From assembly GCA_902779865.1 (NCBI GenBank), contig CACZDG010000003.1, positions 3,200-67,199 on the forward strand: 64,000 nt of DNA. The letters run 5' to 3'. Positions 1 through 64,000 of this stretch are shown here, piece after piece (the first letter of the stretch is position 1; each line of letters begins with the position of its first letter). Below the pieces are notes generated by a model that did no database searches, was not told the DNA's origin, and saw nothing but the letters and a program-made list of their open reading frames with translations. The stretch is from an uncultured bacterium (GTDB lineage Bacteria > Verrucomicrobiota > Kiritimatiellia > RFP12 > UBA1067). The translations under genes were made by a program, and so were the position numbers.

Positions 1-746
1 TTGGTCGACACGGTCACGCGGTCGTCGTAGCGATCGACGTTGACGCGGCGGAGCAAGGCGTCAGTCTTGTAGGCAGGAAACACGTCGCCGATGCAATCAT
101 CCGATCCCAGAAGCAGTACGGCCGCAGCCTTGAAGCCCTTCTTGCCCGACTCGGCATCCACGCCCATCAGTTTCGCGCTCTTGAATATCGCGTCCGCGGA
201 CATCCGACGCCACGGATGTCCGTCTCGCGTCATCTCCTTGATGCGCGGCAGCAAGTCGAGCCGCATGTCCTTTTTCGTCACGTACGGGAAAACCCGCTGC
301 TCGGTAAAGACATGCTGCTTCCGAATGAAAAGTTGCGCAAGAGGCTCCGTCCCCTTCACCCGCACATCCGACTCGTGCACGCGCACGTACGTAGCGCCCT
401 TGAACCGATGGACTTCCGGGCTTTCCGGCACGTGCACATAGATCAGATGCTTGCGCTTGTAAACGATGTGCTCTGGATACAGCTGCGTCGTCGGTTCAAA
501 GAGATTCGGGTCGTTCATCACCTTGACGAAGTTGCGAATCATCGCATTAACCGACTTGGGCGGCAAACCAACGACCGTACCGTCATCGTTAACGCCAAGC
601 AGCAGATCTCCTCCCGCCTTATTGAGAAACGCGCAAACGGACTCGAAGGTGTCGGCCTTCGGCCCGTCGCCTGCACGCTTGAACTCGATGTTCAGGTTTT
701 CGCCAATGGTGAGAAGCGTGTTGATTCTTGATGGCGTGATTTTCAC
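1..746 (-). CDS. AlbA_2/Schlafen-type (divergent-AAA) putative DNA-binding regulator, N-terminal part; 3' end lies off the window
   Basis: Own translation of the minus strand from GTG at 746 (GGAGG 7 nt upstream) stays open to position 1: VKITPSRINTLLTIGENLNIEFKRAGDGPKADTFESVCAFLNKAGGDLLLGVNDDGTVVGL..., the usual AlbA_2 N-terminal signature. Absent from the ORF track because it is truncated by the window edge. Confidence 0.7.
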   Translation of the reverse strand, partial: MKITPSRINTLLTIGENLNIEFKRAGDGPKADTFESVCAFLNKAGGDLLLGVNDDGTVVGLPPKSVNAMIRNFVKVMNDPNLFEPTTQLYPEHIVYKRKHLIYVHVPESPEVHRFKGATYVRVHESDVRVKGTEPLAQLFIRKQHVFTEQRVFPYVTKKDMRLDLLPRIKEMTRDGHPWRRMSADAIFKSAKLMGVDAESGKKGFKAAAVLLLGSDDCIGDVFPAYKTDALLRRVNVDRYDDRVTVST

Positions 747-772
747 GGATTTTCCTCCACGGCAAAGTATAT

Positions 773-956
773 TAGTCTGGAGTGTACGAGCCTCATGGAC
801 TGGGGTGTAAGAGCCTACTAGACTGGGGTGTAAGAGCCTCATGGACTGGGGTGTAAGAGCCTCCTAGACTGGGGTGTAGGAGCGTCCTAGACTGGAGTGT
901 AGGAACGTCCTAGACTAGAGTGTAGGAACGTCTTGGACTGTGGTGTGAGGCGGGGA
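773..956. repeat. 8 tandem copies of a 23-bp unit (approx. TAGACTGGGGTGTAAGAGCCTCC), degenerating toward the right
   Basis: Read directly. Units start at 773, 796, 819, 842, 865, 888, 911 and 934, head to tail with no spacers. Confidence 0.95.
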
Positions 957-1127
957 AGATTACGCCCTGTCACGACCGCCGTGATTCCGTACCGCAATCT
1001 CACGCGCAAGACGCAGTTCATACGCAAGTCGTTCAGGGACGAGTACCTTGAAGACCTCGTGGAGAGCGGCGAACTCGTGGTGAAGTTTGGCGCAAACGGC
1101 GGAGAGGTGTACTTCTCCGAGAGCTGA
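933..1127 (+). CDS. hypothetical small protein (64 aa or less) or gene remnant between the two repeat arrays
   Basis: ORF track. Third codon positions are strongly G/C over ...VIPYRNLTRKTQFIRKSFRDEYLEDLVESGELVVKFGANGGEVYFSES. Start is uncertain and the 5' end overlaps the last 23-bp unit. Confidence 0.3.
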   Translation: MDCGVRRGRLRPVTTAVIPYRNLTRKTQFIRKSFRDEYLEDLVESGELVVKFGANGGEVYFSES

Positions 1128-1131
1128 CGGC

Positions 1132-1351
1132 ACTTCAAGGGACTTCAACAGACTTCAAGGTTTTTGGGCCGGACTTCAAGAAACTTCAAGGAACTTCAAC
1201 GTGAAAAAGGCCCCGAAACGCCCGAAACGGCATTGAAAAATCTTGAAGTTTGGGCGAAAAACCTTGAAGTTTCTTGAAGCCGTTTGAAGCGCAAAATTCT
1301 CGAACCCCTGAAAACAAAGGACGAAATGAGCCTTCTATATAAGACTTCAAG
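1132..1351. repeat. array of 11 copies of the octamer ACTTCAAG / CTTGAAGT (6 direct, 4 inverted, 1 direct), 10-bp phased
   Basis: Direct copies at 1132, 1142, 1152, 1173, 1183, 1193. Inverted copies at 1242, 1263, 1273, 1283. One more direct copy at 1344. A central CCCGAAACG x2 sits at 1211-1229. Confidence 0.9.
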
Positions 1352-1448
1352 AATTCTTCTTCTTTTTTCATTCCCACCCGCGTCTATACCGCGCGCACGC
1401 GCGCGCGTGGGCGCTGAACCGAAAACCGCTTAAAGAAAGTCAAAGAAA

Positions 1449-1676
1449 ATGAAAGACCTCAATGAAACAACCAACACCGCCACCGATGCCGCCAAAACCG
1501 GCCTGGACGCGGATTTCAAGAAGTGTCTGAAGCTGGAGCGCGACCGCGAACGCAGCCGACGCGAATCCGCGCAGGGGAAGTTCGAGGCGTCGCGGAGATG
1601 CCCCACCTGGGATGCCGCTCGGAAGCAGTATTTTGCTCACCTCGAAAAATTGTTGAATTTTTTTTGCGGCCAATAA
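1449..1676 (+). CDS. hypothetical 75-aa protein
   Basis: ORF track. Reasonable G/C at third positions. No recognisable domain and a weak purine-rich RBS. Confidence 0.4.
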   Translation: MKDLNETTNTATDAAKTGLDADFKKCLKLERDRERSRRESAQGKFEASRRCPTWDAARKQYFAHLEKLLNFFCGQ

Positions 1677-1979
1677 ACACAGGGGTGAAAACGACCTTCC
1701 AAGGCCGTCAGAGCCCTTCCTCCACCTCCAAAAACGTGAAAAACCTTCCGTCTGTATAGTGGGGGGTGCGCGATTCCGGAGAGGTTCCGGAGCGATGCGT
1801 CCCCCCGCGATCCAAACAAACAAACCGAAAGGAACGAAACAATGAACAAAGTCAAAACCAAAAACGGCGCGCTCGGTGATTGCGCCATACCTTGAGATCT
1901 TGATTTCCCGTCTCGTCTCATCGCCCACGACGGTTTACATGTGGGCATAAGTTACCGGCACTCTTATACGTTTGGCAAC

Positions 1980-2918
1980 TTAGTTTTGAGATACTTCAGG
2001 TACTGATTGGATTGCCATTACGAGTTTGTGCTCCTCGCCGGGCGCGAGTTCAAGCGGCTTGCCCGGCGGAATCGTCGCAGGCTCCACGCACACGAAACGG
2101 TTCCAGCCGTTCTCGCCGAAATCCTCCACGCGCTCAGCGCTGTCGGGGCCGGGATTCCACACGATGAGCTGTCCGTTACCACGCGAGACCATCGCGATTG
2201 CACGCTTCAGCCCAGGGTCGAGCATCACGTGTTCGTGCTTCTCGACCATGAACACCTTGCTGCCATCGGTGATCGGCGTGTAATCCCCTGTCCAGATGCG
2301 CTCTGCGCCCTTCTCGGGCTCGTTGAAGTCCATGAACGCGCAACCGTCAACACCTCTCACGCTCACGCCCGCGCGCTCCCTCACGAGCAGGTAGGGATGG
2401 AAACCCTCCGTTACCGTGAACGGCGCGTCGCCGGTGTTCTTCGCCGTGAGGCAGAGCGTGAGCTTCATGGACACGCTCACCGTCAGTTCAAGGTCGAAGT
2501 CGTGCGGCCACAGCTTGCGCGTCTCGTCGGAGGAGGCAAGGCCGAGCCTGATTTCCGTGAGGTCTTCGGAATACTCCGTGCCGAGCACGCTCCACACCGA
2601 GTACCGCGCAAGGCCGTGTATCTTCGACCCCGGCGCACCGTTGCGGGCGAACCACGGCCAGCACACTGGTATGCCGCCGTGTATCTCCTGCCCCGCCGGC
2701 GTATCGTCGTACGGATGCGGCATGTAGAGAACCGGCTGGTTCCCCGTCGGCCTGTAGGATATCGTCTGCGCACCGAAGAGCGCAACTTCGGCAGTGCCGT
2801 ACTTGTTCGCCAGGACTACGATCGGGACCCCGTGCTTCGACGGCCGGAACACGATGCGTTCCGGCGCGCCGAAGCGGCGGTTAAGGTCCGCACAGTCTGC
2901 ATTCACCGGTGCTTTCAT
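1980..2918 (-). CDS. D-hexose-6-phosphate mutarotase (aldose 1-epimerase family, YeaD-like)
   Basis: Motifs IHGGIPVCWPWF, IHGLARYSVW and TEGFHPY. Start moved to MKAPVN (2918), which gives an ATGA stop/start overlap with the upstream gene. Confidence 0.8.
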   Translation of the reverse strand: MKAPVNADCADLNRRFGAPERIVFRPSKHGVPIVVLANKYGTAEVALFGAQTISYRPTGNQPVLYMPHPYDDTPAGQEIHGGIPVCWPWFARNGAPGSKIHGLARYSVWSVLGTEYSEDLTEIRLGLASSDETRKLWPHDFDLELTVSVSMKLTLCLTAKNTGDAPFTVTEGFHPYLLVRERAGVSVRGVDGCAFMDFNEPEKGAERIWTGDYTPITDGSKVFMVEKHEHVMLDPGLKRAIAMVSRGNGQLIVWNPGPDSAERVEDFGENGWNRFVCVEPATIPPGKPLELAPGEEHKLVMAIQSVPEVSQN

Positions 2919-4924
2919 CGCGCGAAAGGCCACACTTTGAAATACCAGCATGCCACAGCAGCCGCGCCGAGCGCGACTACCAGCAGAAGCAGCACCCACT
3001 TGACCCAGCCGTACTTCGCGTACGGATCACGGGCTACTGCCGCGCCAACGGGCATTGTAGCGGGACGCGTGAACGTTCGCGCGAGGCCGAGCGAGAAGTA
3101 GAGCGGACGGTTCACCGCCCAGCCGCATGCGTTCAGGATCGCGCCGAGGTCGCGGGCGCGCAGCTTGAACCACGTGAGGATCACGCTGGGAAGCGACACG
3201 AGAAGTATGATCGCCGCAACGCCCGCGAGAACCTTCCACGCCGGAAGTCCCGCGACGAGGCCAATAAGCCCCGCACACGCCGCTCCTGCCATGCCCACGC
3301 CCACGCCGAGCGCCGCAACGGAACTCGCAATCGCGGCGCCGTTCGCCGTCGGCGCTGATTGAGCCGCAGGGGCCGCCGCCGCCGTCACACCGTCGCCAAC
3401 CTTCGCAACTGCTGCGTCCTGCTTCGACGAGAGGAACTTCTTGCACTGCTCCGCAATCGTTGTGCCGATCTTCACCCAAGGTGCCCAGAACGCCTCCTTG
3501 AGCGAAACCTGCGATTCTATGACCTTGGCGACGACTGCATCCCAGTCGTTGCCGTCGCAATCGTAGAAGATGCCGTTCCGGCCCGCGTAAAGCGAGGAGG
3601 TGTATCCAGCCGTGATGACGGCGCACACCTCCCGCGTCTCGCCTGTGGCCCTGCGCGTAAGCTTCGCGTAGAGGAGACAGCACTTCGACCGCTCGGCAAG
3701 CGCAGAGTGCGCGCCTTCGTCCGCAACGTGGAAACAGAGTTCGCACGCGCGCCCGTCGATATAGAGGGTGCCGGTGCGAAACACGCAGTCGCGTTCGGTG
3801 TCGTAGAGATTGGCCTGGTTGACGTAGTTGCAGAGCCACGTGGAGAGGTTCGCGGCGTAACGCAAGGCGCGCTCGCAATCCACGAGGCGGTCGTATTCGC
3901 CCGCAAGCGCGAGGTCCTTCTGGATGAGGTCGTTCACCTTCGCCTGCATCTTGCCGTCCTTGACGAGCGCGGCAAGGGCGTCGTCGCCAACGCCCTCCAC
4001 GGACGCACCCGCCTTAGATCCGACCCATGCGGCGTACGGCGCGAACTTCGCCTTCACGACGGCCCAGTCGTCGCGGGAGAGCTTCTCGGCCGTCTCCACG
4101 CCGAGCGCGGGAGCGACGGCGACCTTGGCGAACTCGCGGAACTTGCCGAGCCACAGCGGATGCACGCCCTGCGTGAGCGGCAGTTCGATGTCGGGCTCGT
4201 TCGTGACAAGCGGCATGTCCTCGGGCGGCGTGAAGAACTCATCGATCTTCTCCTCCACCGCCTGCAGCGCCGCGTAGCCTGCCGCCGTACCGTCGCCGAT
4301 CACGGCGGCTGCGCCCGCGCCGGCCTTCCACGCGAGGTACGCCGCCGCGTCCGCGAAGAAAGCGTCCGCAGTCGCCTGGTCAACGCCCGCCTCGCCGCTG
4401 CGGTCCGGCACGCCGCCGGTGCATGAGACGATCGAGGCAACCGCGGCAGAGACGTCAGCGTCGGACGTGGACTTCGCCGTAACGACGCCGTCCCCGTTGA
4501 ACGGCTGGGCGTTGAAGATGTCCTTCGTGCTCATCACGTCGGCAAGCGCGATTTCGGACGACTCCGCCTTGTCCGCACGGAGAAGGATGTTCTTGAACGA
4601 TTTAAGAAGCGCCTTGCCTTCGTCGGTCGAATCGTCGATGTTGGAAAGCGCGAGAGCGTCCTTGCCCGCGAACAGGAAGTCGAGGCTCTTGAAACGCACC
4701 TTCATCCATTCGACTGCGGCGCGGACTTCCGGCACGCGGATGCGCCCGTCGCCATCGGAGTCGAGCAGCTTGAGCGTTGCGGGGTCGAATCTGAGACCGT
4801 CGGTGGAGGCCGCAAGGACCGTCCACAGCTTCTGGTCAAGTTCCTTGAGCGCCGCGAGGTCTTCGCCCTTCTCAAGCTTCACCTGCACGCAGCGTGCGGA
4901 CTTGAAAAATTTCCACTTGTACAT
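2915..4924 (-). CDS. EF-hand (DSDGDGRIRVPE) containing membrane protein, conserved hypothetical
   Basis: ORF track. Start set at MYKWKFF (AAGGAA RBS 8 nt upstream). One canonical Ca-binding loop near the N-terminus. C-terminal Gly/Ala-rich TM helices. Confidence 0.7.
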   Translation of the reverse strand: MYKWKFFKSARCVQVKLEKGEDLAALKELDQKLWTVLAASTDGLRFDPATLKLLDSDGDGRIRVPEVRAAVEWMKVRFKSLDFLFAGKDALALSNIDDSTDEGKALLKSFKNILLRADKAESSEIALADVMSTKDIFNAQPFNGDGVVTAKSTSDADVSAAVASIVSCTGGVPDRSGEAGVDQATADAFFADAAAYLAWKAGAGAAAVIGDGTAAGYAALQAVEEKIDEFFTPPEDMPLVTNEPDIELPLTQGVHPLWLGKFREFAKVAVAPALGVETAEKLSRDDWAVVKAKFAPYAAWVGSKAGASVEGVGDDALAALVKDGKMQAKVNDLIQKDLALAGEYDRLVDCERALRYAANLSTWLCNYVNQANLYDTERDCVFRTGTLYIDGRACELCFHVADEGAHSALAERSKCCLLYAKLTRRATGETREVCAVITAGYTSSLYAGRNGIFYDCDGNDWDAVVAKVIESQVSLKEAFWAPWVKIGTTIAEQCKKFLSSKQDAAVAKVGDGVTAAAAPAAQSAPTANGAAIASSVAALGVGVGMAGAACAGLIGLVAGLPAWKVLAGVAAIILLVSLPSVILTWFKLRARDLGAILNACGWAVNRPLYFSLGLARTFTRPATMPVGAAVARDPYAKYGWVKWVLLLLVVALGAAAVACWYFKVWPFAR

Positions 4925-4957
4925 TGTAACGTTCCTTGGATTTCCGCTCGGCAACGC

Positions 4958-6214
4958 TTACGCTCCGAGGTCCTTCATCGTGACAACGGGAATATCCTTC
5001 GCACGTGCCGCAGTCATCGGCTTGAGCGCGGATGCGTCGAAGGCGTAGCCGTTCTCGCCGAGCGGCCACACGACCGGAGCCGTGTTGAGGATCGTCGCAC
5101 GGAAGCCCTGCATCGTGGCGCCCATGTTGCCGGTGTGGGACGAGTTGCAGCCCTCGTTCTCGATCACGAACGGGTACTTGTAGCCCTTTGCCATCAAGGT
5201 TTCGAGGAACTTCGTCCAGTCGCACGAATCGCTACCGCCGAAGCCGGGCAGGCGCGGCTCGTAGTTCATGCGGTCCCAGTTGCCGCCCTGTGCATCGGGC
5301 GCAAGCGCGGGGAGTCCGGCCTTCGCGGCAAGCGCGTCGTTCACGCGCTGGCGCGGGAAGAGGCGGCCCCAGTTGATCGCTTCGGCGTCGTTCGGGAAGT
5401 TGCGCGTGCCCTTGATGTGGATGCGGCGGAGCTTCCTGAAGTCCATCGCGTTGATCACGTCCGACGGGTCGATGTGCTGCCAAATGTCGTGCGACGGATC
5501 GTACGTCTCCTGGAGGTTCGAGCTGTCGTCGAGGATCGCGTACATCAGCTTGCGCGCGGCGAGACAGCCGGGGAGGTTGCAGTAGCACACGGGCGACGAA
5601 GCCGGCACCCACCCTTCCATCGGGCAGTTCTCGACGCACAGCGTCACTCCGAGGTCCTTCGCGTACTTGAGGATGGGCGTGAACACCTTCTTGAACTTCT
5701 CGAGGTTCTTCTCGAAGCCGCCGTCCTCCGCGCCGAGCTTCTGGTCATAGCCCACGAACGTGCCGCACACGACGTCGTTCGCGTCGCCGCCGAGCATCGC
5801 CGCGATGCGGATGAGCTTGAGGATGTGGTTCTGGTTCGTCTCCTGGAAGGCTCCGCCGATGAGGTTGTCGTATGCACCCACAGAGACGCGCAGGCCCTTC
5901 TCGTTGCACGTGTCGATCACGTACTTCGCCTTCTCGGGCGTGAAGTTCTTGTAGTCGAGGTGCGTGGCTACGTGGTCAGTGCGGTCGGAGTCGCGGCGGA
6001 ACACGCAGAGTTCAAGACCCTGTGCGCCAACGGCGAGCGCGCGCTTCACGACGCCGTCGAAGTCGTCGGCGGGGAATGCCGACGTCATCAGCCAAATGGG
6101 GTTGTTGCCGGGCTTCGGCTTCGCCGCGTGCGCCTCTGCCTTTTTGGCGGCCGTGGCCGCACCCGCCGCCACCGCAAAAGCGGCGGCCGATTTGAAGAAA
6201 TCTCGTCTGTTCAT
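4958..6214 (-). CDS. sugar phosphate isomerase/epimerase (xylose-isomerase-like TIM barrel) with twin-arginine signal
   Basis: MNRRDFFKSAAAFAVAAGAATA Tat motif. Start set at 6214 with a GGAGA RBS. TIM-barrel family look (LELCV..., LCVENCP...). Confidence 0.8.
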   Translation of the reverse strand: MNRRDFFKSAAAFAVAAGAATAAKKAEAHAAKPKPGNNPIWLMTSAFPADDFDGVVKRALAVGAQGLELCVFRRDSDRTDHVATHLDYKNFTPEKAKYVIDTCNEKGLRVSVGAYDNLIGGAFQETNQNHILKLIRIAAMLGGDANDVVCGTFVGYDQKLGAEDGGFEKNLEKFKKVFTPILKYAKDLGVTLCVENCPMEGWVPASSPVCYCNLPGCLAARKLMYAILDDSSNLQETYDPSHDIWQHIDPSDVINAMDFRKLRRIHIKGTRNFPNDAEAINWGRLFPRQRVNDALAAKAGLPALAPDAQGGNWDRMNYEPRLPGFGGSDSCDWTKFLETLMAKGYKYPFVIENEGCNSSHTGNMGATMQGFRATILNTAPVVWPLGENGYAFDASALKPMTAARAKDIPVVTMKDLGA

Positions 6215-6251
6215 TTTTGTTCTCCGTTTTTGGTTGAAAGCGATGTCCATT

Positions 6252-6260
6252 ATTGTACCA
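6252..6260 (-). promoter_or_regulatory. extended -10 element TGGTACAAT upstream of the isomerase gene
   Basis: Reverse complement of ATTGTACCA at 6252-6260. It lies 1 nt from the ORF-track ATG at 6250, which argues for the 6214 start. Confidence 0.4.
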
Positions 6261-6301
6261 TAATTCGCGCCAATACTGAAAACGCTTTTTTAGTAAAGGC
6301 G

Positions 6302-7618
6302 CTAAAGCGAGGACTTCACCATCTCGGCGAAACCGGGGATGGTCGTGAGGTCCATGCCCCAGAAATCCGACTTGCGAAGGATGTCGTCCACGGACGGATT
6401 TGTCTTGAAGTACGCCATCACCTCGGGGCTGTCGTTCACCGCGTCGGTGCGGTAGAACTTGATAAGCGAGGCCATGGAGCCGACAAGTCCCTTCGGCAGG
6501 AATCCCTTCAGCTTGAAGTAGTCGAGGATCGTTGGCAGCACGCGCACCTTCCACTTCGACACGCTGTTGAGGCAGATCGAAAGCAGACGGTGGTTCGCAA
6601 ACGGGTTAGCGAAACGCTCCAGCACGGACTCGGCGTACGCAAGGCGCTCCTCCACGGGAAGCTTGACTGTGGGAAAAATTTCCTCAAATAGGATTTGCCG
6701 GAAGAAATCGTTGAACCTCTTGTCCGCAACCAGCTCGTGTACGAACGTGAACCCGGCGAGATGCCCCTCCAGAACCGTCGCCGTGTGCGCACCGTTGAGG
6801 AAGCGCACCTTGCGCGTGCGGTATGGCTGCATGTCGGGAGTATAAACCACGTTCACGCCCGCCTTCTTCAACGGGAACTCGCTCTCGAGGTCAAAGCCCG
6901 CGTCTGTCGCAGACTTCGGCACTTCAATCACGAAGAAGTGGAACGGTTCGCCGCAAACGAGCACATCGTCGCGTTCGCCCAGCTGTTCGGCGTAACGGGC
7001 TGCGGATTCCTCATCCGGCCGCCCAGCCACGATGCGGTCCACCAGCGTGGAGCAAAACACGCACTCCTTCTCAATCCATTCGGCAAGGGCGGAGTCGCCC
7101 CAGTCGGCTACGTACTGCAGCACGCACTTCTTCAGCGTATCGCCGTTGTGCTCGATCAGCTCGCACGGAATGAAAACGAATCCCGGAAGCCCCGCCTCCA
7201 TGCGGGCCTTCAAGATCAGCGCGACCTTGCGCGGGAATGTATCCGCGTCTTTTTTGTATTCGATGCCGGCCTCAGTCGTGTTGGACACGACGAAACGGAT
7301 CGACGGCGTGCTCCGCACGACGTCCTCCACGGCAGCCCAGTCGCTCTTCGCGTTCAAGACGCCCTTGACGGAGTGGATTTCCTCGATCTGCTCGACCTTG
7401 TGCCCGTCAACGAAACCGCGCAGGCACGTATGGTACGCGCCTCCGCGGGAGTTGATGATTTTGGATGGCGGCGAGAGCTCGTCGCCGATTGGCTGTACGA
7501 TTTGGACGAGTCCGTCAAAGCCGGCGGAGTCGTTCATCCGCTGCACCATCCAGTCGATGAAGCAGCGGAGGAAGTTTCCCTCGCCGAACTGGAGAACCTT
7601 TAACGCCTTGTCGTTCAT
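6302..7618 (-). CDS. uxaB: tagaturonate reductase (altronate oxidoreductase)
   Basis: Collinear with E. coli UxaB motifs: LQFGEGNFLR, VSNTTEAGI, IPCELI.HNGD, FCSTLVDRIV, LNGAHTA, LLSI.LN. Confidence 0.8.
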   Translation of the reverse strand: MNDKALKVLQFGEGNFLRCFIDWMVQRMNDSAGFDGLVQIVQPIGDELSPPSKIINSRGGAYHTCLRGFVDGHKVEQIEEIHSVKGVLNAKSDWAAVEDVVRSTPSIRFVVSNTTEAGIEYKKDADTFPRKVALILKARMEAGLPGFVFIPCELIEHNGDTLKKCVLQYVADWGDSALAEWIEKECVFCSTLVDRIVAGRPDEESAARYAEQLGERDDVLVCGEPFHFFVIEVPKSATDAGFDLESEFPLKKAGVNVVYTPDMQPYRTRKVRFLNGAHTATVLEGHLAGFTFVHELVADKRFNDFFRQILFEEIFPTVKLPVEERLAYAESVLERFANPFANHRLLSICLNSVSKWKVRVLPTILDYFKLKGFLPKGLVGSMASLIKFYRTDAVNDSPEVMAYFKTNPSVDDILRKSDFWGMDLTTIPGFAEMVKSSL

Positions 7619-8313
7619 AGCGGACGGATGCGGATGTTGCGGAAGTACGGCTTGGACTTCCCGTGCATGCCCTGGAAGCCGACCTTGCCCTTCGTGTCAA
7701 GTTCGGCCCACGGACGGCTGAGCCACGACGGGATCTTCGTGCCGTCGGGGTTCGTCTTCGCGCTCGTCCACTGGGAAAGATCGGCGTCAAGCACCTTCTC
7801 GCCATTGCAGATGATCTGGATGTTCTTGCCGCGCGCGAAGACCGTCATGCGGTTCCACTCTCCGGCAGGACGCACGTTCGACTTGGTCGGCGCACAGTGC
7901 CCGTAGAGGGAGGCGTTCCTCATGTACGCCGGGTCCTTCGCCCACTTCTCGGCATAGTCGTCGAGGAGCTGGATTTCCACCGCGTTGGGAACCCACTTCT
8001 TAGTGTTGCAGCAGTAGATGAGCACGCCGGAGTTAGCGCCAGGCTCGAGCTTGTACTCGAAGTCTAGGGCGAAGTTCTCATAGTCGTCCCGCGTCCAGAT
8101 CGCGCCGTCCTTGCCGGACGTAAGAACGCCGTCCTTGGCGCTCCACATGCCAGACGAGGCGTCGAACTGTTCCTCGATGGACTTGGACGGATCGTAGAGC
8201 GCCACCCACGGCGCGGAATCCGAATTCGGATGAGCGCAGAAACAGCAGCACCCGGAACCTAAAACGACCGTTCCGCACGCTGCGGCTACGGCGAGAATTG
8301 AATTGACTTTCAT
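7615..8313 (-). CDS. DUF1080 (3-keto-disaccharide hydrolase-like) secreted/lipoprotein
   Basis: Signal peptide with Cys cluster. C-terminal GFQGMHGKSKPYFRNIRIRPL is typical of DUF1080. ATGA-coupled to uxaB. Confidence 0.8.
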   Translation of the reverse strand: MKVNSILAVAAACGTVVLGSGCCCFCAHPNSDSAPWVALYDPSKSIEEQFDASSGMWSAKDGVLTSGKDGAIWTRDDYENFALDFEYKLEPGANSGVLIYCCNTKKWVPNAVEIQLLDDYAEKWAKDPAYMRNASLYGHCAPTKSNVRPAGEWNRMTVFARGKNIQIICNGEKVLDADLSQWTSAKTNPDGTKIPSWLSRPWAELDTKGKVGFQGMHGKSKPYFRNIRIRPL

Positions 8314-8339
8314 TGCGATTTTCCTTTACTGTTTTTCAT

Positions 8340-8386
8340 TGGAGCCGGCAGAGGGATTCGAACCCCCGACCAGCGGTTTACAAAAC
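8340..8386. repeat. att repeat, left copy (displaced 3' part of tRNA-Thr)
   Basis: TGGAGCCGGCAGAGGGATTCGAACCCCCGACCAGCGGTTTACAAAAC is identical to 57677-57723. Confidence 0.95.
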
Positions 8387-8584
8387 ATGCCATGGACGTG
8401 AAACTTGAAACACGTTGAACACGTGGAGCAAAATCTCGCGTTATATGAACACTTCGCACACATAGAGCACGGTTTGTCAGCACCCGTGTCAGCACGCGCC
8501 AACTACTAGGGGCTGTTCGCAGGGCATTGTACCACGCCGGAAAACCTACCGAAAAACTTTTTTTAACTTTTTTTCGGTAGGTGC

Positions 8585-8613
8585 TTGCATATGCTAGGAG
8601 TTTGTGGTATCAT
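8585..8613 (+). promoter_or_regulatory. early rightward promoter TTGCAT-17-TGgTATCAT
   Basis: -35 at 8585-8590, extended -10 at 8605-8613, about 30 nt upstream of the first early gene (RBS AGGAGA). Confidence 0.55.
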
Positions 8614-8646
8614 GTTCGGCGTCACGGCAAAACAGGAGAGTTTCAA

Positions 8647-8919
8647 ATGGCTTCAAACAGAGACACCAACAAAAGGCTCAAGGGCATAGGACTGCCAATC
8701 GAGCTTTGCGTCAAGTACGAGAGGTTGTGCGGCATCCCGCCGGGAAGGAAACCGTCCTTCACCGAGAAGTTCCGCGTCTCGGAGGCGATGATTTCGGCGC
8801 TGGAGGCTGGCGTAAGGAACGTCCAGCTCACGTCGGAAGACTACGAACAAATAGCCAAAGAGGTAAAGAGAAATGAGAACAGCCGCAAAGGTAGGGGGAA
8901 CGCCGATGTCGAAGGCTAG
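8647..8919 (+). CDS. hypothetical early protein (possibly ribbon-helix-helix)
   Basis: ORF track, start moved to MASNRD (AGGAGA RBS). First gene after the early promoter. Confidence 0.5.
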   Translation: MASNRDTNKRLKGIGLPIELCVKYERLCGIPPGRKPSFTEKFRVSEAMISALEAGVRNVQLTSEDYEQIAKEVKRNENSRKGRGNADVEG

Positions 8920-9091
8920 CCCCATTTGCTTCAAGTACAGGGGGCGCGTCCTGGCTTTGAGCCCGGAGACATCGCTCAAGATCAGAAAGATCGCCGAGGA
9001 CGGAGGGAAGAGCGTGGACAGCGTTCTTTCCACCCTTCTCGAAAAGGCGCAATGCGTCGGTAACGGTCTTTTTTTGCCCGCTAGGTGCTAG
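8906..9091 (+). CDS. hypothetical early protein, RHH-like
   Basis: Beta-strand ICFKY followed by two helices (SLKIRKIAEDGG / SVDSVLSTLLEKA). Good G/C at third positions. Confidence 0.45.
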   Translation: MSKASPICFKYRGRVLALSPETSLKIRKIAEDGGKSVDSVLSTLLEKAQCVGNGLFLPARC

Positions 9092-9115
9092 CACTTGTTA
9101 GCGAGAAGGAGAGAA

Positions 9116-9331
9116 ATGAAGGAGAAAGCAAAAACGGCAGGGAAACGCGGCGCGGGCGGCGCGGCGGCGGCGCGGGTCGAGGGCGGCGCGAACAAGGTGT
9201 TCGTGGGCTTCTGGACCACGCCGACCATGAAGGCCGCGATCAACACCCGCGCGAAGATCGACCGCAAGAGCGCGTCCGCGCTCATTGACGAGATCATCAC
9301 GGACTGGCTGTGCGGGAGGAGGCGCAAGTGA
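9116..9331 (+). CDS. ribbon-helix-helix (CopG/Arc-like) DNA-binding protein
   Basis: KVFVGFWTTPTMKAAINTRAKIDRKSASALIDEIITDWL fits a strand-helix-helix pattern. AAGGAGAG RBS before MKEKAK. Confidence 0.55.
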   Translation: MKEKAKTAGKRGAGGAAAARVEGGANKVFVGFWTTPTMKAAINTRAKIDRKSASALIDEIITDWLCGRRRK

Positions 9332-9546
9332 CGTGCCAATACTACACCGACCGCGAGCTGGCCGAGCTTCTCGGCGTAAGCGTGAGCCTCGTCCGCAAGA
9401 TGGCGAAGGACGGCCCCTCGCGTCGCGGGCGCGGCGTCCTCGACATCCGGCTCATCCACCACTTCAAGGTGGGGGACATGCGCCGGTGGGACATGCAGGC
9501 GACCAAGAGCCTTTTGGGGATTGCGGATGCTCCGCAGCCCCGGTAA
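9328..9546 (+). CDS. excisionase-family HTH DNA-binding protein (Xis/AlpA-like)
   Basis: YYTDRELAELLGVSVSLVRKMAKDG...FKVGDMRRW. GTG start overlaps the upstream stop (GTGA) and follows GGGAGGAGG. Confidence 0.6.
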   Translation: MTCQYYTDRELAELLGVSVSLVRKMAKDGPSRRGRGVLDIRLIHHFKVGDMRRWDMQATKSLLGIADAPQPR

Positions 9547-9566
9547 ACAAAAACAGGAGAGAAACA

Positions 9567-9974
9567 ATGAGTGAAGAGAAAGAAAATCAGGCGGAACCCG
9601 TTCCGCAGAAGCAGCTGGGCTACGACCCGAACGCCGGGATTGTCAACAGGCTGAACGACACGTTCACGTGCGAAGCCGGTGAGGCAATCCTTGCGGTCAA
9701 GATCACATGCACCGCAGACAGCGAGGGCACGAAGCTCGGCATTGGAATCAAGATGCTCTGCCCCGACCTCAAGAAGGTCAAGTCGCTGGTCGGCGGGTTC
9801 CTCACCATGGCGTCAACCAACGTCGCCAGGGCAATCCGCGAGAAGGTAAGGGCCGAAGTGAACGAAGAGTTCACGCGGCCCGTGCTCATGGCGACCGAAG
9901 AAGAGTTCGCGGAGGCCGTCAGCCACAAGCAGCCGAAGAATGACACGCCGGAGGAGGTGCCTCATGGCGTTTGA
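9567..9974 (+). CDS. hypothetical protein
   Basis: ORF track, start at MSEEKE after AGGAGAG. Confidence 0.6.
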   Translation: MSEEKENQAEPVPQKQLGYDPNAGIVNRLNDTFTCEAGEAILAVKITCTADSEGTKLGIGIKMLCPDLKKVKSLVGGFLTMASTNVARAIREKVRAEVNEEFTRPVLMATEEEFAEAVSHKQPKNDTPEEVPHGV

Positions 9975-10824
9975 CCTCGCGAGCATTTCCAACGAGGCCG
10001 TCGCGCGCGCCCCGCGCATCGTGCTTCTCGGCGTGGAGAAGATCGGCAAGACCTCGTTCGCCTGCGGCGACCGCGTGGCGGACGGCAAGATCGTTGAGTA
10101 CGGCCTCAACCGTCCCGTGATCGTGAGCGTGCGCGGCGAGCAGGGCGCGGACGCGATTCCCGTGCCGAAGTTCCCCGTCGCGCAGTCGCTCGACAACGTG
10201 ATCGAGGCGCTGGCAAGCCTCTACACCGGAGACCACGAGTTCGGCACTGTGGTGGTGGACAGCGTGTCCGCGCTGGAGCCGCTCGTGTGGGCGGACGTTT
10301 GCCAGGAGGCTGGCGTGCAGTCCATCGAGAAGGTGGGCGGCGGATACGGCAAGGGCTACACGGAGGCGCTCGCAAGGTGGCGTCGCCTGCTGGACGGTCT
10401 CGACGCGCTGCGCCAGAAAAAAGGCATGGCCAGCATCGTGATCGGGCACACGAAGGTGAAGGCCATCAACAACCCTGACACGGATTCGTACGACGCCTAC
10501 CAGCTCGACATCAACGACAAGGCGGCGAACCTGCTCTTCCGCTGGGCGGACCTCATCCTGTTCGCGAACACGAAGGTGGTCGTGAAGAAGGAGAACACCG
10601 GCTTCAACGGCGAGAAGAAGCGGGCCATCGACGCGGCGAACGGGATGCGCTTCCTGTACACGCAGAAGCGCCCTTCCCATCCGGGCGGCGGACGCGGCAT
10701 GTACGGGGCGCTCCCCTACGAGCTTCCGCTCGACTGGGCATCTTTCCAGGCGGCCGTGGCGGCCGTCATGGGACAGGCCGAACAGAGTTCGGCCATCAAT
10801 GCTAACGACAACAACAAGGAGTAA
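9964..10824 (+). CDS. AAA_24 / Sak4-like RecA-fold ATPase (phage recombination)
   Basis: Walker A GVEKIGKTS, Walker B VVVDSV. The adjacent DUF669-like gene is the usual partner. Confidence 0.75.
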   Translation: MAFDLASISNEAVARAPRIVLLGVEKIGKTSFACGDRVADGKIVEYGLNRPVIVSVRGEQGADAIPVPKFPVAQSLDNVIEALASLYTGDHEFGTVVVDSVSALEPLVWADVCQEAGVQSIEKVGGGYGKGYTEALARWRRLLDGLDALRQKKGMASIVIGHTKVKAINNPDTDSYDAYQLDINDKAANLLFRWADLILFANTKVVVKKENTGFNGEKKRAIDAANGMRFLYTQKRPSHPGGGRGMYGALPYELPLDWASFQAAVAAVMGQAEQSSAINANDNNKE

Positions 10825-10829
10825 TAATC

Positions 10830-11435
10830 ATGAGTGACTTCGACGAAATCTTCGGGGGCGGGTTCAACGCCCAGGAGGAGGCGGCCAAGGCCGCAGAGGA
10901 ATACGCGCCCATCCCGCCGGGATGGTACGCGGCGATCATCGAGGCGCCGACCGACGGCAAGCCGATGGTGCGCGACAGCAAGGCCGGTGGCAAGATGCTC
11001 AAGGTCGTGCTCAAGATCACGGGCCCGGCGCACGAGGGGCGCAAGGTGTTCCACAACATCAACCTCGTCGTGAAGCCGAAGGACGCCTCGCAGGACGCCG
11101 CCGCGAAGGCGTGGATGGCGGAGAGCATCGGACGCCGCGAGCTTGCGAAGCTGTGCGTGGCGGCTGGCAAGCCGCTGGCAAAGGACTCCGCCGAGCTGGT
11201 GGACGCCGTGGTGGAGGTGAAGGTCGTCGTCCGCAAGAACATGGACGGCTCGCCCGACAACGAGGCGAAGGACTTCCGCAGGGCGGGGAGCGCGGGCGCG
11301 CTGAAGCCGCCCGCAGCGCCAGCAGCCGGATACTTCGTCCCGCAGGACGGCGGCGTTCCGCCGATTCCGGCGGCAGCGCCCGCGCCAGCCGCGCCGAAGC
11401 CCGCGCCCGCAGGCAACCTCCCGTGGATGAAGTGA
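10830..11435 (+). CDS. DUF669-type phage ssDNA-binding protein
   Basis: N-terminal ...YAPIPPGWYAAIIEAP...SKAGGKMLKVVLKITGP..GRKVF pattern. Pro/Ala-rich tail. Position after Sak4. Confidence 0.65.
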   Translation: MSDFDEIFGGGFNAQEEAAKAAEEYAPIPPGWYAAIIEAPTDGKPMVRDSKAGGKMLKVVLKITGPAHEGRKVFHNINLVVKPKDASQDAAAKAWMAESIGRRELAKLCVAAGKPLAKDSAELVDAVVEVKVVVRKNMDGSPDNEAKDFRRAGSAGALKPPAAPAAGYFVPQDGGVPPIPAAAPAPAAPKPAPAGNLPWMK

Positions 11436-11448
11436 AAGGAGCTAGGAC

Positions 11449-11835
11449 ATGGCAGAGATTACGAACGACCCGCGCCTCGCCGAGCTTGTGAAGGAGCTGT
11501 ACACCGCCAAGCAGAACGAGGAGGTGGCGAAGAAGGCCCGCATTGCCGTCGAGGAGCGCATCGCCGCGCTCGTGGAGACGCCCGAGAACGGGAGCCGCAC
11601 GGTGGACACCGGCGTGATGAAGGTGACGGTCAAGCGCGAGAACTCGTACAAGCTCGACGACGAGCGCCTGTTCGCGGACACGTTCCCCGGACTCGTGAAG
11701 GAAGTCCCCGCGTCGTGGAAGATCGACGTGAAGGCGTACGAGGCCGAGCGCGCGAAGGACTCCGAGACCTACCGCGAGGCGTGCCATCACGTCACCGTCA
11801 CGCCGAAGAAGGTCAGCGTTTCGCTGAAGGTGTAG
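11449..11835 (+). CDS. hypothetical protein
   Basis: ORF track, AGGAGC RBS. Confidence 0.6.
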   Translation: MAEITNDPRLAELVKELYTAKQNEEVAKKARIAVEERIAALVETPENGSRTVDTGVMKVTVKRENSYKLDDERLFADTFPGLVKEVPASWKIDVKAYEAERAKDSETYREACHHVTVTPKKVSVSLKV

Positions 11836-11837
11836 CC

Positions 11838-12038
11838 ATGTCAAGCAACACGCGAAACTGGAACCTCAAGCCCGGACACCCGTCCTTCATGACGAAGGAC
11901 GAGAAGGAAAACCGCAGGCGGAGGCGGCGCGAGAAGATGGAGTACCGCAAGCGGCACGGCTGGACTGCGCAGAACGTCTGCGCGAGCCTGGCAATCCGCG
12001 ACGCCATCAACAAGGCCCTCGGCAAGAAGACCGTCTAG
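11838..12038 (+). CDS. hypothetical small basic protein
   Basis: MSSNTRNW... begins 3 nt after the upstream stop. Confidence 0.5.
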   Translation: MSSNTRNWNLKPGHPSFMTKDEKENRRRRRREKMEYRKRHGWTAQNVCASLAIRDAINKALGKKTV

Positions 12039-12099
12039 CGACAGCCCCGCCGCCACGGGCTAGGAAACGTGGCGGCGGGCAAATCAAACAGGAGCGACA

Positions 12100-13368
12100 A
12101 TGGACATCAACATCGAGAGCGAGACGATTGCCCGCATCTGGGAATGGTGGGCGAAGAAGGGACGGAGCGAGGCACCGAGACGCTATCTCGGCGCGAGCGT
12201 TGCCGGGCACGAGTGCGACCGCTACCTGTGGCTGCACTTCCGGGGATTGTTTAGGGAACGGTTCGAGGGGCGGATGTACCGTCTCTTCGAGCGCGGGCGC
12301 AGGGAGGAGGAGCAGTTCATCGCGGAGCTGCGCGGAATCGGGTGCGAGGTGTGGGACCGGGGGCCGGACGGCCAGCAGTTCGCGGTGAGCGCCCTCGGAG
12401 GGCATTTCGGCGGGCACCTCGACGCGGTGGTGCGCGGGCTTCCCGACGCGCCGAAGACGCCGCACGTAGCGGAGTTCAAGACGCACAGCGACTCGTCCTT
12501 CAGGAAGCTGCTGCGGTCGGGAGTGCTCGACGCGAAGCCGATGCACTTCTGCCAGATGCAGATCTACATGGGCATGATGAAGCTCGACCGCGCGCTGTAC
12601 CTCGCCGTCAACAAGGACAACGACGACCTCTACGCGGAGCGCGTCCACTTCGACCGCGACTACTTCAAGTCGGCCATGCTGCGCGTGAGGCGCATCATCG
12701 AGCAGCCGGGCGCGGACAGGTGCGCGAAGAGGCGCGACGACTGGCGGTGCAAGGGATGCCCCGCGCACGCGGTGTGCTGGCACGAGACTGGCACGGTGTT
12801 CTCCAGGCAGCTACCGTGGAGCGACTGCCGCTCGTGCTGCCACGCGACGGCGGACGTCGAGGGCGAGGGCGCGCGGTGGACGTGCCGCCTCGGGAGGACG
12901 TGCGTGATCGGGAGCGCGTGCAACTGCGCCGACCACCTCGCCCTTCCCGCGCTCGTTGACGCGGAGGTGGACACGGCGACGGAGCGGAGCGTGACGTACA
13001 AAATCGGCGACCAGACGATCACGAACGGGCTGGCAAACGGGCAGTTCACGAGCGAGGAGCTTGCGCACATCGGGCGCGAGCCGCTGGAGCAGGGCGTGAT
13101 ACAGAAGATCAAGGACGTGATGGAGGGCGCGCGCGTGGTTCGCCAATCGACGATCCGCGCGCGGATGGAGGCTTACGCGAAGGACGTTCCGCCGCTCTTC
13201 GAGGGGAATCTCAAGGAAATGCGCCAGTTCATGAACATGCAGTGCTGGCAGGTGACGGAGCGCGAGCTGGTGGACGGAATCGGGTACTTCGCGTTCGACT
13301 CGGGCGCGTGCATGAGCGTTGACGAGGCAAACGACAGGGCCGTTGTGCAGAGCGACGTTCCGTTCTGA
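12100..13368 (+). CDS. PD-(D/E)XK Cas4/RecB-like exonuclease with ~200-aa Cys-rich C-terminal extension
   Basis: HLDAV...VAEFKT (D...ExK), QMQIY (QxxxY), one N-terminal Cys plus CKGCPAHAVC (Cas4-type 4-Cys). Confidence 0.7.
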   Translation: MDINIESETIARIWEWWAKKGRSEAPRRYLGASVAGHECDRYLWLHFRGLFRERFEGRMYRLFERGRREEEQFIAELRGIGCEVWDRGPDGQQFAVSALGGHFGGHLDAVVRGLPDAPKTPHVAEFKTHSDSSFRKLLRSGVLDAKPMHFCQMQIYMGMMKLDRALYLAVNKDNDDLYAERVHFDRDYFKSAMLRVRRIIEQPGADRCAKRRDDWRCKGCPAHAVCWHETGTVFSRQLPWSDCRSCCHATADVEGEGARWTCRLGRTCVIGSACNCADHLALPALVDAEVDTATERSVTYKIGDQTITNGLANGQFTSEELAHIGREPLEQGVIQKIKDVMEGARVVRQSTIRARMEAYAKDVPPLFEGNLKEMRQFMNMQCWQVTERELVDGIGYFAFDSGACMSVDEANDRAVVQSDVPF

Positions 13369-13380
13369 AGGAGGTGCGAC

Positions 13381-13533
13381 ATGGAGACGATATACCAGAA
13401 GCTGGTCACGCTGCGGCGCGAGAACGCGCGCCTTCGGCGCATCCTGTCGAACGCGAGGTTCGCGTACGTCGTGCTGTTGTGCGTGCTCGCGCTTGAGCTG
13501 TTAGCGCTGTGCCTGGTGGGAGGTGCAAGGTGA
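13381..13533 (+). CDS. 50-aa single-TM protein
   Basis: Own translation METIYQKLVTLRRENARLRRILSNARFAYVVLLCVLALELLALCLVGGAR. AGGAGG RBS. Below the ORF-track size cutoff. Confidence 0.5.
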   Translation: METIYQKLVTLRRENARLRRILSNARFAYVVLLCVLALELLALCLVGGAR

Positions 13534-13760
13534 GCGCGAGTGTCGTGAAGCGGTGCCGCAGGTGCGGACGCGAGTTCGAGGAACGGAGTTTGAGCCCGTA
13601 CAGGATATGCAATTCCGATGAGGGCTACCTTGAGCACCGATACTGCCCGTCGTGCAGGTGGGCGCAGAAACGCGCGGCCCGCGCGTGCGACCCGAGATAT
13701 TCAGGCGTTGGAGGGCATGGAGACTTCTACGGAGGAGAGTGTCATGGAAACTCTAAGTGA
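13530..13760 (+). CDS. zinc-ribbon protein
   Basis: CRRCG...CPSC. GTG start overlaps the upstream stop (GTGA) after GGGAGG. Confidence 0.5.
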   Translation: MSASVVKRCRRCGREFEERSLSPYRICNSDEGYLEHRYCPSCRWAQKRAARACDPRYSGVGGHGDFYGGECHGNSK

Positions 13761-14094
13761 CATCGTGGCGGAGATGCGGACGCGAAGCCGCGAAGTCAAG
13801 GAGGCTTTTGGCGGAAGGCCCGACGGCGTGGAAAACATGCTGGACATCTGGGCCGACCGCATCGAGGCGGCGGCGAAGCGGGTGGTCGTTTCCAAAACGG
13901 AAACAACCACTGTCGGCAACGCGGCGGCGATGCGCGAGGCGCTGGAGGCACTCATCGCCTACTGGGACTGGAACGGTTTTGACGCCATGCGTGAATCGCG
14001 GCTCAAAGACATGGCCCGCGCCGCCCTCTCCGCGCCGCCGCGCAACTGCGACATGGGCACGCCGGAGGAGCAGGAAGGAGGATTGTCAAAATGA
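13744..14094 (+). CDS. hypothetical protein
   Basis: Start at METLSD after GGAGGAGAG. Confidence 0.55.
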   Translation: METLSDIVAEMRTRSREVKEAFGGRPDGVENMLDIWADRIEAAAKRVVVSKTETTTVGNAAAMREALEALIAYWDWNGFDAMRESRLKDMARAALSAPPRNCDMGTPEEQEGGLSK

Positions 14095-14627
14095 ATGGAA
14101 TCAACCCAGAAAGCATTGACCTGGAAATGGCGTGGCGAATGGCGCATAACTTCGCCTCGCTGTTTCCCGACGATAAACCGTACACCTACAAGACCGACTT
14201 CTTCCATAAGGTCATCGACTTCGACGAACTTGCCGCGATCAAGCCGCCGAAGGGCTACGGCATCGAGGTGTGGCGCGACATCACGATACGCACCTCCTCG
14301 TTCCGTGGGATATGCCCCGGAGCCGTCCACTACTACTGCACCATCAATTTCTACGGGCCTAGCCTCATGCAGGGCGATTGCTCCGTGGCTGGCTATCTGG
14401 GCGGATTGAAGATTGGCAGAATCTTCGGTATGCACCATGTAGACGTGAACAGGCCCGTGACGGAGGACGACCTTGCCGACAAGCGCGCGGACTGGGAGGG
14501 GTTCCGCGTTGGGGACTTCACCCATCGGTGGGACTCAACCAAGGACGCGATCGAGTGCGCGAAGGCGTGCGTCAAGCTGCTGTTCAAGAACTACGGCGAA
14601 ATCACCGTTGACGACGTGGAGGGATGA
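14091..14627 (+). CDS. hypothetical protein
   Basis: ORF track, ATGA-coupled. Confidence 0.65.
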   Translation: MNGINPESIDLEMAWRMAHNFASLFPDDKPYTYKTDFFHKVIDFDELAAIKPPKGYGIEVWRDITIRTSSFRGICPGAVHYYCTINFYGPSLMQGDCSVAGYLGGLKIGRIFGMHHVDVNRPVTEDDLADKRADWEGFRVGDFTHRWDSTKDAIECAKACVKLLFKNYGEITVDDVEG

Positions 14628-14866
14628 CTATGAAAACGGTTGGATTCAGGGTTGACGCGCTGCATGTCATTGAGACGATGGCAGAGCTAGCGCGTGACGA
14701 GGCGGGAGTGTGTGCGCCCGGGATGATTATAGGGCTACAGCTCATGCACGGCCTGCTCCAAAGGGTAGCGGAGAGGGCTGTGGAGTTGAACGACAAGAAA
14801 ATGCTTGAACTCATGGAGAGGCTTCACCTTGTTGAAAAGGTCGAGAAGGAAGGAGGCGCGGAGTGA
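14624..14866 (+). CDS. hypothetical protein
   Basis: ORF track, ATGA-coupled. Confidence 0.6.
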   Translation: MTMKTVGFRVDALHVIETMAELARDEAGVCAPGMIIGLQLMHGLLQRVAERAVELNDKKMLELMERLHLVEKVEKEGGAE

Positions 14867-15018
14867 GAACTGAATGGATATTCCCCAGCATCCTGATCGC
14901 GCTGGACGTGTGCGCCGCCCTTCCGTATGCCTGGCATGGGTGCTGGCGCATGGCGCTCTACTGGGTGGCTGCGGCGACGCTGACGGCGTGCGTGACGTTC
15001 GCGGGAGGCGAGGGATGA
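14863..15018 (+). CDS. 51-aa two-TM small membrane protein
   Basis: Own translation VRTEWIFPSILIALDVCAALPYAWHGCWRMALYWVAAATLTACVTFAGGEG. GTGA coupling. Third positions are more G/C-rich than in the overlapping ORF-track frame (14874). Confidence 0.5.
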   Translation: MRTEWIFPSILIALDVCAALPYAWHGCWRMALYWVAAATLTACVTFAGGEG

Positions 15019-15467
15019 AGAGGCAGACGTGCCCTTTGGGGAAGTACATCAAACGCGGTTGTCGGGGATGCGTGGAGAAGATGGTCTCCGGGTACAAGGA
15101 CATACCGGGATGCGCGATTGCGAATTATTCCACGAGCGGGCGGATTGTGCTGCGCCTGACGTACCTCCGGCCGGACGTGATCGCAAGGCACATCGTGCAT
15201 GACGCAATGGAGCGAGACATCCGGCGCTACAAGCAAGCCCAGGCACGGCGAATCTGTTCGATCATGCGCAGTTTCTTCATAGGGGAAAGGCTACAGCAGA
15301 CGCTCGACATGTGGGGAGACGGAAAGACATTCGAGCAGATCGGGAGATACTTCGGTGTGTCGAAGAACATGGCAAGACTGCGGTTCGTAAGAGCTGTATC
15401 CAGAATAAGGGATTGTGCAAAAAGATACCAATGGCTAATCGAGGAAGTTGAGGACTGCCTATGCTGA
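15015..15467 (+). CDS. Cys-cluster plus sigma-70 region-4-like HTH regulator (candidate late activator)
   Basis: Start at MKRQTC (ATGA coupling). CPLG..C..C N-terminus. TFEQIGRYFGVSKNMARLRFVRAVSRIR resembles a sigma region 4 / LuxR HTH. Confidence 0.55.
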   Translation: MKRQTCPLGKYIKRGCRGCVEKMVSGYKDIPGCAIANYSTSGRIVLRLTYLRPDVIARHIVHDAMERDIRRYKQAQARRICSIMRSFFIGERLQQTLDMWGDGKTFEQIGRYFGVSKNMARLRFVRAVSRIRDCAKRYQWLIEEVEDCLC

Positions 15468-17104
15468 CGTTGCGGCCATACCAGCGCGAGGCGATAGACT
15501 CGCTGAACACGTTCCTGCGCTCGTCCGACATGAACCCGTGCGTCGTGCTGCCCACGGGAAGCGGCAAGAGCCTCGTCATGGCAAGCGCCATCGACGAGTG
15601 GAAGCAGCTCTACCCGCCGTTCAAGTGTGTGGTGCTGGCACACCGCAAGGAGCTTGTGGAGCAGAACTACGGCGAGTTCATGGGCATCGTGGGCGACGAG
15701 CTCTTCGGCGGGCGCGGCTGGAAGGTGGGCGTGTACTCCGCCGGGCTCGGGCGCAAGGACGAGGACGCCGACGTGATCTTCGCCGGCATCGACTCCATCT
15801 GGAAGCGCGGCGGCGACTTCCGCTTCGACTGCATCATCGTTGACGAGGCGCACCGCATCCCGATCAGCGGCGAGGGCAAGTACCGCGAGTTCATCAGGTT
15901 GGCACGGCTGGCAAACCCGAACATCCGCGTGGTGGGCTTCACGGCGACGCCCTTCCGCCTCGGCTCCGGCCCGATCTGCCACAAGGACCATATACTGAAC
16001 GAGATCTGCTACGAGGCGAACGTGGGCGACCTCATCAGGCAGGGCTACCTGTGCAAGCTGCGGAGCAAGGTGTCAACGGAGGAGCCGGATTTGGCGGGCG
16101 TGAAGAAGTCCGGCGGCGACTACCAGCAGAAGAGCCTGGGCGAGGCCATGCGCTCGGGCGACCTCGTTGCGCGGGCCGTCTCGGACGCGCTGAAGCACCT
16201 GAACGCGGAGGGGCGGCGGTGCGTGGTGTGGTTCTGCGTGGACGTGAAGCACGTGCAGGACGTGGCGCGTATGCTGGCCATGCACGGCGAGCACGCGGCG
16301 GTCGTGACGGGAAACACGCCGGCCGGAGAGCGCGACCGTCTCGTTGACGACTTCCGCAACGGGCGGTACAGGCACATGTGCAACGTGAACGTGTTCACGG
16401 AGGGCTTCAACGTGAAGCAGGTGGACGGCATAGTGCTCCTTCGCCCGACGCTCTCAAAGGGCATGTACGCGCAGATGGTGGGGCGTGGCCTGCGCAGGCA
16501 CCCGGACAAGGAGGACTGCCTCATCCTCGACTACGCGCGGTGCATCGAGACGCACGGGCCGATAGACTGCCTGGAGGCCGGGCGCGTGCGCGTGGAGGTT
16601 TGCGGCAACTGCCGCGAGGTGTTCTCGCGCGGCGTGAGGGTGTGCCCGCACTGCGGCTGGGAGATTCCCAAGCAGGTGATAGAGGAGCGCGAGGCGGCGG
16701 AACGCGAGCGCCAGATGCACGAGGCGGAGGCGGCGAGGCTGGCAATCCTCGGCACGGAGCCGGAGACGCTGGAGGTGGACGACGTGAGCGTGACGCGGCA
16801 CAGCAAGCTAGGCTCGCCCGACTCGATCTGCGTCATGTACCGCTGCGGCATCAGGACGTTCCGCGAGTGGATATGCCTCGACCATCCAGGCTACGCGGGC
16901 GCGAAGGCGCACAGGTGGTGGGCGACCCGCTTCGGCGAGAGGAGCGCGGAGAAGGCGACCGTGGACACGGCGCTCGCCGACATGTTCCTCAACTACGCGA
17001 TCAAGGCCGTGACGCGGAAGATCACGGTCGTGAAGCGCGGCAAGTATTTTGAAATCATCAACTACAGCTTAAACAAGGAGACGCATGTCATCCACGATTC
17101 TTGA
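15461..17104 (+). CDS. SF2 DEAD/DEAH-box DNA helicase with C-terminal zinc ribbon
   Basis: LPTGSGKS (motif I), IIVDEAHR (motif II), FTATP, VNVFTEGFNV, QMVGRGLR, CGNC...CPHCG. Confidence 0.85.
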   Translation: MLTLRPYQREAIDSLNTFLRSSDMNPCVVLPTGSGKSLVMASAIDEWKQLYPPFKCVVLAHRKELVEQNYGEFMGIVGDELFGGRGWKVGVYSAGLGRKDEDADVIFAGIDSIWKRGGDFRFDCIIVDEAHRIPISGEGKYREFIRLARLANPNIRVVGFTATPFRLGSGPICHKDHILNEICYEANVGDLIRQGYLCKLRSKVSTEEPDLAGVKKSGGDYQQKSLGEAMRSGDLVARAVSDALKHLNAEGRRCVVWFCVDVKHVQDVARMLAMHGEHAAVVTGNTPAGERDRLVDDFRNGRYRHMCNVNVFTEGFNVKQVDGIVLLRPTLSKGMYAQMVGRGLRRHPDKEDCLILDYARCIETHGPIDCLEAGRVRVEVCGNCREVFSRGVRVCPHCGWEIPKQVIEEREAAERERQMHEAEAARLAILGTEPETLEVDDVSVTRHSKLGSPDSICVMYRCGIRTFREWICLDHPGYAGAKAHRWWATRFGERSAEKATVDTALADMFLNYAIKAVTRKITVVKRGKYFEIINYSLNKETHVIHDS

Positions 17105-19346
17105 CGCGGCGTTGAAGTACGCCGAACAGGGCTGGAAGGTGTTCCCACTCCAGCCGAACACGAAGATACCCTTCCCCGGCACGAACGGCGTGAAGGACGC
17201 GACGGACAACCCCGAGACGATACGGGCGTGGTGGAACGTCCACCCGGACGCGAACGTAGGGCTTGCGTGCGGCGAGCCGAGCGGCGTGTGGGTGGTGGAC
17301 ATAGACGTGGGCCACAAGGCGGGAGTGGACGGGTTCGCGTCGCTGGTTGGCAAGAACATCACGCTGCCGGAGACGGTCTACCAGGACACGCCGAGCGGCG
17401 GGCGGCACATGCTGTACCGGCTGGGCGAGGGAGACGAGCCGCCGAGAAACAAGAACAGCTTCATGCCGGGAATCGACATACGCGGGACGGGCTACTACAT
17501 CGTGCTTGCGCCGTCCGTGATCGACGGCAAGCCATACGCGATGCACGACGAGGACGTTCTCGCCGCGTTCCCGGACGCGATGAGGCCGCACGCCACGGCG
17601 AGGGCGACCATGCCGTGGGACATGCCCAAGCCGCAGCCGGCTTCGAGCGTTGCGGACAGGGCGAGGGCGTACCTTCGCGAATGCGACCCCGCCGTGCAGG
17701 GCATGGGCGGCCACAACGCCCTTCTGTGGGCGGCGCAGGCCATGGTGGTAGGCTTCAAGCTCACGGACGCCGAGGCGTTGCAGCTCCTGTGGAGCGAGTA
17801 CAACCCGCGCTGCACGCCGCCGTGGGACGCTGGCAATGCCAGGGACCGCCGCGACTTCGAGCGAAAGGTGGCGGAGGCGAGGCGGCATCCCGTCAAGGAG
17901 GACGGTTGGCTTTTGAAGGAGACGGGCTTCAACGTGGCGGACGACGCGCTCGACTTCGCGGGTGCGGCGCTTGCGGAGAGCTTCCTGTCGCCGCCGGAGC
18001 GCAAGCCCGAGGCCAAGGCGGAGGAATCGACGCTTGTCACCGCGCCGCTCACGGAGATACCGCAGGAGCTTCTGAACCCGCCGGGGCTCGTGGGCGACAT
18101 CTGCCGCTGGATGAACGACACGGCGGGATGCTACCAGCCCGTGCTGGCACTGGGCGCGTCGCTCGTGTTCTGCGGGGCGCTGTTCGGACGCAAGGTGAAG
18201 GACGAGTCGAACGGGCGCACGAACATCTACGGCATGGGCGTGGGGCATTCGAGCGCGGGGAAGGACCACGCCGCGAAGTGCATAGCGCGAATCATACAGG
18301 CGGCGAGGTGCGAGGGACTGCTCGGCGGCGAGGTCACGAGCGACACAGCGATTGAGATCAGCTTGAAGGAGTCGCCGTCAAAGCTGTTCGTCATGGACGA
18401 GGTGGGGCACTTCCTTCGGACGATCAACCAGGCGAAGGGCACGACGCCGCATTTGAAGACAATCGTGCCGATGTTCATGAAGCTGTTCAGCGCGGCGAAC
18501 TCGCTATACATCGGGAAGCAGCGCGTCACGGGCGGACCGGCGAACCAGATAGACCAGCCGTGCGTGTGCATCTGGGGCGTGACGAGTCCGCAGATTCTCT
18601 TCGACAACATGACGCGCGAGGAGCTGGAGGGCGGATGGACGGCGCGGAACCTCGTGTTCATCACCGACACGCGGCCGGAATACAGGTTCACGCGGGAATC
18701 GACCGTGCCCGAGCACATAGCGACGCTCGTGCAGGCGTGGTACTCGCGCGTCGTGCCGCCGCCGGAGGGCGCGGGCAACCTCGCCCACGCACGTGCCTGG
18801 CAAATCGTCGTGCCGACCGCGCCGGACGCGCTCGACGTGTTCTCGAAGTTCGGGCACAAGGCGCACGAGCGTATGCTCAAGGCCGACAAGTCCGGCGACG
18901 TGTGCAACTACCTGTGGGGCAAGGCGCTGGAGAACGCAAGGCGCATCGCACTGATCGTGGCGTGCGGCGAGAACTTCGACGGCATGGAGATCGGCAGGGC
19001 CGAGGCCGAGTACGGGTGCCAGCTCGTGGAATGGCTTATCTACAGGTTGTCTGAAGCGGTTCACAACAACGTGGCCGAGACCGGATGGGAACACGACAAG
19101 CAGCGCATCTACAAGCTGATCGCGAACATGCAGGGCGAGGGCATGAGCAAGTCCGAACTTACGCGCAAGACGCAGTGGGTGAAGGACCGGCGCGTGCGCA
19201 ACGACTACCTCGACGACCTCATGGACGCCGGAATGATTGTGAGCGGCCCGGCGAGCGAGCACGGAGGGCGCATCTGGCTGTGGGCGACCAAGTGGCTTCC
19301 GAAGGAGCGCGTAAAGGAAATCATAGAAGCAAGGAGAAACTCATGA
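17085..19346 (+). CDS. bifunctional primase-polymerase (PrimPol N-domain, PriCT-like) fused to P-loop helicase-like domain
   Basis: GWKVFPL...KIP, VWVVDIDV, TPSGGRHMLY, IDIRGTGYYIVLAPS, then GHSSAGKD / FVMDEVG. Confidence 0.85.
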   Translation: MSSTILDAALKYAEQGWKVFPLQPNTKIPFPGTNGVKDATDNPETIRAWWNVHPDANVGLACGEPSGVWVVDIDVGHKAGVDGFASLVGKNITLPETVYQDTPSGGRHMLYRLGEGDEPPRNKNSFMPGIDIRGTGYYIVLAPSVIDGKPYAMHDEDVLAAFPDAMRPHATARATMPWDMPKPQPASSVADRARAYLRECDPAVQGMGGHNALLWAAQAMVVGFKLTDAEALQLLWSEYNPRCTPPWDAGNARDRRDFERKVAEARRHPVKEDGWLLKETGFNVADDALDFAGAALAESFLSPPERKPEAKAEESTLVTAPLTEIPQELLNPPGLVGDICRWMNDTAGCYQPVLALGASLVFCGALFGRKVKDESNGRTNIYGMGVGHSSAGKDHAAKCIARIIQAARCEGLLGGEVTSDTAIEISLKESPSKLFVMDEVGHFLRTINQAKGTTPHLKTIVPMFMKLFSAANSLYIGKQRVTGGPANQIDQPCVCIWGVTSPQILFDNMTREELEGGWTARNLVFITDTRPEYRFTRESTVPEHIATLVQAWYSRVVPPPEGAGNLAHARAWQIVVPTAPDALDVFSKFGHKAHERMLKADKSGDVCNYLWGKALENARRIALIVACGENFDGMEIGRAEAEYGCQLVEWLIYRLSEAVHNNVAETGWEHDKQRIYKLIANMQGEGMSKSELTRKTQWVKDRRVRNDYLDDLMDAGMIVSGPASEHGGRIWLWATKWLPKERVKEIIEARRNS

Positions 19347-19492
19347 AGACAAGAAAATGGGCGACCGTCACGTGCGGCGGCAAGACGTACCGCATGTGCC
19401 GCGCAAAGCACTACATGCTGAGCAGGTGCTTCTACTGCGCGTTCAGATGTTCAGCGACGGGGGGGGTAGAAACGAGCTTCCGCCGTTTCTGA
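19343..19492 (+). CDS. 49-aa Cys-rich protein
   Basis: ATGA-coupled to the primase gene: MKTRKWATVTCGGKTYRMCRAKHYMLSRCFYCAFRC... Confidence 0.45.
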   Translation: MKTRKWATVTCGGKTYRMCRAKHYMLSRCFYCAFRCSATGGVETSFRRF

Positions 19493-19498
19493 GGTGCA

Positions 19499-19909
19499 GT
19501 GATGGAATCTACTTCAAGAGAGTCAAGGACGCCTGAACAGGTCGTTATCGTGCTTCCGCTTCCGCCGCGCGTGCTGTCGCCGAACTGTCCGGCGGGGACG
19601 CGCGGAGGGCGTTTCGCGCGCGCTGCGGCCGCGAAACGGTACAAACAACTCGCCGAGAGCGCAACGGTTGAGGCGGCCGCGGGCATGGCATGGGAGAAAT
19701 CGGCTGTCAAGGCGTTGTTCTACCACAAAACGGCGCGTAGGCGCGACGACGTGAACCACCTCGCCATGCTGAAACCCGCATACGACGGCGTCGTGCTGGC
19801 GGGATTGATACCCGACGACGACCGCGCCCACCTGCGGACGGAGGGCGCGGAGTTCTTCGTGGACAAAAAGAACCCGCGTGTAGAGCTGGTCTTCACGCGG
19901 GAGTGGTAG
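19499..19909 (+). CDS. rusA: RusA-family Holliday-junction resolvase
   Basis: LPLPPRVLSPN...RRRDDVNHLAMLKPAYDGVVLAGLIPDDD matches RusA catalytic Asp motifs. The start could be the ATG at 19502. Confidence 0.7.
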   Translation: MMESTSRESRTPEQVVIVLPLPPRVLSPNCPAGTRGGRFARAAAAKRYKQLAESATVEAAAGMAWEKSAVKALFYHKTARRRDDVNHLAMLKPAYDGVVLAGLIPDDDRAHLRTEGAEFFVDKKNPRVELVFTREW

Positions 19910-19927
19910 CGGCGGTTTTGGGATCCG

Positions 19928-20611
19928 TCACTCGTTGAGGCACAGCTTGCGCACGGTCTTCGCGTTCCACGCGCCGTGCCTGGCAAGATCGCGCCGGTTG
20001 GCGTTGAGCCACGTCATTATCGCATGGTAGGCCATGCCCTCGCGGTGCATGTGCCGTATTTCGTCGATCACGTCTCGCTCGCGCTGGCACGGGAGCATAC
20101 GCTTCGCGTCCGCCGGGTCCGGCATCCAGCCGTAGGGGCATTCGCTGCCCATGCGGCGGCCCTGCGACTGGTGGAAGCGCATCGCGTGGCGAGTGCGGGA
20201 CGCGATCATCTTGCGCTCGTACTCCGCGATCACCGACAGTATCTGCCGAATCATCACGGCCTCGTCCGAGTCGCCCTTCACGTCGCCCGTGACGGCCTCG
20301 ATGGACGCGCCGCGCTTCATCACGGCGCGGTTTATCTGCTCCGAGAGGTACACGTTGCGAGCGAGCCTGTCGCGCTTGTACACCAGGAGCACGCCGCCCT
20401 TCGGAAGCGCCTCGATGGCCTGCCACAGCTTCTCGCGGAACTCGTCGGCGCCGGACACGTCCGGGTCGTCGTAGCACGCTGCGACCTCCATGCCGTGTGC
20501 GGCCGCGTACTTCTCGCAGTAGTCGCGCTGCACCTCGCACGACTCGCACTTCTCCGCGTTCGCCCGTGGCGAGAACCGCGTGTATATGACTGCCTGTTTC
20601 AAAACTGCCAT
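19928..20611 (-). CDS. small serine recombinase (resolvase catalytic domain plus partial 'Recombinase' domain, no zinc-ribbon/coiled-coil)
   Basis: AVIYTRFSP...Q (catalytic Ser), VYKRDRLARN, IAEYERKMIASRTR, CPYGW. Start set at MAVLKQ. Confidence 0.8.
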   Translation of the reverse strand: MAVLKQAVIYTRFSPRANAEKCESCEVQRDYCEKYAAAHGMEVAACYDDPDVSGADEFREKLWQAIEALPKGGVLLVYKRDRLARNVYLSEQINRAVMKRGASIEAVTGDVKGDSDEAVMIRQILSVIAEYERKMIASRTRHAMRFHQSQGRRMGSECPYGWMPDPADAKRMLPCQRERDVIDEIRHMHREGMAYHAIMTWLNANRRDLARHGAWNAKTVRKLCLNE

Positions 20612-20865
20612 CCTTTCTGCTCCATCTGGCTTTGCCAATCGACCGTTAGTTTAGCAAAAATCACCGCGCCTGTCGCGTCCACGAGCATTCGCGGAGCGGA
20701 TTCCAGCCGCTCGTGGCGCACCGTGAACACGGCGACGGCCTCGCCGGACGGCGAGATCGCTGGCGTTGCGTCCTCGACGCGCCACGTCCCGACATGGCAG
20801 GGGATTCTCACCCCCGCCATGCCAAGGCGCAGCTGGACGCGGTTTCTGCGCGTTCCAGGCACCAT
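20599..20865 (-). CDS. hypothetical protein
   Basis: Start at MVPGTR after GGGAGG. Overlaps the recombinase start by 13 nt. Confidence 0.5.
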   Translation of the reverse strand: MVPGTRRNRVQLRLGMAGVRIPCHVGTWRVEDATPAISPSGEAVAVFTVRHERLESAPRMLVDATGAVIFAKLTVDWQSQMEQKGWQF

Positions 20866-21014
20866 CAGCGCACCTCCCTGACTTCCCAGTAGGTGTACGG
20901 GCCGAAGAAGCCCATGCGCCTGTAGCGCCACTTCACGTTAGCGAGGGCCTTCGCGGCGCTTTTCGCGACCGTGCGCTCCTCGCCCGCGTGGGTATAGACT
21001 ATGAACTCACGCAT
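20865..21014 (-). CDS. hypothetical 49-aa protein
   Basis: MREFIVY after GGAAGGAGG. ATGA-coupled downstream. Confidence 0.45.
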   Translation of the reverse strand: MREFIVYTHAGEERTVAKSAAKALANVKWRYRRMGFFGPYTYWEVREVR

Positions 21015-21135
21015 GGTCGGCCTCCTTCCCGTTCTTGTTCGCGCTGGACAGCGCAAGCCCGCTTCCGAGGCCCCGCTCGCGTATCAGCTTGCGCAGCTCG
21101 CTCGTGCCCATCTGCTCATAGTTGTCATTGTCCAT
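21007..21135 (-). CDS. hypothetical 42-aa protein
   Basis: Own translation MDNDNYEQMGTSELRKLIRERGLGSGLALSSANKNGKEADHA. AAGGAGA RBS. Confidence 0.4.
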   Translation of the reverse strand: MDNDNYEQMGTSELRKLIRERGLGSGLALSSANKNGKEADHA

Positions 21136-21214
21136 GACGGTCTCCTTGTGCTTTCACGTGATTGCATGGGTTAGCACCCCGCCCCGCAAACGGTACGGGG
21201 CAGGGCGCGTGTTT

Positions 21215-21400
21215 TCAGTCGGCGAACGCGAGGCGTCCGTCGCGCGCGAGCGTGACAAGCTCGTCGACCACGCGGGCCTCAAGCTCGATCACGACCTTCG
21301 CCTGCGCGTACTTGTCGGCTATCGGCCTGTCGCGCACTTCAGCCAGGAACGCCAGCGCGTTCATGGCCCTGCGGGGAAGCGTGTAGATGCGCTTACGCAT
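21215..21400 (-). CDS. hypothetical 61-aa protein
   Basis: MRKRIYTL after GAAAGGGGG. Overlaps the upstream gene by 8 nt. Confidence 0.45.
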   Translation of the reverse strand: MRKRIYTLPRRAMNALAFLAEVRDRPIADKYAQAKVVIELEARVVDELVTLARDGRLAFAD

Positions 21401-21650
21401 GGTACGCCCCCTTTCCGCATACCAGGCCGTCAGAATAGAAGCGCGTGCCGAAGGCGTCAAAATACCTGATGCCGTGCGCGTTGGTGTGGCAGCGGTAATT
21501 CAAATGGCGGACGCTGGGCTTGTTTCGTTTGGTCGTTGTATGGGTAATCTCTACGGCAACTGTGCGCGTAGCTGGATAGTAGCGCAGCACTTTCATCTGC
21601 GCCAGGCTTCCGTCGTGATACACGAATCGGAACTTCATCTTGTTGCTCAT
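21393..21650 (-). CDS. hypothetical 85-aa protein (first gene of the leftward operon)
   Basis: ORF track, GGAG RBS. Confidence 0.55.
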   Translation of the reverse strand: MSNKMKFRFVYHDGSLAQMKVLRYYPATRTVAVEITHTTTKRNKPSVRHLNYRCHTNAHGIRYFDAFGTRFYSDGLVCGKGAYHA

Positions 21651-21793
21651 GGGAACTACTCCATTTGCAAATTGGCCTCATGCGGTTAGTTCTGGCGGCA
21701 TAGCCGCACCCGCACGAGGCCAAAGGCTTGTTGTTCGCACACGCCCGATCACGGAACTACTCGCTCACGGCTCCTATTTGGAGGAACGCGAAT

Positions 21794-21823
21794 AGAATAG
21801 CACACCTAGCGCACCTAGCGCAA
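21794..21823 (-). promoter_or_regulatory. leftward promoter TTGCGC-18-TGcTATTCT with tandem CACCTAGCG repeats in the spacer
   Basis: -35 at 21818-21823, -10 at 21794-21799 (reverse-complement coordinates). 9-bp repeats at 21803-21811 and 21812-21820. Confidence 0.45.
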
Positions 21824-21888
21824 GCACTTTTTTCAGAAAAATTAAAATGGTTTTATAATCGCTCGTTTTGACGCGAAATCACACCTAT

Positions 21889-22227
21889 TTAGTCAAATAT
21901 AAAATCAAGCAACACGAGCATGGCCAGAAAGAAAACAATCGACGCCGCCCAGTTCAGCACGCGAACAGGCCATGATCGACTGCCGTATTCAAGCGGCATG
22001 GTAATGCGCGTGACTTCGAGCGCACGCAGCGCGATCCACGCGCACACCGTCATTGCCAGAACATACCTGGCACCGAACGCCGAGCCGGTTATCGCGCACG
22101 CTGCCAGCCTCGCCAGCGACACGAGCGCGAACGTGAGCGCGAACGACAGCGCCATGCGCACCGTCGCCACTATTGCCAGCATTGCCAGTCTTCTGCCCGT
22201 ACCAGTCGTTTTGCCTGTCGTGTCCAT
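21889..22227 (-). CDS. 112-aa polytopic membrane protein (3-4 TM), lysogen-expressed candidate
   Basis: Strongly hydrophobic helices. A promoter lies directly upstream. The antisense ORF 21920-22333 is Ser/Ala-rich, typical of a shadow frame. Confidence 0.6.
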   Translation of the reverse strand: MDTTGKTTGTGRRLAMLAIVATVRMALSFALTFALVSLARLAACAITGSAFGARYVLAMTVCAWIALRALEVTRITMPLEYGSRSWPVRVLNWAASIVFFLAMLVLLDFIFD

Positions 22228-22233
22228 GCCGAT

Positions 22234-22262
22234 ATTGTACCATGTCCGCCCCAGTTCCGCAA
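22234..22262 (-). promoter_or_regulatory. promoter TTGCGG-17-TGgTACAAT, 6 nt from the ATG (leaderless transcript predicted)
   Basis: -10 at 22234-22239, TGG at 22240-22242, -35 at 22257-22262. ATG at 22227. Confidence 0.55.
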
Positions 22263-22978
22263 CCTCGCGTTTTCAAGTGTCGGCTTGTGTGTTGTACCAA
22301 AACAACCTCGGTATAAACGTGCTTTTGGCTTGAATCTTGAAAACCAATTTGAACACAAAACCCTTGCAAACATTGGGTGAAATGACATTCATTCAAAATA
22401 TCTATATATATCTTTTTTTTATAAATGTATTCGTGTGCGCGTATGTGTATAGGCTTGAATTTTGAAAACGCAACAACACCACGCCAGCCTCGGTATCATG
22501 CCGCACCGCTCATGGCCTGCCGCCGCGCCCATGCCTGCCTCGATCTCGCGCCTCGCGCCTCGCCCCGCCCCGCCCCTCGCCCGCCCCGACGGGTGCCGAC
22601 GGGTAGGGCGAGGTTGCACCGGGACCGTGCGCGCGACCTGCCCTTTCCCCAGTCGATTCCGCCCTTCCGTCCGCCGAGCCAGCCGTGCCAGCCCGTGCCA
22701 GATGCCCGCATGAGGGTCATTCAGGGCAGCATCACGGCGTTGAGGATAATACCAAGCGGGCGCATGGTTCAATGACCCGCGCCGTGAGCGGTTGAACGAG
22801 GGCGGAAGGACGGGCGGACGCCGCATGGAGCGCATCGACCCCGCGCCGCCGAAAATCTTTGTCACGCCCCCCGCCCGTTTCGCGTTGGGTCCCCCTATGC
22901 TACCCCCTGCCCCCGCACGCCCGTTTTGCGGGAGTCCCCCGCCCGAAAATATATTTTCCGAAAAAAACGAGTCCCCTC

Positions 22979-23008
22979 TTGCTTTTGGGTGCTATCATGT
23001 GCTATCAT
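22979..23008 (+). promoter_or_regulatory. candidate packaging/late promoter TTGCTT-18-TGcTATCAT
   Basis: -35 at 22979-22984, -10 at 23003-23008. GCTATCAT is duplicated 10 bp apart. A GAAAATATATTTTC palindrome lies at 22945-22958 upstream. Confidence 0.45.
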
Positions 23009-23017
23009 ATTCGCGCC

Positions 23018-23593
23018 GTGGCAAAAGTGAATCCAGAGGTCAAGACCCGGCTGCTGGCCGAGGGAACGTGGAACGATTTCTGCCTGTTCCGCGACAACGC
23101 GCAGAAGGAGGGCAACACCCCTGCTGCGGCGGAGAGGCTTGCCGTCGCCAAGTTCTGCCCGGATCTGGCAGGGCTTCCCCGCGTTTCCCACAAGAAGGGC
23201 GCGAACGGGAAGGCGAAGGAGGCCGTGTCGGTTCCGTCAACGTCGATTTCCGTCGCCGCGTCCGTTGCGAAGGGGTTGAAGGCCATGACGGGCGTGTCGC
23301 TTGCAGTGTTCGAGGGCAAGAAATGCACGATGGTGGAGGCGCTCGACTGGGTTATCGACGCGCTTGCGCTCGACCCGTCGCAGGTGAGGCCGGAGACGGC
23401 CCCGGCGGCGAAGGCGTGGAGCCTGTACCTGATGTGCAGGCGGAGTCCTGCGTTCGCGGAGGACGTGATCTCCAAGGCGGTGGTCCGCCAGATACCGAAC
23501 GGGACGCGGGACGAGGACTCCGGCGGCGAGAAGTTCGCCGGGGAGCGCGAGTACGACATGCTCGCGGCGATGCGGGAGGAGGGCGTGTCGTGA
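23018..23593 (+). CDS. hypothetical protein, candidate small terminase subunit (by position only)
   Basis: In frame with ORF 22859-23593, starting after the promoter (GTG 23018). Stop overlaps the terL start (GTGA). Confidence 0.4.
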   Translation: MAKVNPEVKTRLLAEGTWNDFCLFRDNAQKEGNTPAAAERLAVAKFCPDLAGLPRVSHKKGANGKAKEAVSVPSTSISVAASVAKGLKAMTGVSLAVFEGKKCTMVEALDWVIDALALDPSQVRPETAPAAKAWSLYLMCRRSPAFAEDVISKAVVRQIPNGTRDEDSGGEKFAGEREYDMLAAMREEGVS

Positions 23594-25470
23594 AGTTCGC
23601 GATGCCGAAGGACCCGGAGCTGAACGCGAGGGCGCGGATGCGGCTCCTGTGGGACGGCGGGCACGACCCGGCGGCGGCGGCGTACATGCGCGACCGCTGC
23701 GCGGACGACGTGATCTTCTGGGCGAACGCCTTCTGCTGGACCTACGACCCGCGCAAGACGGCGAGGCCGGACCTTCCCTTCGTGACGTACCCCTTCCAGG
23801 ACGAGGCGATCCTGAAGATACTCGACTGCGTGATGTCGCACCGCGACGTGGGCATCGAGAAGAGCCGCGACATGGGCGCGTCGTGGGTGAACCTGCTCGT
23901 GGTGACGTGGCTCTGGCAGTTCTGGAAGAATCGCATGTCCGCGCTTGTCATCAGCCGCAACGAGGACTACGTAGACAAGTCGGGGGACCCGAAGTCGCTC
24001 TTCTGGAAGATCGACTACCTCCAGCTGCACCAGCCGCGCTGGCTGCGTCCGCGCTCGACGGTGCGCACGTCCATGCACTTCGAGAACCGCGACACCGGGA
24101 GCGTGATCGACGGCGAATCGACGACGGGCGAGGTGGGACGCGGCGACCGCCGGACGTTGATACTCATGGACGAGTACGCGGCGTTCGAGGTGTCTGCGGG
24201 CTACAAGGCGAACACCTCGACTCAGCACGCGACCGACAGCCGGATTTTCAACTCGACGCCGAGGGGCGTGGGAAACGCCTTCTACGACCTGATGCACAAC
24301 GGCGAGACCGAGATCGTGCGGATGCACTGGAGTCAGCACCCGGAAAAGTCGCGCGGGCTGTACAAGTCCGAGAACGGGAAGCTCGTTTTGCTCGATTCGT
24401 GGACGGGGACGGTGGAGGTGAAGGCGAAGGGCGAGCGCTCGCGGAGGACGGTGAAGTTCCCCGACGAGTACCCCTTCATCCTCGACGGCAAGCTGCGCTC
24501 GCCATGGTACGACCGCCAGTGCGCCCGCGCCACGTCGCCGCAGGAGATCGCGCAGGAGCTGGACATCGACTACCTCGGCTCCGGCTACCAGTTCTTCGAC
24601 GCGGCGGCGGTGGAGGCGTACGTGAAGGCGTGGTGCCGGGACGCGGAGCTTGTAGGGGACCTTGAGTACGACCTTACGACGGGCGAGCCGCTGCGCTTCC
24701 GCCCGAACCCGAAGGGGCGGCTCTCGCTCTGGCAGCCGCTCGGGCGGGACGGCACCTACGGCGAGGACAGGACTTTCGTCGTGGGCGTTGACGTGTCGGC
24801 GGGAACGGGCGCGTCCAACTCGGCGGCGGCGGTGTACGACGAGGCGACGCGGGAGAAGTGGGCGGAGTTCGCGGACCCCAACATGGAGCCGCGCGACTTC
24901 GCGGTGTACGTCCTCGCGCTCGCGCGGTTCTTCAACGGCGCGACGGTGGTGCCGGACGCGAGCGGCCCGACCGGGAAGCAGTTCCTCAAGCGCTTCACGC
25001 AGGACGGCGACCACCCGCCGCTCTACCGCCGCCTGAAGGACAAGAAGATCTCCGCCGACAGGGTTGACGAGTACGGCGTGTACCTGAACCCGGAGGCGAA
25101 GTCTTCGCTCCTGATCGAGTACCGCGACGCGGTGGGCGACGCGAAGATAGTGAACCGCTCGGCGCGCGCGATGGAGGAGTGCCTCCAGTTCGTGCGCTCC
25201 CCGCGCGGGGACATCGAGCACTCCGCCGCGCTCTCGTCGCAGGACCCGTCCGGCGCGAGGACGGCGCACGGCGACGTGGTGATCGCGGACGCGCTCGCCA
25301 ACCTCAAGCTCGGCGAGGTGGAGCTTCCGTCGGGCGGGCGCCCGCAGGAGGTGCCGCCGAACTCGGTGGCAGGCCGCATGGAGGCGGCGCGGCTCGCGAG
25401 AGCGGCGGCGGACGGCACGACGCTTTCACCCGCGTGGGACGCGGGGTTAGGGAAAGGATGGAAAACATGA
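23590..25470 (+). CDS. terL: terminase large subunit
   Basis: GIEKSRDMGASW (ATPase), LILMDEYA (Walker B). C-terminal nuclease-domain length fits. GTG start after GGAGGAGGG. The upstream 266 codons of ORF 22792 were judged non-coding. Confidence 0.85.
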   Translation: MKFAMPKDPELNARARMRLLWDGGHDPAAAAYMRDRCADDVIFWANAFCWTYDPRKTARPDLPFVTYPFQDEAILKILDCVMSHRDVGIEKSRDMGASWVNLLVVTWLWQFWKNRMSALVISRNEDYVDKSGDPKSLFWKIDYLQLHQPRWLRPRSTVRTSMHFENRDTGSVIDGESTTGEVGRGDRRTLILMDEYAAFEVSAGYKANTSTQHATDSRIFNSTPRGVGNAFYDLMHNGETEIVRMHWSQHPEKSRGLYKSENGKLVLLDSWTGTVEVKAKGERSRRTVKFPDEYPFILDGKLRSPWYDRQCARATSPQEIAQELDIDYLGSGYQFFDAAAVEAYVKAWCRDAELVGDLEYDLTTGEPLRFRPNPKGRLSLWQPLGRDGTYGEDRTFVVGVDVSAGTGASNSAAAVYDEATREKWAEFADPNMEPRDFAVYVLALARFFNGATVVPDASGPTGKQFLKRFTQDGDHPPLYRRLKDKKISADRVDEYGVYLNPEAKSSLLIEYRDAVGDAKIVNRSARAMEECLQFVRSPRGDIEHSAALSSQDPSGARTAHGDVVIADALANLKLGEVELPSGGRPQEVPPNSVAGRMEAARLARAAADGTTLSPAWDAGLGKGWKT

Positions 25471-27026
25471 AAGACAGAATACTGACGGCGATGCTGGTGC
25501 TGGGCGTGTTCGCCCTTATCGGCGCGGGTATGCGCGAGTATCTGATACACAACGGTAGGCTCACGAGCGACCTCAACGCGGACGGCCACTCGATAACCAA
25601 CCTCGCGGACGGCTTCTTCCCGACGAACGGCTTCTACACCAAGGCGGAGACCGACGCGAAGATCGTGGAGCTTGCGCCGCCTCCCGGCAACTACGGCGTC
25701 GTGAGCAACCGTGCGCTGCACGCGCTTTCGCGGGCCGAGGCAGAGGCGGGTTTCACGGAGTGGAGGCCGTATGAGGAAGAAGGCGAGCCTGCCGGGTACA
25801 AGCTCGTCAGCGTGACATACCAGGGCAATAACAGATGGCGCGTGGAGGTTCTGATAGACGGCGATACGGAACCGACTGTTTACACCGACTTCTCTCCAGA
25901 CGGAGAAAACGCCGTGGCGCTAACTTTCAACTCAGAACTCAACTCGCTTGTGCGCACACGGCTTCCAAAGATGAGCGACTTCAACGGCCTCGCGTCCGAG
26001 CTCTACGTGGACAACGCAATCGCAAACCTCGACATCCCGGACCCAGACCTCTCGGAGTACGCGAAGTCGTCCGAACTCTCGGAGTACGCGAAGCTCTACA
26101 CCGTCGCCGCGCTCGCCAACTTCGCGACTAACGCGGACGTGAAGGCAAGCACGGCTATAGCCTACTTGCAGGGCGACGACGCGAAGGTGGTGATAACGAA
26201 CTACGACTCGTCAGTGCAAATGCCGTCGATGAGCTTCCAGCAGCGCGTCGAGGAAGACGGATCCAACATCTGGAGAATCGTGTGGAACGAGCTGACGCGC
26301 TGGAACTGGCTCACGGGCACGTACCTTCCAGCGCACTACTACGGCAAGGGCGAAGTTGACGGGCTCCTCGACGGCAAGGCAGACCGCGCCTGGGGCTTCT
26401 ACGACAGCCACACCGGCGGCTGGGCGCCGGACGGCTACACGTGGATAAGCAGCCCGAAGATCGCCATCGCGGCGGGGCTCGCCTACCAGCGCACGGTCAC
26501 GAGCGGCGGCGCGATATGGGTGCTGGAGTCGAACGGGCTCGTGACCGAGACCGGCGGCACCGTGTCGAACGGCTTCTTCCGCATCAGCGACGACGAGAAC
26601 AACGCGCTGTTCGAGATCGTCAAGGGCAACAAGCGCACCGAGGGCGCGCAAGCCGAACAGCCCGCCATAACGAACGTGATGGGAATCGCGCACATGTACA
26701 TCAGGTACCGCGTCGCGAGCGACGAACACCCGACACTGGAAGTATGCGCCGACCTCTTGAACCCCGACTGGCACAAAGAGGACTCGGAAGACTGCGTGGC
26801 GAACGTTTCGTGGAGCGGAGCCTCAAGCAACTACGTCGCCGAGGTGTGGGCGAAGACGGCGCAGCCGCGCATGTTCGTGAAAGCGACGTACATGACAGGC
26901 GGCGAGACGTACATCAAGAACGCCGCGCCGATTTCCGTACAAGGCGGCATACTCTGCACCGACGGCATCCACAAGGCGAGGCCGGTGTACAACAACGGCA
27001 ACATCACGTGGGAGGTCGTGCGGTGA
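25467..27026 (+). CDS. tail-fibre-like protein with hydrophobic N-terminal anchor
   Basis: MKDRILTAMLVLGVFALIGAG, then the LNADGHSITNLADG motif common in fibre/needle proteins. ATGA-coupled to terL. Confidence 0.65.
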   Translation: MKDRILTAMLVLGVFALIGAGMREYLIHNGRLTSDLNADGHSITNLADGFFPTNGFYTKAETDAKIVELAPPPGNYGVVSNRALHALSRAEAEAGFTEWRPYEEEGEPAGYKLVSVTYQGNNRWRVEVLIDGDTEPTVYTDFSPDGENAVALTFNSELNSLVRTRLPKMSDFNGLASELYVDNAIANLDIPDPDLSEYAKSSELSEYAKLYTVAALANFATNADVKASTAIAYLQGDDAKVVITNYDSSVQMPSMSFQQRVEEDGSNIWRIVWNELTRWNWLTGTYLPAHYYGKGEVDGLLDGKADRAWGFYDSHTGGWAPDGYTWISSPKIAIAAGLAYQRTVTSGGAIWVLESNGLVTETGGTVSNGFFRISDDENNALFEIVKGNKRTEGAQAEQPAITNVMGIAHMYIRYRVASDEHPTLEVCADLLNPDWHKEDSEDCVANVSWSGASSNYVAEVWAKTAQPRMFVKATYMTGGETYIKNAAPISVQGGILCTDGIHKARPVYNNGNITWEVVR

Positions 27027-27667
27027 AGGAGCTGGTCGATCTCTTCCAGGCGTCCGTGATGGCGGTAGGATTGGCCGTGATCGCGCTGTTCGCGATGGGT
27101 TACGCGGCGTATGCGCTGCGCGGCGCGGCGGTGAGGCTCAAGAGGTGGCTCGGCATGTCGGCGATGGCCGCGCTCGTGGCGGTGTGCGCGGTGTGGTACG
27201 GCGGCGGCAAGGGCACGAGGACGGTCGGCTTCCCGCGCACGGACATGAGCGTCGCGTACCTCGTGGACGCCGGTTCCTACGTGACGAACGACATGGTGCA
27301 CGTGGCGTTCACGTCGTACCTGATCCCGCAGGACGCGCAGATATTCCTCGACTACTGGCCGGACGGCTCGACGAACGAGGAGGACATGGTGACGGCCTAC
27401 ACGGCGACGCTCGCGGAGTTCCCGAAGCCGCTCGACCTGCCGTTCGAGAACGCGATCTCGAACCGCTGGTTCTGCTACACCACGTGGACGCCCGGCCCCG
27501 CCGTCTACACGAACGGCGTCTGGCAGTCAACGTGGATGACCGACAGGCGCGAGAACCGCTTCATGATACCCATCAGGACGACAATCGAAGTTGACGGCGA
27601 GACGATAGCGCCGCCGTCGCCAAATCCCAGAAAGAAGGAGGACGAAGAAGATGAAGACGACGAGTAG
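27023..27667 (+). CDS. two-TM membrane protein with acidic C-terminal tail
   Basis: GTGA coupling after GGGAGG. TM helices VMAVGLAVIALFAMGYAAYAL and MAALVAVCAVWYG. Ends in ...KKEDEEDEDDE. Confidence 0.6.
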   Translation: MKELVDLFQASVMAVGLAVIALFAMGYAAYALRGAAVRLKRWLGMSAMAALVAVCAVWYGGGKGTRTVGFPRTDMSVAYLVDAGSYVTNDMVHVAFTSYLIPQDAQIFLDYWPDGSTNEEDMVTAYTATLAEFPKPLDLPFENAISNRWFCYTTWTPGPAVYTNGVWQSTWMTDRRENRFMIPIRTTIEVDGETIAPPSPNPRKKEDEEDEDDE

Positions 27668-28130
27668 GATTGTCGCATGCGCCATCGCGCTTGCGCCCAT
27701 GGCCGCGGTGCCGGACGACACTAACGGAGCGGACGTGGTGGTTGAGACGCTCTTCTCCGACGGATCCACGAACACGTGGACGCGCCCGGAACTCGTCGCC
27801 GCCTTGCAGCTCGTGAACCGCAAGTACCACCGCGACTGCAAGACGCCCAACGGGCGCAGGGCGTGGCACGGCGGCTTGAAGCTCCAGACGGTCGCGACGA
27901 ACGGCACGACGCTCGTCAAGACCGAGACGCACGAGGACGGAAAGACTTTTACGTTCACGGCACCCTACGTCCCTCCGGCGGTGGCGGTGTCGAACGCGAA
28001 CGCTCGGCTCAAGACGACGCTCACGAAGGGCGTCCCCAAGGCGCTTGCGGCGGCGAGGCTGCGCCGCCTTCAGGAGAAAACGACGACGAACACGGTTCCC
28101 GTGGTGGTCACTGCCGGAGGCGACAGATAA
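27651..28130 (+). CDS. secreted protein (signal peptide)
   Basis: MKTTSRIVACAIALAPMAAVP. Confidence 0.6.
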   Translation: MKTTSRIVACAIALAPMAAVPDDTNGADVVVETLFSDGSTNTWTRPELVAALQLVNRKYHRDCKTPNGRRAWHGGLKLQTVATNGTTLVKTETHEDGKTFTFTAPYVPPAVAVSNANARLKTTLTKGVPKALAAARLRRLQEKTTTNTVPVVVTAGGDR

Positions 28131-28409
28131 ATGGATCCACGCGAAAAACTGGAGGAGATGGCGCTTGCGCGGCTCGATTCGCCCGATCCGAGCAACCGCG
28201 ACCTTGCCGACGCGCTGAAGGTCATCATAAACCGTCTCTGGTCGAAGGACGACCTGCGCGATTTCGTGACGAAGGAGCATCAGGAGATGTGCGCGAACTG
28301 CACGAAGTCGAAGCCTGGCCTGTCGGCATGGGACAAGTGGCTGATGGGGCTTGTCGGCACTCTCGTCACGGCGCTCTGCGCGACACTTTACTACTTCACG
28401 AAAGGATGA
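28131..28409 (+). CDS. tail-anchored small membrane protein
   Basis: C-terminal TM WLMGLVGTLVTALCATLYYF. Confidence 0.6.
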   Translation: MDPREKLEEMALARLDSPDPSNRDLADALKVIINRLWSKDDLRDFVTKEHQEMCANCTKSKPGLSAWDKWLMGLVGTLVTALCATLYYFTKG

Positions 28410-28414
28410 AAAGG

Positions 28415-28867
28415 ATGGATGTCAAGACAATACAGGACCTCTACAAGAAGGCCGTCTTAGCCGAGCTCGACGGCGTGGAGTTCATTGCGGAATTCCCGGA
28501 CGAGGAGCTTGCGGACTCGTACAACGGGATCGGACCGGAGTTCCTGCCGCCGACCCTGCGCGAGAAAGTCACACAGCACCTCTCGCTGTTCGCGCCGGCC
28601 GCGCTCATACACGACCTGCGCAACGAATACTCGGACGGAACCCGCCGCTCGTTCAACTACGCGAACTACGAATTTCTGGCGAACTGCCGCAAGCTTGCGG
28701 CGCGGAAGTACGCCTGGTACAACCCGCGCCGGTATATCGCGTACCACGTCGCGAAGCTGCTCTACTGGTTTGTGTGCGGCGACTGCGGCTGGACGGCGTG
28801 GATCCAGGCGATGGAGCGCCACGAAAAGAAGGTTTCCGGCAATTCCGCCGGGGAAACAAAGGAGTAA
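28415..28867 (+). CDS. hypothetical protein (weak DUF1353-like pattern)
   Basis: Start at MDVKTI. ...GIGPEFLP...FAPAALIHD...R...ANYEF resembles the DUF1353 core. Low certainty. Confidence 0.55.
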   Translation: MDVKTIQDLYKKAVLAELDGVEFIAEFPDEELADSYNGIGPEFLPPTLREKVTQHLSLFAPAALIHDLRNEYSDGTRRSFNYANYEFLANCRKLAARKYAWYNPRRYIAYHVAKLLYWFVCGDCGWTAWIQAMERHEKKVSGNSAGETKE

Positions 28868-28869
28868 AA

Positions 28870-29445
28870 ATGAAAAAACTGATGATGATGACGCTGGTCG
28901 CGGGTGCGGCGGCGATGATGACTGGATGCGGAACGCCCGGAAAGGTGCGTGACATCGAGTTGAAAGGCATGTACGTCAACGGCTATTCGGAGCAGCTTGC
29001 GATCGGAACGGGCCGCATCACGTCCATCCCGGGCGAGCGGGAGGCGTTCGCGGCCCACTACCGCGAAGACACCGCCTGGCTCTCCCCCTCGACCAAGACG
29101 CACGAACTCGACCTGTTCATCGTAGGGACGAACTCGACCGGAAGCGCGTCGGATGTCGTGAAGACGATCTGCGAGGCATTCAAGGAGGTCGCGCCGGCTG
29201 TCGCAAAGATCAACGCCGAGGCGCCGAAGGGAATCACCGTCCTTGACGTGATAAAACCGACCGACGCCGCGCTTCTTGCAAAGGCCATAGGCCCGAAGGC
29301 GTACCAGATGTTCATTGACAAGGGCGGCGACACGGCGAAGGCAACGGTCAGCAAGCTGTCGGACGGCTCGACGCAAGTCTCCGACGGCACGACGTGCATC
29401 AGCTGCGACGCCGCCGGGAACTGCACCGACTGCACCGTCAAGTAG
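28870..29445 (+). CDS. lipoprotein with Cys-rich C-terminus
   Basis: MKKLMMMTLVAGAAAMMTGC lipobox. AAAGGAG RBS. ...CISCDAAGNCTDC. Confidence 0.65.
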   Translation: MKKLMMMTLVAGAAAMMTGCGTPGKVRDIELKGMYVNGYSEQLAIGTGRITSIPGEREAFAAHYREDTAWLSPSTKTHELDLFIVGTNSTGSASDVVKTICEAFKEVAPAVAKINAEAPKGITVLDVIKPTDAALLAKAIGPKAYQMFIDKGGDTAKATVSKLSDGSTQVSDGTTCISCDAAGNCTDCTVK

Positions 29446-29509
29446 GACCGGAGGCGGCGGCATGACGACCAACGACGAAAACAGGGAGACCCACGAAAAG
29501 TAAACTGAC

Positions 29510-31243
29510 ATGGACATAACGAAGTTACACGAGTCGATTGAATGGTCGGCGCAGATGCTTGAGAAGCCGCGACAGGAGCGCGTGGCGGCGATTCAGGACT
29601 TCTGCGGCTCGCACTACGTGAAGGACAGCGCGTGTCCGGCCACGCCGGTGAACCTCATCGAGCTCGCCGTCACGATCTACGTGCGGCTGCTCGCGGCGCG
29701 TTCGCCAAAGTGCCTCGTCAAGACGGACGTGCCGTCCCTCCGCCCGTTCGCCGCCGACATGGAGATCGCGCTCAACCAGATACCCGGCGAGATCGGCCTC
29801 TCCGCGACGCTGCGCCGCGCCGTCGTGGAGGCCATCTTCTCGATAGGCATCGTCAAGGTCGGCATCGGCGCGACGAACGAGAACGCGAAGATCGGCGACG
29901 AGCCTTTCGTCTCGATCGTCCAGCTCGACGACTACTTCTGCGACATGTCCGCCCGCTCGTGGGAGGAGGTCCAGTACGAGGGCAACGAGTACTGGATGGA
30001 CACCGAGCAGATACGCGACCTCTACGGCGTCACCCTCGACTCCGACGAGTATTCGGGCGAGTCGCAGGACGGACAGGTTCAGGCGCGCTCCCTCACGGTG
30101 CACGAGCACGGCAGCCCGCTCCACGAGCGCGTTCTGCTGCGCGACGTGTACCTTGTCCGCGAGGGCCGCATGGTCACTTACGCCGTCTCTTCGCAGCGCG
30201 TCCTCCGCGACGAGCCGTGGGACGGGCCGGAGGGTTCCCCGTACATCCGCCTGTGGTTCTCGGACGTGCCTGGCAATCTCATGCCGTTGCCGCCCGTGGC
30301 CGTGTGGAAGGACCTCCACGAGCTTGAGAACACGCTTTTCCGCAAGCTCGCGCGCCAGGCCGTCGCCAAGAAGACCGTCTCCGCGTTCCAGGGCGGCAAC
30401 GACGAGGACATCGCCCGGCTCAAGAAGGCGTCTGACGGCGAGGGCTTCCGCTACAACGGCGCGAAGCCGGAGCAGATCGCGCTCGGCGGCGTGGACGGCG
30501 GCAACCTCGCGTTCGCCTTGCAGGTGCGCGACATCCACTCCGCCCTCGCGGGGAACCTCGACTCGCTCGGCGGCCTTTCCCCGCAGGCCAACACGGCCAC
30601 GCAGGAGAAGCTCATCAGCGAGGCGTCGTCCGTGCGCATACGCGCCATGAGCGACGCGACAGTGGACTTCGCCAAGGCGATATTCAAGCGCCTCGCGTGG
30701 TACATGTGGACCGACCCCGTGCGCGAACGCACAATCGTGAAGAGCGCCTCGGCCTCCGTGCCGTCCCTCTCCGTCACGCGCCAGTGGACGCCCGAGACGC
30801 GCGACGGCGACTTCCTCGACTACAACCTTGATATCGACGTGTTCTCGATGCAGGACGACTCCCCTTCCACGCGCATGGAGAAGTTCCTCAACGTGTACGA
30901 GCGCGTCATTCTTCCGATGCTCCCGCAGCTGGAGGCGCAGGGCGCGTTCATCGACTTCCGCGCCGTCCTCGACTACGTGGCCCGCAACGCGAACCTCTCG
31001 GAGATTTCGGAGTTCGTGGTGTTCGCGGACGCGGCGGCCGACGAACGCCAGCCCGCAGGCGGAAGCCCGCAGCCGGAGTACGTATCGACCAAGGCCCCCG
31101 TCACGCGCCGCACCTACGAGCGCGTGAACCGTCCGGGCGCGACGCGGCAGGGACGCGACGCCGTGATAATGCAGCTTGCGATGGGCGGGAACCCGCAGCC
31201 TGCCGAACTTGCCAGCCTCTCGCCGGGAAGGAGCATGACCTGA
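29510..31243 (+). CDS. portal protein (by size, position and composition)
   Basis: 577 aa. First large gene of the head module, upstream of the scaffold and capsid genes. Confidence 0.6.
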   Translation: MDITKLHESIEWSAQMLEKPRQERVAAIQDFCGSHYVKDSACPATPVNLIELAVTIYVRLLAARSPKCLVKTDVPSLRPFAADMEIALNQIPGEIGLSATLRRAVVEAIFSIGIVKVGIGATNENAKIGDEPFVSIVQLDDYFCDMSARSWEEVQYEGNEYWMDTEQIRDLYGVTLDSDEYSGESQDGQVQARSLTVHEHGSPLHERVLLRDVYLVREGRMVTYAVSSQRVLRDEPWDGPEGSPYIRLWFSDVPGNLMPLPPVAVWKDLHELENTLFRKLARQAVAKKTVSAFQGGNDEDIARLKKASDGEGFRYNGAKPEQIALGGVDGGNLAFALQVRDIHSALAGNLDSLGGLSPQANTATQEKLISEASSVRIRAMSDATVDFAKAIFKRLAWYMWTDPVRERTIVKSASASVPSLSVTRQWTPETRDGDFLDYNLDIDVFSMQDDSPSTRMEKFLNVYERVILPMLPQLEAQGAFIDFRAVLDYVARNANLSEISEFVVFADAAADERQPAGGSPQPEYVSTKAPVTRRTYERVNRPGATRQGRDAVIMQLAMGGNPQPAELASLSPGRSMT

Positions 31244-31575
31244 TGCCGGTTTACTGCTACACCGACGGCAGGGAGACGATATCCCGCTGGTTTCCCGCAA
31301 GCCATCACCCCAAGCGCATACGGCTCAACGGGCGCACCTACGTCCGGGACTTCGCGGCGGAGGCCGTGGGCGTCCCGGCCTCGAAGGGATGGCCGCTTGA
31401 GTGCTACGCATCCGGCGTCGCCCCCGACCAGGCGGGCGAGCTGCGGGACTACCTCGCCAAGAAAGGCGTCCCGACGGAGGTATCCGCCGACGGCAACCCG
31501 ATCTACAGGGACGCCGCGCACCGCCGCAAGGCCCTGAAGGCGCGCGGACTCCACGACAAGGCTTCATTTTTCTAA
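31243..31575 (+). CDS. hypothetical protein
   Basis: ORF track, ATGA-type coupling to the portal gene. Confidence 0.6.
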   Translation: MPVYCYTDGRETISRWFPASHHPKRIRLNGRTYVRDFAAEAVGVPASKGWPLECYASGVAPDQAGELRDYLAKKGVPTEVSADGNPIYRDAAHRRKALKARGLHDKASFF

Positions 31576-31595
31576 CCCCAAACGAGGAAAACCGA

Positions 31596-32333
31596 ATGGA
31601 AGCGAAAAATCCACAGAAAAAAGCAGAAAGTGCTAGCACAGACGGCGCGGAATATGATACAATAGCGGCGCAAGTAACAAAGGCCGTCGAAGAAATGCCA
31701 GCAGATGCAAGCACAGACAAGCCGGAGAAGGCCAAGACGCCTACCGGCGAGGTTGCGGAGACGCAGCCGAAGGAAGAGACGCCGCCCGAGAACAAGGGCG
31801 ACGGCGACGGGGCTTTCACCGTTGGCGACGCGGAGATCGAGAGGGCCGTCAAGGCCGGACTCTCCGTGGCGGACGCGAGGGCGTTCACCGACAAGGGCGT
31901 GTTCGAGCGCGTGTGCGCCGCCCTTGAGGCGAAGAACCAGCCACCGCCCGACGGCGGCGACAAGACGATTTCCAAGGACAACGTGGAAACGCCGAAGGAC
32001 GGCGACGGAGATTCCGCCGACTTCGACATCCCGGAACTAACCGAAGGCGAGGAGTTCGACCCGAAGCTGGTCAAGCTCAGTGCCGCCGTTCGGAAGATGG
32101 GAGACGCGCTGAAGTCGCTCAGGGAGGAGAACAATTCCCTCCGCGAGCGCGTAGGCAAGTCCGAGGAGGCGCAAAACGCCGCGAAGGAGGCCGAAAAGGC
32201 GAAGGCGCTTGAGGAGCGCAAGTCGCTCCGCATCGCCAAGCCAGGAGGCGTCTCCGGCACGCGCAAGGAAAAGACGGAGGAAGACGCGCTGGCCGAGGTG
32301 GCCGGCATCGTGTCCTCCAAGTTCAACATCTAA
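31596..32333 (+). CDS. scaffolding protein (acidic, coiled-coil, low complexity)
   Basis: Start at MEAKNP. Glu/Lys/Ala-rich. Immediately upstream of the capsid gene. Confidence 0.55.
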   Translation: MEAKNPQKKAESASTDGAEYDTIAAQVTKAVEEMPADASTDKPEKAKTPTGEVAETQPKEETPPENKGDGDGAFTVGDAEIERAVKAGLSVADARAFTDKGVFERVCAALEAKNQPPPDGGDKTISKDNVETPKDGDGDSADFDIPELTEGEEFDPKLVKLSAAVRKMGDALKSLREENNSLRERVGKSEEAQNAAKEAEKAKALEERKSLRIAKPGGVSGTRKEKTEEDALAEVAGIVSSKFNI

Positions 32334-32351
32334 CCGAAAGGAAAGCGAAAA

Positions 32352-33413
32352 ATGCTTACCGCAGACGAAATCGTGGACCTCGTGAACCTCACGCAGGTCA
32401 ACCTCATCAAGCGCGGCGCGTTCCTGAACCTCATGACGGACCTGACGGACTACGTTGCCGTCAGGGAACTCTGGAAGAAACACCAGAAGGTGTTCGCCGG
32501 AGGCCTCGACTGGGAGTTCGACGCCGTGACCGACCACAACCACTCCGCTCGTTTCACGAGCCTGTACGACAACGACGGCGCGACGCTCAACGACGCCACC
32601 ACCAAGGGCAAGGTTGGGCCTCGTTTCGTGGACGCCAACTACGTCTTCGACGTGCGCGAGAAGATCTTCCAGCGCCCGGCCATCGAGATCGTCAACTACG
32701 TGCGCACGAAGTACCTCCGTATGCTCACGTCGTTCTACGAGCTCATGGAGCCAGCCCTCTGGGGCAAGCCCGAGGACGCCACCGACAAGAAGACGCCCTA
32801 CGGCGTGGCCTACTGGGTCACGAAGCAGTCCAACGCGGACGCCGCGCTGAACCCGAACGGCGGATTCGACGGCAAGAATCCCACGGGATTCTCCGAGGGC
32901 CGCGCCGGAATCTCGTCCTCCGCGTTCCCGCGCTGGGCCAACTGGGCGTGCCAGTACGCCGCCGTCTCCAAGGAGGACCTCGTGCGCAAGATGCGCCGCG
33001 CCGTCCGCAAGACGCAGTTCCGCTCGCCCATCAGCCACGCGGAGCCGACGCTCGGCAACACCGGCAACGGCATCTACTGCGGCGACAACGTGATCCACGT
33101 GTTCGAGGAAATCCTAGAATCGCAGAACATGAACCTCGGCAACGACCTCGCCAGCAAGGACGGCAAGACGCTCTTCAAGTCGCACCCCATCGTCTACGCG
33201 CCCTACCTCGACGACGACTCGACGGACCCGATCTACATGCTCGACTGGAAGTACCTCGCGCTCGGCGTGATGGAAGGCTGGCAGCAGCACGTCTCGTCCC
33301 CGCAGACCGTTCCCGGCAAGCACAACGTGCGCGCCGTGTTCCTCGACGCGGGCACCAACATGATCTGCACGAACCTGCGCAAGCAGGCCGTGTTCCACAA
33401 GGCCCTGTCCTAA
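32352..33413 (+). CDS. major capsid protein
   Basis: 353 aa, AAAGGAAAG RBS, follows the scaffold gene and is followed by a terminator-like hairpin after the next gene. Confidence 0.65.
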   Translation: MLTADEIVDLVNLTQVNLIKRGAFLNLMTDLTDYVAVRELWKKHQKVFAGGLDWEFDAVTDHNHSARFTSLYDNDGATLNDATTKGKVGPRFVDANYVFDVREKIFQRPAIEIVNYVRTKYLRMLTSFYELMEPALWGKPEDATDKKTPYGVAYWVTKQSNADAALNPNGGFDGKNPTGFSEGRAGISSSAFPRWANWACQYAAVSKEDLVRKMRRAVRKTQFRSPISHAEPTLGNTGNGIYCGDNVIHVFEEILESQNMNLGNDLASKDGKTLFKSHPIVYAPYLDDDSTDPIYMLDWKYLALGVMEGWQQHVSSPQTVPGKHNVRAVFLDAGTNMICTNLRKQAVFHKALS

Positions 33414-33434
33414 TCCAAGAAAGGAAGTGACAAC

Positions 33435-33929
33435 ATGGCAGTTGACAGAAGCGTGAACGCCCCCTACACCCAGGCGGACGCCATCACCAAAGCCGTTTAC
33501 TACGCCGGTTCCGACGCCGTGCTGGAGGGCGAGCCCTTCGTGTACGACGTGATGAACGGCACCCTCACGGCCCCTAACGGACTTCGCCACAACCAGGTGA
33601 AGCGCCCGACGGCGAGCGGCGAGATCTTCGCCGGTGTCGCCACCCGCAGCTACCCCGCAGCCGACCCCGGCAACGGGCGTCTCATCGAGATCGCCCTGCC
33701 TGGCAGCCGCGGCGTGCGCATCCGCATCGCGGCGGCAATCGACGCTGGCGACCGTGCGCAGTTCTGCTACAAGGCGACCGTCGGCAGCAAGCAGTTCAAG
33801 GAGGTCAACACCGCACTCACGGCGGTCAACATCGGCTGCGCGGTCATCCGCCAGACGGTGACTGCCGCCGGTCTCGTGCAGGCCGACCTCTGCGACGGCT
33901 CGTACAACGCGGGTGCCGCAGAAAGCTAA
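33435..33929 (+). CDS. hypothetical head protein (decoration/cement candidate by position)
   Basis: ORF track, AAAGGAAG RBS. Confidence 0.5.
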   Translation: MAVDRSVNAPYTQADAITKAVYYAGSDAVLEGEPFVYDVMNGTLTAPNGLRHNQVKRPTASGEIFAGVATRSYPAADPGNGRLIEIALPGSRGVRIRIAAAIDAGDRAQFCYKATVGSKQFKEVNTALTAVNIGCAVIRQTVTAAGLVQADLCDGSYNAGAAES

Positions 33930-33944
33930 TATATCCGCCCCCAC

Positions 33945-34000
33945 CCCCCCGCCCCGCCCCCGCCTTTCACCCCTGTTTGGACGGGCGGCGGGGCTCTTTC
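33945..34000 (+). terminator. GC-rich hairpin followed by CTCTTTC
   Basis: GCCCCGCCCCCGCC (33951-33964) pairs imperfectly with GGGCGGCGGGGC (33982-33993). Sits after the capsid genes. Confidence 0.35.
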
Positions 34001-34014
34001 AGAAAGGCAAAGAC

Positions 34015-34203
34015 ATGGACGAACTCGTACAGGAAAAGCTCAAGGCAATGGGCGTGAAGGAGACCAAGGAACTCACCGCCCTTCTCGCCGAATGGAAGCG
34101 CAGGCAGGACGCCGTGCGCCCTTCGCCGCTCTCGCTCGACGCCATCGTGTGCTGCACGATGCTCCACGACATGTTCATGCGCGGCAAGAAGGAGGAAGCC
34201 TAG
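34015..34203 (+). CDS. hypothetical 62-aa protein
   Basis: MDELVQEKLK. Confidence 0.45.
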   Translation: MDELVQEKLKAMGVKETKELTALLAEWKRRQDAVRPSPLSLDAIVCCTMLHDMFMRGKKEEA

Positions 34204-34204
34204 C

Positions 34205-35239
34205 ATGGCCTTCTTCGTGAGCGGCTCAATCGCGCTTGAGGCGGGAATCCTCGAAAAGGACGTTTCCGGCCTCGCCCTGCCGTTCACCCCGGCGCAGGTG
34301 GTCGTGTCGCTGCGCCAGCCGGACGCGGACGCGCCGTACGTCACCGCCACGCTGTGCGGCACGCCGACCGAAGACGGCTTCTCCGCGTCGTTCTCCGCGC
34401 CGATACCCAAGGCAGGATACCGGCTCGACTGGTGCGCCTGCGACGGCGAGGCGGTCACGGTTGACGGCGAATCACTCGCCGCGAACTACGCGGAGCTGAA
34501 AGGCGTCGTGGCGCGTTTCCTCGGCTACGACCCGACGGACCTCTCCGACGCGCAGGAAGCGGAGGTAGACTCGTGCATCCAGTCCGGCATACGCAATTTC
34601 TACTACCCTCCAAAGATGGAGGGCGTTGACGAGACATACGAATGGTCGTTCCTCCGCATGGCCTGCTCCGTGCAGACCGAGCCGGGCGTCGCGGACTACC
34701 GCATGGCGGACGGCTTCGGCAAGGTGCGCGGCGAGATATACTTCGGCGGCGAGGACATGCGCAAGCGCCCCATCGTGGTAGTTCCGATCAGCACCGTGCT
34801 CATGCGGCGCGGAAGGCACGAGACAGGCGCCCCGCGCTGCGCGGCGTTCTCGTTCAAGCACACCTTCGGCACGAAGGGCCAGTACGTCCAGATGATGCTC
34901 GACCCCACGCCGGACAAGGCGTACCAGCTGACGTTCTACGGCGAGGCGGACACGGGCCGCATATCGGACGAGAAGCCCTTCCCGCTCGGCGGCCCGGCGT
35001 TCGCGGAGCTTGTCACGGAGTCGTGCCTGGCATCCGCCGAGCAGCGCGTGAACGACGAGGCGGGGCTCCACACGGAGAACTTCCGCAACCTTCTGATTTC
35101 CATGATCGCGAAGGACCGGGGACGGTCCGGCGCGGACTACGGATACATGGGCGACAGGCCGGACTACGTTCCGCCGCCGACCTGCCGACCTTCCCTTATG
35201 GGCGGACTCAAAATCACCTACCACGGAAAGACGTGGTGA
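34205..35239 (+). CDS. virion structural protein (adaptor/head-tail candidate by position)
   Basis: ORF track. Confidence 0.6.
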   Translation: MAFFVSGSIALEAGILEKDVSGLALPFTPAQVVVSLRQPDADAPYVTATLCGTPTEDGFSASFSAPIPKAGYRLDWCACDGEAVTVDGESLAANYAELKGVVARFLGYDPTDLSDAQEAEVDSCIQSGIRNFYYPPKMEGVDETYEWSFLRMACSVQTEPGVADYRMADGFGKVRGEIYFGGEDMRKRPIVVVPISTVLMRRGRHETGAPRCAAFSFKHTFGTKGQYVQMMLDPTPDKAYQLTFYGEADTGRISDEKPFPLGGPAFAELVTESCLASAEQRVNDEAGLHTENFRNLLISMIAKDRGRSGADYGYMGDRPDYVPPPTCRPSLMGGLKITYHGKTW

Positions 35240-35250
35240 AGGAGGCAACC

Positions 35251-35418
35251 ATGGAAGCTAACGCAGATGCGGTCAGACTCGTGAAACCCTACGTGGAGGC
35301 GGCTATCGCCGCCGCGATCCAGAACGCCATCACGGCGTCGGACGGCGCGATCAAGACGGCAATCGAGACGGCGATCACCACACACGCCAACAAGACCACC
35401 GGCGTCCACGGCCTGTAA
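35251..35418 (+). CDS. 55-aa Ala/Ile/Thr-repeat protein ending in a fibre-like HANKTTGVHGL motif
   Basis: Own translation. GGAGG RBS. Confidence 0.45.
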   Translation: MEANADAVRLVKPYVEAAIAAAIQNAITASDGAIKTAIETAITTHANKTTGVHGL

Positions 35419-35430
35419 GGAGACGCGCCA

Positions 35431-35772
35431 ATGATCACCGCATCACAACTACGCTCGGCGGCGAACGGCACGGCGTGGAAAACTGCGTCGATGCGCGGCT
35501 ACCTCTTCAAGACCGTGCTGGACGCGGACGTTTACGGCGACGGCGCGTACACGCTCACATTCCGCAAGGCGGAGAACAGCGGCGGCTCGCCCGTCGATTA
35601 CGTCTTCTACTTCAACGTGGACGCGACGAAGAGCGCCACCGCAGCCGCCGCGACCTCCGCGACGAACCTCGTCCTCGACGAGGAGCTGCTGGGGCACGTC
35701 CTCAACTCGTCGTGGCAGACTTCGACGCAGGCTGACTGCGAAAGCGCACGCGACGGCGGCGGCAACTGGTAA
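35431..35772 (+). CDS. hypothetical virion-module protein
   Basis: ORF track. Confidence 0.55.
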   Translation: MITASQLRSAANGTAWKTASMRGYLFKTVLDADVYGDGAYTLTFRKAENSGGSPVDYVFYFNVDATKSATAAAATSATNLVLDEELLGHVLNSSWQTSTQADCESARDGGGNW

Positions 35773-35777
35773 GACGT

Positions 35778-37019
35778 ATGCGCACGGTTGCCAAGCAAAT
35801 CTACTGGCCCGTGCGCGGCGTTGAGCAATCATCCGCCTACCATGACGCCGCGCCGGACAGCCAGCGCACGTACGCATCGCCGTTCGCGCTGAACGTATGC
35901 ACTCGCGGCCCGATTGAGAGCCGCGAACGCGGCGGCTCTCGCCCCGGCGTTGCGGCCATACCCATTGCGCATCAGGCCGAGGTGCGCGACTTCCACCCCG
36001 CCTACGACGCGCCGTCCGCAGACGTGGGCGACGCACCCGTGGCGGCGTCCGTGGTGTCGAGATACCGCGACCGCGTGTTCGCCGCAAGCGGCGCGGACTG
36101 GTTCTGCTCCCGCGTTGGGAAGCACCGCGACTGGGACTACGGCGCGGACTACGCGGACATTTCCCGCGCCTGCGCCGGCAACCTCGCGTTCGCGGGGGAG
36201 CGCGGCGAGACGATCACGGCGATCATGCCCATCGACAACGGCACGCTATACGTCGCAACGCAGCACACGATGTGGCGGCTCCTTGGCGATCCCGCCAACG
36301 GCGACATGCAGCTCGTCTCGCGTGAGTACGGCGTCGTCGGCCCCAATGCGTGGTGCAACGCAAACCGCAGGCTTCTCTTCGTGTCGCACCGTGGATTCGT
36401 CTCGCTGACCTACGGCGAAATGCCAACGTTCCAGAGCGGCGGGCTTCCTTTCTTCCCGACCGACCCCGAGACGATACTCGGCTTCGACGCGAAGGAGAAC
36501 TGCTGCTATTCGTTTTCAAGCCACGGCTCGTACCTCGTCGATGTCGGCATGGGAACGCAGAACCCGGCCTTCTGGCCCATCGCGCTCCCGTTCGACGCGG
36601 ACGTGCCGCAGGCCGTCGGAACTTACGACGGCGCGATTGCTTTCAAGTACGGAGGCTCGTGGCATCAATTCGACGATTCCGTCCCGTGCGAGCTTCCTTC
36701 GCAGATCGCGTTCGGGCCGCTCCGCGTCTCCGCGTCGGACGACGTTGACGGATTCATCGCGGAGCTTCACGCCACCTTTGCCGAGGGCTCCGCAGACGTG
36801 ACCGCCACGATCTACACGGGGCACTCCGCAGAAGCCGCCACGCGCAACGCCGTGAACGGCGTCGGGGGCGTGGCGTACACGCTTCCGGCGGGATGGAACC
36901 CCGTGTGGCGTCCGCGAAAACGCGGCGCGTGGGCGATAGTAGTTCTTTCAAGCACAGGCAAGTGGGCGTTTGAGGCAATGCGCGCCGTTTGCCGCCATAC
37001 AGGGAGGCTTAGGCCATGA
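35778..37019 (+). CDS. virion structural protein (tail candidate by position)
   Basis: ORF track. Confidence 0.6.
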   Translation: MRTVAKQIYWPVRGVEQSSAYHDAAPDSQRTYASPFALNVCTRGPIESRERGGSRPGVAAIPIAHQAEVRDFHPAYDAPSADVGDAPVAASVVSRYRDRVFAASGADWFCSRVGKHRDWDYGADYADISRACAGNLAFAGERGETITAIMPIDNGTLYVATQHTMWRLLGDPANGDMQLVSREYGVVGPNAWCNANRRLLFVSHRGFVSLTYGEMPTFQSGGLPFFPTDPETILGFDAKENCCYSFSSHGSYLVDVGMGTQNPAFWPIALPFDADVPQAVGTYDGAIAFKYGGSWHQFDDSVPCELPSQIAFGPLRVSASDDVDGFIAELHATFAEGSADVTATIYTGHSAEAATRNAVNGVGGVAYTLPAGWNPVWRPRKRGAWAIVVLSSTGKWAFEAMRAVCRHTGRLRP

Positions 37020-38260
37020 GCAGTTCCGCAACACCGATACTTGACCCGATAGCGGTGCAGGCCGCGTCCTACACGCCAACGCCGCAGGCCGCGATGCAGG
37101 TTTCGCGGTGGTTCGCCACCGAGACGATGGAGGTTGAGGTTGGCGACACCGTGGGGCGTCCCGCGCAGGAGGTGAAGCTCTCGCGCGACGTGGTGACGTA
37201 CCTTCTCGCAAACGGCTGGTACATCACCGACTACATGGCGTCCGCAGAGGGCGGCGAGTGGACGAGCACGGCCACCGCGACTGCGCAGACCACCAACTCC
37301 GCAATCTCCAACACGCACTCCAGGGCCACAAACACGCCGCAGGGCAACAAGGAAATCAACCACTATACGCTGGCGGAGGGTGCGGGTGGTACTGACAACG
37401 GCATGAAGTCGTCGCACACCACCGTGGTGCCCACTCCCTCCGTCGGCACCGTGGACGGCAACGCGGACGCATCCAGTCAGGGCACGTCCTTCACCTCCAG
37501 CACGAACGGCGGCGCTCCGTACTGGTACTCGTGCTTCAAGGTGCGCCTCCAGCGCAGGCGCATACAGGCGGAGCAGGTGCTTCAGGACATGGTGGAGTCC
37601 TTCACCGACGCCTACAACGAGGGGCGGCAGGTCAACTCCGACCGCTACGACGAGATAGTGTCGCTCTACGCGCTCATGCTTGCGCGGACGGAGAGCGAGG
37701 CGAACAACGTGTTCTCCGCGCTTTCGCCCGACGACTTCAAGCCGCTTGCGGAAATGGTGGTGGACGCGGTAAGGGAGGCGCTGGAGAACTACCGCAACGC
37801 GCTTGGCGACCTGCCCGAGGACTGGATGGCAAGCCGCACGCAGGAAATCAACGACAGGTACGACGCCCTTCTCTCCGAGGCGCAGTCGAAGATGATAACG
37901 GCGGGGACGTACAACTCCACCGTCTGGCCCACTACGGCAAGCGGTATCGAGCGCGACCGGCAGAAGGCCCTGAACGACCTCAAGGATGAAATGGTGACGT
38001 TGAAGGTGGACGTGTACGGCAAGATCGCGTCCATCACGGCGGACATCGGCAAGCAGCTCCTCGACTGCGAGATACGCATCATCGAGGCGATGCAGAAGAT
38101 GCTCGTCGGCCCGACGGAGCTTCGTAACACCGTGTTCAAGTGGATGCTCGACTTCATGGAGCGCCGCGACGACGACCACCCCTCGCTGGAATCGCTCGTC
38201 ACCGTGTCCGAGAAGCTCGGCTACGCGGAGGGTGCGCCCGCCGCGAACATATCGCAGTAG
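37016..38260 (+). CDS. virion structural protein (tail candidate by position)
   Basis: ORF track, ATGA-coupled. Confidence 0.6.
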   Translation: MSSSATPILDPIAVQAASYTPTPQAAMQVSRWFATETMEVEVGDTVGRPAQEVKLSRDVVTYLLANGWYITDYMASAEGGEWTSTATATAQTTNSAISNTHSRATNTPQGNKEINHYTLAEGAGGTDNGMKSSHTTVVPTPSVGTVDGNADASSQGTSFTSSTNGGAPYWYSCFKVRLQRRRIQAEQVLQDMVESFTDAYNEGRQVNSDRYDEIVSLYALMLARTESEANNVFSALSPDDFKPLAEMVVDAVREALENYRNALGDLPEDWMASRTQEINDRYDALLSEAQSKMITAGTYNSTVWPTTASGIERDRQKALNDLKDEMVTLKVDVYGKIASITADIGKQLLDCEIRIIEAMQKMLVGPTELRNTVFKWMLDFMERRDDDHPSLESLVTVSEKLGYAEGAPAANISQ

Positions 38261-38269
38261 GAGGCTTGA

Positions 38270-41200
38270 ATGGGCATCGGCGGCGTTACATACACGGACG
38301 GCAGGGGACGCAAGCGGAACCTCGACGTAAACTCGCTGGAGGACTTCAAGGCGCAGTTCGGCGCGGCGGCGCGTACCCCGCGCCAGCGCGTCACGCCGCA
38401 GTTGCCTGCGCCCGGAGCGGCGCAGCCGCAGCCGAACGCCGCGCCCGACACCATGCCCGGCTCCGCCGTGGTGAACACGCGCAGCGGGCTTGCACTGAAA
38501 GGCGAGGAGAACGACCCCACGGTGCCGGGCAAGAAGGTGTACGGCTCGGTTAATGGCGTGAAGGGCTACCACACGCTTGACGAGATAGACCCGCTTGCCG
38601 GCGGCGGACGCCGCGTGGGGCATGACGGCTCCGTGAACGACGCAAGCGACGAGACGCCGGACGGCGATAGCGTACAGGGCTTTGACGGGCAGGGCTTCGA
38701 CGTGCCCGTGGCCTCGCGCATCGCGCTGACAGGCGGCGAGGACGGCGTTTACACGCTCTACCAGTTCACGCGCGATCTGCGGTTCTCCAGCGGACGCAGG
38801 GCTGGCGGGGTGTCCGCCGAGGAGAAGAAGGAAATCGGCACGATATTGATTCCCGCCGACGGCGCGGCGGACGCGCCCGACTACCCGTTCGCCGTGAAGA
38901 TGGTGTCTTCCGACAGCGCGGGGAACGAGAAGTACGGCATCTACCTTCCCCCGAACATCCTCTACGTCGCGGACGAGCAGCCCGACTTCACCACGGAGCT
39001 CAACGCCGTGCAGGACATGTCTGCATGGTACGAACTCCCCGACGGCCATAACTACGGCCCCGTGTACCTCCACGTCACGCTGCCATACGACGAAGAGCCG
39101 GTAACTGGCGAGACGGAGGGCGGGCACCATGACGCGGAGGCGGAGATCGTCACGGCGGCGGACGAACCCGGCGAACACGACCTCTACATAGAGATAGCAG
39201 ACATTGGAGACGATGGCGTCGTGCAGAAGGTTGTCGGTTCGCTTGTGATAGGCAAGAGCGCGGACGGCGACGACGCAAGCATCGCCGTGAGCAAGGAGGA
39301 CATTCCCGCGACATCTGCGACAGATCCCGAAGGCGAACACCCGGCAGGCGTCCAGCTCACTTTCACGCCAAAGGTGAATGGCAAGGCAGACTCCCGTAAT
39401 CCCGCCGTAACGGCGGCGTTGTACAACGGCGCGGACGGAGCGGACGCGGGACTTGAGATGTCCACCACAACGCCAGCGGATCCCGGAGGGCTTCACCCGA
39501 ACGGCGGAACAACCATTGTTTTGCAGCCGAAGAAGGACGGCGAGGATGACGGCCAGCCTACGGAGGTGACGGTATGGAACGGCGATGACGGCGATGACGG
39601 GGATGATGGCGCAGACGCAGGCATAACCGTCACGACTACGCCCATAAACCCCGACACCGACCATCCCAACGGTGGCACGACACTCACGTTTCAGCCCACA
39701 AAGGACGGCCAGCCCGATGGACAGCCGACGGAAATCAATGTAATCAACGGCCTAGATGGAAACAACGCGGCGGCGGCGACGGTCACGGTAGGCACCACGA
39801 CTACGGTGGCGTCAACGGAGAACGCGGAAGTCACGAACAGCGGTACAACCAGTGCGGCAATACTGAACTTCAAGATACCGCGTGGCGCAGATGGCGCGGA
39901 CAGCACCGTGCCGGGGCCGCAGGGCGTGGGCATATCGAACGTCTCCAGCGGAACGCCCACGTCGAGCGGTGGCTATACGACGACGCCCGTCACGGTCACG
40001 CTCACGAACAACACCACGGCAAGTTTCAACGTAACGGCAAAGGACGGCACGGACGGCGCGGACAGCACAGTGCCGGGACCTGCCAATTCGATAACGGTTT
40101 CACATACGTCCATTACCGGCGGACGCACCGTGACGATTACGCCGGAGACGGGCACGGCGGACTCGTTCGACGTAATGGATGGCGTGTCGCCCACGGCCTC
40201 GGTGACGAAAAGCGGCAAGACGGCGACGATAATAATCACCGACAAGAACGGCACGACGACGCAGACGGTCTCGGACGGCAAGGACGCGACGGTCGAGATT
40301 GACAAGACGAGTGCGCCTGTCTCAAGTGGACACACGGGCACGAGGATAACGTTCAAGGCGAAGTCCGGCGGCGTCGTCACCGACACCGAAGTCGTCGATG
40401 TGTACGATGGCGTGGACGGCAGTCCCGCGTCTGCAACCCCACTATCCAACAGTGCGCCCGAGACGCCGGTGCTCGACCATTCCCGTTCGACACCGGGCCG
40501 GGCGTTGGCAGGCACGTCCAACGCGGCAGCGCGTGCGGACCATGTTCATAAGCTGCCGAATACCGTCGTTGACACGGTGAACGACCAGACCGTGGCTGGG
40601 GAAAAGATATTCAGGGAAAAGATTGAGGTCGTGCCATCCGACAATGCGGCGTGGCATGGCGTGTACAGGGCGAACTACATCCAGCTCCAGAGCGGCGGGG
40701 ACACGGGGAACATGGGGCTGTCGTTCTACAAGACCAGCGACCTCACAAAGCCCGACCTCGGCACGTACATGGCGTTTCTCATCTGCTATTACGAGTCCGG
40801 GACCATGGAGCTGGGCACCAACGCCAACGGCGGCGGGAATCTCGTCTTGTCGGTCGGCAACGCCAACAAGAACATCTCACTGCTGGCCACAGGGAAGGGC
40901 AGCAAAATCCTCCTGTCAGCAAAGGCCGGCAACGGGGTGGAGCTGAACGCCGTCAACACGGACGCCGTGCAAACAACGCTGAAGGCCGTGGCCGCGATGG
41001 GGTGGGTGAACGACAAGTTCCTGCGCAAGACGGACGCGGTGCTGTCGTTGCAGGGCGAGGGGCAGAATCCCGTCAAGGTCAAGGGCGCGGTCAAGCTCGT
41101 GGGCGGACAGAGCGACACGGGGCACGTCCCCGTCAACGTGGCAAGCCCGACATCGCAAACCGGCGACACGATTACGATAGCCGTCCCCGTGGGAACCGGC

Positions 41201-42427
41201 CACGACGTGGCGGCACGGGGGGACCATACCCACAACTACGTCACTCCGAGCCAGCTCACTGGCTACGTCACCATCGCCACCGCGCAGACGGTGACGGGAG
41301 ACAAGACTTTCACCAAGCCGATCAACGTGGAGGCTGTCGCGTCTGGCGTCACGGGGAAAGCGGTTTACTCCTCCAACGCCATCCAGCTCCGCCCGGTATC
41401 AGACAGCTACGACATGTGGCTGAACTTCTACAAGCCGGGGACGGAGGGGCAGGGATCGGGCTTCGGCCTGCCGATGGCGTACCTCACGTGCAATTCGACA
41501 AGCGGAAGCGTATCGCTGGGCACGGCCGCGTACGGCGGGCACGTCACGGTGGGTCCGGGCGTTGATTCGCCGTCCAAAAACCTGTACCTCCGCGCAGATG
41601 GTTCCGAAGGGCGGGTCGTCCTGCGTGCGGCAGCGGCCAACGACGTGGTGCTGGACAAAACACCCACGCAAAGCGTGGACACGTCGTCGAGGTCCGTCGT
41701 CACTACGGGCTGGGTGAACTCCCACTTCACTGCCGGAAGCAACATCTCGATCACCGACGGCAGCGACGGCACGAAGGTCATTGCCGCCACGGTCCAGAAG
41801 GGCGACCCCGGCGCGGCGGCGGGGTTCGGCACGCCGACGGCGACGGCGACGTCGCTTTCCAGCACGGCGCAGCCGACTGTGGAGGTGACGGCAAGCGGCG
41901 CGAACACGGCGAAGGTGTTTGCGTTCGCGTTCGGCATCCCCAGAGGGGAGAAGGGCGACCCCGGCGCGGACGGCAAGGACGGCAAGGACGGCGCGCCAGG
42001 CGCAACGGGACCGCAAGGCCCGAAAGGCGACAAGGGCGACAAGGGCGATCCAGGGGAGGACGGTGAGGACGGCGCGCAAGGGCCGCGAGGACTGCAGGGC
42101 GCAACGGGACCGCAAGGCCCTAAAGGCGACAAGGGCGACAAGGGCGACACGGGCGACAAGGGCGACACGGGTGAAACCGGCGCGCAAGGGCCGCGAGGAC
42201 TGCAGGGCGCAACGGGACCGCAAGGCCCTAAAGGCGACAAGGGCGATTCTGCGGAACTTCCCAATATAAACGTGGTGATCAATGTCGCTCTCAATTACGA
42301 TGAAAGCAGCCACAAGTTCACGATGACCTTGACGAAGAAAAATCTCAAGACTGGAGCCGAAACGACGGAAGGCCCGACGACCGTATTCACCGCCGTTTCC
42401 CACGACACCGCATACGGGAGTAACTGA
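38270..42427 (+). CDS. 1385-aa tail fibre with DG-rich beta repeats, two paralogous modules and a collagen-like G-X-Y tract
   Basis: Repeated ...DG.DGADSTVPGP... segments. AARADHVHKLP and AARGDHTHNYV modules. About 105 residues of GXY (GEKGDPGADGKDGKDGAPGATGPQGPKGDKGD...). Confidence 0.8.
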   Translation: MGIGGVTYTDGRGRKRNLDVNSLEDFKAQFGAAARTPRQRVTPQLPAPGAAQPQPNAAPDTMPGSAVVNTRSGLALKGEENDPTVPGKKVYGSVNGVKGYHTLDEIDPLAGGGRRVGHDGSVNDASDETPDGDSVQGFDGQGFDVPVASRIALTGGEDGVYTLYQFTRDLRFSSGRRAGGVSAEEKKEIGTILIPADGAADAPDYPFAVKMVSSDSAGNEKYGIYLPPNILYVADEQPDFTTELNAVQDMSAWYELPDGHNYGPVYLHVTLPYDEEPVTGETEGGHHDAEAEIVTAADEPGEHDLYIEIADIGDDGVVQKVVGSLVIGKSADGDDASIAVSKEDIPATSATDPEGEHPAGVQLTFTPKVNGKADSRNPAVTAALYNGADGADAGLEMSTTTPADPGGLHPNGGTTIVLQPKKDGEDDGQPTEVTVWNGDDGDDGDDGADAGITVTTTPINPDTDHPNGGTTLTFQPTKDGQPDGQPTEINVINGLDGNNAAAATVTVGTTTTVASTENAEVTNSGTTSAAILNFKIPRGADGADSTVPGPQGVGISNVSSGTPTSSGGYTTTPVTVTLTNNTTASFNVTAKDGTDGADSTVPGPANSITVSHTSITGGRTVTITPETGTADSFDVMDGVSPTASVTKSGKTATIIITDKNGTTTQTVSDGKDATVEIDKTSAPVSSGHTGTRITFKAKSGGVVTDTEVVDVYDGVDGSPASATPLSNSAPETPVLDHSRSTPGRALAGTSNAAARADHVHKLPNTVVDTVNDQTVAGEKIFREKIEVVPSDNAAWHGVYRANYIQLQSGGDTGNMGLSFYKTSDLTKPDLGTYMAFLICYYESGTMELGTNANGGGNLVLSVGNANKNISLLATGKGSKILLSAKAGNGVELNAVNTDAVQTTLKAVAAMGWVNDKFLRKTDAVLSLQGEGQNPVKVKGAVKLVGGQSDTGHVPVNVASPTSQTGDTITIAVPVGTGHDVAARGDHTHNYVTPSQLTGYVTIATAQTVTGDKTFTKPINVEAVASGVTGKAVYSSNAIQLRPVSDSYDMWLNFYKPGTEGQGSGFGLPMAYLTCNSTSGSVSLGTAAYGGHVTVGPGVDSPSKNLYLRADGSEGRVVLRAAAANDVVLDKTPTQSVDTSSRSVVTTGWVNSHFTAGSNISITDGSDGTKVIAATVQKGDPGAAAGFGTPTATATSLSSTAQPTVEVTASGANTAKVFAFAFGIPRGEKGDPGADGKDGKDGAPGATGPQGPKGDKGDKGDPGEDGEDGAQGPRGLQGATGPQGPKGDKGDKGDTGDKGDTGETGAQGPRGLQGATGPQGPKGDKGDSAELPNINVVINVALNYDESSHKFTMTLTKKNLKTGAETTEGPTTVFTAVSHDTAYGSN
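42070..42246 (+). repeat. perfect 69-bp direct repeat (42070-42138 and 42178-42246) inside the collagen-like tract
   Basis: Read directly. Copies are offset by 108 bp, so the repeat is in frame. Confidence 0.9.
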
Positions 42428-42429
42428 CG

Positions 42430-43179
42430 ATGAGCAAGCAGATAAGTCTGTTTTCCAACATCGACTGGGAGGCGGTGCAGGTTTCACACCCCGGCATTCC
42501 TGATAGTGCATGGAGTGCGGGTCAGCCGTCTTTCGTGGCGGATGACAGACCGTATCACAGCATTGTCAGGCCCCCAGACTACGGCATACCGCCGGAGAAC
42601 AAACCGAAATGGACGATTGGCGGCGTGGTGTACACTCGGACACTCGACCATTGGGAATACACCTACGACGCAACAGATCCGTGGTCAGAATGGACGGACC
42701 GGGTTTATTCTAACATCACTGGCGTGTTCATCAACAACGAAATATGCGAGGTGCCAGATGTCCAGCCTCCCTATACCGGCGGCACATTGAATGTAATCGC
42801 CTACATGAAACTGGTTCGCGCCGACGAGGATCCCGACGCAACTTGGTTGATTACCGTAGAGGCCAGTCCAGCAAACGGGGGCGTGATAACGATAGACGGA
42901 GAGGCCATAAGCAGCAAGCGGGTTCCAAGGAACGGGAGCGCAACGGTCAGGGAAACGCCAAATGCGGGTTTCGCTTTCAAATGGTGGACGTTTCGTCCTC
43001 AATACGGCGACAGGACTTTCCCCGGCCCTGCGTATGTGCTTACGCCGACCGGTGACTTGAGTTGCGTGGCGTATTTCCGGAGGGCGACCGGCAAGCTGCT
43101 CTGCACGGGCTCGGACTCGAGCGCCGGCGCGGGGAAGATGCTGTGCGACTCGTCGGGCAACCTTCTGTACGACGGCTGA
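42430..43179 (+). CDS. hypothetical tail-associated protein with InlB-B-repeat-like segment
   Basis: ITVEASPANGGVITIDGEAISSKRVPRNGSATVRETPNAGFAFKWW. The 5' half is noticeably lower in GC. Confidence 0.6.
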   Translation: MSKQISLFSNIDWEAVQVSHPGIPDSAWSAGQPSFVADDRPYHSIVRPPDYGIPPENKPKWTIGGVVYTRTLDHWEYTYDATDPWSEWTDRVYSNITGVFINNEICEVPDVQPPYTGGTLNVIAYMKLVRADEDPDATWLITVEASPANGGVITIDGEAISSKRVPRNGSATVRETPNAGFAFKWWTFRPQYGDRTFPGPAYVLTPTGDLSCVAYFRRATGKLLCTGSDSSAGAGKMLCDSSGNLLYDG

Positions 43180-43231
43180 CGGGAGGCGGATTTCGGAAAC
43201 TGGAAGGCCGAAACATGAAAGGAACTGAATC

Positions 43232-44281
43232 ATGGCAATCAAGGTAAAGCACGAAATGAACGCGGCACCGGCCGCAGCGGCGACGCTCGTCGCCGGCAGG
43301 GCGCGGAGGTCGATGGAGACGGCGCGGATGTTCGCGGCGGGCTCCGGGAGCGGCGGTCGCGGCGGAGGCACCACGGGGGCGCAGGCGCACCCGATAAGCC
43401 CCGGCGGAATACAGGCGCACGTCGCGGCGGCGCACGCCCCCGGCGTCACCGACTGGGAGGGAACGAGGCGCGAGAACGCCGCGCAGGAGGCCGCGAGGCT
43501 GAAACAGGCGATGGACGTTGCGAACGCGAACAACGCCGCCGCGAAGGAGCGCGCCCAGATGGGCATCGACGCGGACGCCGCGAAACTGGACAAAACGCAG
43601 GAGTTCACGAAGAGCCAGACGGAGGCGGATCGCAAGTGGCGCGAGGAGCAGGAATCTAACAGGCTGAAGCTGGAACAGGAGCTGTACGACTACAAGCTCA
43701 CGCGGAAGCAGAAGATGGAGCTTGCCGCGATCAACGACGCGCTGGAGGAGGCGCGCGCGTCCGGGCGCTTCTCGGACGACGAGATGGCGGAGCTTGAGCA
43801 GCAGGCGTATATCCGCCGCGCCGGAATCAAGCCACTTCCCACGCCGCGCGAGAAGGACGCGCAGAGGGCGTTCGACGAGCGCATCGTGACCGCCGGGGGC
43901 GTGCGCGGCTACATCAACTCAAAGGGCGACTTCGAGCCGTTCCAGGACCCGAACGCGAAAAACGAGAAGCGCCTCACTCTCAACGACGTGCTGAAGAACG
44001 TGCCGACGAAGAAAGTCGACCCGGCGGATCCGGTGGGAAATGAAATCGACGTCCCAATCAGCGAACGGCTTGACATGGCGCAGAAGATCCTCGACAGGAT
44101 GTACCCGCCGCAGACAACAGAGACGCCGCAGCCCGCCGCACCTACGAGTCCCGCTCCTACGCCCACGGCGCAACCCACGGCGGCAGGTACTGCGCAACCC
44201 GCGCCGGTCCAGCCTCCGCCAGCGGACGCGACGCCAGAGCAGAAAGCCGACTACGCAGACAAGAGGTGGATGAGGAGGTAG
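43232..44281 (+). CDS. coiled-coil, Ala/Pro-rich putative internal virion protein
   Basis: ORF track. Composition and position. Confidence 0.6.
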   Translation: MAIKVKHEMNAAPAAAATLVAGRARRSMETARMFAAGSGSGGRGGGTTGAQAHPISPGGIQAHVAAAHAPGVTDWEGTRRENAAQEAARLKQAMDVANANNAAAKERAQMGIDADAAKLDKTQEFTKSQTEADRKWREEQESNRLKLEQELYDYKLTRKQKMELAAINDALEEARASGRFSDDEMAELEQQAYIRRAGIKPLPTPREKDAQRAFDERIVTAGGVRGYINSKGDFEPFQDPNAKNEKRLTLNDVLKNVPTKKVDPADPVGNEIDVPISERLDMAQKILDRMYPPQTTETPQPAAPTSPAPTPTAQPTAAGTAQPAPVQPPPADATPEQKADYADKRWMRR

Positions 44282-44284
44282 CCC

Positions 44285-47200
44285 ATGCAGCAGATTTTCC
44301 ACATGCGCGGCGAGAACGGCAAGGACTATGACGTTCCCGAGAACGAGATGGAGGAGTTCAAGCAGTATGTGCCGAACGCCATGCGCGTCAACTCGCACTT
44401 CGGGAAGAACGGGAAGACATACGACGTTCCCGAAAACGAGACGGAGGAGTTCAAGCAGTATGTGCCCGACGCGCAGCCGATGCGCCGCTACTCCTTCTCC
44501 GACGGCTCCACCCGCGACTTCACCGTGCCGGAGCTTGCGAAGTTCCTGCGCTCCGACGAATACCGCAAGGGCGAGAGGTACGCCAAGGACAGGGAGGCGG
44601 ACGAAAAGGCGATGGCCGACTGGCAGCGCAGGCGCGACGCGGCGCAGGCCGCCGTGCCGTCGGAGTTGCAGCCAAGGGGTTTCGGCTCCGCGCTGACCCG
44701 CAACATGCTGTCGGCGGAGGGCATACGCGAAACGGCGGAAGACAGTCCTTCCGCGTGGCTCTACGGCTTTTTCAACGATGTTGCAAACTCGTTCGTCGGC
44801 GGCATAGGCAGCGGAAGCGGCAAAATCACCGAAGCCACGGGGCACCTCATCGGCAACAACGCCGTCGGCAACGCGCTCGTGGAAGAAGGCCGCGCGGGAC
44901 AGCAGGCCATCAGACAGGCGCTACCCACGGACATGGCCCCGAAGACGGGCAACGCCGTGGTGGACAAGGTGGCGGACGTAGGCAGGGGCGTGGCGAGCGT
45001 GACGGGCGAGTTCCTGCCAGCCGCCATTCCCGGCGTAGGGCAGGCATACGCCGCAAGTACGCTAAGTGCTGGGGCCGTGAACCGCATGAACCAGGTGTAC
45101 GACGCCGCGAAGGGAAACGGCTTTTCGGACGCGGCCGCGAGCTCGCTTGCATTTGGCGCGGGCGCGGTGGACGCCTTGCAGAACATCCTTCTGATGAAGG
45201 GTTTTAAGGGCATTTGGAACGGCGCGGAGAAACAGGCGGCGGACGCCGTGAAGCAGTCGCTGGTGAAGAAACTTACGGTCGATACGCTCAAGACAGGCGC
45301 AACGATGGGCGCGGGCGGCATGGCACAGGACGTGGTGGACCAGAACGTCGGCATCGACAGGGAGGGCAACGTGAGCGCGGTGCTCCCCTACGACATACGC
45401 CGCACGGCGGAGGTGGGGATTGATCAGTTCCTCGAAGGAGGGGCGTTCCACCTCGTCAACACGGGTGTACATGCGGTGAAGAGACGCATAATAGACGTAA
45501 AGTGGGAGGACGACGCAAGAAGCGATGGCGCGGAGGCGGCGCGACGCGCACTTGACGCGCCGGAGGGACGCGCCCTCGTCATGTGCAACAACCCGGAAGC
45601 CGCCAAGAAGATTCTTGAGGCGCGGTCGCAGGGCAAGGACGTTAGCCGAAAGATGCTGGAGGATTTGGGCATTCCCGTGGACGTCGCGCCAAGCAAGACG
45701 GACAGAAACGCGCTTGCGGACGCGATGATTGGCGACTACCGCGCCTACAAGGAGTGGCAGAGGCGGCTTCCAGACGCGGAGCAGTCAGCCGCGCTGAACA
45801 CGGAGATCGCCGGGATAGGCGTGGAGGTCGAAGAGAATGGCGAGATGACGGAGACGGCGTCGCTCATCCGCCAGGGGGTGCTTTCCAAAATCAAGGACGC
45901 GAAGGAACTTGACGACCCGAAGCGCAGGGCGGACTTGGTGTACGAGGCGGCGAAGGGGCTTCTGGGCGACAACGTGGGAATCGAGGGTCAGCCGCTCACG
46001 CCGCCGGAGCCCCCCGCAGAAACGCCGAAAAACGCCCCTGTGAGCGCTCCGCCGCCGGAAGGCACAACCACGCCGCCGGAACCGGCGGAGCCGCCACAGC
46101 CAGCGGAAGCCCCCGAATCCGCCACGCCAGAGCCCAAGCCGGAAACGCCGAGTCCCGTGTCGCCTGCGGAAGCTGGCGAAACCCCTGCGGAGCACTCGCG
46201 GCGAATCATCGAAGAGGGGCGCAGGAACCTTGCCGCGTCCCCGAACGCGAAGACCGTCAAGACCGGCAAGAAGGACGCCACCGCCACCATCTACACGCCG
46301 ACGGACGGCACTGGCGCGTTCAAGGTGACGAGAAAGACGTTCACGCACGGGTTCCGCGGCCCCAACAGGGCCGACAACGAGGCGGTGAGCCAGCACCTGG
46401 GCGAAACGCTCGACGGCTCGCTCGCACTCCCGGAGCATGGCACGGACGGCACGCGCTTCCGCATGTCTGCGGTCAAGATCGGCGGCGAGGACGCCCACGT
46501 GCTTTTCACGATCAACAAGGCCGGGAGCGTGACGGACGTTGACGTGCTGAAGGGCCTGAACGCAAAACGAAACCCCGAAGGGACAAAGCTAAGCACGTCA
46601 GAGACGTTGGCCGCCGGTACCTTCGAGGTGTCGGAAGGCAGTATAGCAGATTTCGACCGCGTTTGGCAAGAGCAATTCAAGCCCGGAATAACGAAGCCGA
46701 AAACCGTCAAGGCCGACCCGAAGAAGGCCGCGAAGGCCGTTGAGGGTTTCGTGGCGACCGACCCCACGCGCAAGACGCTGATGCACGTCCACCACGACCA
46801 CGAGGAAGGCGTGGCCGTCGCGACAGACGGGCGCGTCTTGATCGCCACGAAACACGGCTACGACAAGAACGCAAAGGACGACCCCGAAGCGCCCTACCCC
46901 AACTGGCGGCAGGTAATCCCGGACTACGACGGCAAGACGTACAGGACATTCACGGAAGAGTACGTGGAGGGCAAGGGCAAGTGGAGGAAAAAGGCCGTCG
47001 ATCTTCCCGTCCACACGCTGGAGACCGACCCCGCCGCCGTATCGGCCGCCTGCAAGAAGGCCGCGTCCCTCGCAAAGGCCGTAGGGCACGAAGGCGCGGT
47101 GTACGCCTCGCTCGAACTCCCGGACGGCGGGCGTGTCATGATGGACCCCGCCTACCTCCGCAAGGTGGCGGACGCGATGGGCGCGAACGGCATCACGGAG

Positions 47201-50200
47201 ATCAGGGCCGTCGCGCCGAACAGGCCGATCCTCGCGAAAAACGCGGACACCACCATCGTCGCCATGCCGCTGCGCGGAGGCACGACCGATGCGCCCACGG
47301 GACGCGTCTCCGGCAACCCGCTCGTCATCGACGCCATGACGGGCCGCATTCTGACAGCGCCGGAGCGCAGCGACAACACGGCGATGACAAGCCGCAAGTG
47401 GGCGGACGAGCTGAAAAAGGAGATCGCGCGCGCCCGCGACGACGCGATGGCCGACGCGCGCACCGAAGACCTGTTCAAGAACATCGCGGGCGCATGGAAG
47501 CGCGGCGAGACGGACGCGAAGGCCGTGTTCGACGGCTATTCGGGCGATGGCGCGTGGGAAAAGCTCCCGCAGACGGAGCGGACGCGGTTCGAGGAGTGGT
47601 TCGCGCTGAAGGACGAGAACGCCCTCGCGGAGAAAGTCGCCGAATACGTCGCCGACCAGTTCCCAGACCTCAACCGCTGGCGCAAGGACCTTCCGCGCGA
47701 GGTCGCGAAAATCGAGAAGCGAATCGCAGCCGAGGACGAGATAGACGCCCTCATGGCCGGCGAGCCGCCGCCGGCCCCCGCCCCCAAGCCCGTCAACAAG
47801 GGCAAGGGCAAGGAAGCCGTCCAGGCGGCAAAGGCGCTCGGTTCGCCGGACGCGGCAAGCCCGCTCCGCCCCGCGCCGAAGGGCGCAAAGCTTGTGCAGG
47901 GCGAGTTCGACGGCATGGGCGGCGAGACGGCGGCAAGGCCGGAGGCTACCGCGCTGAAAGGCAAGTCTGACCTCTCCAAACCGGACAACGTAATAGCCCT
48001 TCGCGAATATGTGAAGGGTGTCACGCCCACGCCCATTCCACAAAGACTTTCTGACGGGAAGCCAAAGACCGCACTTGAATGGTTCGAGGCAAACATGGTA
48101 GGCAAGACGTTCTCGTTCGACATTCCGGGGTACGGGCACCGCGAGTTCACCGTGAAGCCCGGACACATAGGAACTCTAGTTTGCAGGGGCGGGCGGAATG
48201 CCGACGGCACAAGGATCGTGAAAGGACGCATTGCAAAGGCGAACGGAGACATAGCCCGCGCGTTTGAGATGGTTCGCAATGGCGAGGTTTCCGAAGCGGA
48301 CGTGGAGGGATGGGATCCCCTTCGCGCAAAATCACTCCCTCTCGTTCCAGAGGTGTTCAAGTCGTTTGATGTGGCCCTTCACGAAAAAGACGCACACGGA
48401 AACGACATCGTAATCCTCGCTAAGAAGTTCGTGAACAAGAAGGGTCGCCCAAACGTCGTCGTCATGAAGTTGGTAAACGACAACGTTTCGATAGGTCCGC
48501 TGTCATCGCACGTTGGCGACCTGACTTTCTCCTGGCTGAAAAATAAAGACCTCCTCCTCACGGATGAGGGGAAGGTCTATGACGGGGCTGCGAATGACTC
48601 CGCAAGTCGCAGTCCACTTAAAGGGGATAACGCGGAGGGCAACTCCCCTGAAAGCGGCGATATGATACCACGTCCCGGCGGCGAAGTCAAGGGCGGCGCG
48701 GAAAATTCGCAAGAGACGAAAAAGACGCCAGACCCGCAGAACGCCGCCCGCAACCCGTCCGCGCTACGCGACCCCGCGTTCGTGAAGTGGGCGAAATCGA
48801 AGGGACGCGCCCCGACGCCCTTCGCGCGACGCGCCTACGACGCCGCGCAGCTCCGCGCCGCCGTCCCCCTCTACCGCAACGTCTTCCCCGACATGAACAT
48901 CGTGATCCACGACAAGGTGGAGGATCCCGCGAAGTGGACGGCCGACCACCCCGACGGAACGCAGAAGATGATTGGCGGCGTAGGCGGAGCGTCGAACATG
49001 GGCATAAAGGGAGCGGCAGACGCCGAAGCGCTGGAAAAGGCCGGCAAGGACCGCGAGGAAATCTGGCGCAAGACAGGCTGGTGGCGTGCCAAGGATGGCA
49101 AGTGGCGCTTCGAGCTGCCGTCCACCAAGATGAAGGACGCAAGGGCGCTTTATGCTGCGCTCATCGAAGGACACAACGAGACGACGCTCGGAAAGATACT
49201 GGACGCACCCGAACTGTTCGAGGCGTATCCGCAGCTGAAAGACACGAAGATCATCCTTTCGCCGGAGCATAACGACGAAACTGGAGGATGGTATAACCGT
49301 ATCAAGAACGAAATCGTCCTCTTCGACGCCGGCCTCGTTTCCTTAAAGGACATGCCGTCACACGAAAGGGATCTTCGAGACACCTACCAGAGAGTGCTTG
49401 ATTCGGACGAGTTCGTCCGCCGTAGATTCGCAGACATGGATGCGTTCGGCATCGAGCATGGCACAGTCGAGGAGGAGCGCGAGTACGCGAGGTGGTGGAT
49501 CGAACGGCAGGATAAAGGAATCGCCAGGACCAACGAGACGAAAATCCGCGACCTGGCGAACGACAGGAGGGTTTGGAGCGTATTCGGAAAGATAATCCAC
49601 GAGGTACAGCATGCAGTGCAGCACATCGAGGGCTTCGCGACGGGCGCAAGCGGCAATGAGGATGGATACAGCCGTTTCGCCGGCGAGGTTGAGGCACGCA
49701 ATGCTGCGCGGCGTGAAGCCATGTCGCCGGAGGAGCGCGCGGCCACGCCGCCATGGGCGAGCGAAGATGTTGCGGAGGGCACGCAGATAATACGACGCAT
49801 GATCGTCGATCCGAAGAGCGGCGAAGTCCTCGGATGGTACACGCCGCAGTTCAAGGAGGTGCACCTCAACCCCGGCGCGACCGTGGAGACGCTCGCCCAC
49901 GAGATGCTCCACGCCGTGCAGGACTGGGCCAAGACGAACAGCCCCAAGCTCGCGAAGGCGCTGGACGACATCGCCCGCGACTGCCCGGAACGGCTCAAGA
50001 AGCGCATCATGCGCGCATACGGCGTAGTCTCGCCGGAGACCATCATGAAGGAGTGGGGCGCGTTCAACTTCATGGGCGGCCCGGAGGGCGGCAGGGGCAG
50101 GGGCGGCGCGGCCCTACGCGACGAGCTGGCCAAGCGCGAGAACGCCGCGTGGCTCGGGCGGTTCTGGGACGCGGCGAAGGACGCATGGAAGGACATGGCC

Positions 50201-53119
50201 GCGAAGATGGGCGGCAACCGCATCGACCTCGACGCGATAGACTCCAAGACCCCGCAGGAGGCCATGGACTTCCTCGCCCGCGCGTTCGCCGAGGGCGGCA
50301 CCGTCGGCAAGGCCAATCCCCCCGGCAAGTCCGTGCGCCCCGCAATCGACATGACGAAGCCGCTCTCCTTCGCTGAGAAGTGGGACGTCAACCTCCACGA
50401 CTACCGCAGCCCCCTGAAGTGGCTGCGCGACGAGATGGCGAAGCGCGGCTCGTCGTTCGCCGACGACACCGACTTCTACGAGGCCGCACGGCTCCAGAAG
50501 GGATACGACCAGGCCGCCGTCAACGACGCGAACCGCCGCCTGAAGGAGTACACCGGCAAGCTCAAGAAGCTCGGCGTGAAGCACGAGGAGGTCGTGGAGT
50601 TCATGCAGGCCCAGGCCGCCAAGGACCGCAACGCCATGATCCTGGAGAAGTTCGGGCGCGAGAACGGCTCCGGCATGACGGACGCGGAGGCCGCGCGCAC
50701 GATCAAGGCGTTCGAGGACGCGGGCAAGGGCGACGCCCTGCGCGAGATCTCGGACTTCCTCCTCGACATGCAGCGCGAGGGATTGCAGTACCGCGTCGAA
50801 ACGGGGCTCCTCTCCGCAGAGGACGCGCAGAGGATGGCCGACCGCGAGCCGTTCCACGTCCCCTTCCGCTCCGCCGTCGATCCAGAGACCGGCGACTACG
50901 TGCAGTGGGGCAGCGACAAGGCCCTCGAAAAGGCCGAGTTCAAGGAGGCGAAGGGCCGCAAGACGCTCGCCGACGACGTGGTCGGCTGGATGTTCTCCGA
51001 GTTCATCGACGCCCACACTCGCGGCAACGAGAACCGCATACGCAAGATGGTCGCCGACGCGATGCGGCTCAACGCGAAGTCCGGCGTCGGCAAGATACTC
51101 AAGGGCGCCCGCAAGCAGAGCGCATACGACTTCTCCGCCGGAGAGTACAAGACCGGCGCGGACGGCGACGGGCGCACGGGCGACAAGGCGAAGACCGCGA
51201 TTGTGGACGATCCGCGCTTCCGCGAATCCCGCAAGAACGGCGACGGCGGGCGAAAGAACGTCCTCGCCTTCAAGGAGGGAGGGCGGACGCACTACATCGA
51301 GTTCGCCGAGGGCGAGCGCGGCGAGCGGTTGCAGGCCGCCGTCAACGGGCGCGACCTCAAGAGCATGGGCAAGCTGTGGAAGAGGGGAATGCGCTTCTGG
51401 TCGTCCACCGCAACCGAGTGGGCGCCCACGTTCGCGCTGCGCAACTTCGCGGCGGACAACATCGACGTGTTCGGCAACTACATCGGCGAGCACGGGATCG
51501 TCAAGGGCTCGGCGTCCTACGCGCGGCACCTGAAGAACGCCGCCGCGCTCACCCCCGCCATAACGCGGTACATCGCCACCGGCGACATCCCGCAGGGCGT
51601 CGGCGGCGAGTGGATAAGGCGCTACGAGCAGTCCGGCGGCTTGATCGCGGGCTACGCATCCGAGGGCTACGGCGAGATCACGGCGAAGATCGACGCCGAG
51701 ATCGCCAAAAGCGGCAGGTCGAAAGGCGCGGCAATCATAAACGCCGTGAAAACAGCAATAACGTCACCTTTGAAATCCGTCCGGAAGGTGCTGGGGAAAG
51801 TCTGGTATCCGATTGACGTCCTGAACCGCTACGCCGAGCTGCTGACGCGCGTGTCCGCGTTCAGGACGCAGTGCGAGAACGGCATGACCGACCACAAGGC
51901 CGCGCTCTGGAGCCGCGAATCGACAGTTGACTTCAACGAGAAGGGAAACTTCACCGGCATCACCAACGGCCTGTGGATGTTCTCCAACTCCACGCTCGGC
52001 GCGTCCGCCCGCCAGCTGAAGAGCATTTTCAAGTCGAAATACGGCTGGCAGACCGTCGCCGCATTCGTCGGCTACGGACTCGCCGAGGGACTGCTCGAAG
52101 CCCTGATGAACGGCGACGACGAGGAGCGCGAGGCGAAGGGCGAGGGCGCGGGAAAGGACGTGTCCGAGTACACCCGCGCCAACTCGCTCTACGTGCGCAG
52201 GGGAGGCAGGGTGTACCGCGTCCCGTTCCACGCCGGGCCGTTCTCATACATCAAGTACGCAGGGAACTGCGCGGCACGCGTCATGCTGGGGAAGATGAAG
52301 CCGGAGGACGCCGCGAAGGAACTTGGTTGGGAGGCCCTGTCGCAGCTCTTCCACTACACGGGAGTCGGAGACGTGAACATGCAGTCCCAGAGCGGGAGGT
52401 TCGCGGACGATGCCGCCACATTCGCCGGAACGGCCGCGCCGTCCCTCGCGCAGCCGCTCGTGCAGGGCGCGTTCAACATCGACCACGCGGGGCGCAGCAT
52501 CTACAACGAGGGCTTCCCCGGCGACAGGACGCCCCGCTCCGCGCAGGGCCGCCGCTCCACGCCAGGATGGGCGAAGGACGCGGCGGCGTGGCTCAACGAG
52601 GCCACGCGCTCCGAGGGGCACGAGACCGGCTACATCGACCTCCCGCCGGAGATAATCAAGATGGCCGGCGAGGCCGTCGGAAAGAACCTCCTCCGCGACG
52701 TGATGAACGCCGGAACGGTCTGCGCCATGGCGTTCGGCGACGAGAAGTACGACGTGCGCAACGTCCCCGTCGCCCGCGACTTCGTGCGCGCCGTGGACGG
52801 CAACGACCGCCGCTACAACGACGCCAGGAAGGAATACGAGGCCAACGCGGACTACCTCAAAAAGCACGCCCGCGAGATGTCCGCAGAGGAGCGCAGGGCC
52901 TACGTCGAGAAGTTCCCCCACGCCGCGTTCGTCGCCAAGGGCAGGCAGCGGCTGGACGGCCTGGAGACGGAGATACGCCGCCTCCGCAAGATGGAGGACG
53001 GCTTCGCGTTCGTGAAAGGAAAAGCCGTTCCCCGCGAATGGCCGGAGGAACGGCTTGAGGCGTTCAGGAAGCGCCGCCGCGAGCTTCAGGCGCTGTTTCT
53101 CAAGGAGATGGGCATGTAG
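44285..53119 (+). CDS. 2944-aa polyvalent virion protein (beta-clamp-like module, two HExxH modules, long helical C-terminal part)
   Basis: Single uninterrupted ORF with consistent G/C third positions. Motifs are detailed in the findings. Confidence 0.85.
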   Translation: MQQIFHMRGENGKDYDVPENEMEEFKQYVPNAMRVNSHFGKNGKTYDVPENETEEFKQYVPDAQPMRRYSFSDGSTRDFTVPELAKFLRSDEYRKGERYAKDREADEKAMADWQRRRDAAQAAVPSELQPRGFGSALTRNMLSAEGIRETAEDSPSAWLYGFFNDVANSFVGGIGSGSGKITEATGHLIGNNAVGNALVEEGRAGQQAIRQALPTDMAPKTGNAVVDKVADVGRGVASVTGEFLPAAIPGVGQAYAASTLSAGAVNRMNQVYDAAKGNGFSDAAASSLAFGAGAVDALQNILLMKGFKGIWNGAEKQAADAVKQSLVKKLTVDTLKTGATMGAGGMAQDVVDQNVGIDREGNVSAVLPYDIRRTAEVGIDQFLEGGAFHLVNTGVHAVKRRIIDVKWEDDARSDGAEAARRALDAPEGRALVMCNNPEAAKKILEARSQGKDVSRKMLEDLGIPVDVAPSKTDRNALADAMIGDYRAYKEWQRRLPDAEQSAALNTEIAGIGVEVEENGEMTETASLIRQGVLSKIKDAKELDDPKRRADLVYEAAKGLLGDNVGIEGQPLTPPEPPAETPKNAPVSAPPPEGTTTPPEPAEPPQPAEAPESATPEPKPETPSPVSPAEAGETPAEHSRRIIEEGRRNLAASPNAKTVKTGKKDATATIYTPTDGTGAFKVTRKTFTHGFRGPNRADNEAVSQHLGETLDGSLALPEHGTDGTRFRMSAVKIGGEDAHVLFTINKAGSVTDVDVLKGLNAKRNPEGTKLSTSETLAAGTFEVSEGSIADFDRVWQEQFKPGITKPKTVKADPKKAAKAVEGFVATDPTRKTLMHVHHDHEEGVAVATDGRVLIATKHGYDKNAKDDPEAPYPNWRQVIPDYDGKTYRTFTEEYVEGKGKWRKKAVDLPVHTLETDPAAVSAACKKAASLAKAVGHEGAVYASLELPDGGRVMMDPAYLRKVADAMGANGITEIRAVAPNRPILAKNADTTIVAMPLRGGTTDAPTGRVSGNPLVIDAMTGRILTAPERSDNTAMTSRKWADELKKEIARARDDAMADARTEDLFKNIAGAWKRGETDAKAVFDGYSGDGAWEKLPQTERTRFEEWFALKDENALAEKVAEYVADQFPDLNRWRKDLPREVAKIEKRIAAEDEIDALMAGEPPPAPAPKPVNKGKGKEAVQAAKALGSPDAASPLRPAPKGAKLVQGEFDGMGGETAARPEATALKGKSDLSKPDNVIALREYVKGVTPTPIPQRLSDGKPKTALEWFEANMVGKTFSFDIPGYGHREFTVKPGHIGTLVCRGGRNADGTRIVKGRIAKANGDIARAFEMVRNGEVSEADVEGWDPLRAKSLPLVPEVFKSFDVALHEKDAHGNDIVILAKKFVNKKGRPNVVVMKLVNDNVSIGPLSSHVGDLTFSWLKNKDLLLTDEGKVYDGAANDSASRSPLKGDNAEGNSPESGDMIPRPGGEVKGGAENSQETKKTPDPQNAARNPSALRDPAFVKWAKSKGRAPTPFARRAYDAAQLRAAVPLYRNVFPDMNIVIHDKVEDPAKWTADHPDGTQKMIGGVGGASNMGIKGAADAEALEKAGKDREEIWRKTGWWRAKDGKWRFELPSTKMKDARALYAALIEGHNETTLGKILDAPELFEAYPQLKDTKIILSPEHNDETGGWYNRIKNEIVLFDAGLVSLKDMPSHERDLRDTYQRVLDSDEFVRRRFADMDAFGIEHGTVEEEREYARWWIERQDKGIARTNETKIRDLANDRRVWSVFGKIIHEVQHAVQHIEGFATGASGNEDGYSRFAGEVEARNAARREAMSPEERAATPPWASEDVAEGTQIIRRMIVDPKSGEVLGWYTPQFKEVHLNPGATVETLAHEMLHAVQDWAKTNSPKLAKALDDIARDCPERLKKRIMRAYGVVSPETIMKEWGAFNFMGGPEGGRGRGGAALRDELAKRENAAWLGRFWDAAKDAWKDMAAKMGGNRIDLDAIDSKTPQEAMDFLARAFAEGGTVGKANPPGKSVRPAIDMTKPLSFAEKWDVNLHDYRSPLKWLRDEMAKRGSSFADDTDFYEAARLQKGYDQAAVNDANRRLKEYTGKLKKLGVKHEEVVEFMQAQAAKDRNAMILEKFGRENGSGMTDAEAARTIKAFEDAGKGDALREISDFLLDMQREGLQYRVETGLLSAEDAQRMADREPFHVPFRSAVDPETGDYVQWGSDKALEKAEFKEAKGRKTLADDVVGWMFSEFIDAHTRGNENRIRKMVADAMRLNAKSGVGKILKGARKQSAYDFSAGEYKTGADGDGRTGDKAKTAIVDDPRFRESRKNGDGGRKNVLAFKEGGRTHYIEFAEGERGERLQAAVNGRDLKSMGKLWKRGMRFWSSTATEWAPTFALRNFAADNIDVFGNYIGEHGIVKGSASYARHLKNAAALTPAITRYIATGDIPQGVGGEWIRRYEQSGGLIAGYASEGYGEITAKIDAEIAKSGRSKGAAIINAVKTAITSPLKSVRKVLGKVWYPIDVLNRYAELLTRVSAFRTQCENGMTDHKAALWSRESTVDFNEKGNFTGITNGLWMFSNSTLGASARQLKSIFKSKYGWQTVAAFVGYGLAEGLLEALMNGDDEEREAKGEGAGKDVSEYTRANSLYVRRGGRVYRVPFHAGPFSYIKYAGNCAARVMLGKMKPEDAAKELGWEALSQLFHYTGVGDVNMQSQSGRFADDAATFAGTAAPSLAQPLVQGAFNIDHAGRSIYNEGFPGDRTPRSAQGRRSTPGWAKDAAAWLNEATRSEGHETGYIDLPPEIIKMAGEAVGKNLLRDVMNAGTVCAMAFGDEKYDVRNVPVARDFVRAVDGNDRRYNDARKEYEANADYLKKHAREMSAEERRAYVEKFPHAAFVAKGRQRLDGLETEIRRLRKMEDGFAFVKGKAVPREWPEERLEAFRKRRRELQALFLKEMGM

Positions 53120-54704
53120 CCCTGTCCGTCCCCTCCTCCATCATCCTGACGCGGCGCGCGCGCATCGTCGCGTAGTCCACGGCGATGCGCCCCGCGAGCA
53201 GGTTCCGCGCCCACCCCGCCGGGGCCATGCCGTACGCCCACGCCGCCTTCCGCGCCTTCACGGCGTGGTACGCCGAGAGCCTTACGCCCCCGACGTCCAC
53301 GCCGTCAGGCCACTTCCGGCAGAGCGCCTCCACCTCGCGCCAGTCGCCGTCCGTGAACGGAACGGCGTCCAGCGCGGCGATCAGGCGCTCCTCGTCCGTC
53401 GGAGGGCGGCGGCTCACCGCGCGCCCCCCCTTCCCCGACACGCTGGCATGCCAGGCACGGAGCGCGCGCCGCGTCTCCCGCAGCCGCTCGTGCGCCTTGC
53501 ACCCGCGCAGGATCCCGCCAACGAGCCGCAGCGGCGTGACGTTCGCCGTCCCGGCCGCCCGCGCCACGCGGTAGCGCATCACGCGGTCCATCCGCACCCC
53601 GCACACGGACGCGAACTCCGGCGAGCCGTCCTTCGACTCCTCCGCGATCTTCGCGTAGTCGTCGCCGCAGAGCGCGGAGGGCGGCAGCGAGGCGTTCACC
53701 GCCTCCCACCCCACGCGGTCCATCTCGCCCTCGATCACGCGCACCGCCTCGCGCACGGCCTGCACCGGCGCCGCGTCGGCGGGCGCGGGCAGGGCGGCCG
53801 GGGCGCCCTGCGTCCCCTGCGCCCCGGCGAGCGCGTGGAACACGAGGTCCGCCGTCGCCGCCTCCTCGCCCTTGCGGTACTCCACGAACGCCTCCGCGCC
53901 CGTCACGCAGTCGCGCCGCACCATGAACACGGCCCCCGTCCCCAGCAGGACCGCCCGCCGCGCCTCGTCCGAGCCGACGCACATCAGCCCGAAGGCGTGG
54001 AGCGGGTGCCACACGCCGGGGAACGACGGCATCGGCGCGATCACGCACGGAAGCCGCCCAGCCGTCCCCAGGAGCCGCGCCGTCGCGATGTCCGCCCCGA
54101 CGGGACGGAGCCACGCCTCCGCCACCGAGCGCTCCACGAACGCGGCCACCCCGCCGAGGTCGTCGCGCCCGAGGACGCGCCGGAGGTTCGACTCCAGGGC
54201 GCGGCGCACCGCCTCCGCGTCCGCCTCCTCGTAGGGGAGGATGTGCGGCGCGGACTTCAGCACATACCCGCGCAGAAGCCGCTCCTTCAGCGTCCTCGTC
54301 GCCCACTGACGGAACTGGACGCCGCGCCGCGAGTTCACCCGGTAGCCGACCGAGATTATCGCGTCGAGGTTGTAGCACCGCACCGTCCGCGTCACCGTGC
54401 GTTTCCCCTCGATGTCAACTATTTGAAATTCTTGAATAGTTGATTTTCTGTCTAGTTCACCATCATCGAATATGTTCTTGAGGTGTGTGTTGATATTCGG
54501 CGTGTTGCACCCAAACAGCACTGCCATTTGCTTTTGCGTGAGCCAGACGGTCTCGCCGTCCATCCGCACATTTATCTTCGCGGCGTCCGTCGGCTGATAG
54601 ACGACGACCTCGCCGTTGCTGTTCCCGTCGAGCACGGCGGCGGAGCCGTCGCCCGTATTCTGCGCGTTTGTATAGCGGGCGCGCGCCGCGTTTTTCTTGC
54701 TCAT
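53100..54704 (-). CDS. RhuM-family N-terminal domain fused to ~380-aa unknown Ala/Arg-rich domain
   Basis: TVWLTQKQMAVLFG...HLKNIFDDGEL...YNLDAIISVGYRVNSRRGVQFRQWATRTLKERLLRGY is the RhuM core. The C-terminal frame is confirmed by near-uniform G/C third positions. Confidence 0.75.
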   Translation of the reverse strand: MSKKNAARARYTNAQNTGDGSAAVLDGNSNGEVVVYQPTDAAKINVRMDGETVWLTQKQMAVLFGCNTPNINTHLKNIFDDGELDRKSTIQEFQIVDIEGKRTVTRTVRCYNLDAIISVGYRVNSRRGVQFRQWATRTLKERLLRGYVLKSAPHILPYEEADAEAVRRALESNLRRVLGRDDLGGVAAFVERSVAEAWLRPVGADIATARLLGTAGRLPCVIAPMPSFPGVWHPLHAFGLMCVGSDEARRAVLLGTGAVFMVRRDCVTGAEAFVEYRKGEEAATADLVFHALAGAQGTQGAPAALPAPADAAPVQAVREAVRVIEGEMDRVGWEAVNASLPPSALCGDDYAKIAEESKDGSPEFASVCGVRMDRVMRYRVARAAGTANVTPLRLVGGILRGCKAHERLRETRRALRAWHASVSGKGGRAVSRRPPTDEERLIAALDAVPFTDGDWREVEALCRKWPDGVDVGGVRLSAYHAVKARKAAWAYGMAPAGWARNLLAGRIAVDYATMRARRVRMMEEGTDRATCPSP

Positions 54705-54873
54705 GGTATCTCAACTCCATTCGCAGTTTAGACAAAAGCCCCGCCGAATGTGGTTGAGATACGCGCCAACGGTTGACGCGGGCCGACATCCGGCAGGGCA
54801 ACGGTTGAATTGCCGTTAGTTCCGTGCGAGGAACAGGTATCTCAACTCCTATTATTCCTCGGAACGACACAAA

Positions 54874-54902
54874 GTATATCACACCTCGCCCCGCCGCGCA
54901 AG
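54874..54902 (-). promoter_or_regulatory. promoter TTGCGC-17-TGaTATACT for the RhuM-fusion gene
   Basis: -10 at 54874-54879, -35 at 54897-54902 (reverse-complement coordinates). Tandem TTGGTGCGC repeats lie just upstream. Confidence 0.5.
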
Positions 54903-54949
54903 AGGGAATTTTCACGTTTTTGCGCTTGGTGCGCTTGGTGCGCCCCGCG

Positions 54950-55546
54950 CTACGACGCAGACGGTTTTCTTCCGTTGCAGTTCTTCTTCGCGGCGATAGA
55001 TTGCTTGGCGCGTGCGACAAAATCGGCTATCTCCGTGTTGTTGTCGGCGACATTGCTTTTGTCGCACAACTTGCCGAACCAAGCACGAAATGCGGCGTAC
55101 TTTATACACCCTTTCAGGCGCACGATGGCGCAGATATAGCAAAGAAACGGCCATCCGGCTGCAATCAGCACCGGAAGAAAGAGCAGGGGCGACCATTTGG
55201 CCACTGCGGGACAATCAACCCACCCGGACCAGAGCAGGAACACGCCGACCAAGGCAAACACGACGTCAAGCACTCGCCAGAACAGACCCGGTGAGTTCTC
55301 TCCCTTTTCCTGGCGGCGCTTGATTGCGACAGCTCTCTTCCCTATTCGCCGTATGTCGTCGTCCTTGATGTATGAGCGCAGTTCTTCGCTGAAGTTGTTT
55401 GCGATGATCTTGTCCGGATCGACCTCGATTCCGCTGAAGAACCGGCTCATGATGGCAGGCGCGACAGGCAGCAGAAGGTTTGCGCCTATCGAGACGCAAA
55501 CCACATCTGAAGCATGGGCAACGAAGTTGAACGCGGGAAGGCTCAT
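54950..55546 (-). CDS. 198-aa membrane protein (soluble N-domain, 2 TM helices, basic tail)
   Basis: GGAGG RBS. TM helices FWRVLDVVFALVGVFLLWSGWV and LLFLPVLIAAGWPFLCYICAIV. Lower GC3 than the surroundings. Confidence 0.7.
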   Translation of the reverse strand: MSLPAFNFVAHASDVVCVSIGANLLLPVAPAIMSRFFSGIEVDPDKIIANNFSEELRSYIKDDDIRRIGKRAVAIKRRQEKGENSPGLFWRVLDVVFALVGVFLLWSGWVDCPAVAKWSPLLFLPVLIAAGWPFLCYICAIVRLKGCIKYAAFRAWFGKLCDKSNVADNNTEIADFVARAKQSIAAKKNCNGRKPSAS

Positions 55547-55563
55547 CCTGTCTCAACGGCCTC

Positions 55564-56088
55564 CTATGCGACCTTCAGCATTGCCTGCGCAAGTTCGCGC
55601 AGCAGCCTGGCCGTGTCGGGGGCGTTCACGCAGGCGATTGCCTTCTTGTCGCCGTCATCCCTCTCGAAGCGGTACATCTTGTCGTCGAACACGGCGAAGT
55701 GCGAACCGAGCTGCGCGAACTCGCGCGACGTATGGATCGTGTCGGCCCCGTGCTCGCGAAGGGCGGCGGCCACGACAGAGTCCGGCGGAACGTCTTCGGG
55801 ATGCTGCACGATGAAGCGCACGTCCACTCCGCGCGAGATCGCCGCGCGCACGGCGTCGGCAAGGCCCTTGCCCCCCCATACGGTGTTGGAGATGCGGCCG
55901 CAGTAGACATAGGCGGACTTGTTCGCGTGCGCGAACATTTCTTCGAGCAGAATTCTCGCGTGCGCGGGGCTGCTGTTCTCAATGAGGTTCGGCGAATCAA
56001 TGGCAATGAAACGCCGCACCATATACCGGAACGGATCCATGTCGCTATGGATTTCGTCGCTCATCGTTTGCTCCTCTAGTTTCTCCAT
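55564..56088 (-). CDS. hypothetical cytoplasmic protein, possible degenerate PLD/Nuc-fold (start 56088 leaderless, or 56064)
   Basis: ...AHARILLEEMFAHANKSAYVYCGRIS...AISRGVDVRFIV...GSHFAVFDDKMY. The family assignment is weak. Confidence 0.7.
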   Translation of the reverse strand: MEKLEEQTMSDEIHSDMDPFRYMVRRFIAIDSPNLIENSSPAHARILLEEMFAHANKSAYVYCGRISNTVWGGKGLADAVRAAISRGVDVRFIVQHPEDVPPDSVVAAALREHGADTIHTSREFAQLGSHFAVFDDKMYRFERDDGDKKAIACVNAPDTARLLRELAQAMLKVA

Positions 56089-56095
56089 GGCGTCT

Positions 56096-56125
56096 ATTGT
56101 ACCACGACGCCGCCCCCGGGGTCAA
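56096..56125 (-). promoter_or_regulatory. promoter TTGACC-18-TGgTACAAT, 7 nt from the ATG at 56088
   Basis: -10 at 56096-56101, TGG at 56102-56104, -35 at 56120-56125. An ACCGAAAAA/TTTTTCGGT palindrome at 56130-56150 lies just upstream. Confidence 0.55.
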
Positions 56126-56457
56126 GCGCACCGAAAAAGTTTTTTTCGGTCGCCAACCCGTTCAAATCCACCGTCTTGAAATTCAACGTTTTCAAAAACG
56201 CGCCCGGCCGGCGGCTGTCTGGCCGACCATCTGGACGGCGGTTTTCAAGGTGATTCAATCCGCACACGTTGAACGCGAAGAGCCTGTCTGTACAAGGCCG
56301 AGAAGCGATTCTTCAACACACATATATATGTTTTCGTTCCCTCGCGCGTACGCGCGCGTAGTAGTATTTACCCAAATATACTTTAAGTATATTTGGGAAA
56401 TGCTACGTGTTCTTCTTGGTTTTTTATATACGCGCGCGCGAGGTTGAAAACGGGCGT

Positions 56458-57615
56458 TCACCCCATTTTCAGCATGGCTGGCGTCGCCGCCTTTATGATC
56501 TCGTCCTCGGCCGCCTCGAAGGAGTAGCGGTCGGTGATGCGCAGGCCAAGCGTGTGCCCGAGAACCGCGCTTGCGGCGTCGATGCCGAAGCGGCGGCGTA
56601 TCTCCGTGGCGCACGTGTGGCGCAGCTGGTTCGGGTGCCAGTGCGGCACGTCCGCGCGCTCTGCGGCGCGGGAGATCGCTCGCTGGTACGCCTCGACCTT
56701 CCACTTCTCGCCCACGCTGCGCCCGACGGTCTGCCTGGGCGAGAACACGTAGCCGTCGCCCTCGTACTTCGCGAGTATGGCCTGCGCCTTCGGCCCGAAC
56801 ACGATCACGCGCGGCTTGTTGCGGTGCTTGTTCTTGTGGTTCCCCGGCCTGTACGCCCAGATCTTGCCGCGCCTCTCGACGAGCGGCCACGCGAGCTGGC
56901 ACATCTCGTCCGGCCTCGCGCCGCACAGCCGCTGGACGCGCACCATGTCGGCGAGCGGCTCGGCCAGCTCCGCGCACGTCTTCTTCACGTCCGCGTCCGG
57001 CACGGCGGCCACGGGGCTGCACTCCTTCACGTTGCCGCGTCCGCGCTTCAGCTGCGAGATCGCGGTGGCCTCCGCCTTCACCTGCGCGGAGATTATGCGC
57101 TCGTCGAGGGCCCACGCGAACATGCGCTTGACGAAACCGAGGTACTTGTTCACGGTGGTGCGCACGTACCCCTTCGCGGCGAGCGCGTTGCGGTACTCTA
57201 TCATGTCGGGGTGCGTCATTGTCTCGACGGGGCGCGTCCCGAACATTTCGCGGAAGAGCCTCATGCCGCGAACGCTGTCGGCGGCCTCCTTCGACCCGCC
57301 GGAGTAGTACGTCTCCGCGTGTGCGGCCCACTTGTCGATCACGTCGTTCACGGTGAACGCGGGCGCGTCGATTCCCGCGTCCGCCTGCCTTGTCATGTTC
57401 TCCCACAGACGCCACGCCGCGCTCTCGGCAATCGACCTGGTGCTTGCACTTGCGGGTATTCTCTCGCCGGTGTACGGCATTGTGAGGACGTGGTCTTTTC
57501 TTGTTTTTTCGCCAGGATTCGCGACTCGCCAGTGCCACGCGCCGTGGGACTCCCACAGCGTGCCGGGCAGGGCGGCCCGCCTTCTCGTGTCAGCGTTTTT
57601 GTCAGCACCTGTCAT
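56458..57615 (-). CDS. int: tyrosine recombinase / phage integrase
   Basis: C-terminal HPNQLRHTCAT...VLGHT...RY catalytic motifs. Start set at MTGADKN (GGAGA RBS). Adjacent to the att repeat and tRNA. Confidence 0.85.
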   Translation of the reverse strand: MTGADKNADTRRRAALPGTLWESHGAWHWRVANPGEKTRKDHVLTMPYTGERIPASASTRSIAESAAWRLWENMTRQADAGIDAPAFTVNDVIDKWAAHAETYYSGGSKEAADSVRGMRLFREMFGTRPVETMTHPDMIEYRNALAAKGYVRTTVNKYLGFVKRMFAWALDERIISAQVKAEATAISQLKRGRGNVKECSPVAAVPDADVKKTCAELAEPLADMVRVQRLCGARPDEMCQLAWPLVERRGKIWAYRPGNHKNKHRNKPRVIVFGPKAQAILAKYEGDGYVFSPRQTVGRSVGEKWKVEAYQRAISRAAERADVPHWHPNQLRHTCATEIRRRFGIDAASAVLGHTLGLRITDRYSFEAAEDEIIKAATPAMLKMG

Positions 57616-57676
57616 TTCATGTGTCTCCGTTTCATGCCCTAAGTGCGTTTCGCCCAATGTTTGCAAGGGTTTTCGA

Positions 57677-57723
57677 TGGAGCCGGCAGAGGGATTCGAAC
57701 CCCCGACCAGCGGTTTACAAAAC
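57677..57723. repeat. att repeat, right copy (forms the 3' part of the intact tRNA-Thr)
   Basis: Identical to 8340-8386. Confidence 0.95.
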
Positions 57724-57751
57724 CGCTGCGCTACCACTACGCTATACCGGC
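57677..57751 (-). tRNA. tRNA-Thr (anticodon UGU), 75 nt with encoded CCA
   Basis: Hand-folded. Acceptor GCCGGTA/TGCCGGC, D arm GCGT-AGTGGTA-GCGC, anticodon arm GCGGT-TTTGTAA-ACCGC, T arm GGGGG-TTCGAAT-CCCTC, discriminator T, then CCA. Confidence 0.9.
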
Positions 57752-57775
57752 CGCTTATTCGGGAAAGCGCCTATC

Positions 57776-57804
57776 ATTATACAATAATGCGGCGACAAAG
57801 GCAA
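57776..57804 (-). promoter_or_regulatory. tRNA-Thr promoter TTGCCT-17-TGtTATAAT
   Basis: -10 at 57776-57781, -35 at 57799-57804. About 18-nt leader to the tRNA 5' end. Confidence 0.6.
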
Positions 57805-57814
57805 TACCACAATC

Positions 57815-59425
57815 TTACGATTCGTAAATTACGCGGTAGCCGATTTTCTTCGCAAGCGCCTCGACGTCCTTCTTGAAGTCACCGAGGAACGTGACGCGGT
57901 GCCAGCCCCAGAGGTCCCAGAGCCTGTAAGACCGCTCGAAGTCGCCTGTCACCTCCACCACCATCTTCGTGCGGCAGGCGCGGTCGTCGGGGTCGTTCGA
58001 GAACGTGCGCCCCGTCTGCACGAGCACGCAGCCCGTGCCGCCGTTGCCCGTGAAATGGAACTGCACGGTCGTGACCGGGTAGTTCAGCGGCGCGATGGAG
58101 CGTACGGACGCGCCCATGCGGTCCTCGGAGTGCGTCTCGATCTCGTAGGGCGAGGTCTCGCCTTCTACACCGAGGAACTTGCGCGTGGCGACGCAGTGCG
58201 CGAAAATCATCGCGCGGCGCGAGGAGTCCACCGCTGGGTCGGAGATGTAGCCCATGCGTCCCTTCGTCATCGTGTGGAACACGACCATCGCCACGGTGGA
58301 ACGGATGTCGTTCTCGCACGTGCCGAAGAGTCCAAGGTCCTGAAGCTCCATGAAGCCGAGGCACGGGTAGGCGTGGAGTTTGCCGGTGTAGCAGCCGCCG
58401 AGGCAGTTGACGGAGATCGCCACCGCGCCGTGAGCCTTCAGGACTTCCTTCATGCCGTAGAACTGCTTCGCGCAGCCGAACAGCGTCTCGTCCGAGACGT
58501 CCACGATCTTCCGCGCCGTGCGCTTCCACTCGGCGACCTTCTCACGCGCAAGCGCGTCAGGCACCTTCTCCCACGCCGCGTTCAGCTCCTCGAACTTGAC
58601 ATCCTCGACGATGATGCCAAAGTCCTTGAGAATCTTGTCCTTGATCTTCTTGTTGTAGCCCTCGACAGAGAGGAGCTTCTTGCCCTTCACGGCGGCGAGC
58701 GTCTCTTCGGGGGAGAGGCATTCAAGCGGTCCCTCGCAGGGCGTGATACCGGTCTCGGGCGGCGTGTGGGCAAGACGGTATTCAGTCGCAGCCTTCACGA
58801 AGTCTTCGCCCGTGCCGTTCTTCAGCGTCTCGAACGCGCGTGCCGCGCCGATCGTGTCGTTGAAGTCGAGCGAACTCATGAACGCGTAGTTCTTCTGTCC
58901 CTTGCGGATCATCGCGGCGTTCTGCACGTCCCATCCGCCAATGCCAGAGTACGGGAAACTGCAGAAGAGCGTGGGTTTACCAGCCTTGACGATGCCGCCA
59001 AGCGCGTTCGGCCACGAGTTCATCTGGATCACGAGGTACCCCTTGACGTCGCCGGTCTTCGCATCCTCTGCGAGAATCGCCGCGGCGCCCTTCGCGTCGA
59101 ACGCCATTGCGGGTACGAACTTCACGCCCTTCACACCCGCGTTGAGCGCATCCGTGACGTTCTTCATCACGGGACGGAAGTCGAAACCTGCGTTGGGCCA
59201 CGTCTTCTTCACCTGCACGTCGTCCCAGATCGAGAAAACAAGGCGCACCTTCACGGCACCCGTCTTGTCTGGGATCGCGTCCGCCGGCGTAGGCGCGGGG
59301 AGCGCGGCGAAGAATTCCTTGAGTTCGGTTCGCGTGGCGCATCCAGCGGCGGCGCTGGCGGCGAGGAGTCCGTAGATGAAATCCCTGCGGCCGCATCCGG
59401 CGCAAGCCGATGAAATATCGTTCAT
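57815..59425 (-). CDS. Tat/lipoprotein-signal protein, possibly sugar-isomerase-like (FucI/AraA-like; weak)
   Basis: N-terminal CGRRDFIYGLLAASAAAGC. The C-terminus ...GWHRVTFLGDFKKDVEALAKKIGYRV resembles isomerase C-terminal domains. Confidence 0.7.
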   Translation of the reverse strand: MNDISSACAGCGRRDFIYGLLAASAAAGCATRTELKEFFAALPAPTPADAIPDKTGAVKVRLVFSIWDDVQVKKTWPNAGFDFRPVMKNVTDALNAGVKGVKFVPAMAFDAKGAAAILAEDAKTGDVKGYLVIQMNSWPNALGGIVKAGKPTLFCSFPYSGIGGWDVQNAAMIRKGQKNYAFMSSLDFNDTIGAARAFETLKNGTGEDFVKAATEYRLAHTPPETGITPCEGPLECLSPEETLAAVKGKKLLSVEGYNKKIKDKILKDFGIIVEDVKFEELNAAWEKVPDALAREKVAEWKRTARKIVDVSDETLFGCAKQFYGMKEVLKAHGAVAISVNCLGGCYTGKLHAYPCLGFMELQDLGLFGTCENDIRSTVAMVVFHTMTKGRMGYISDPAVDSSRRAMIFAHCVATRKFLGVEGETSPYEIETHSEDRMGASVRSIAPLNYPVTTVQFHFTGNGGTGCVLVQTGRTFSNDPDDRACRTKMVVEVTGDFERSYRLWDLWGWHRVTFLGDFKKDVEALAKKIGYRVIYES

Positions 59426-62148
59426 AGAGATACTTCTCCTATTAGGTGTTTGGATTTGGGTTTGTCAAGACGAAGGGTGAGCACCTGGCGCTTTTCCTGC
59501 GCCGTGCCCCAGTCGGTGTAAACGGTCGCAGTAACCGTGGTCGCGCCGGTAAGCGCGGTCTGGTGCGACGCGAAGTAGTTGGAAAGCACCTTGTACGTGC
59601 CGCTCTCAAGTTCCTTCTTCAGGTACTCCTCGGGACCGTAGCCGGTGGTGACGTCCTCGGAAACGAACCCGCCCTCCGCAGTGCGGCGGTTGCCGTAGTA
59701 CGCCTCTTCGCCGTTAGGATCGAGGACGTGCAGGTCGATGTCCGTCTCGTCGGCGTCCCAGCTCATCACGATGCGGAGCTTCATCGGCAAGTCGCGGCGG
59801 TAGGCGGAGTCGAACTCCGGGATCGCCGGCTTCTTGCCGTCGGGCCACTTCACGTCGTTCACCCAAGATATTAACCCGTTCAGCTCCTCGAGCGCGATAA
59901 TGGAAACCTGGAAGTCGTTGCCACGGCGTCCGCTCCGGCGCGCGCGAACGTTGAACGCCGCGTCCGCAAAGAGCTTCATCGACTCTTCGAGTTCCCTGCG
60001 GGCGACTTCAAGCCTCGCCTTCAGGCGGCTTTCCAAAGTGTCGGCTGGATTGTAGCAATTGCGCAGCGCCATCAGCTGCTCGTCCGCCTTTTTCACACGC
60101 TCCCAGTCGCCGTCGCAGACATGCGCCTTGCCGCTCTCCATCAATACGAGAGCGAGGTCACGGCGGCTCTGCGCCTCCTCGCCGCGCAACTTCAGCACCT
60201 TGCGGAACGCAAGCACGGCGATGTCGTAGCGTCCGGCCTCGCGGGCGCGCCATCCCATCGTACGCCAGAGCGCGGCGTCCTCGAGCTTGAACTCAGCAAG
60301 GTTGGAAAGGATGCGGTCGGCCATATTCGTTATCCCAGCCTTGTAGAACCATCCCGCGCAGTCGAGGTAGAACGCCGGAGACGACGCGTACTTCTCGCGC
60401 TCCTTGAGATACACCTTGTACGCCTCGCCCTTGTCGGCGGACTTCAACGCGTCGATGTACGGAGTCGTCGGATCCCACGCCTTAAGCCTGACGGTGGGCG
60501 CGGTGCCGGAACCCGCCGCGCCACGCGGCGCGAACGACTTCGCGCCAGCGGATCTTTCCATCATTGCAGACCTTGCAACCATGCGCTCTTCCCTCGCTCC
60601 AACCGCCGCCATAGCCGGTGCGGGCGCTTCTGCATCCATAGCCATGTCCATCGCGACACTGGCGTTAATCCTGCCGCTGGACTGCCTCATTACGGAACTG
60701 CGCTCGGTCCTGGATGCATTACGACCGGCTCCTAATGTACTACCAACGCCGTCGAAGAGTCCGCTCTTCGGCGTCCTGCGCGGCGGCTTGGGATTCTTCC
60801 ACCACTTGACGCGTTCTTCCCAATACTGGAGAAGCCGCTGCTCATGCTCTGCCTTCGCCTTCTTTTCGGCAATGGGATCGTCCTCCGTAGCACGGCGCTT
60901 CACCCACTCCGCGTGGATGCTCAGCGACTCCGGCGGCTCGATCTTGTACTGAAGCCACTGGTCAAGGCGTTCTAGCACTATGAGTGAAAGTCCGGGGCCC
61001 GCCACGCCGTACTTGCGGCCAAGGGCGAGGAACTCGTCCTTGCGCGCGTCCGACTGCGACGCGAGATCCTGCATGCGCCGCGCGGCCCACACCGTCGCGA
61101 GCAGACGTCCCTCCACGGGCGTGAGGTTCATGGTCTTTTCCTGTCCCTTGGCGAGCTTCTTCACCTCCACGGCGCGCGCGGCGGCATCGTCGCGAGAGGC
61201 AACGATGAGATCCTGCATCTCCTCGTACTTCGGCTCTTCAAGCCCGAGCGTGTCGATTTCGTCCGAGAAGAGGAGCGCCGGGCTCGGGAAGTCCGCCGTG
61301 TTTGAAAGGTATTCCAGCGCAGCGGCGATGTCCGTTCCGCCGTCATACACGATTTCGTCTATCTTCTTCAGCAGCGACTCCTTCGTGAAGCCGTAGGTCT
61401 TTGCATAGCTCTGCACGTCATTGCGGAAGATGACAAGCGCCCACTCGCCCTTCTCGGGCAGAGCCTCGAGCTTCTTGCGCCACGCGGCGGCGAAGGGCTT
61501 CGCGCTCAAGCTCGCGTCCCAGAGAATCACACCCCGTTCGAACGAGGCAATCCGCTCGCGTACAGTCGCAAAGGTGCTGGCGCTTGAAACGCTGGCGATA
61601 AAATAATCGTCGCCGTCCTTCTCGAACACCGGAGCGGCGTTGGCGACATCGGACTTCGGCGCGACGTACTCGACCTCGGCCTTGCGCGGCGTCTTGGGGT
61701 TGAGCGGGAAGATGCGCGTTTTCCAGATGTTGCCCTTCACCTGCTCAACGATTCCAGGATCGACGCCCTTCTTGATTTCGTTTTCGAACGCTACGCGCGC
61801 CTTCTCCTTCTCGCAGACGACGCCAGGCACCATCTCGCCATTCACCTCAAGCGCGTATCCGCACACGACCGCGCCATCTGGAATCGGGAACTCCAGCTCG
61901 CCCGCCATCACGCGGGAGTTGGGATTGGTGAATGCGAAGCTCGCCTTGACGCGCTTGAAGAAGGCGTTCTCGGCAACGACCGATTCCTCCTTCTTCACAT
62001 CCACAGGCTTTTCGTCCGCCCGCAGATCCACGACGCGGATCACTGGCGGCGGCTCCGGGCGTGGGATTACCCGGCCAGGCCCGTTTGGCGGAACTACGTC
62101 CGCAACTATTGTTGCTGGTACGATCATGAGAGACAATATCGCTTTCAT
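59422..62148 (-). CDS. VIT-domain protein with C-terminal DUF2135-like domain, secreted
   Basis: N-terminal VIT pattern (FAFTNPNSRVMAGELEFPIPDGAVVCGYALEVNG...GNIWKTRIFPL). C-terminal YYGNRRTAEGGFVSEDVTTGYGPEEY. Confidence 0.75.
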   Translation of the reverse strand: MKAILSLMIVPATIVADVVPPNGPGRVIPRPEPPPVIRVVDLRADEKPVDVKKEESVVAENAFFKRVKASFAFTNPNSRVMAGELEFPIPDGAVVCGYALEVNGEMVPGVVCEKEKARVAFENEIKKGVDPGIVEQVKGNIWKTRIFPLNPKTPRKAEVEYVAPKSDVANAAPVFEKDGDDYFIASVSSASTFATVRERIASFERGVILWDASLSAKPFAAAWRKKLEALPEKGEWALVIFRNDVQSYAKTYGFTKESLLKKIDEIVYDGGTDIAAALEYLSNTADFPSPALLFSDEIDTLGLEEPKYEEMQDLIVASRDDAAARAVEVKKLAKGQEKTMNLTPVEGRLLATVWAARRMQDLASQSDARKDEFLALGRKYGVAGPGLSLIVLERLDQWLQYKIEPPESLSIHAEWVKRRATEDDPIAEKKAKAEHEQRLLQYWEERVKWWKNPKPPRRTPKSGLFDGVGSTLGAGRNASRTERSSVMRQSSGRINASVAMDMAMDAEAPAPAMAAVGAREERMVARSAMMERSAGAKSFAPRGAAGSGTAPTVRLKAWDPTTPYIDALKSADKGEAYKVYLKEREKYASSPAFYLDCAGWFYKAGITNMADRILSNLAEFKLEDAALWRTMGWRAREAGRYDIAVLAFRKVLKLRGEEAQSRRDLALVLMESGKAHVCDGDWERVKKADEQLMALRNCYNPADTLESRLKARLEVARRELEESMKLFADAAFNVRARRSGRRGNDFQVSIIALEELNGLISWVNDVKWPDGKKPAIPEFDSAYRRDLPMKLRIVMSWDADETDIDLHVLDPNGEEAYYGNRRTAEGGFVSEDVTTGYGPEEYLKKELESGTYKVLSNYFASHQTALTGATTVTATVYTDWGTAQEKRQVLTLRLDKPKSKHLIGEVSL

Positions 62149-62275
62149 GGGTCACATGATACCAAATCCCTTTACCCCATGCAAGAAGCGTTTTCGGGAA
62201 ATTGAAATTGAAGTTTTGTGCGTGGGTGCGCCAAGTCAAGAGCTGAATTACGGCACGATATCCCAATGCGCCGTC

Positions 62276-64000
62276 TCACTTGTACGAGCCGCCAGACAAC
62301 ATTCCTCCGCAGGTACGGAGAGGATAAGAAAACGGGCGCAAGACCGTCCGGAACCGATGCGCCTTTCCCTTCGGCGCCTTCACGAAAACGGTCGTCGCGG
62401 GACGGACCATCGGCACCAGGTACTCACGACCCACGAACCATCCGGCCATCGAAGGCTTGAGGCGGCCCGTGACCGCCTCCGCCCGCTCGAAGAGGAGCGT
62501 GTAGTCGTGCTCCCTGCCGTCGGCGGATTCCGCCACGTCGCAGATGGTGATCACGTCGCGCGTCTTGTCGAACGTGATCTCGCGGCGCTGCTTCGCGAGC
62601 TTCTGGCGCTTCTGACCGAACTCCTGGTCGTAGATTCCAAAGGCGAAGTCCTCGTCCCTGGTCGAGCGCCAACCGGCGTCGATGGGCGCAGTGACGCGCC
62701 TCGGATTCAGACGGTTCTGCGCAAGACCGTCAACGAGCAGCGTGTTGTGGTCGTAGCCAGAAAGGCCGTAGCCCCTTCTTCTGGAAGCCTCGTACTGTCC
62801 ACCTCCGTCGTCGAACACAAGACACTCGTTCCCCTTCCACAGCACGAAGGAGAGCTTGTCCTGATGCCAATGCCCCATTCCGAGAGGCCCCACGTCGAAC
62901 GCAAGGTACGTCGCGTCGGACGTCCAGTCCGTGCGCATCGCGGCGAATCCCGAATACGGCAGGTAGCGCGACGCCGTCTCGCCCTTCGGCGGCTCGCCCT
63001 CGCGCCCGTTGGTGACGAGCCACAGGAAGTCGCGCCGCTCCGGGAATATCTTCGCGGCGGCGGAAAGCGACGAGGCCAGCGGATCGGTGAAGGTGTCGTT
63101 GAAGTTCGGCAGGGTGAAGGCCGGCGTCACGAGCGCGAGCGGACCCTCCGTGCCGAGGCGGAGCGTATCGAGGAAGTCCTTGGGGATCTCGTGTCCGAAC
63201 CCACAGGCCTGTGCGCGCAGATACAACCGCGTCGCGGAGGAGTGGAACACCTGGTGGTAATTCGGCGAGAGCTCGTAGTGAAACCCGTCGGGTAGGACCT
63301 GTTCCTTGATCGCCTGCGAAAACACGCGAAGCGCCTCGCGGCGAATCGACTCCGAATCCTCGAACTCCGGGAAGTCGAGCGCGAAGAAGTACGCGCCCGT
63401 CATCTCCATCAAGAGCCAGTTCCCGCCCGTGCGGTGCGCGATCAGGTGACGCGCCTGCGCGTGCGCCGACTTGATGAAGGCGAGGAGCAGCTCGTCCGTA
63501 AACGCAGGCGACTTCCTGAACGCCTCGAACGCGACGCTCCACGAGCCCATCAGACGGATGCCCTCCTCGATGGTGCGCCACGGGGAGCCCCTGTTGTTGT
63601 ACCCGCGCTCCGGCGGCACCCCGCCCGTCTGCTTCAGCCAGTCGGAGAACTGCTGCGTGAAGGCGCGGGCGTACTTCTCGTCGCCGGTGCGCGTGTAGGC
63701 CCGCGCGAGGGCGGTCCAGAACGACATCCGATTGAGCTGCCATGTCCACTCGGGATTGTACGGCCCCTTTTTCGCCGAGGCGTCGAAGAGCCAGTCCACG
63801 CGGTTGGACGGGAACGCCCAGGTGACGCCCACGACCTCAATCTCGCCCTTCACGATGCGGTCAACCTCCCCGAGGTCGCGCGCCGCATCCCGCGCGAACA
63901 CGCCGGAATCGATCTCCGGCTTCGCGGGGCGCGTGCGGAAATACGCGGCAGACGGCAGCGCGTCCGCCGTCGCGGCGCAGAGAACGGCCGCCAATGCTAT
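62276..64000 (-). CDS. heparinase II/III-family protein (5' end off window)
   Basis: WTWQLNRMSFW, GNWLLME, HYELSPNYH, HWHQDKLSF, GYDHNTLLVDG. The signal-peptide region runs past position 64000. Confidence 0.8.
   Translation of the reverse strand: MALAAVLCAATADALPSAAYFRTRPAKPEIDSGVFARDAARDLGEVDRIVKGEIEVVGVTWAFPSNRVDWLFDASAKKGPYNPEWTWQLNRMSFWTALARAYTRTGDEKYARAFTQQFSDWLKQTGGVPPERGYNNRGSPWRTIEEGIRLMGSWSVAFEAFRKSPAFTDELLLAFIKSAHAQARHLIAHRTGGNWLLMEMTGAYFFALDFPEFEDSESIRREALRVFSQAIKEQVLPDGFHYELSPNYHQVFHSSATRLYLRAQACGFGHEIPKDFLDTLRLGTEGPLALVTPAFTLPNFNDTFTDPLASSLSAAAKIFPERRDFLWLVTNGREGEPPKGETASRYLPYSGFAAMRTDWTSDATYLAFDVGPLGMGHWHQDKLSFVLWKGNECLVFDDGGGQYEASRRRGYGLSGYDHNTLLVDGLAQNRLNPRRVTAPIDAGWRSTRDEDFAFGIYDQEFGQKRQKLAKQRREITFDKTRDVITICDVAESADGREHDYTLLFERAEAVTGRLKPSMAGWFVGREYLVPMVRPATTVFVKAPKGKAHRFRTVLRPFSYPLRTCGGMLSGGSYK

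Follow-up and report, generated by a model that had tools for sequence, protein, structure and literature searches.

The final leftward operon of a prophage in the analyzed DNA (a stretch of 64,000 nucleotides, hereafter the window) has a leader that probably encodes an antisense RNA regulator that resembles the C4 RNA of phages P1 and P7 and the CI RNA of phage P4 but has a single, diversifying address. Three short elements of this leader, denoted A, B and A', vary in concert among related prophages and are the most variable part of an otherwise near-invariant RNA; A and A' are presented in hairpin loops and B in the junction of a domain with the C4/CI topology.

Three complementary elements in a structured leader

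An exact repeat search bears out the core of an earlier note on this DNA, namely that a 14-mer occurs twice on the minus strand and that a perfect 10-nt complement of both copies lies between them; the positions given there for A and A' were one base too high. The elements are as follows.

54849-54836, minus strand: element A, GGAGUUGAGAUACC
54846-54837, minus strand: variable core of A, GUUGAGAUAC, almost wholly inside a 10-nt loop, with a closing stem that includes GG and CC
54762-54753, minus strand: element B, GUAUCUCAAC, perfectly complementary to GUUGAGAUAC, the 10-nt core that A and A' share; most of it is left unpaired in the P3 junction
54718-54705, minus strand: element A', GGAGUUGAGAUACC, with the core at 54715-54706, directly 5' of the AUG (54704-54702)

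In plus-strand coordinates, the direct repeat occupies 54705-54718 and 54836-54849. A triple of this kind, that is, a 14-nt direct repeat with a 10-nt inverted copy in between, is seen only once in the window, and 200 dinucleotide-preserving shuffles contained none; the arrangement is genuine and looks functional. In the window, the complementarity between B and A' extends to 18-nt arms (89%) separated by 21 nt. As the earlier note held, A' overlaps the start region and its pairing with B covers this region, spanning positions -11 to -2 relative to the AUG. A and A' are identical over 4 nt more than the stretch that B can pair with: of the 14 nt of the direct repeat, 10 nt pair with B, and the GG and CC on either side of them close the loop as a stem. 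A search for extra targets of B elsewhere in the prophage gave three one-mismatch matches compared to 1.4 expected, none of them at a start site. Two other origins of the repeat were considered and rejected: a leader peptide, given that no conserved start codon follows the GGAG of A in the leaders compared, and a target-site duplication of an inserted element, given that B co-varies and the interval is conserved.

Folding, which had been proposed as a check, shows the 181-nt leader to be more stable than shuffled sequences (-65.2 vs -51.5 kcal/mol, z = -3.3), and the P3 domain alone gives z = -4.6. The anatomy of the leader is summarized below.

54911-54873, minus strand: promoter-like element, AAATTC-N3-C, -35 TTGCGC (54901-54896), 17-nt spacer and extended -10 TGTGATATACT
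54878-54873, minus strand: -10 TATACT, part of the promoter-like element
54865-54819, minus strand: hairpin H1 from folding, presents A; loop closed by AGG/CCU
54865-54861 with 54823-54819, minus strand: H1 outer stem, GUUCC with GGAAC
54860-54855 with 54833-54828, minus strand: H1 inner stem, GAGGAA with UUCCUC
54817-54800, minus strand: hairpin H2, AACGG/CCGUU, kept in type 1 leaders
54799-54738, minus strand: P3 domain, the candidate antisense RNA, with a 14-bp stem, an inner hairpin and a single-stranded 3' junction
54799-54786 with 54751-54738, minus strand: P3 closing stem of 14 bp, GCCCUGCCGGAUGU with ACAUUCGGCGGGGC
54780-54762, minus strand: P3 inner hairpin
54737-54731, minus strand: U-rich tract UUUUGUC directly after P3, a possible weak intrinsic terminator or small RNA 3' end
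54725-54698, minus strand: A' hairpin, UGC/GCA and AUGG/CCAU stems with a 10-nt loop, taking in the GG of GGAG and the AU of the start codon

Because the promoter-like element is located at 54911-54873, the transcript should start just 5' of A, with a predicted start site at about 54868-54865. The promoter pattern has a single match in the window and none in shuffles, and the element is kept in all eight type 1 and type 2 leaders that reach that far (the types are defined below); it was not picked up by a simple sigma-70 scan. A match to this pattern, AAATTC-N3-CTTGCGCGG ... GTGATATA / GTGATATACT, is found in front of a two-tRNA operon in a metagenome contig (L097:1017-1053, minus strand), where the operon is downstream of the match and extends to about 860. 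A metagenome scan with the promoter pattern retrieved only two already recovered contigs and one tRNA operon. The pattern suggests a strong housekeeping promoter type of the host.

The P3 domain is supported by covariation. Across leader types 1 and 3, 10 of its 22 pairs are changed on both sides and 99% of the alignment cells are paired, in an alignment fitted to the model. The G-U pairs of the P3 stem fit the minus strand only, which fixes the transcribed strand as minus. The earlier account missed both the presentation of A and A' as hairpin loops and the location of B in the junction of a long-stem RNA domain, and the smaller hairpins listed there fared unevenly: AACGG/CCGUU is retained in type 1 leaders as H2; GUUCC...GGAAC is present locally but is specific to the window, with GGAAC in relatives pairing to GUUC(C/U) 5' of A in the hairpin that presents A; and GCCG...CGGC falls within the 5' strand of the much better supported 14-bp P3 stem. 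The duplicated CAACCGUUG reported there shows no conservation in the homologous leaders.

As regards a possible attenuator, the P3 stem is followed by a conserved UUUU, UUUA or AUUU, although this run of U is short and the interior enclosed by the stem is large. A U-rich tract is present in all three backbone types (CUUUU, CUUUAUC, GUUUUAUC and UAUUUCG), and a simple scan did not flag a terminator at the P3 U tract. This tract takes the place of a CCA-like motif, which is absent after the P3 stem, so that RNase P processing as in C4 and CI cannot be assumed. A 9-mer, GUAAUCCAC, is common to types 1 and 2 just 5' of P3 (L096:2886-2896 and L083:2891-2899), whereas the window has CAAUUCAAC. The 9-mer sits in the H2 loop of the type 1 relatives and may be a processing or binding site.

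Concerted variation of the cores in homologous leaders

Homologous loci were collected through exact-protein look-ups of close homologs, one genome scan and a self-built covariance model, which together yielded 12 distinct leaders from related prophages with 10 different cores of 7-10 nt; one further contig (P0018) ends 245 nt upstream of the gene and contributes no leader. A BLASTN comparison of the region with GenBank phages returned nothing, and no close relative emerged from scans of IMG/VR that used the protein, the promoter pattern or two backbone patterns. The genome closest to the window locus in the genome scan is a Lentisphaerae MAG, and the prophages with homologous leaders most likely belong to Lentisphaerae from rumen or gut samples. 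Several of the homologous contigs carry names that we take to be those of cattle-rumen assembly sets. The leaders fall into three backbone types, with the following cores.

Window and L096, type 1: GUUGAGAUAC
L001, type 1: GUUAGAAGAC
L093, type 1: GUUCGAAUGC
L103, type 1: GUUGAAAGGC
L101, type 1: GCUAGAAUGC
L090, type 1: GCUGAAAGAC
L083, type 2: CUGGAAAG
L095 and L100, type 2: CUGACAAG
L107, type 3: GUAGAAC(G)
L108, type 3: GUAAGAC(G)

Conservation and covariation of the three elements in homologs had been named as the decisive check on the three-element scheme, and A, B and A' are indeed kept and altered in concert in every locus, that is, in 12 of the 12 distinct leaders. B is the exact Watson-Crick complement of A in all loci, and A' is identical to A except for the last pair of B:A' in L090, L107 and L108. 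In the type 1 alignment, double-sided changes affect 6 of the 10 pairs of A:B and, again, 6 of the 10 pairs of B:A', with no one-sided changes; the alignment cells are paired in 100% of cases for A:B and in 98.6% for B:A'. When the partner is slid by 1-3 columns as a control, pairing falls to 26-46%.

The cores are not only co-varying but hypervariable. Among five otherwise near-identical leaders, two of which come from a truncated sequence, 18 of the 30 core columns are variable compared to 5 of the 142 other columns (Fisher p = 2e-12). The first 180 nt of the adjacent coding sequence in the same loci are 95-97% identical. The cores are the most variable part of a near-invariant leader, which is expected of a specificity determinant that distinguishes related phages but not of a self-contained switch in cis.

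The three backbone types share at most about 65% identity (types 1 and 2, about 65%) and nevertheless follow a common plan. A and A' are located in 9-10-nt loops closed by GG/CC; a 14-15-bp P3 stem surrounds one or two hairpins, with B in an 8-10-nt single-stranded 3' junction; and the A' hairpin consists of AUGG/CCAU and an outer stem of 2-3 bp, which take in part of GGAG and the AU of the AUG. The H1 stems differ by type, with UCUUCA/UGAAGA and GGGA/UCCC in type 2, and GUUUUCGG/CCGAGAAC and CAGG/CCUG in type 3. The type 1 covariance model detects type 3 at E of about 1e-6 and gives no match to type 2, P1 or P4. In the type 3 loci, which belong to more distant phages, the RNA module (L107:2098-2270 and L108:2030-2202) precedes a different first gene, an ORF of 112/143 aa, and hence can be considered a portable cassette. 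The module in these two loci is located two genes upstream of a 299-aa RhuM-like gene and adjoins a gene for an HTH_3 repressor-like protein.

There are no G-U pairs in the cores, so that covariation alone cannot separate RNA pairing from three identical DNA sites; the properties of the downstream gene bear on this choice.

The gene behind the leader and its prophage context

The leader and its gene belong to a prophage of about 49.3 kb that is bounded by a 47-bp exact direct repeat. The main features at its right end, together with the attachment sites, are the following.

8340-8386: attL
53100-54704, minus strand: regulated gene, residues about 30-151 matching the N-terminal part of RhuM
56458-57666, minus strand: tyrosine integrase
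57677-57723: attR, the 3' part of tRNA-Thr
57677-57751, minus strand: tRNA-Thr, predicted by ARAGORN

The plus strand of the prophage encodes a Sak4-like annealing protein, SSB, a Cas4-like exonuclease, a helicase, a primase, the large terminase, a tail fibre and a 2944-aa polyvalent protein. The only minus-strand prophage genes are the integrase, two small ORFs without a family match and the gene behind the leader, which is among the variable cargo adjoining the integrase. The polyvalent protein (LPD38, LPD23; 44285-53119, plus strand) converges on the regulated gene, and a relative shows a weak match to a Zeta toxin. Pfam detects no repressor-like HTH in the small ORFs near attL and between the primase and the terminase. 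A tRNA-like element was rejected as an explanation of the leader, given that ARAGORN finds only the tRNA-Thr. Outside the prophage, at 1120-1350 of the window, ACTTCAAG is repeated about ten times, at first as direct copies and further on as inverted ones (CTTGAAGT), in an iteron-like arrangement.

In the window, a G7 run (53430-53424, minus strand) fuses the regulated gene to the next ORF, resulting in a protein of 534 aa. The relatives stop at 434-435 aa and are followed by a separate ORF of 98-104 aa that is 82% identical to residues 430-530 of the window protein; the corresponding run of a relative (L096:4291-4296) is G6, with one G fewer. The extra G could be a sequencing error, a frameshift mutation or the result of slippage.

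The nature of this protein is central to a reading that retains the RNA mechanism but assigns it another role. Under this reading, which we consider unlikely, the protein with the RhuM N-domain is a toxin or defense effector, the B RNA is a translation brake akin to an RNA antitoxin, and new cores arise through conflict with other phages or because they keep prophages that reside together from cross-talking. The N-domain (residues 30-151) matches the PADLOC candidate defense models PDC-S05 and PDC-S23, with E-values down to 1e-53; relatives bear fusions to Fic or HNH domains; RhuM, which often occurs as a fusion with Doc, has been suggested to act as a toxin domain (PMC3710099); and the location of the gene in the variable cargo beside the integrase is also consistent with such a role. 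However, the match to the RhuM profile covers only positions 1-63 of 252, the C-terminal 280 residues have no family match, and there are no tandem RNA repeats of the type III kind. The AlphaFold model (pLDDT 44) is too poor for a structure search, and a PDB sequence search with the protein came back empty. The idea that the RNA is a general companion of RhuM genes was rejected because the type 1 model finds no match in 80 RhuM-domain loci from other phyla; a generic scan of the same 80 loci for A..B..A' triples returned only coding repeats or chance matches (L044 and L016 were read).

The HTH-like part of the RhuM N-domain contains a hypervariable mosaic segment (window 54390-54520, residues about 62-105), with 65-93% nucleotide identity and a grouping unlike that of the flanks. 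Its recombination is independent of both the cores and the remainder of the gene: the window and L096 have one core in common but different segments, and L093 and L095 have the segment in common but different cores. An HTH-like domain with a hypervariable segment in the downstream protein is what could be expected if A, B and A' were DNA sites, two direct and one inverted, serving as operators or recombination sites and co-evolving with a sequence-specific protein. The exact match of the three copies as DNA and the A/A' identity that runs 4 nt past the part pairing with B fit this possibility as well. We nevertheless hold it to be very improbable: the variable segment of the protein assorts independently of the cores, the upstream ORFs differ among the loci or are missing, all sites are downstream of the predicted transcription start and none overlaps the -35 or -10, the additional GG...CC identity is explained by the loop-closing stems, and the sites lie within RNA structures that are kept by compensatory changes. 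A protein encoded further away could in principle fill this role.

Energetics and the possibility of a switch in cis

The duplexes of each B with its cognate A' have predicted energies of -12 to -17 kcal/mol (about -15 in the window) compared to mostly -1 to -8 kcal/mol for the non-cognate ones; the strong exception is B of L090 with A' of L103, at -13.6 kcal/mol. In cis, the fold with B:A' is the minimum free energy structure or within 0-1.6 kcal/mol of it in 5 of 6 type 1 leaders, whereas in L090 and in type 2, it is less stable by about 6-10 kcal/mol. Given that the folds are near-isoenergetic, the leader appears to be bistable, with one state in which P3 is formed and B is exposed, and another in which B:A' is formed and the start site is buried. 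Forcing A:B costs 4-14 kcal/mol, and in these models A is a thermodynamically weak competitor. The alternative pairing logic of the earlier note holds as such, whereas the anti-sequestor role of A:B is disfavored by this gap of 4-14 kcal/mol.

That B:A' in cis is as stable as the P3 fold speaks against a C4/CI-like regulator, in the sense that a purely cis mechanism would suffice. The leader would then be a self-contained switch, with the RBS open when B pairs with A and closed when B pairs with A', the outcome being decided by the kinetics of folding or by temperature, a ligand or a protein, with neither a trans-acting RNA nor a role in immunity. The three-way covariation fits such a switch equally well, and so does the bistability of the 5 type 1 leaders. 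The switch nevertheless gives no reason for the cores to evolve fastest in a near-invariant leader, the pairing that would open the RBS is the one that has to be forced, and the architecture is that of the trans-acting C4 and CI RNAs. The specific labels also do not fit. The riboswitch label has no support because no Rfam riboswitch or other relevant family matches and there is no match to a known aptamer. As for an RNA thermometer, known examples typically have a weak helix with mismatches over the start region, unlike the perfect 10-bp sequestering helix of about -15 kcal/mol found here. A general likeness to the riboswitch, attenuator and thermometer platforms does exist, with mutually exclusive helices, one of them over the start, near-isoenergetic folds, and a stem followed by a U tract; the differences are the hypervariable switching helices, the strength and perfection of the sequestering helix, and the absence of an aptamer or known family. 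Altogether, a switch acting purely in cis seems a doubtful explanation.

Comparison with the C4 and CI RNAs

The preferred reading, an antisense regulator of the C4/CI kind, draws on direct comparison with the phage RNAs. The P1/P7 C4 and P4 CI RNAs are specificity determinants between related phages, and Citron and Schuster (1990; cited in PMC8198154) are said to have found that the specificities of P1 and P7 differ through compensatory changes. Here, the ten cores likewise differ among related phages, with each change in the RNA matched in its targets, and would set specificity in the same way as in the C4 family.

The Rfam search, C4 clan included, gave no relevant match at E <= 10 in the window (54300-55300), L089 and L102, only chance matches of the miRNA type. 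In the positive control, phage P4, the Rfam C4 model recovers the CI RNA at 8420-8507 (74.9 bits, E = 1.5e-14), with an IsrK-like RNA upstream. The failure of a profile search says little about distant relatedness because the type 1 model misses even type 2 leaders. In the P4 sequence, GUGAGAA and UUCACAGG are present both upstream and downstream of CI, with the complements inside CI, and the downstream copy leads directly into AGGAGG, which an AUG closely follows. The P1 record lists, in order, promoters, a1 b1, the c4 RNA, a2 b2 ('repression of icd ant translation'), icd and ant. When folded alone, P1 C4 and P4 CI each form a long stem that encloses two hairpins, with a junction of 7-8 nt before the 3' strand. 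Set beside them, the leaders of the window, L096, L083 and L107 show the same plan: the P3 of type 2 has exactly this layout, and that of type 1 has it with one hairpin. Furthermore, the a' segment of P1 (CUGUCAA) is located in the 3' junction, as is B in the window leader. A second complementary segment, as in bipartite recognition, was not found by inspection, and the inner hairpin loop of type 1 is 3-4 nt long. In the type 2 leaders, the only difference outside A, B and A' between L083 (position 2939) and L095 (position 1736) is a U/C substitution in the loop of P3 hairpin 2. This loop is where C4 and CI hold the second antisense segment; no matching target change was found for the substitution.

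Thus, the window leader shares with P1/P7 C4 (Rfam RF01695, clan CL00128) the order of a promoter, an upstream target, a structured RNA and a downstream target on the RBS of the first gene, the long stem with internal hairpins and antisense bases in a single-stranded 3' junction, and the association with temperate phages. The differences are that the C4 covariance model does not match the window leaders, that recognition involves one site of 7-10 nt rather than a' (7 nt) and b' (8 nt), that the targets are in closed hairpin loops and a U-rich tract replaces the CCA, that the downstream gene is not icd/ant and the host is most likely a member of Lentisphaerae, and that there are ten specificities rather than the classic pair. 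With P4 CI (seqB, with seqA and seqC), the common features are the complementary sequences up- and downstream of the RNA, the fold class and the tyrosine integrase. P4 differs in that CI causes premature termination, seqA is in a separate IsrK-like small RNA with its own terminator, recognition is bipartite, CI is an RNase P substrate, and P4 is a satellite, in contrast to the full prophage here.

Outside of phages, the window RNA can be likened to the plasmid antisense RNAs, RNA I/II of ColE1 and CopA/CopT of R1. Their pairing is initiated by loops, a few loop bases set the specificity group, and replicons diverge at these bases. The contrast is in the strand: the ColE1 and R1 antisense RNAs are transcribed from the strand opposite the target, whereas here the regulator and both targets are on one strand and in one transcript.

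The published accounts of the phage systems are as follows. P1 immI has the a1b1/c4/a2b2 arrangement (PMC8198154); in P4, in agreement with the sequence as read here, a leader RNA released by processing pairs with complementary stretches on either side of it, the seqA, seqB and seqC scheme (PMC4825925); C4 and CI are both RNase P substrates (PMC5499578); and the C4 motif has been reported from Proteobacteria and their phages (PMC2864571).

Proposed mechanism and implications

By analogy with these phage RNAs, we infer translational repression, release of a small RNA, its action in trans and its biological role as follows. A host-type promoter would start the transcript just 5' of H1, which would display the target A in its 10-nt loop. 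About 65 nt further on, P3 would form, with B single-stranded in the 3' junction and the U-rich tract after it, and the second target A' would be exposed in the hairpin loop across the spacer between GGAG and AUG. Upon contact between the junction and the A' loop, B would form a duplex of 7-10 bp (-12 to -17 kcal/mol) and block initiation; the B:A' pairing may also favor stopping at or before the P3 U tract. B could bind A in the same manner, in which case A would be a second target or a decoy. The P3 RNA, freed by termination or by processing, would act in trans on an incoming phage with the same core. The core would then define a specificity (immunity) group, and selection would keep making new cores.

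A stronger version of this proposal, in which an independently evolved, single-site 'addressable' riboregulator is the main immunity determinant of a prophage group most likely found in Lentisphaerae, is put forward as a tentative idea that, on balance, we do not expect to hold. No protein repressor was recognized in the ORFs checked, and under this version nature would have produced ten or more mostly orthogonal addresses on a scaffold that hardly changes.

Immunity and control of an antirepressor by RNA only are textbook features of P1, P7 and P4 and, going by the Rfam description of the family, are known from Proteobacteria and their phages. The three-site logic of the P1 and P4 RNA immunity would now be found in prophages of a phylum of the PVC group, with a simpler, one-site recognition. 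The ten or more address variants, which co-vary on a scaffold that is close to identical, constitute a natural series and provide direct evidence that selection diversifies the address; the same variants are ready-made candidates for orthogonal riboregulators. Such RNAs escape the covariance models now in use, and current annotation may therefore underestimate how widespread RNA-based phage immunity is.

Follow-up and report, generated by a model that had tools for sequence, protein, structure and literature searches.

A PLD-fold protein paired with a membrane protein beside the integrase of a Kiritimatiellae prophage: a candidate phage-exclusion or toxin-like module

Within the 64,000-nt stretch of DNA that was analysed (hereafter the window), two adjacent genes encoding a small cytoplasmic protein (gene 1) and a membrane protein (gene 2) belong to a large family without known function and form an obligate syntenic unit, which it is reasonable to propose as a candidate module for phage exclusion or toxin-like action. 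A membrane-protein gene was found directly after gene 1, on the same strand, in 16 of the 16 non-redundant loci checked (relatives with only 20-33% identity included), the gap between the two ranging from -1 to 100 nt (14 loci measured), and a search starting from gene 2 gave the same pairing; the neighbourly co-occurrence of both sets of homologues that the initial annotation of this DNA had proposed as a check was thus borne out. Furthermore, the pairwise identities of gene 1 and gene 2 were found to correlate (r=0.86). The partner in locus L018 is homologous to gene 2 along its full length (hhalign probability 87%), and beyond L018, where a profile was compared with single sequences, homology of the partners was not demonstrated and the support comes from their shared architecture.

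Locus, promoter and translation start

The cassette lies inside a 49-kb prophage bounded at tRNA-Thr by att repeats (attL 8333-8386, attR core 57670-57723), a 54-nt direct repeat (96% identical) of which the attR core overlaps the 3' half of the tRNA gene (57677-57751, minus strand). As initially described, both open reading frames are present on the minus strand (55564-56088, 174 aa; 54950-55546, 198 aa; spacing 17 nt), the peptide strings quoted for them are found in the sequence, and their orientation opposes that of the plus-strand phage genes (replication, packaging, tail). The described position could likewise be recovered, in the order of a 2944-aa gene (44285-53119, plus strand), a RhuM-like cargo gene (53100-54704, minus strand; Pfam Virulence_RhuM 7e-22, PADLOC PDC-S05 1.8e-53) that separates this gene from the cassette, the cassette itself, and the tyrosine integrase of the prophage (56458-57666, minus strand; Pfam Phage_integrase, E 1.2e-11). 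The RhuM-like gene (a RhuM/PDC-S05-type N-terminal domain followed by a very GC-rich C-terminal part without match) is no obligate partner, being missing beside the pair in L007, L020 and L027. A third-position GC content (GC3) lower than that of the flanking genes, from which separate acquisition had been suggested, holds for gene 2 (0.68) but not for gene 1 (0.82, inside the flanking range of 0.78-0.92), and the suggestion is at most partly supported, the lower GC3 being limited to gene 2. A third gene upstream was considered and rejected, since the 57-aa open reading frame that spans the promoter (56094-56267) and the 72-aa one upstream of the L001 pair are not similar.

The near-consensus promoter reported upstream of gene 1 (56096-56125, minus strand; -35 TTGACC at 56125-56120, 18-nt spacer, extended -10 TGgTACAAT at 56104-56096) is the sole sigma-70-like match in 53000-57800 (1 found, 0.6 expected). 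L001, L007, L020 and L021 likewise have the arrangement TTGnnn-17/19-TGGTAYAAT, 25-35 nt ahead of the start codon, and their remaining upstream DNA does not align despite the kept promoter; at the level of sequence, the pair thus has its own predicted promoter, conserved amid unrelated flanking DNA. On the other hand, the leaderless mRNA that had been suggested for the first ATG (56088) is unsupported, as 21 of the 24 aligned gene 1 homologues are 163-167 aa long and start at the second ATG (56064), six nucleotides upstream of which a GAGGAG/AAGGAG site is conserved. In the window this ribosome-binding site, read from the sequence, is GAGGAG (56071-56076, minus strand), and the same arrangement, (G/A)AGGAGCAAAC(G/A)ATG, occurs in L007 and L012. 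Since translation would begin at the second ATG, the mRNA leader is expected to be about 25 nt long, and gene 1 (55564-56064, minus strand) to encode an acidic cytoplasmic protein of 166 aa (the upstream ATG at 56088 being the alternative, with 174 aa). The ribosome-binding site attributed to gene 2 exists (AGGAGG, 55560-55565, minus strand, overlapping the gene 1 stop codon), but its distance of 13 nt from the gene 2 ATG is rather large.

A PLD-type fold and its membrane partner

Gene 1 lacks hydrophobic segments, as had been noted, and can with confidence be assigned to the PLD superfamily at the level of its predicted fold. The AF2 model (pLDDT 87.6, pTM 0.82) matched 55 PDB entries at E<=0.001 in Foldseek searches, with a probability of 1.0 for Nuc (1byr), Zucchini (4ggk), NucT (6ehi) and PLD3; E values ranged from 1e-6 to 1e-4 for Nuc, Zucchini, PLD3, TrmBL2 and FAM83, and for Nuc (of pKM101), NucT, Zucchini/PLD6 and PLD3, which share with gene 1 the fold and the order of secondary-structure elements, they were 1.7e-6 to 1e-4 at TM scores of about 0.55-0.6. 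PLD-family phospholipases and the E. coli phosphatidylserine synthase are also among the structural matches, and the best viral ones are poxvirus F13-type proteins. At the sequence level, the gene 1 family profile reached PLD3 and Nuc in the PDB at a borderline E of 0.0012, and the match of gene 1 to Pfam PLDc_2 (PF13091; 14.5 bits, E 0.033, N-terminal half) stayed below the gathering threshold of 27 bits. Model, structural matches and profile match together uphold the initial idea that gene 1 is a single domain of the PLD/Nuc type. In size, too, gene 1 resembles Nuc, a nuclease that works as a homodimer. An excisionase role for gene 1 was excluded, the protein being a 166-aa PLD fold without a DNA-binding domain.

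In alignments to Zucchini and PLD3, the HxK(x)4D(x)6GSxN motif of catalytic PLD members is absent from gene 1. The FAVFD of gene 1 corresponds to FAIVD in Zucchini and to FWVVD in PLD3, and His130 therefore occupies the Lys position of HxK (a column that is His, or Asn in the wider family), while the column of the catalytic His is variable (G/D/N/A/T) and an invariant Glu stands in place of the G of GSxN. The HKD motif, described initially as degenerate, is indeed not intact; the register proposed for it, however, differs from the one found here. A polar set of six residues (N38, H43, C63, D135, R140 and E142) is strictly conserved in the gene 1 family and, by alignment, appears to fall on those strand ends and motif positions that make up the PLD active site. 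Unlike Nuc, NucT, Zucchini and PLD3, gene 1 is acidic, lacks the catalytic residues and is always paired with a membrane protein, and is in our reading a putative regulator that binds a ligand or a partner, not an HKD hydrolase. Non-catalytic PLD-like domains (FAM83, TrmBL2, F13) provide a precedent for a scaffold or binding module. The FAM83 DUF1669 domain, the TrmBL2 C-terminal domain and poxvirus F13, all among the structural matches, combine the PLD fold with a degenerate motif as gene 1 does, but occur in other organisms with other partners and show no specific sequence relationship to gene 1, whose family is set apart by its own invariant set (N...H...C...D..R.E).

Gene 2 (54950-55546, minus strand) encodes a basic membrane protein of 198 aa (pI about 9.1), in which an N-terminal hydrophobic helix (aa 8-33) is followed by a charged helical linker of 60 aa, two membrane helices that form a hairpin (aa ~92-110 and ~121-143) and a charged tail with a C-terminal helix rich in Lys/Arg. 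The two-helix hairpin and the basic tail agree with the initial description, but the '95-aa soluble domain' placed before them is too simple a description, since residues 8-33 (VVCVSIGANLLLPVAP) are hydrophobic (Kyte-Doolittle 1.64); in the homologue alignment no other part of the protein is conserved as well as these residues. The AF2 model is all-helical (pLDDT 70.6) and, as regards the structure searches suggested for both proteins, had no PDB match at E<=0.001 (the top one, ExbB at E 1.2, is not relied on). The positive-inside rule would place gene 2 almost entirely on the cytoplasmic side, and we regard it as a predicted basic inner-membrane protein that mostly faces the cytoplasm around one hairpin.

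This predicted topology bears on two further explanations of the pair. Classical prophage superinfection-exclusion (Sie) proteins block or bind incoming phage DNA or injection machinery, and a membrane-anchored PLD-like protein might do the same without cell death: the integrase-adjacent position and separate promoter are typical of Sie genes, the nearest structural relatives of gene 1 (Nuc, NucT, Zucchini, PLD3) are nucleic-acid-binding nucleases, and a mostly cytoplasmic gene 2 could be a docking platform. We nevertheless consider it quite unlikely, as the acidic to neutral gene 1 family (median pI 5.9) has lost its catalytic residues, which disfavours general DNA binding or cleavage, and gene 2 would present no more than about 10 residues on the far side of the membrane. 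Far less probable still is a prophage lysis-timing pair (holin-like membrane protein and cytoplasmic regulator), for which gene 2 bears a superficial resemblance to class I holins in its three hydrophobic segments and charged C-terminal tail. Against it stand the size of gene 2 (198 aa, with the 60-aa charged linker), the lack of lysis-enzyme families among the scanned neighbours, the opposition to the plus-strand phage genes under a separate promoter and the occurrence of the pair outside phages; phage holins are small membrane proteins made late from a lysis cassette, next to the endolysin gene, whereas this pair adjoins int and the RhuM-like gene.

Distribution and genomic neighbourhoods of the family

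Gene 1 has 28 close homologues and gene 2 has 25 homologues. Scans of genome, metagenome and viral collections returned few loci (2, 9 and 3, respectively); the weakest metagenome loci (L038-L041, 22-25% identity) were left out because they match no family. At E<1e-10 the gene 1 profile recovered 421 clusters, made up of small proteins throughout, and at E<1e-3 it recovered 1360; the family comprises hundreds of 50%-identity clusters in several phyla. Searches (tblastn) with gene 1 and three distant relatives gave no match among 50,697 records of phages and 72,556 of plasmids.

In the close family, a mobile or cargo context is evident. Related phages differ in the content of the int-proximal spot (int and then the pair in L020; the pair alone in L027; the pair with RhuM and a further, paralogous pair in L037), which makes it a variable cargo position, in keeping with the accessory-gene position beside the integrase that had been assigned to the cassette. 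Elsewhere the pair is flanked by two toxin-antitoxin pairs (L007), adjoins a NotI restriction-modification system (L018), has an integrase and a toxin-antitoxin gene of the Panacea type as prophage neighbours (L023), or lies within a phage with MuF and SSB genes on either side (L030). Paralogous pairs occur side by side in L036 and L037.

Such company would suit a toxin-antitoxin addiction module (gene 2 as toxin, gene 1 as antitoxin) that stabilizes the mobile element and has no anti-phage role: relatives sit among other toxin-antitoxin pairs (L007, L023), paralogous pairs adjoin one another and the two proteins have opposite charges. The layout (two small, adjacent, co-directional genes, the putative neutralizer first, at tight spacings of -1 to 100 nt) is compatible with that of type II systems. 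The antitoxin candidate is, however, a domain of 166 aa that is well folded and conserves a set of residues resembling a pocket, features that point to the sensing of a ligand more than to mere sequestration, and the Pfam scan detected no DNA-binding domain for autoregulation; we therefore judge an addiction module fairly improbable.

Distant relatives are also encountered in ordinary chromosomal settings, for example between cytochrome c and ClpB in a spirochaete, or with a two-component system on one side and ccm genes on the other in an alphaproteobacterium. Several such cases, in which distant members (including those labelled DUF7931) stand beside housekeeping genes, suggest that the family may have a physiological membrane function (e.g. 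lipid or envelope-stress sensing, scaffolding) that is widespread in cells, and be carried by phages only occasionally, as a fitness gene. Membranes are a common substrate or site of action of PLD-fold proteins, and phospholipases and phosphatidylserine synthase are among the matches of gene 1. This explanation we regard as unlikely, given that members of the close family lie almost exclusively in prophages, beside integrases or toxin-antitoxin and restriction-modification genes, and that its patchy distribution (close relatives in only 2 of 185,579 species genomes) and the fast divergence of gene 2 are typical of accessory conflict genes.

Proposed mechanism and comparison with known systems

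Taken together, these observations lead us to favour, tentatively and as somewhat short of probable, an autonomous two-protein cargo in which gene 1 would restrain the membrane protein until a phage cue arrives, with exclusion or toxin-antitoxin-like action as the outcome. The module, situated beside the int gene of a temperate Kiritimatiellae phage, would presumably be expressed in the lysogen, because it has its own sigma-70-type promoter. The two proteins, whose opposite charges (pI about 5.9 and about 9.1) were counted in favour of the mechanism, may form a complex that keeps the membrane protein inactive; upon a cue from an infecting phage the PLD-like protein would release or activate its partner, which, once freed, would perturb the membrane, so that superinfecting phages are excluded by abortive infection or the pair acts in a toxin-antitoxin-like manner. 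The analysis shows the fold, the loss of the motif, the obligate pairing, the conserved promoter and the mobile or cargo setting of the close family; that the proteins form a complex, which of them controls the other, and that the membrane is damaged and phages are the target is our inference, a defence role being plausible from context. Counting against it are the lack of a significant PADLOC match, the ordinary chromosomal settings of several distant relatives and the negative searches of the phage and plasmid records. More doubtful is a broader proposal, that the pairs represent a widespread, undescribed two-component conflict or immune class in which an ancient PLD nuclease fold was turned into a sensor whose putative pocket (formed by the six conserved polar residues) would recognize an infection-derived ligand and gate a dedicated membrane-hairpin effector.

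In line with the initial statement that the pair could not be placed in any named defence system, neither protein had a significant match to a system in PADLOC-DB v2.0.0: gene 1 matched only the PLD part of MkoC, weakly (E 0.019), gene 2 had no match, and the distant relatives had only weak PLD-type matches to DrmC and MkoC. Scans of the same proteins against Pfam, PHROGs, PADLOC and NCBIfam returned nothing significant and only weak PLD-type matches. In combining a cytoplasmic with a membrane protein, RexA/RexB of lambda, gp30/gp31 of mycobacteriophage Butters and the two-gene systems Kiwa and Hailong have a layout similar to that of the pair, but differ from it in folds, sizes and numbers of membrane helices. 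Rex and gp30/gp31 are prophage-expressed and exclude other phages (PMC7542560, PMC12894663, PMC13434031); they have no sequence relationship to the window pair (hhalign 0.2-0.35%), and homology was rejected for RexA and RexB (probability about 0.3% each) as well as for gp30 and gp31 (about 0.3% and 0.2%).

Should the pair exclude phages, bacterial immunity would gain a PLD pseudo-enzyme as a new sensor fold along with a new family of membrane effectors, and many 'hypothetical' proteins, part of DUF7931 included, would be given a function; should its role be physiological instead, a remodelled PLD fold strictly paired with a membrane hairpin would still be uncharacterized cell biology. Its small size (about 165 + 190 aa) and built-in promoter make the family easy to clone and test, and proteobacterial and Bacteroidota relatives could be assayed in tractable hosts. 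Literature searches found no description of DUF7931, a family to which no function is assigned, or of defence pairs composed of a PLD-like and a membrane protein. The window gene 1 protein has no match to the Pfam DUF7931 model (PF25559) at E<=1; relatives reached by the gene 1 profile score 17-26 bits on it (gathering threshold 27 bits), and some profile matches bear a precomputed PF25559 label (e.g. P0177, at E 4.9e-17). Like gene 1 of the window, the relatives labelled DUF7931 are followed by a membrane-protein gene.

Fold and motif of the gene 1 product

Both open reading frames of the cassette, gene 1 (PLD-fold protein; 55564-56088, or to 56064 from the second ATG, minus strand) and gene 2 (membrane protein; 54950-55546, minus strand), are present in the sequence together with the peptides quoted in the initial annotation. 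The AlphaFold2 model of the gene 1 product, built from a 24-sequence alignment (pLDDT 87.6, pTM 0.82), gave 55 Foldseek matches in the PDB at E<=0.001, nearly all of them PLD-superfamily structures (Nuc, 1byr, E 1.7e-6; mouse Zucchini, NucT, PLD3, PLD1/2 and PssA; the non-catalytic PLD-like domains of TrmBL2 and FAM83), while the top matches among viral models were giant-virus PLD-domain proteins and poxvirus F13-type envelope proteins. By sequence alone, the profile of the wider gene 1 alignment (A3) reached PLD3 and Nuc at E 0.0012. The model and its matches bear out the earlier structural intuition of a PLD-like protein with a degenerate motif, but not the motif register then proposed: FAVFD of gene 1 aligns with FAIVD of Zucchini and FWVVD of PLD3, and therefore an invariant His130 (usually Asn in the wider family) occupies the position of the Lys in HxK. 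Furthermore, the catalytic His column holds G, D, N, A or T, and the Gly of GSxN is replaced by an invariant Glu142. With the HxK and GSxN columns substituted in the Zucchini and PLD3 alignments, the gene 1 product has a PLD fold without being an HKD enzyme.

Across 56 relatives (23-87% identity to the window protein) N38, R140 and E142 are invariant, D135 and F131 are kept in 55, H43 in 54 and C63 in 51; by alignment only, the conserved residues map to those strand ends and motif positions which make up the active site of PLD enzymes. Judged from this conservation, gene 1 is not a decayed relic. The family is acidic to neutral (median pI 5.9).

Pairing with a membrane-hairpin protein

A search of 1.84 billion representative proteins with the close-family gene 1 profile (A1) matched 1360 proteins at E<=1e-3, of which 421 reached E<=1e-10, every one of the best 150 being 99-256 aa long. 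Some matches are labelled Pfam DUF7931 or fall just under its threshold; the window protein itself gave no match to the DUF7931 model. In all 16 non-redundant loci inspected (the window, L001, L007, L018, L020, L021, L022, L023, L025, L027, L030, L031, L033, L036, L045 and L046) gene 1 is directly followed by a same-strand membrane-protein gene, with a gap of -1 to 100 nt (14 loci measured), and the pairing was confirmed by reverse look-up from gene 2 homologues. Pairwise identities of the two genes correlate (r=0.86, the pairs being non-independent), and gene 2 diverges faster. For the partner in L018, hhalign detects homology to gene 2 along the entire protein (probability 87%); for more distant partners, profile comparison of this type detected no homology. 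The layout is common to the partners: the N-terminal segment is hydrophobic or amphipathic, a charged linker leads to a membrane hairpin in which LLP is often present, and the tail is charged.

In gene 2 itself (pI ~9.1), the best-conserved stretch among 23 homologues is the N-terminal VVCVSIGANLLLPVAP (aa 15-30), which is moderately hydrophobic, so that the ‘95-aa soluble domain’ described earlier had to be corrected. It is followed by a helical Lys/Arg-rich linker of ~55 residues, two clear membrane helices ~10 residues apart with a conserved LWSGW...LLFLP signature, and a C-terminal helix that is charged; linker and tail would be cytoplasmic under the positive-inside rule. The AF2 model is all-helical and of modest confidence (pLDDT 70.6); its best structural match had E 1.2, and none reached E<=0.001.

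The proposal of an undescribed pair holds, in a family much larger than could have been known from the window. PADLOC models gave no significant match for either gene or for the distant relatives and partners tested, PHROGs and NCBIfam returned nothing, and the literature searched contained neither a mention of DUF7931 nor a defence pair of a PLD-like and a membrane protein. Lambda RexA/RexB and Butters gp30/gp31, the best known of the prophage pairs that combine a cytoplasmic with a membrane protein, resemble the cassette in layout only; homology to either was rejected, as the probability of profile similarity was below 1%.

Start codon, promoter and composition

In 21 of 24 aligned homologues gene 1 is 163-167 aa long and begins M-S/N-D/E, which places the start codon at the second ATG (56064); the extension upstream of it is not conserved, and a (G/A)AGGAG site lies 6 nt upstream. 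A leaderless mRNA, one of the options initially offered, is therefore unsupported, and the leader would measure ~25 nt. The promoter-like TTGACC-18-TACAAT with TG extension (56125-56096, minus strand) is the sole such site in 4.8 kb, which by itself is weak evidence (1 found vs 0.6 expected). TTG(C/A)nn-17/19-TGGTATAAT recurs 25-35 nt ahead of the start codon in the cassettes of L001, L007, L020 and L021, and because this motif is shared despite otherwise unalignable upstream DNA, we conclude that the cassette moves together with its own predicted promoter. The argument from third-position GC is valid for gene 2 only (0.68), since gene 1 (0.82) falls within the flanking range (0.78-0.92).

A short way past the integrase stop, and ahead of AT-rich DNA, is a GC-rich palindrome, GCGCGTACGCGCGCGT (56344-56359), that may serve as a binding site or terminator; the DNA preceding the L020 pair contains alternating GC-rich sequence of a similar kind. 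In the 245-nt spacer after gene 2 we read an extended -10-like element, TGATATACT (54873-54881, minus strand), and thus the RhuM-like gene downstream may also have its own promoter.

Prophage setting and proposed role

The 49.3-kb prophage (helicase, primase, large terminase and tail-fibre genes) lies between the two copies of a 54-nt direct repeat (attL/attR, 96% identical; 8333-8386 and 57670-57723), the right copy of which overlaps the 3' half of tRNA-Thr (57677-57751, minus strand). Downstream of the tyrosine integrase (56458-57666, minus strand) follow a 369-nt spacer, gene 1, gene 2, 245 nt and a 534-aa gene (53100-54704, minus strand), the N-terminal 150 residues of which form a RhuM/PADLOC PDC-S05 domain. 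The arrangement recurs, identical or near-identical, on many metagenome contigs, and the organism names on relatives are only Kiritimatiellae/Kiritimatiellia MAGs.

In related phages the close family occupies an integrase-adjacent spot of variable content: integrase, pair, RhuM and a convergent giant gene in the window; pair, second paralogous pair, RhuM and a convergent LPD38 gene in L037; integrase, pair and a convergent minor-capsid/PBECR3 gene in L020; pair and a convergent giant gene in L027. Elsewhere the pair adjoins a NotI restriction-modification system (L018), lies in a prophage beside integrase and Panacea genes (L023), is placed between the MuF and SSB genes of a phage (L030), or has genes for RhuM, an integrase and a NERD protein nearby (L001). 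The best-supported reading is that of a self-contained module, presumably expressed in the lysogen, in which a pseudo-enzyme of PLD fold, its pocket remodelled, would regulate or sense for a dedicated membrane-hairpin protein; control of lysis by such a phage-borne pair is unlikely. The analysis establishes fold, motif loss, pairing, a conserved promoter motif and mobility; from these we infer a complex, a trigger and a phenotype, the likely outcome being membrane damage that would exclude other phages in an abortive-infection-like or toxin-antitoxin-like manner. Defence is our hypothesis, and non-lethal superinfection exclusion at the membrane is a rival. In L007 the pair is flanked by toxin-antitoxin pairs (DUF4160/DUF2442 and Gp49/HTH), and an addiction module pure and simple is a further rival to the defensive reading. 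In contrast, a spirochaete and an alphaproteobacterial member sit among housekeeping genes, and a physiological membrane function, sometimes phage-carried, is another rival; the contexts of L025 and L033 are ambiguous.

L036, like L037, has two paralogous pairs close together: the second (L036 3474-4702, minus strand; L037 1022-2328, plus strand) is no more than 2.2 kb away from the first, its gene 1-like protein matching the A1 profile at E ~1e-30 and being followed by a membrane protein. The spirochaete DUF7931 member P0217 (L022 6001-6540) weakly matches the C-terminal part (positions 166-300 of 306) of one PADLOC PDC-S05 model (E 0.002), a hint that a related PLD-like domain may be present in some candidate defence proteins of the RhuM type.

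The RhuM-like gene is split in composition (N-terminal 160 codons 58% GC, GC3 0.78; C-terminal 375 codons 76% GC, GC3 0.96), and no family matched the C-terminal part. Its 3' end overlaps by 20 nt that of the convergent gene for a 2944-aa polyvalent protein (LPD23 and LPD38 domains; 44285-53119, plus strand). At the 5' end of this giant gene a 72-nt segment occurs twice (44308-44379 and 44401-44472), and in related phages, too, giant genes of this kind converge on the cargo spot. The 1385-aa tail-fibre gene (38270-42427) contains collagen-like 9-nt periodic repeats (GKD/GPQ; 41953-42267, plus strand). Outside the prophage, eight tandem copies of a 23-nt TCCTAGACTGGGGTGTAAGAGCC-like unit (770-953) look like an iteron or binding-site array.
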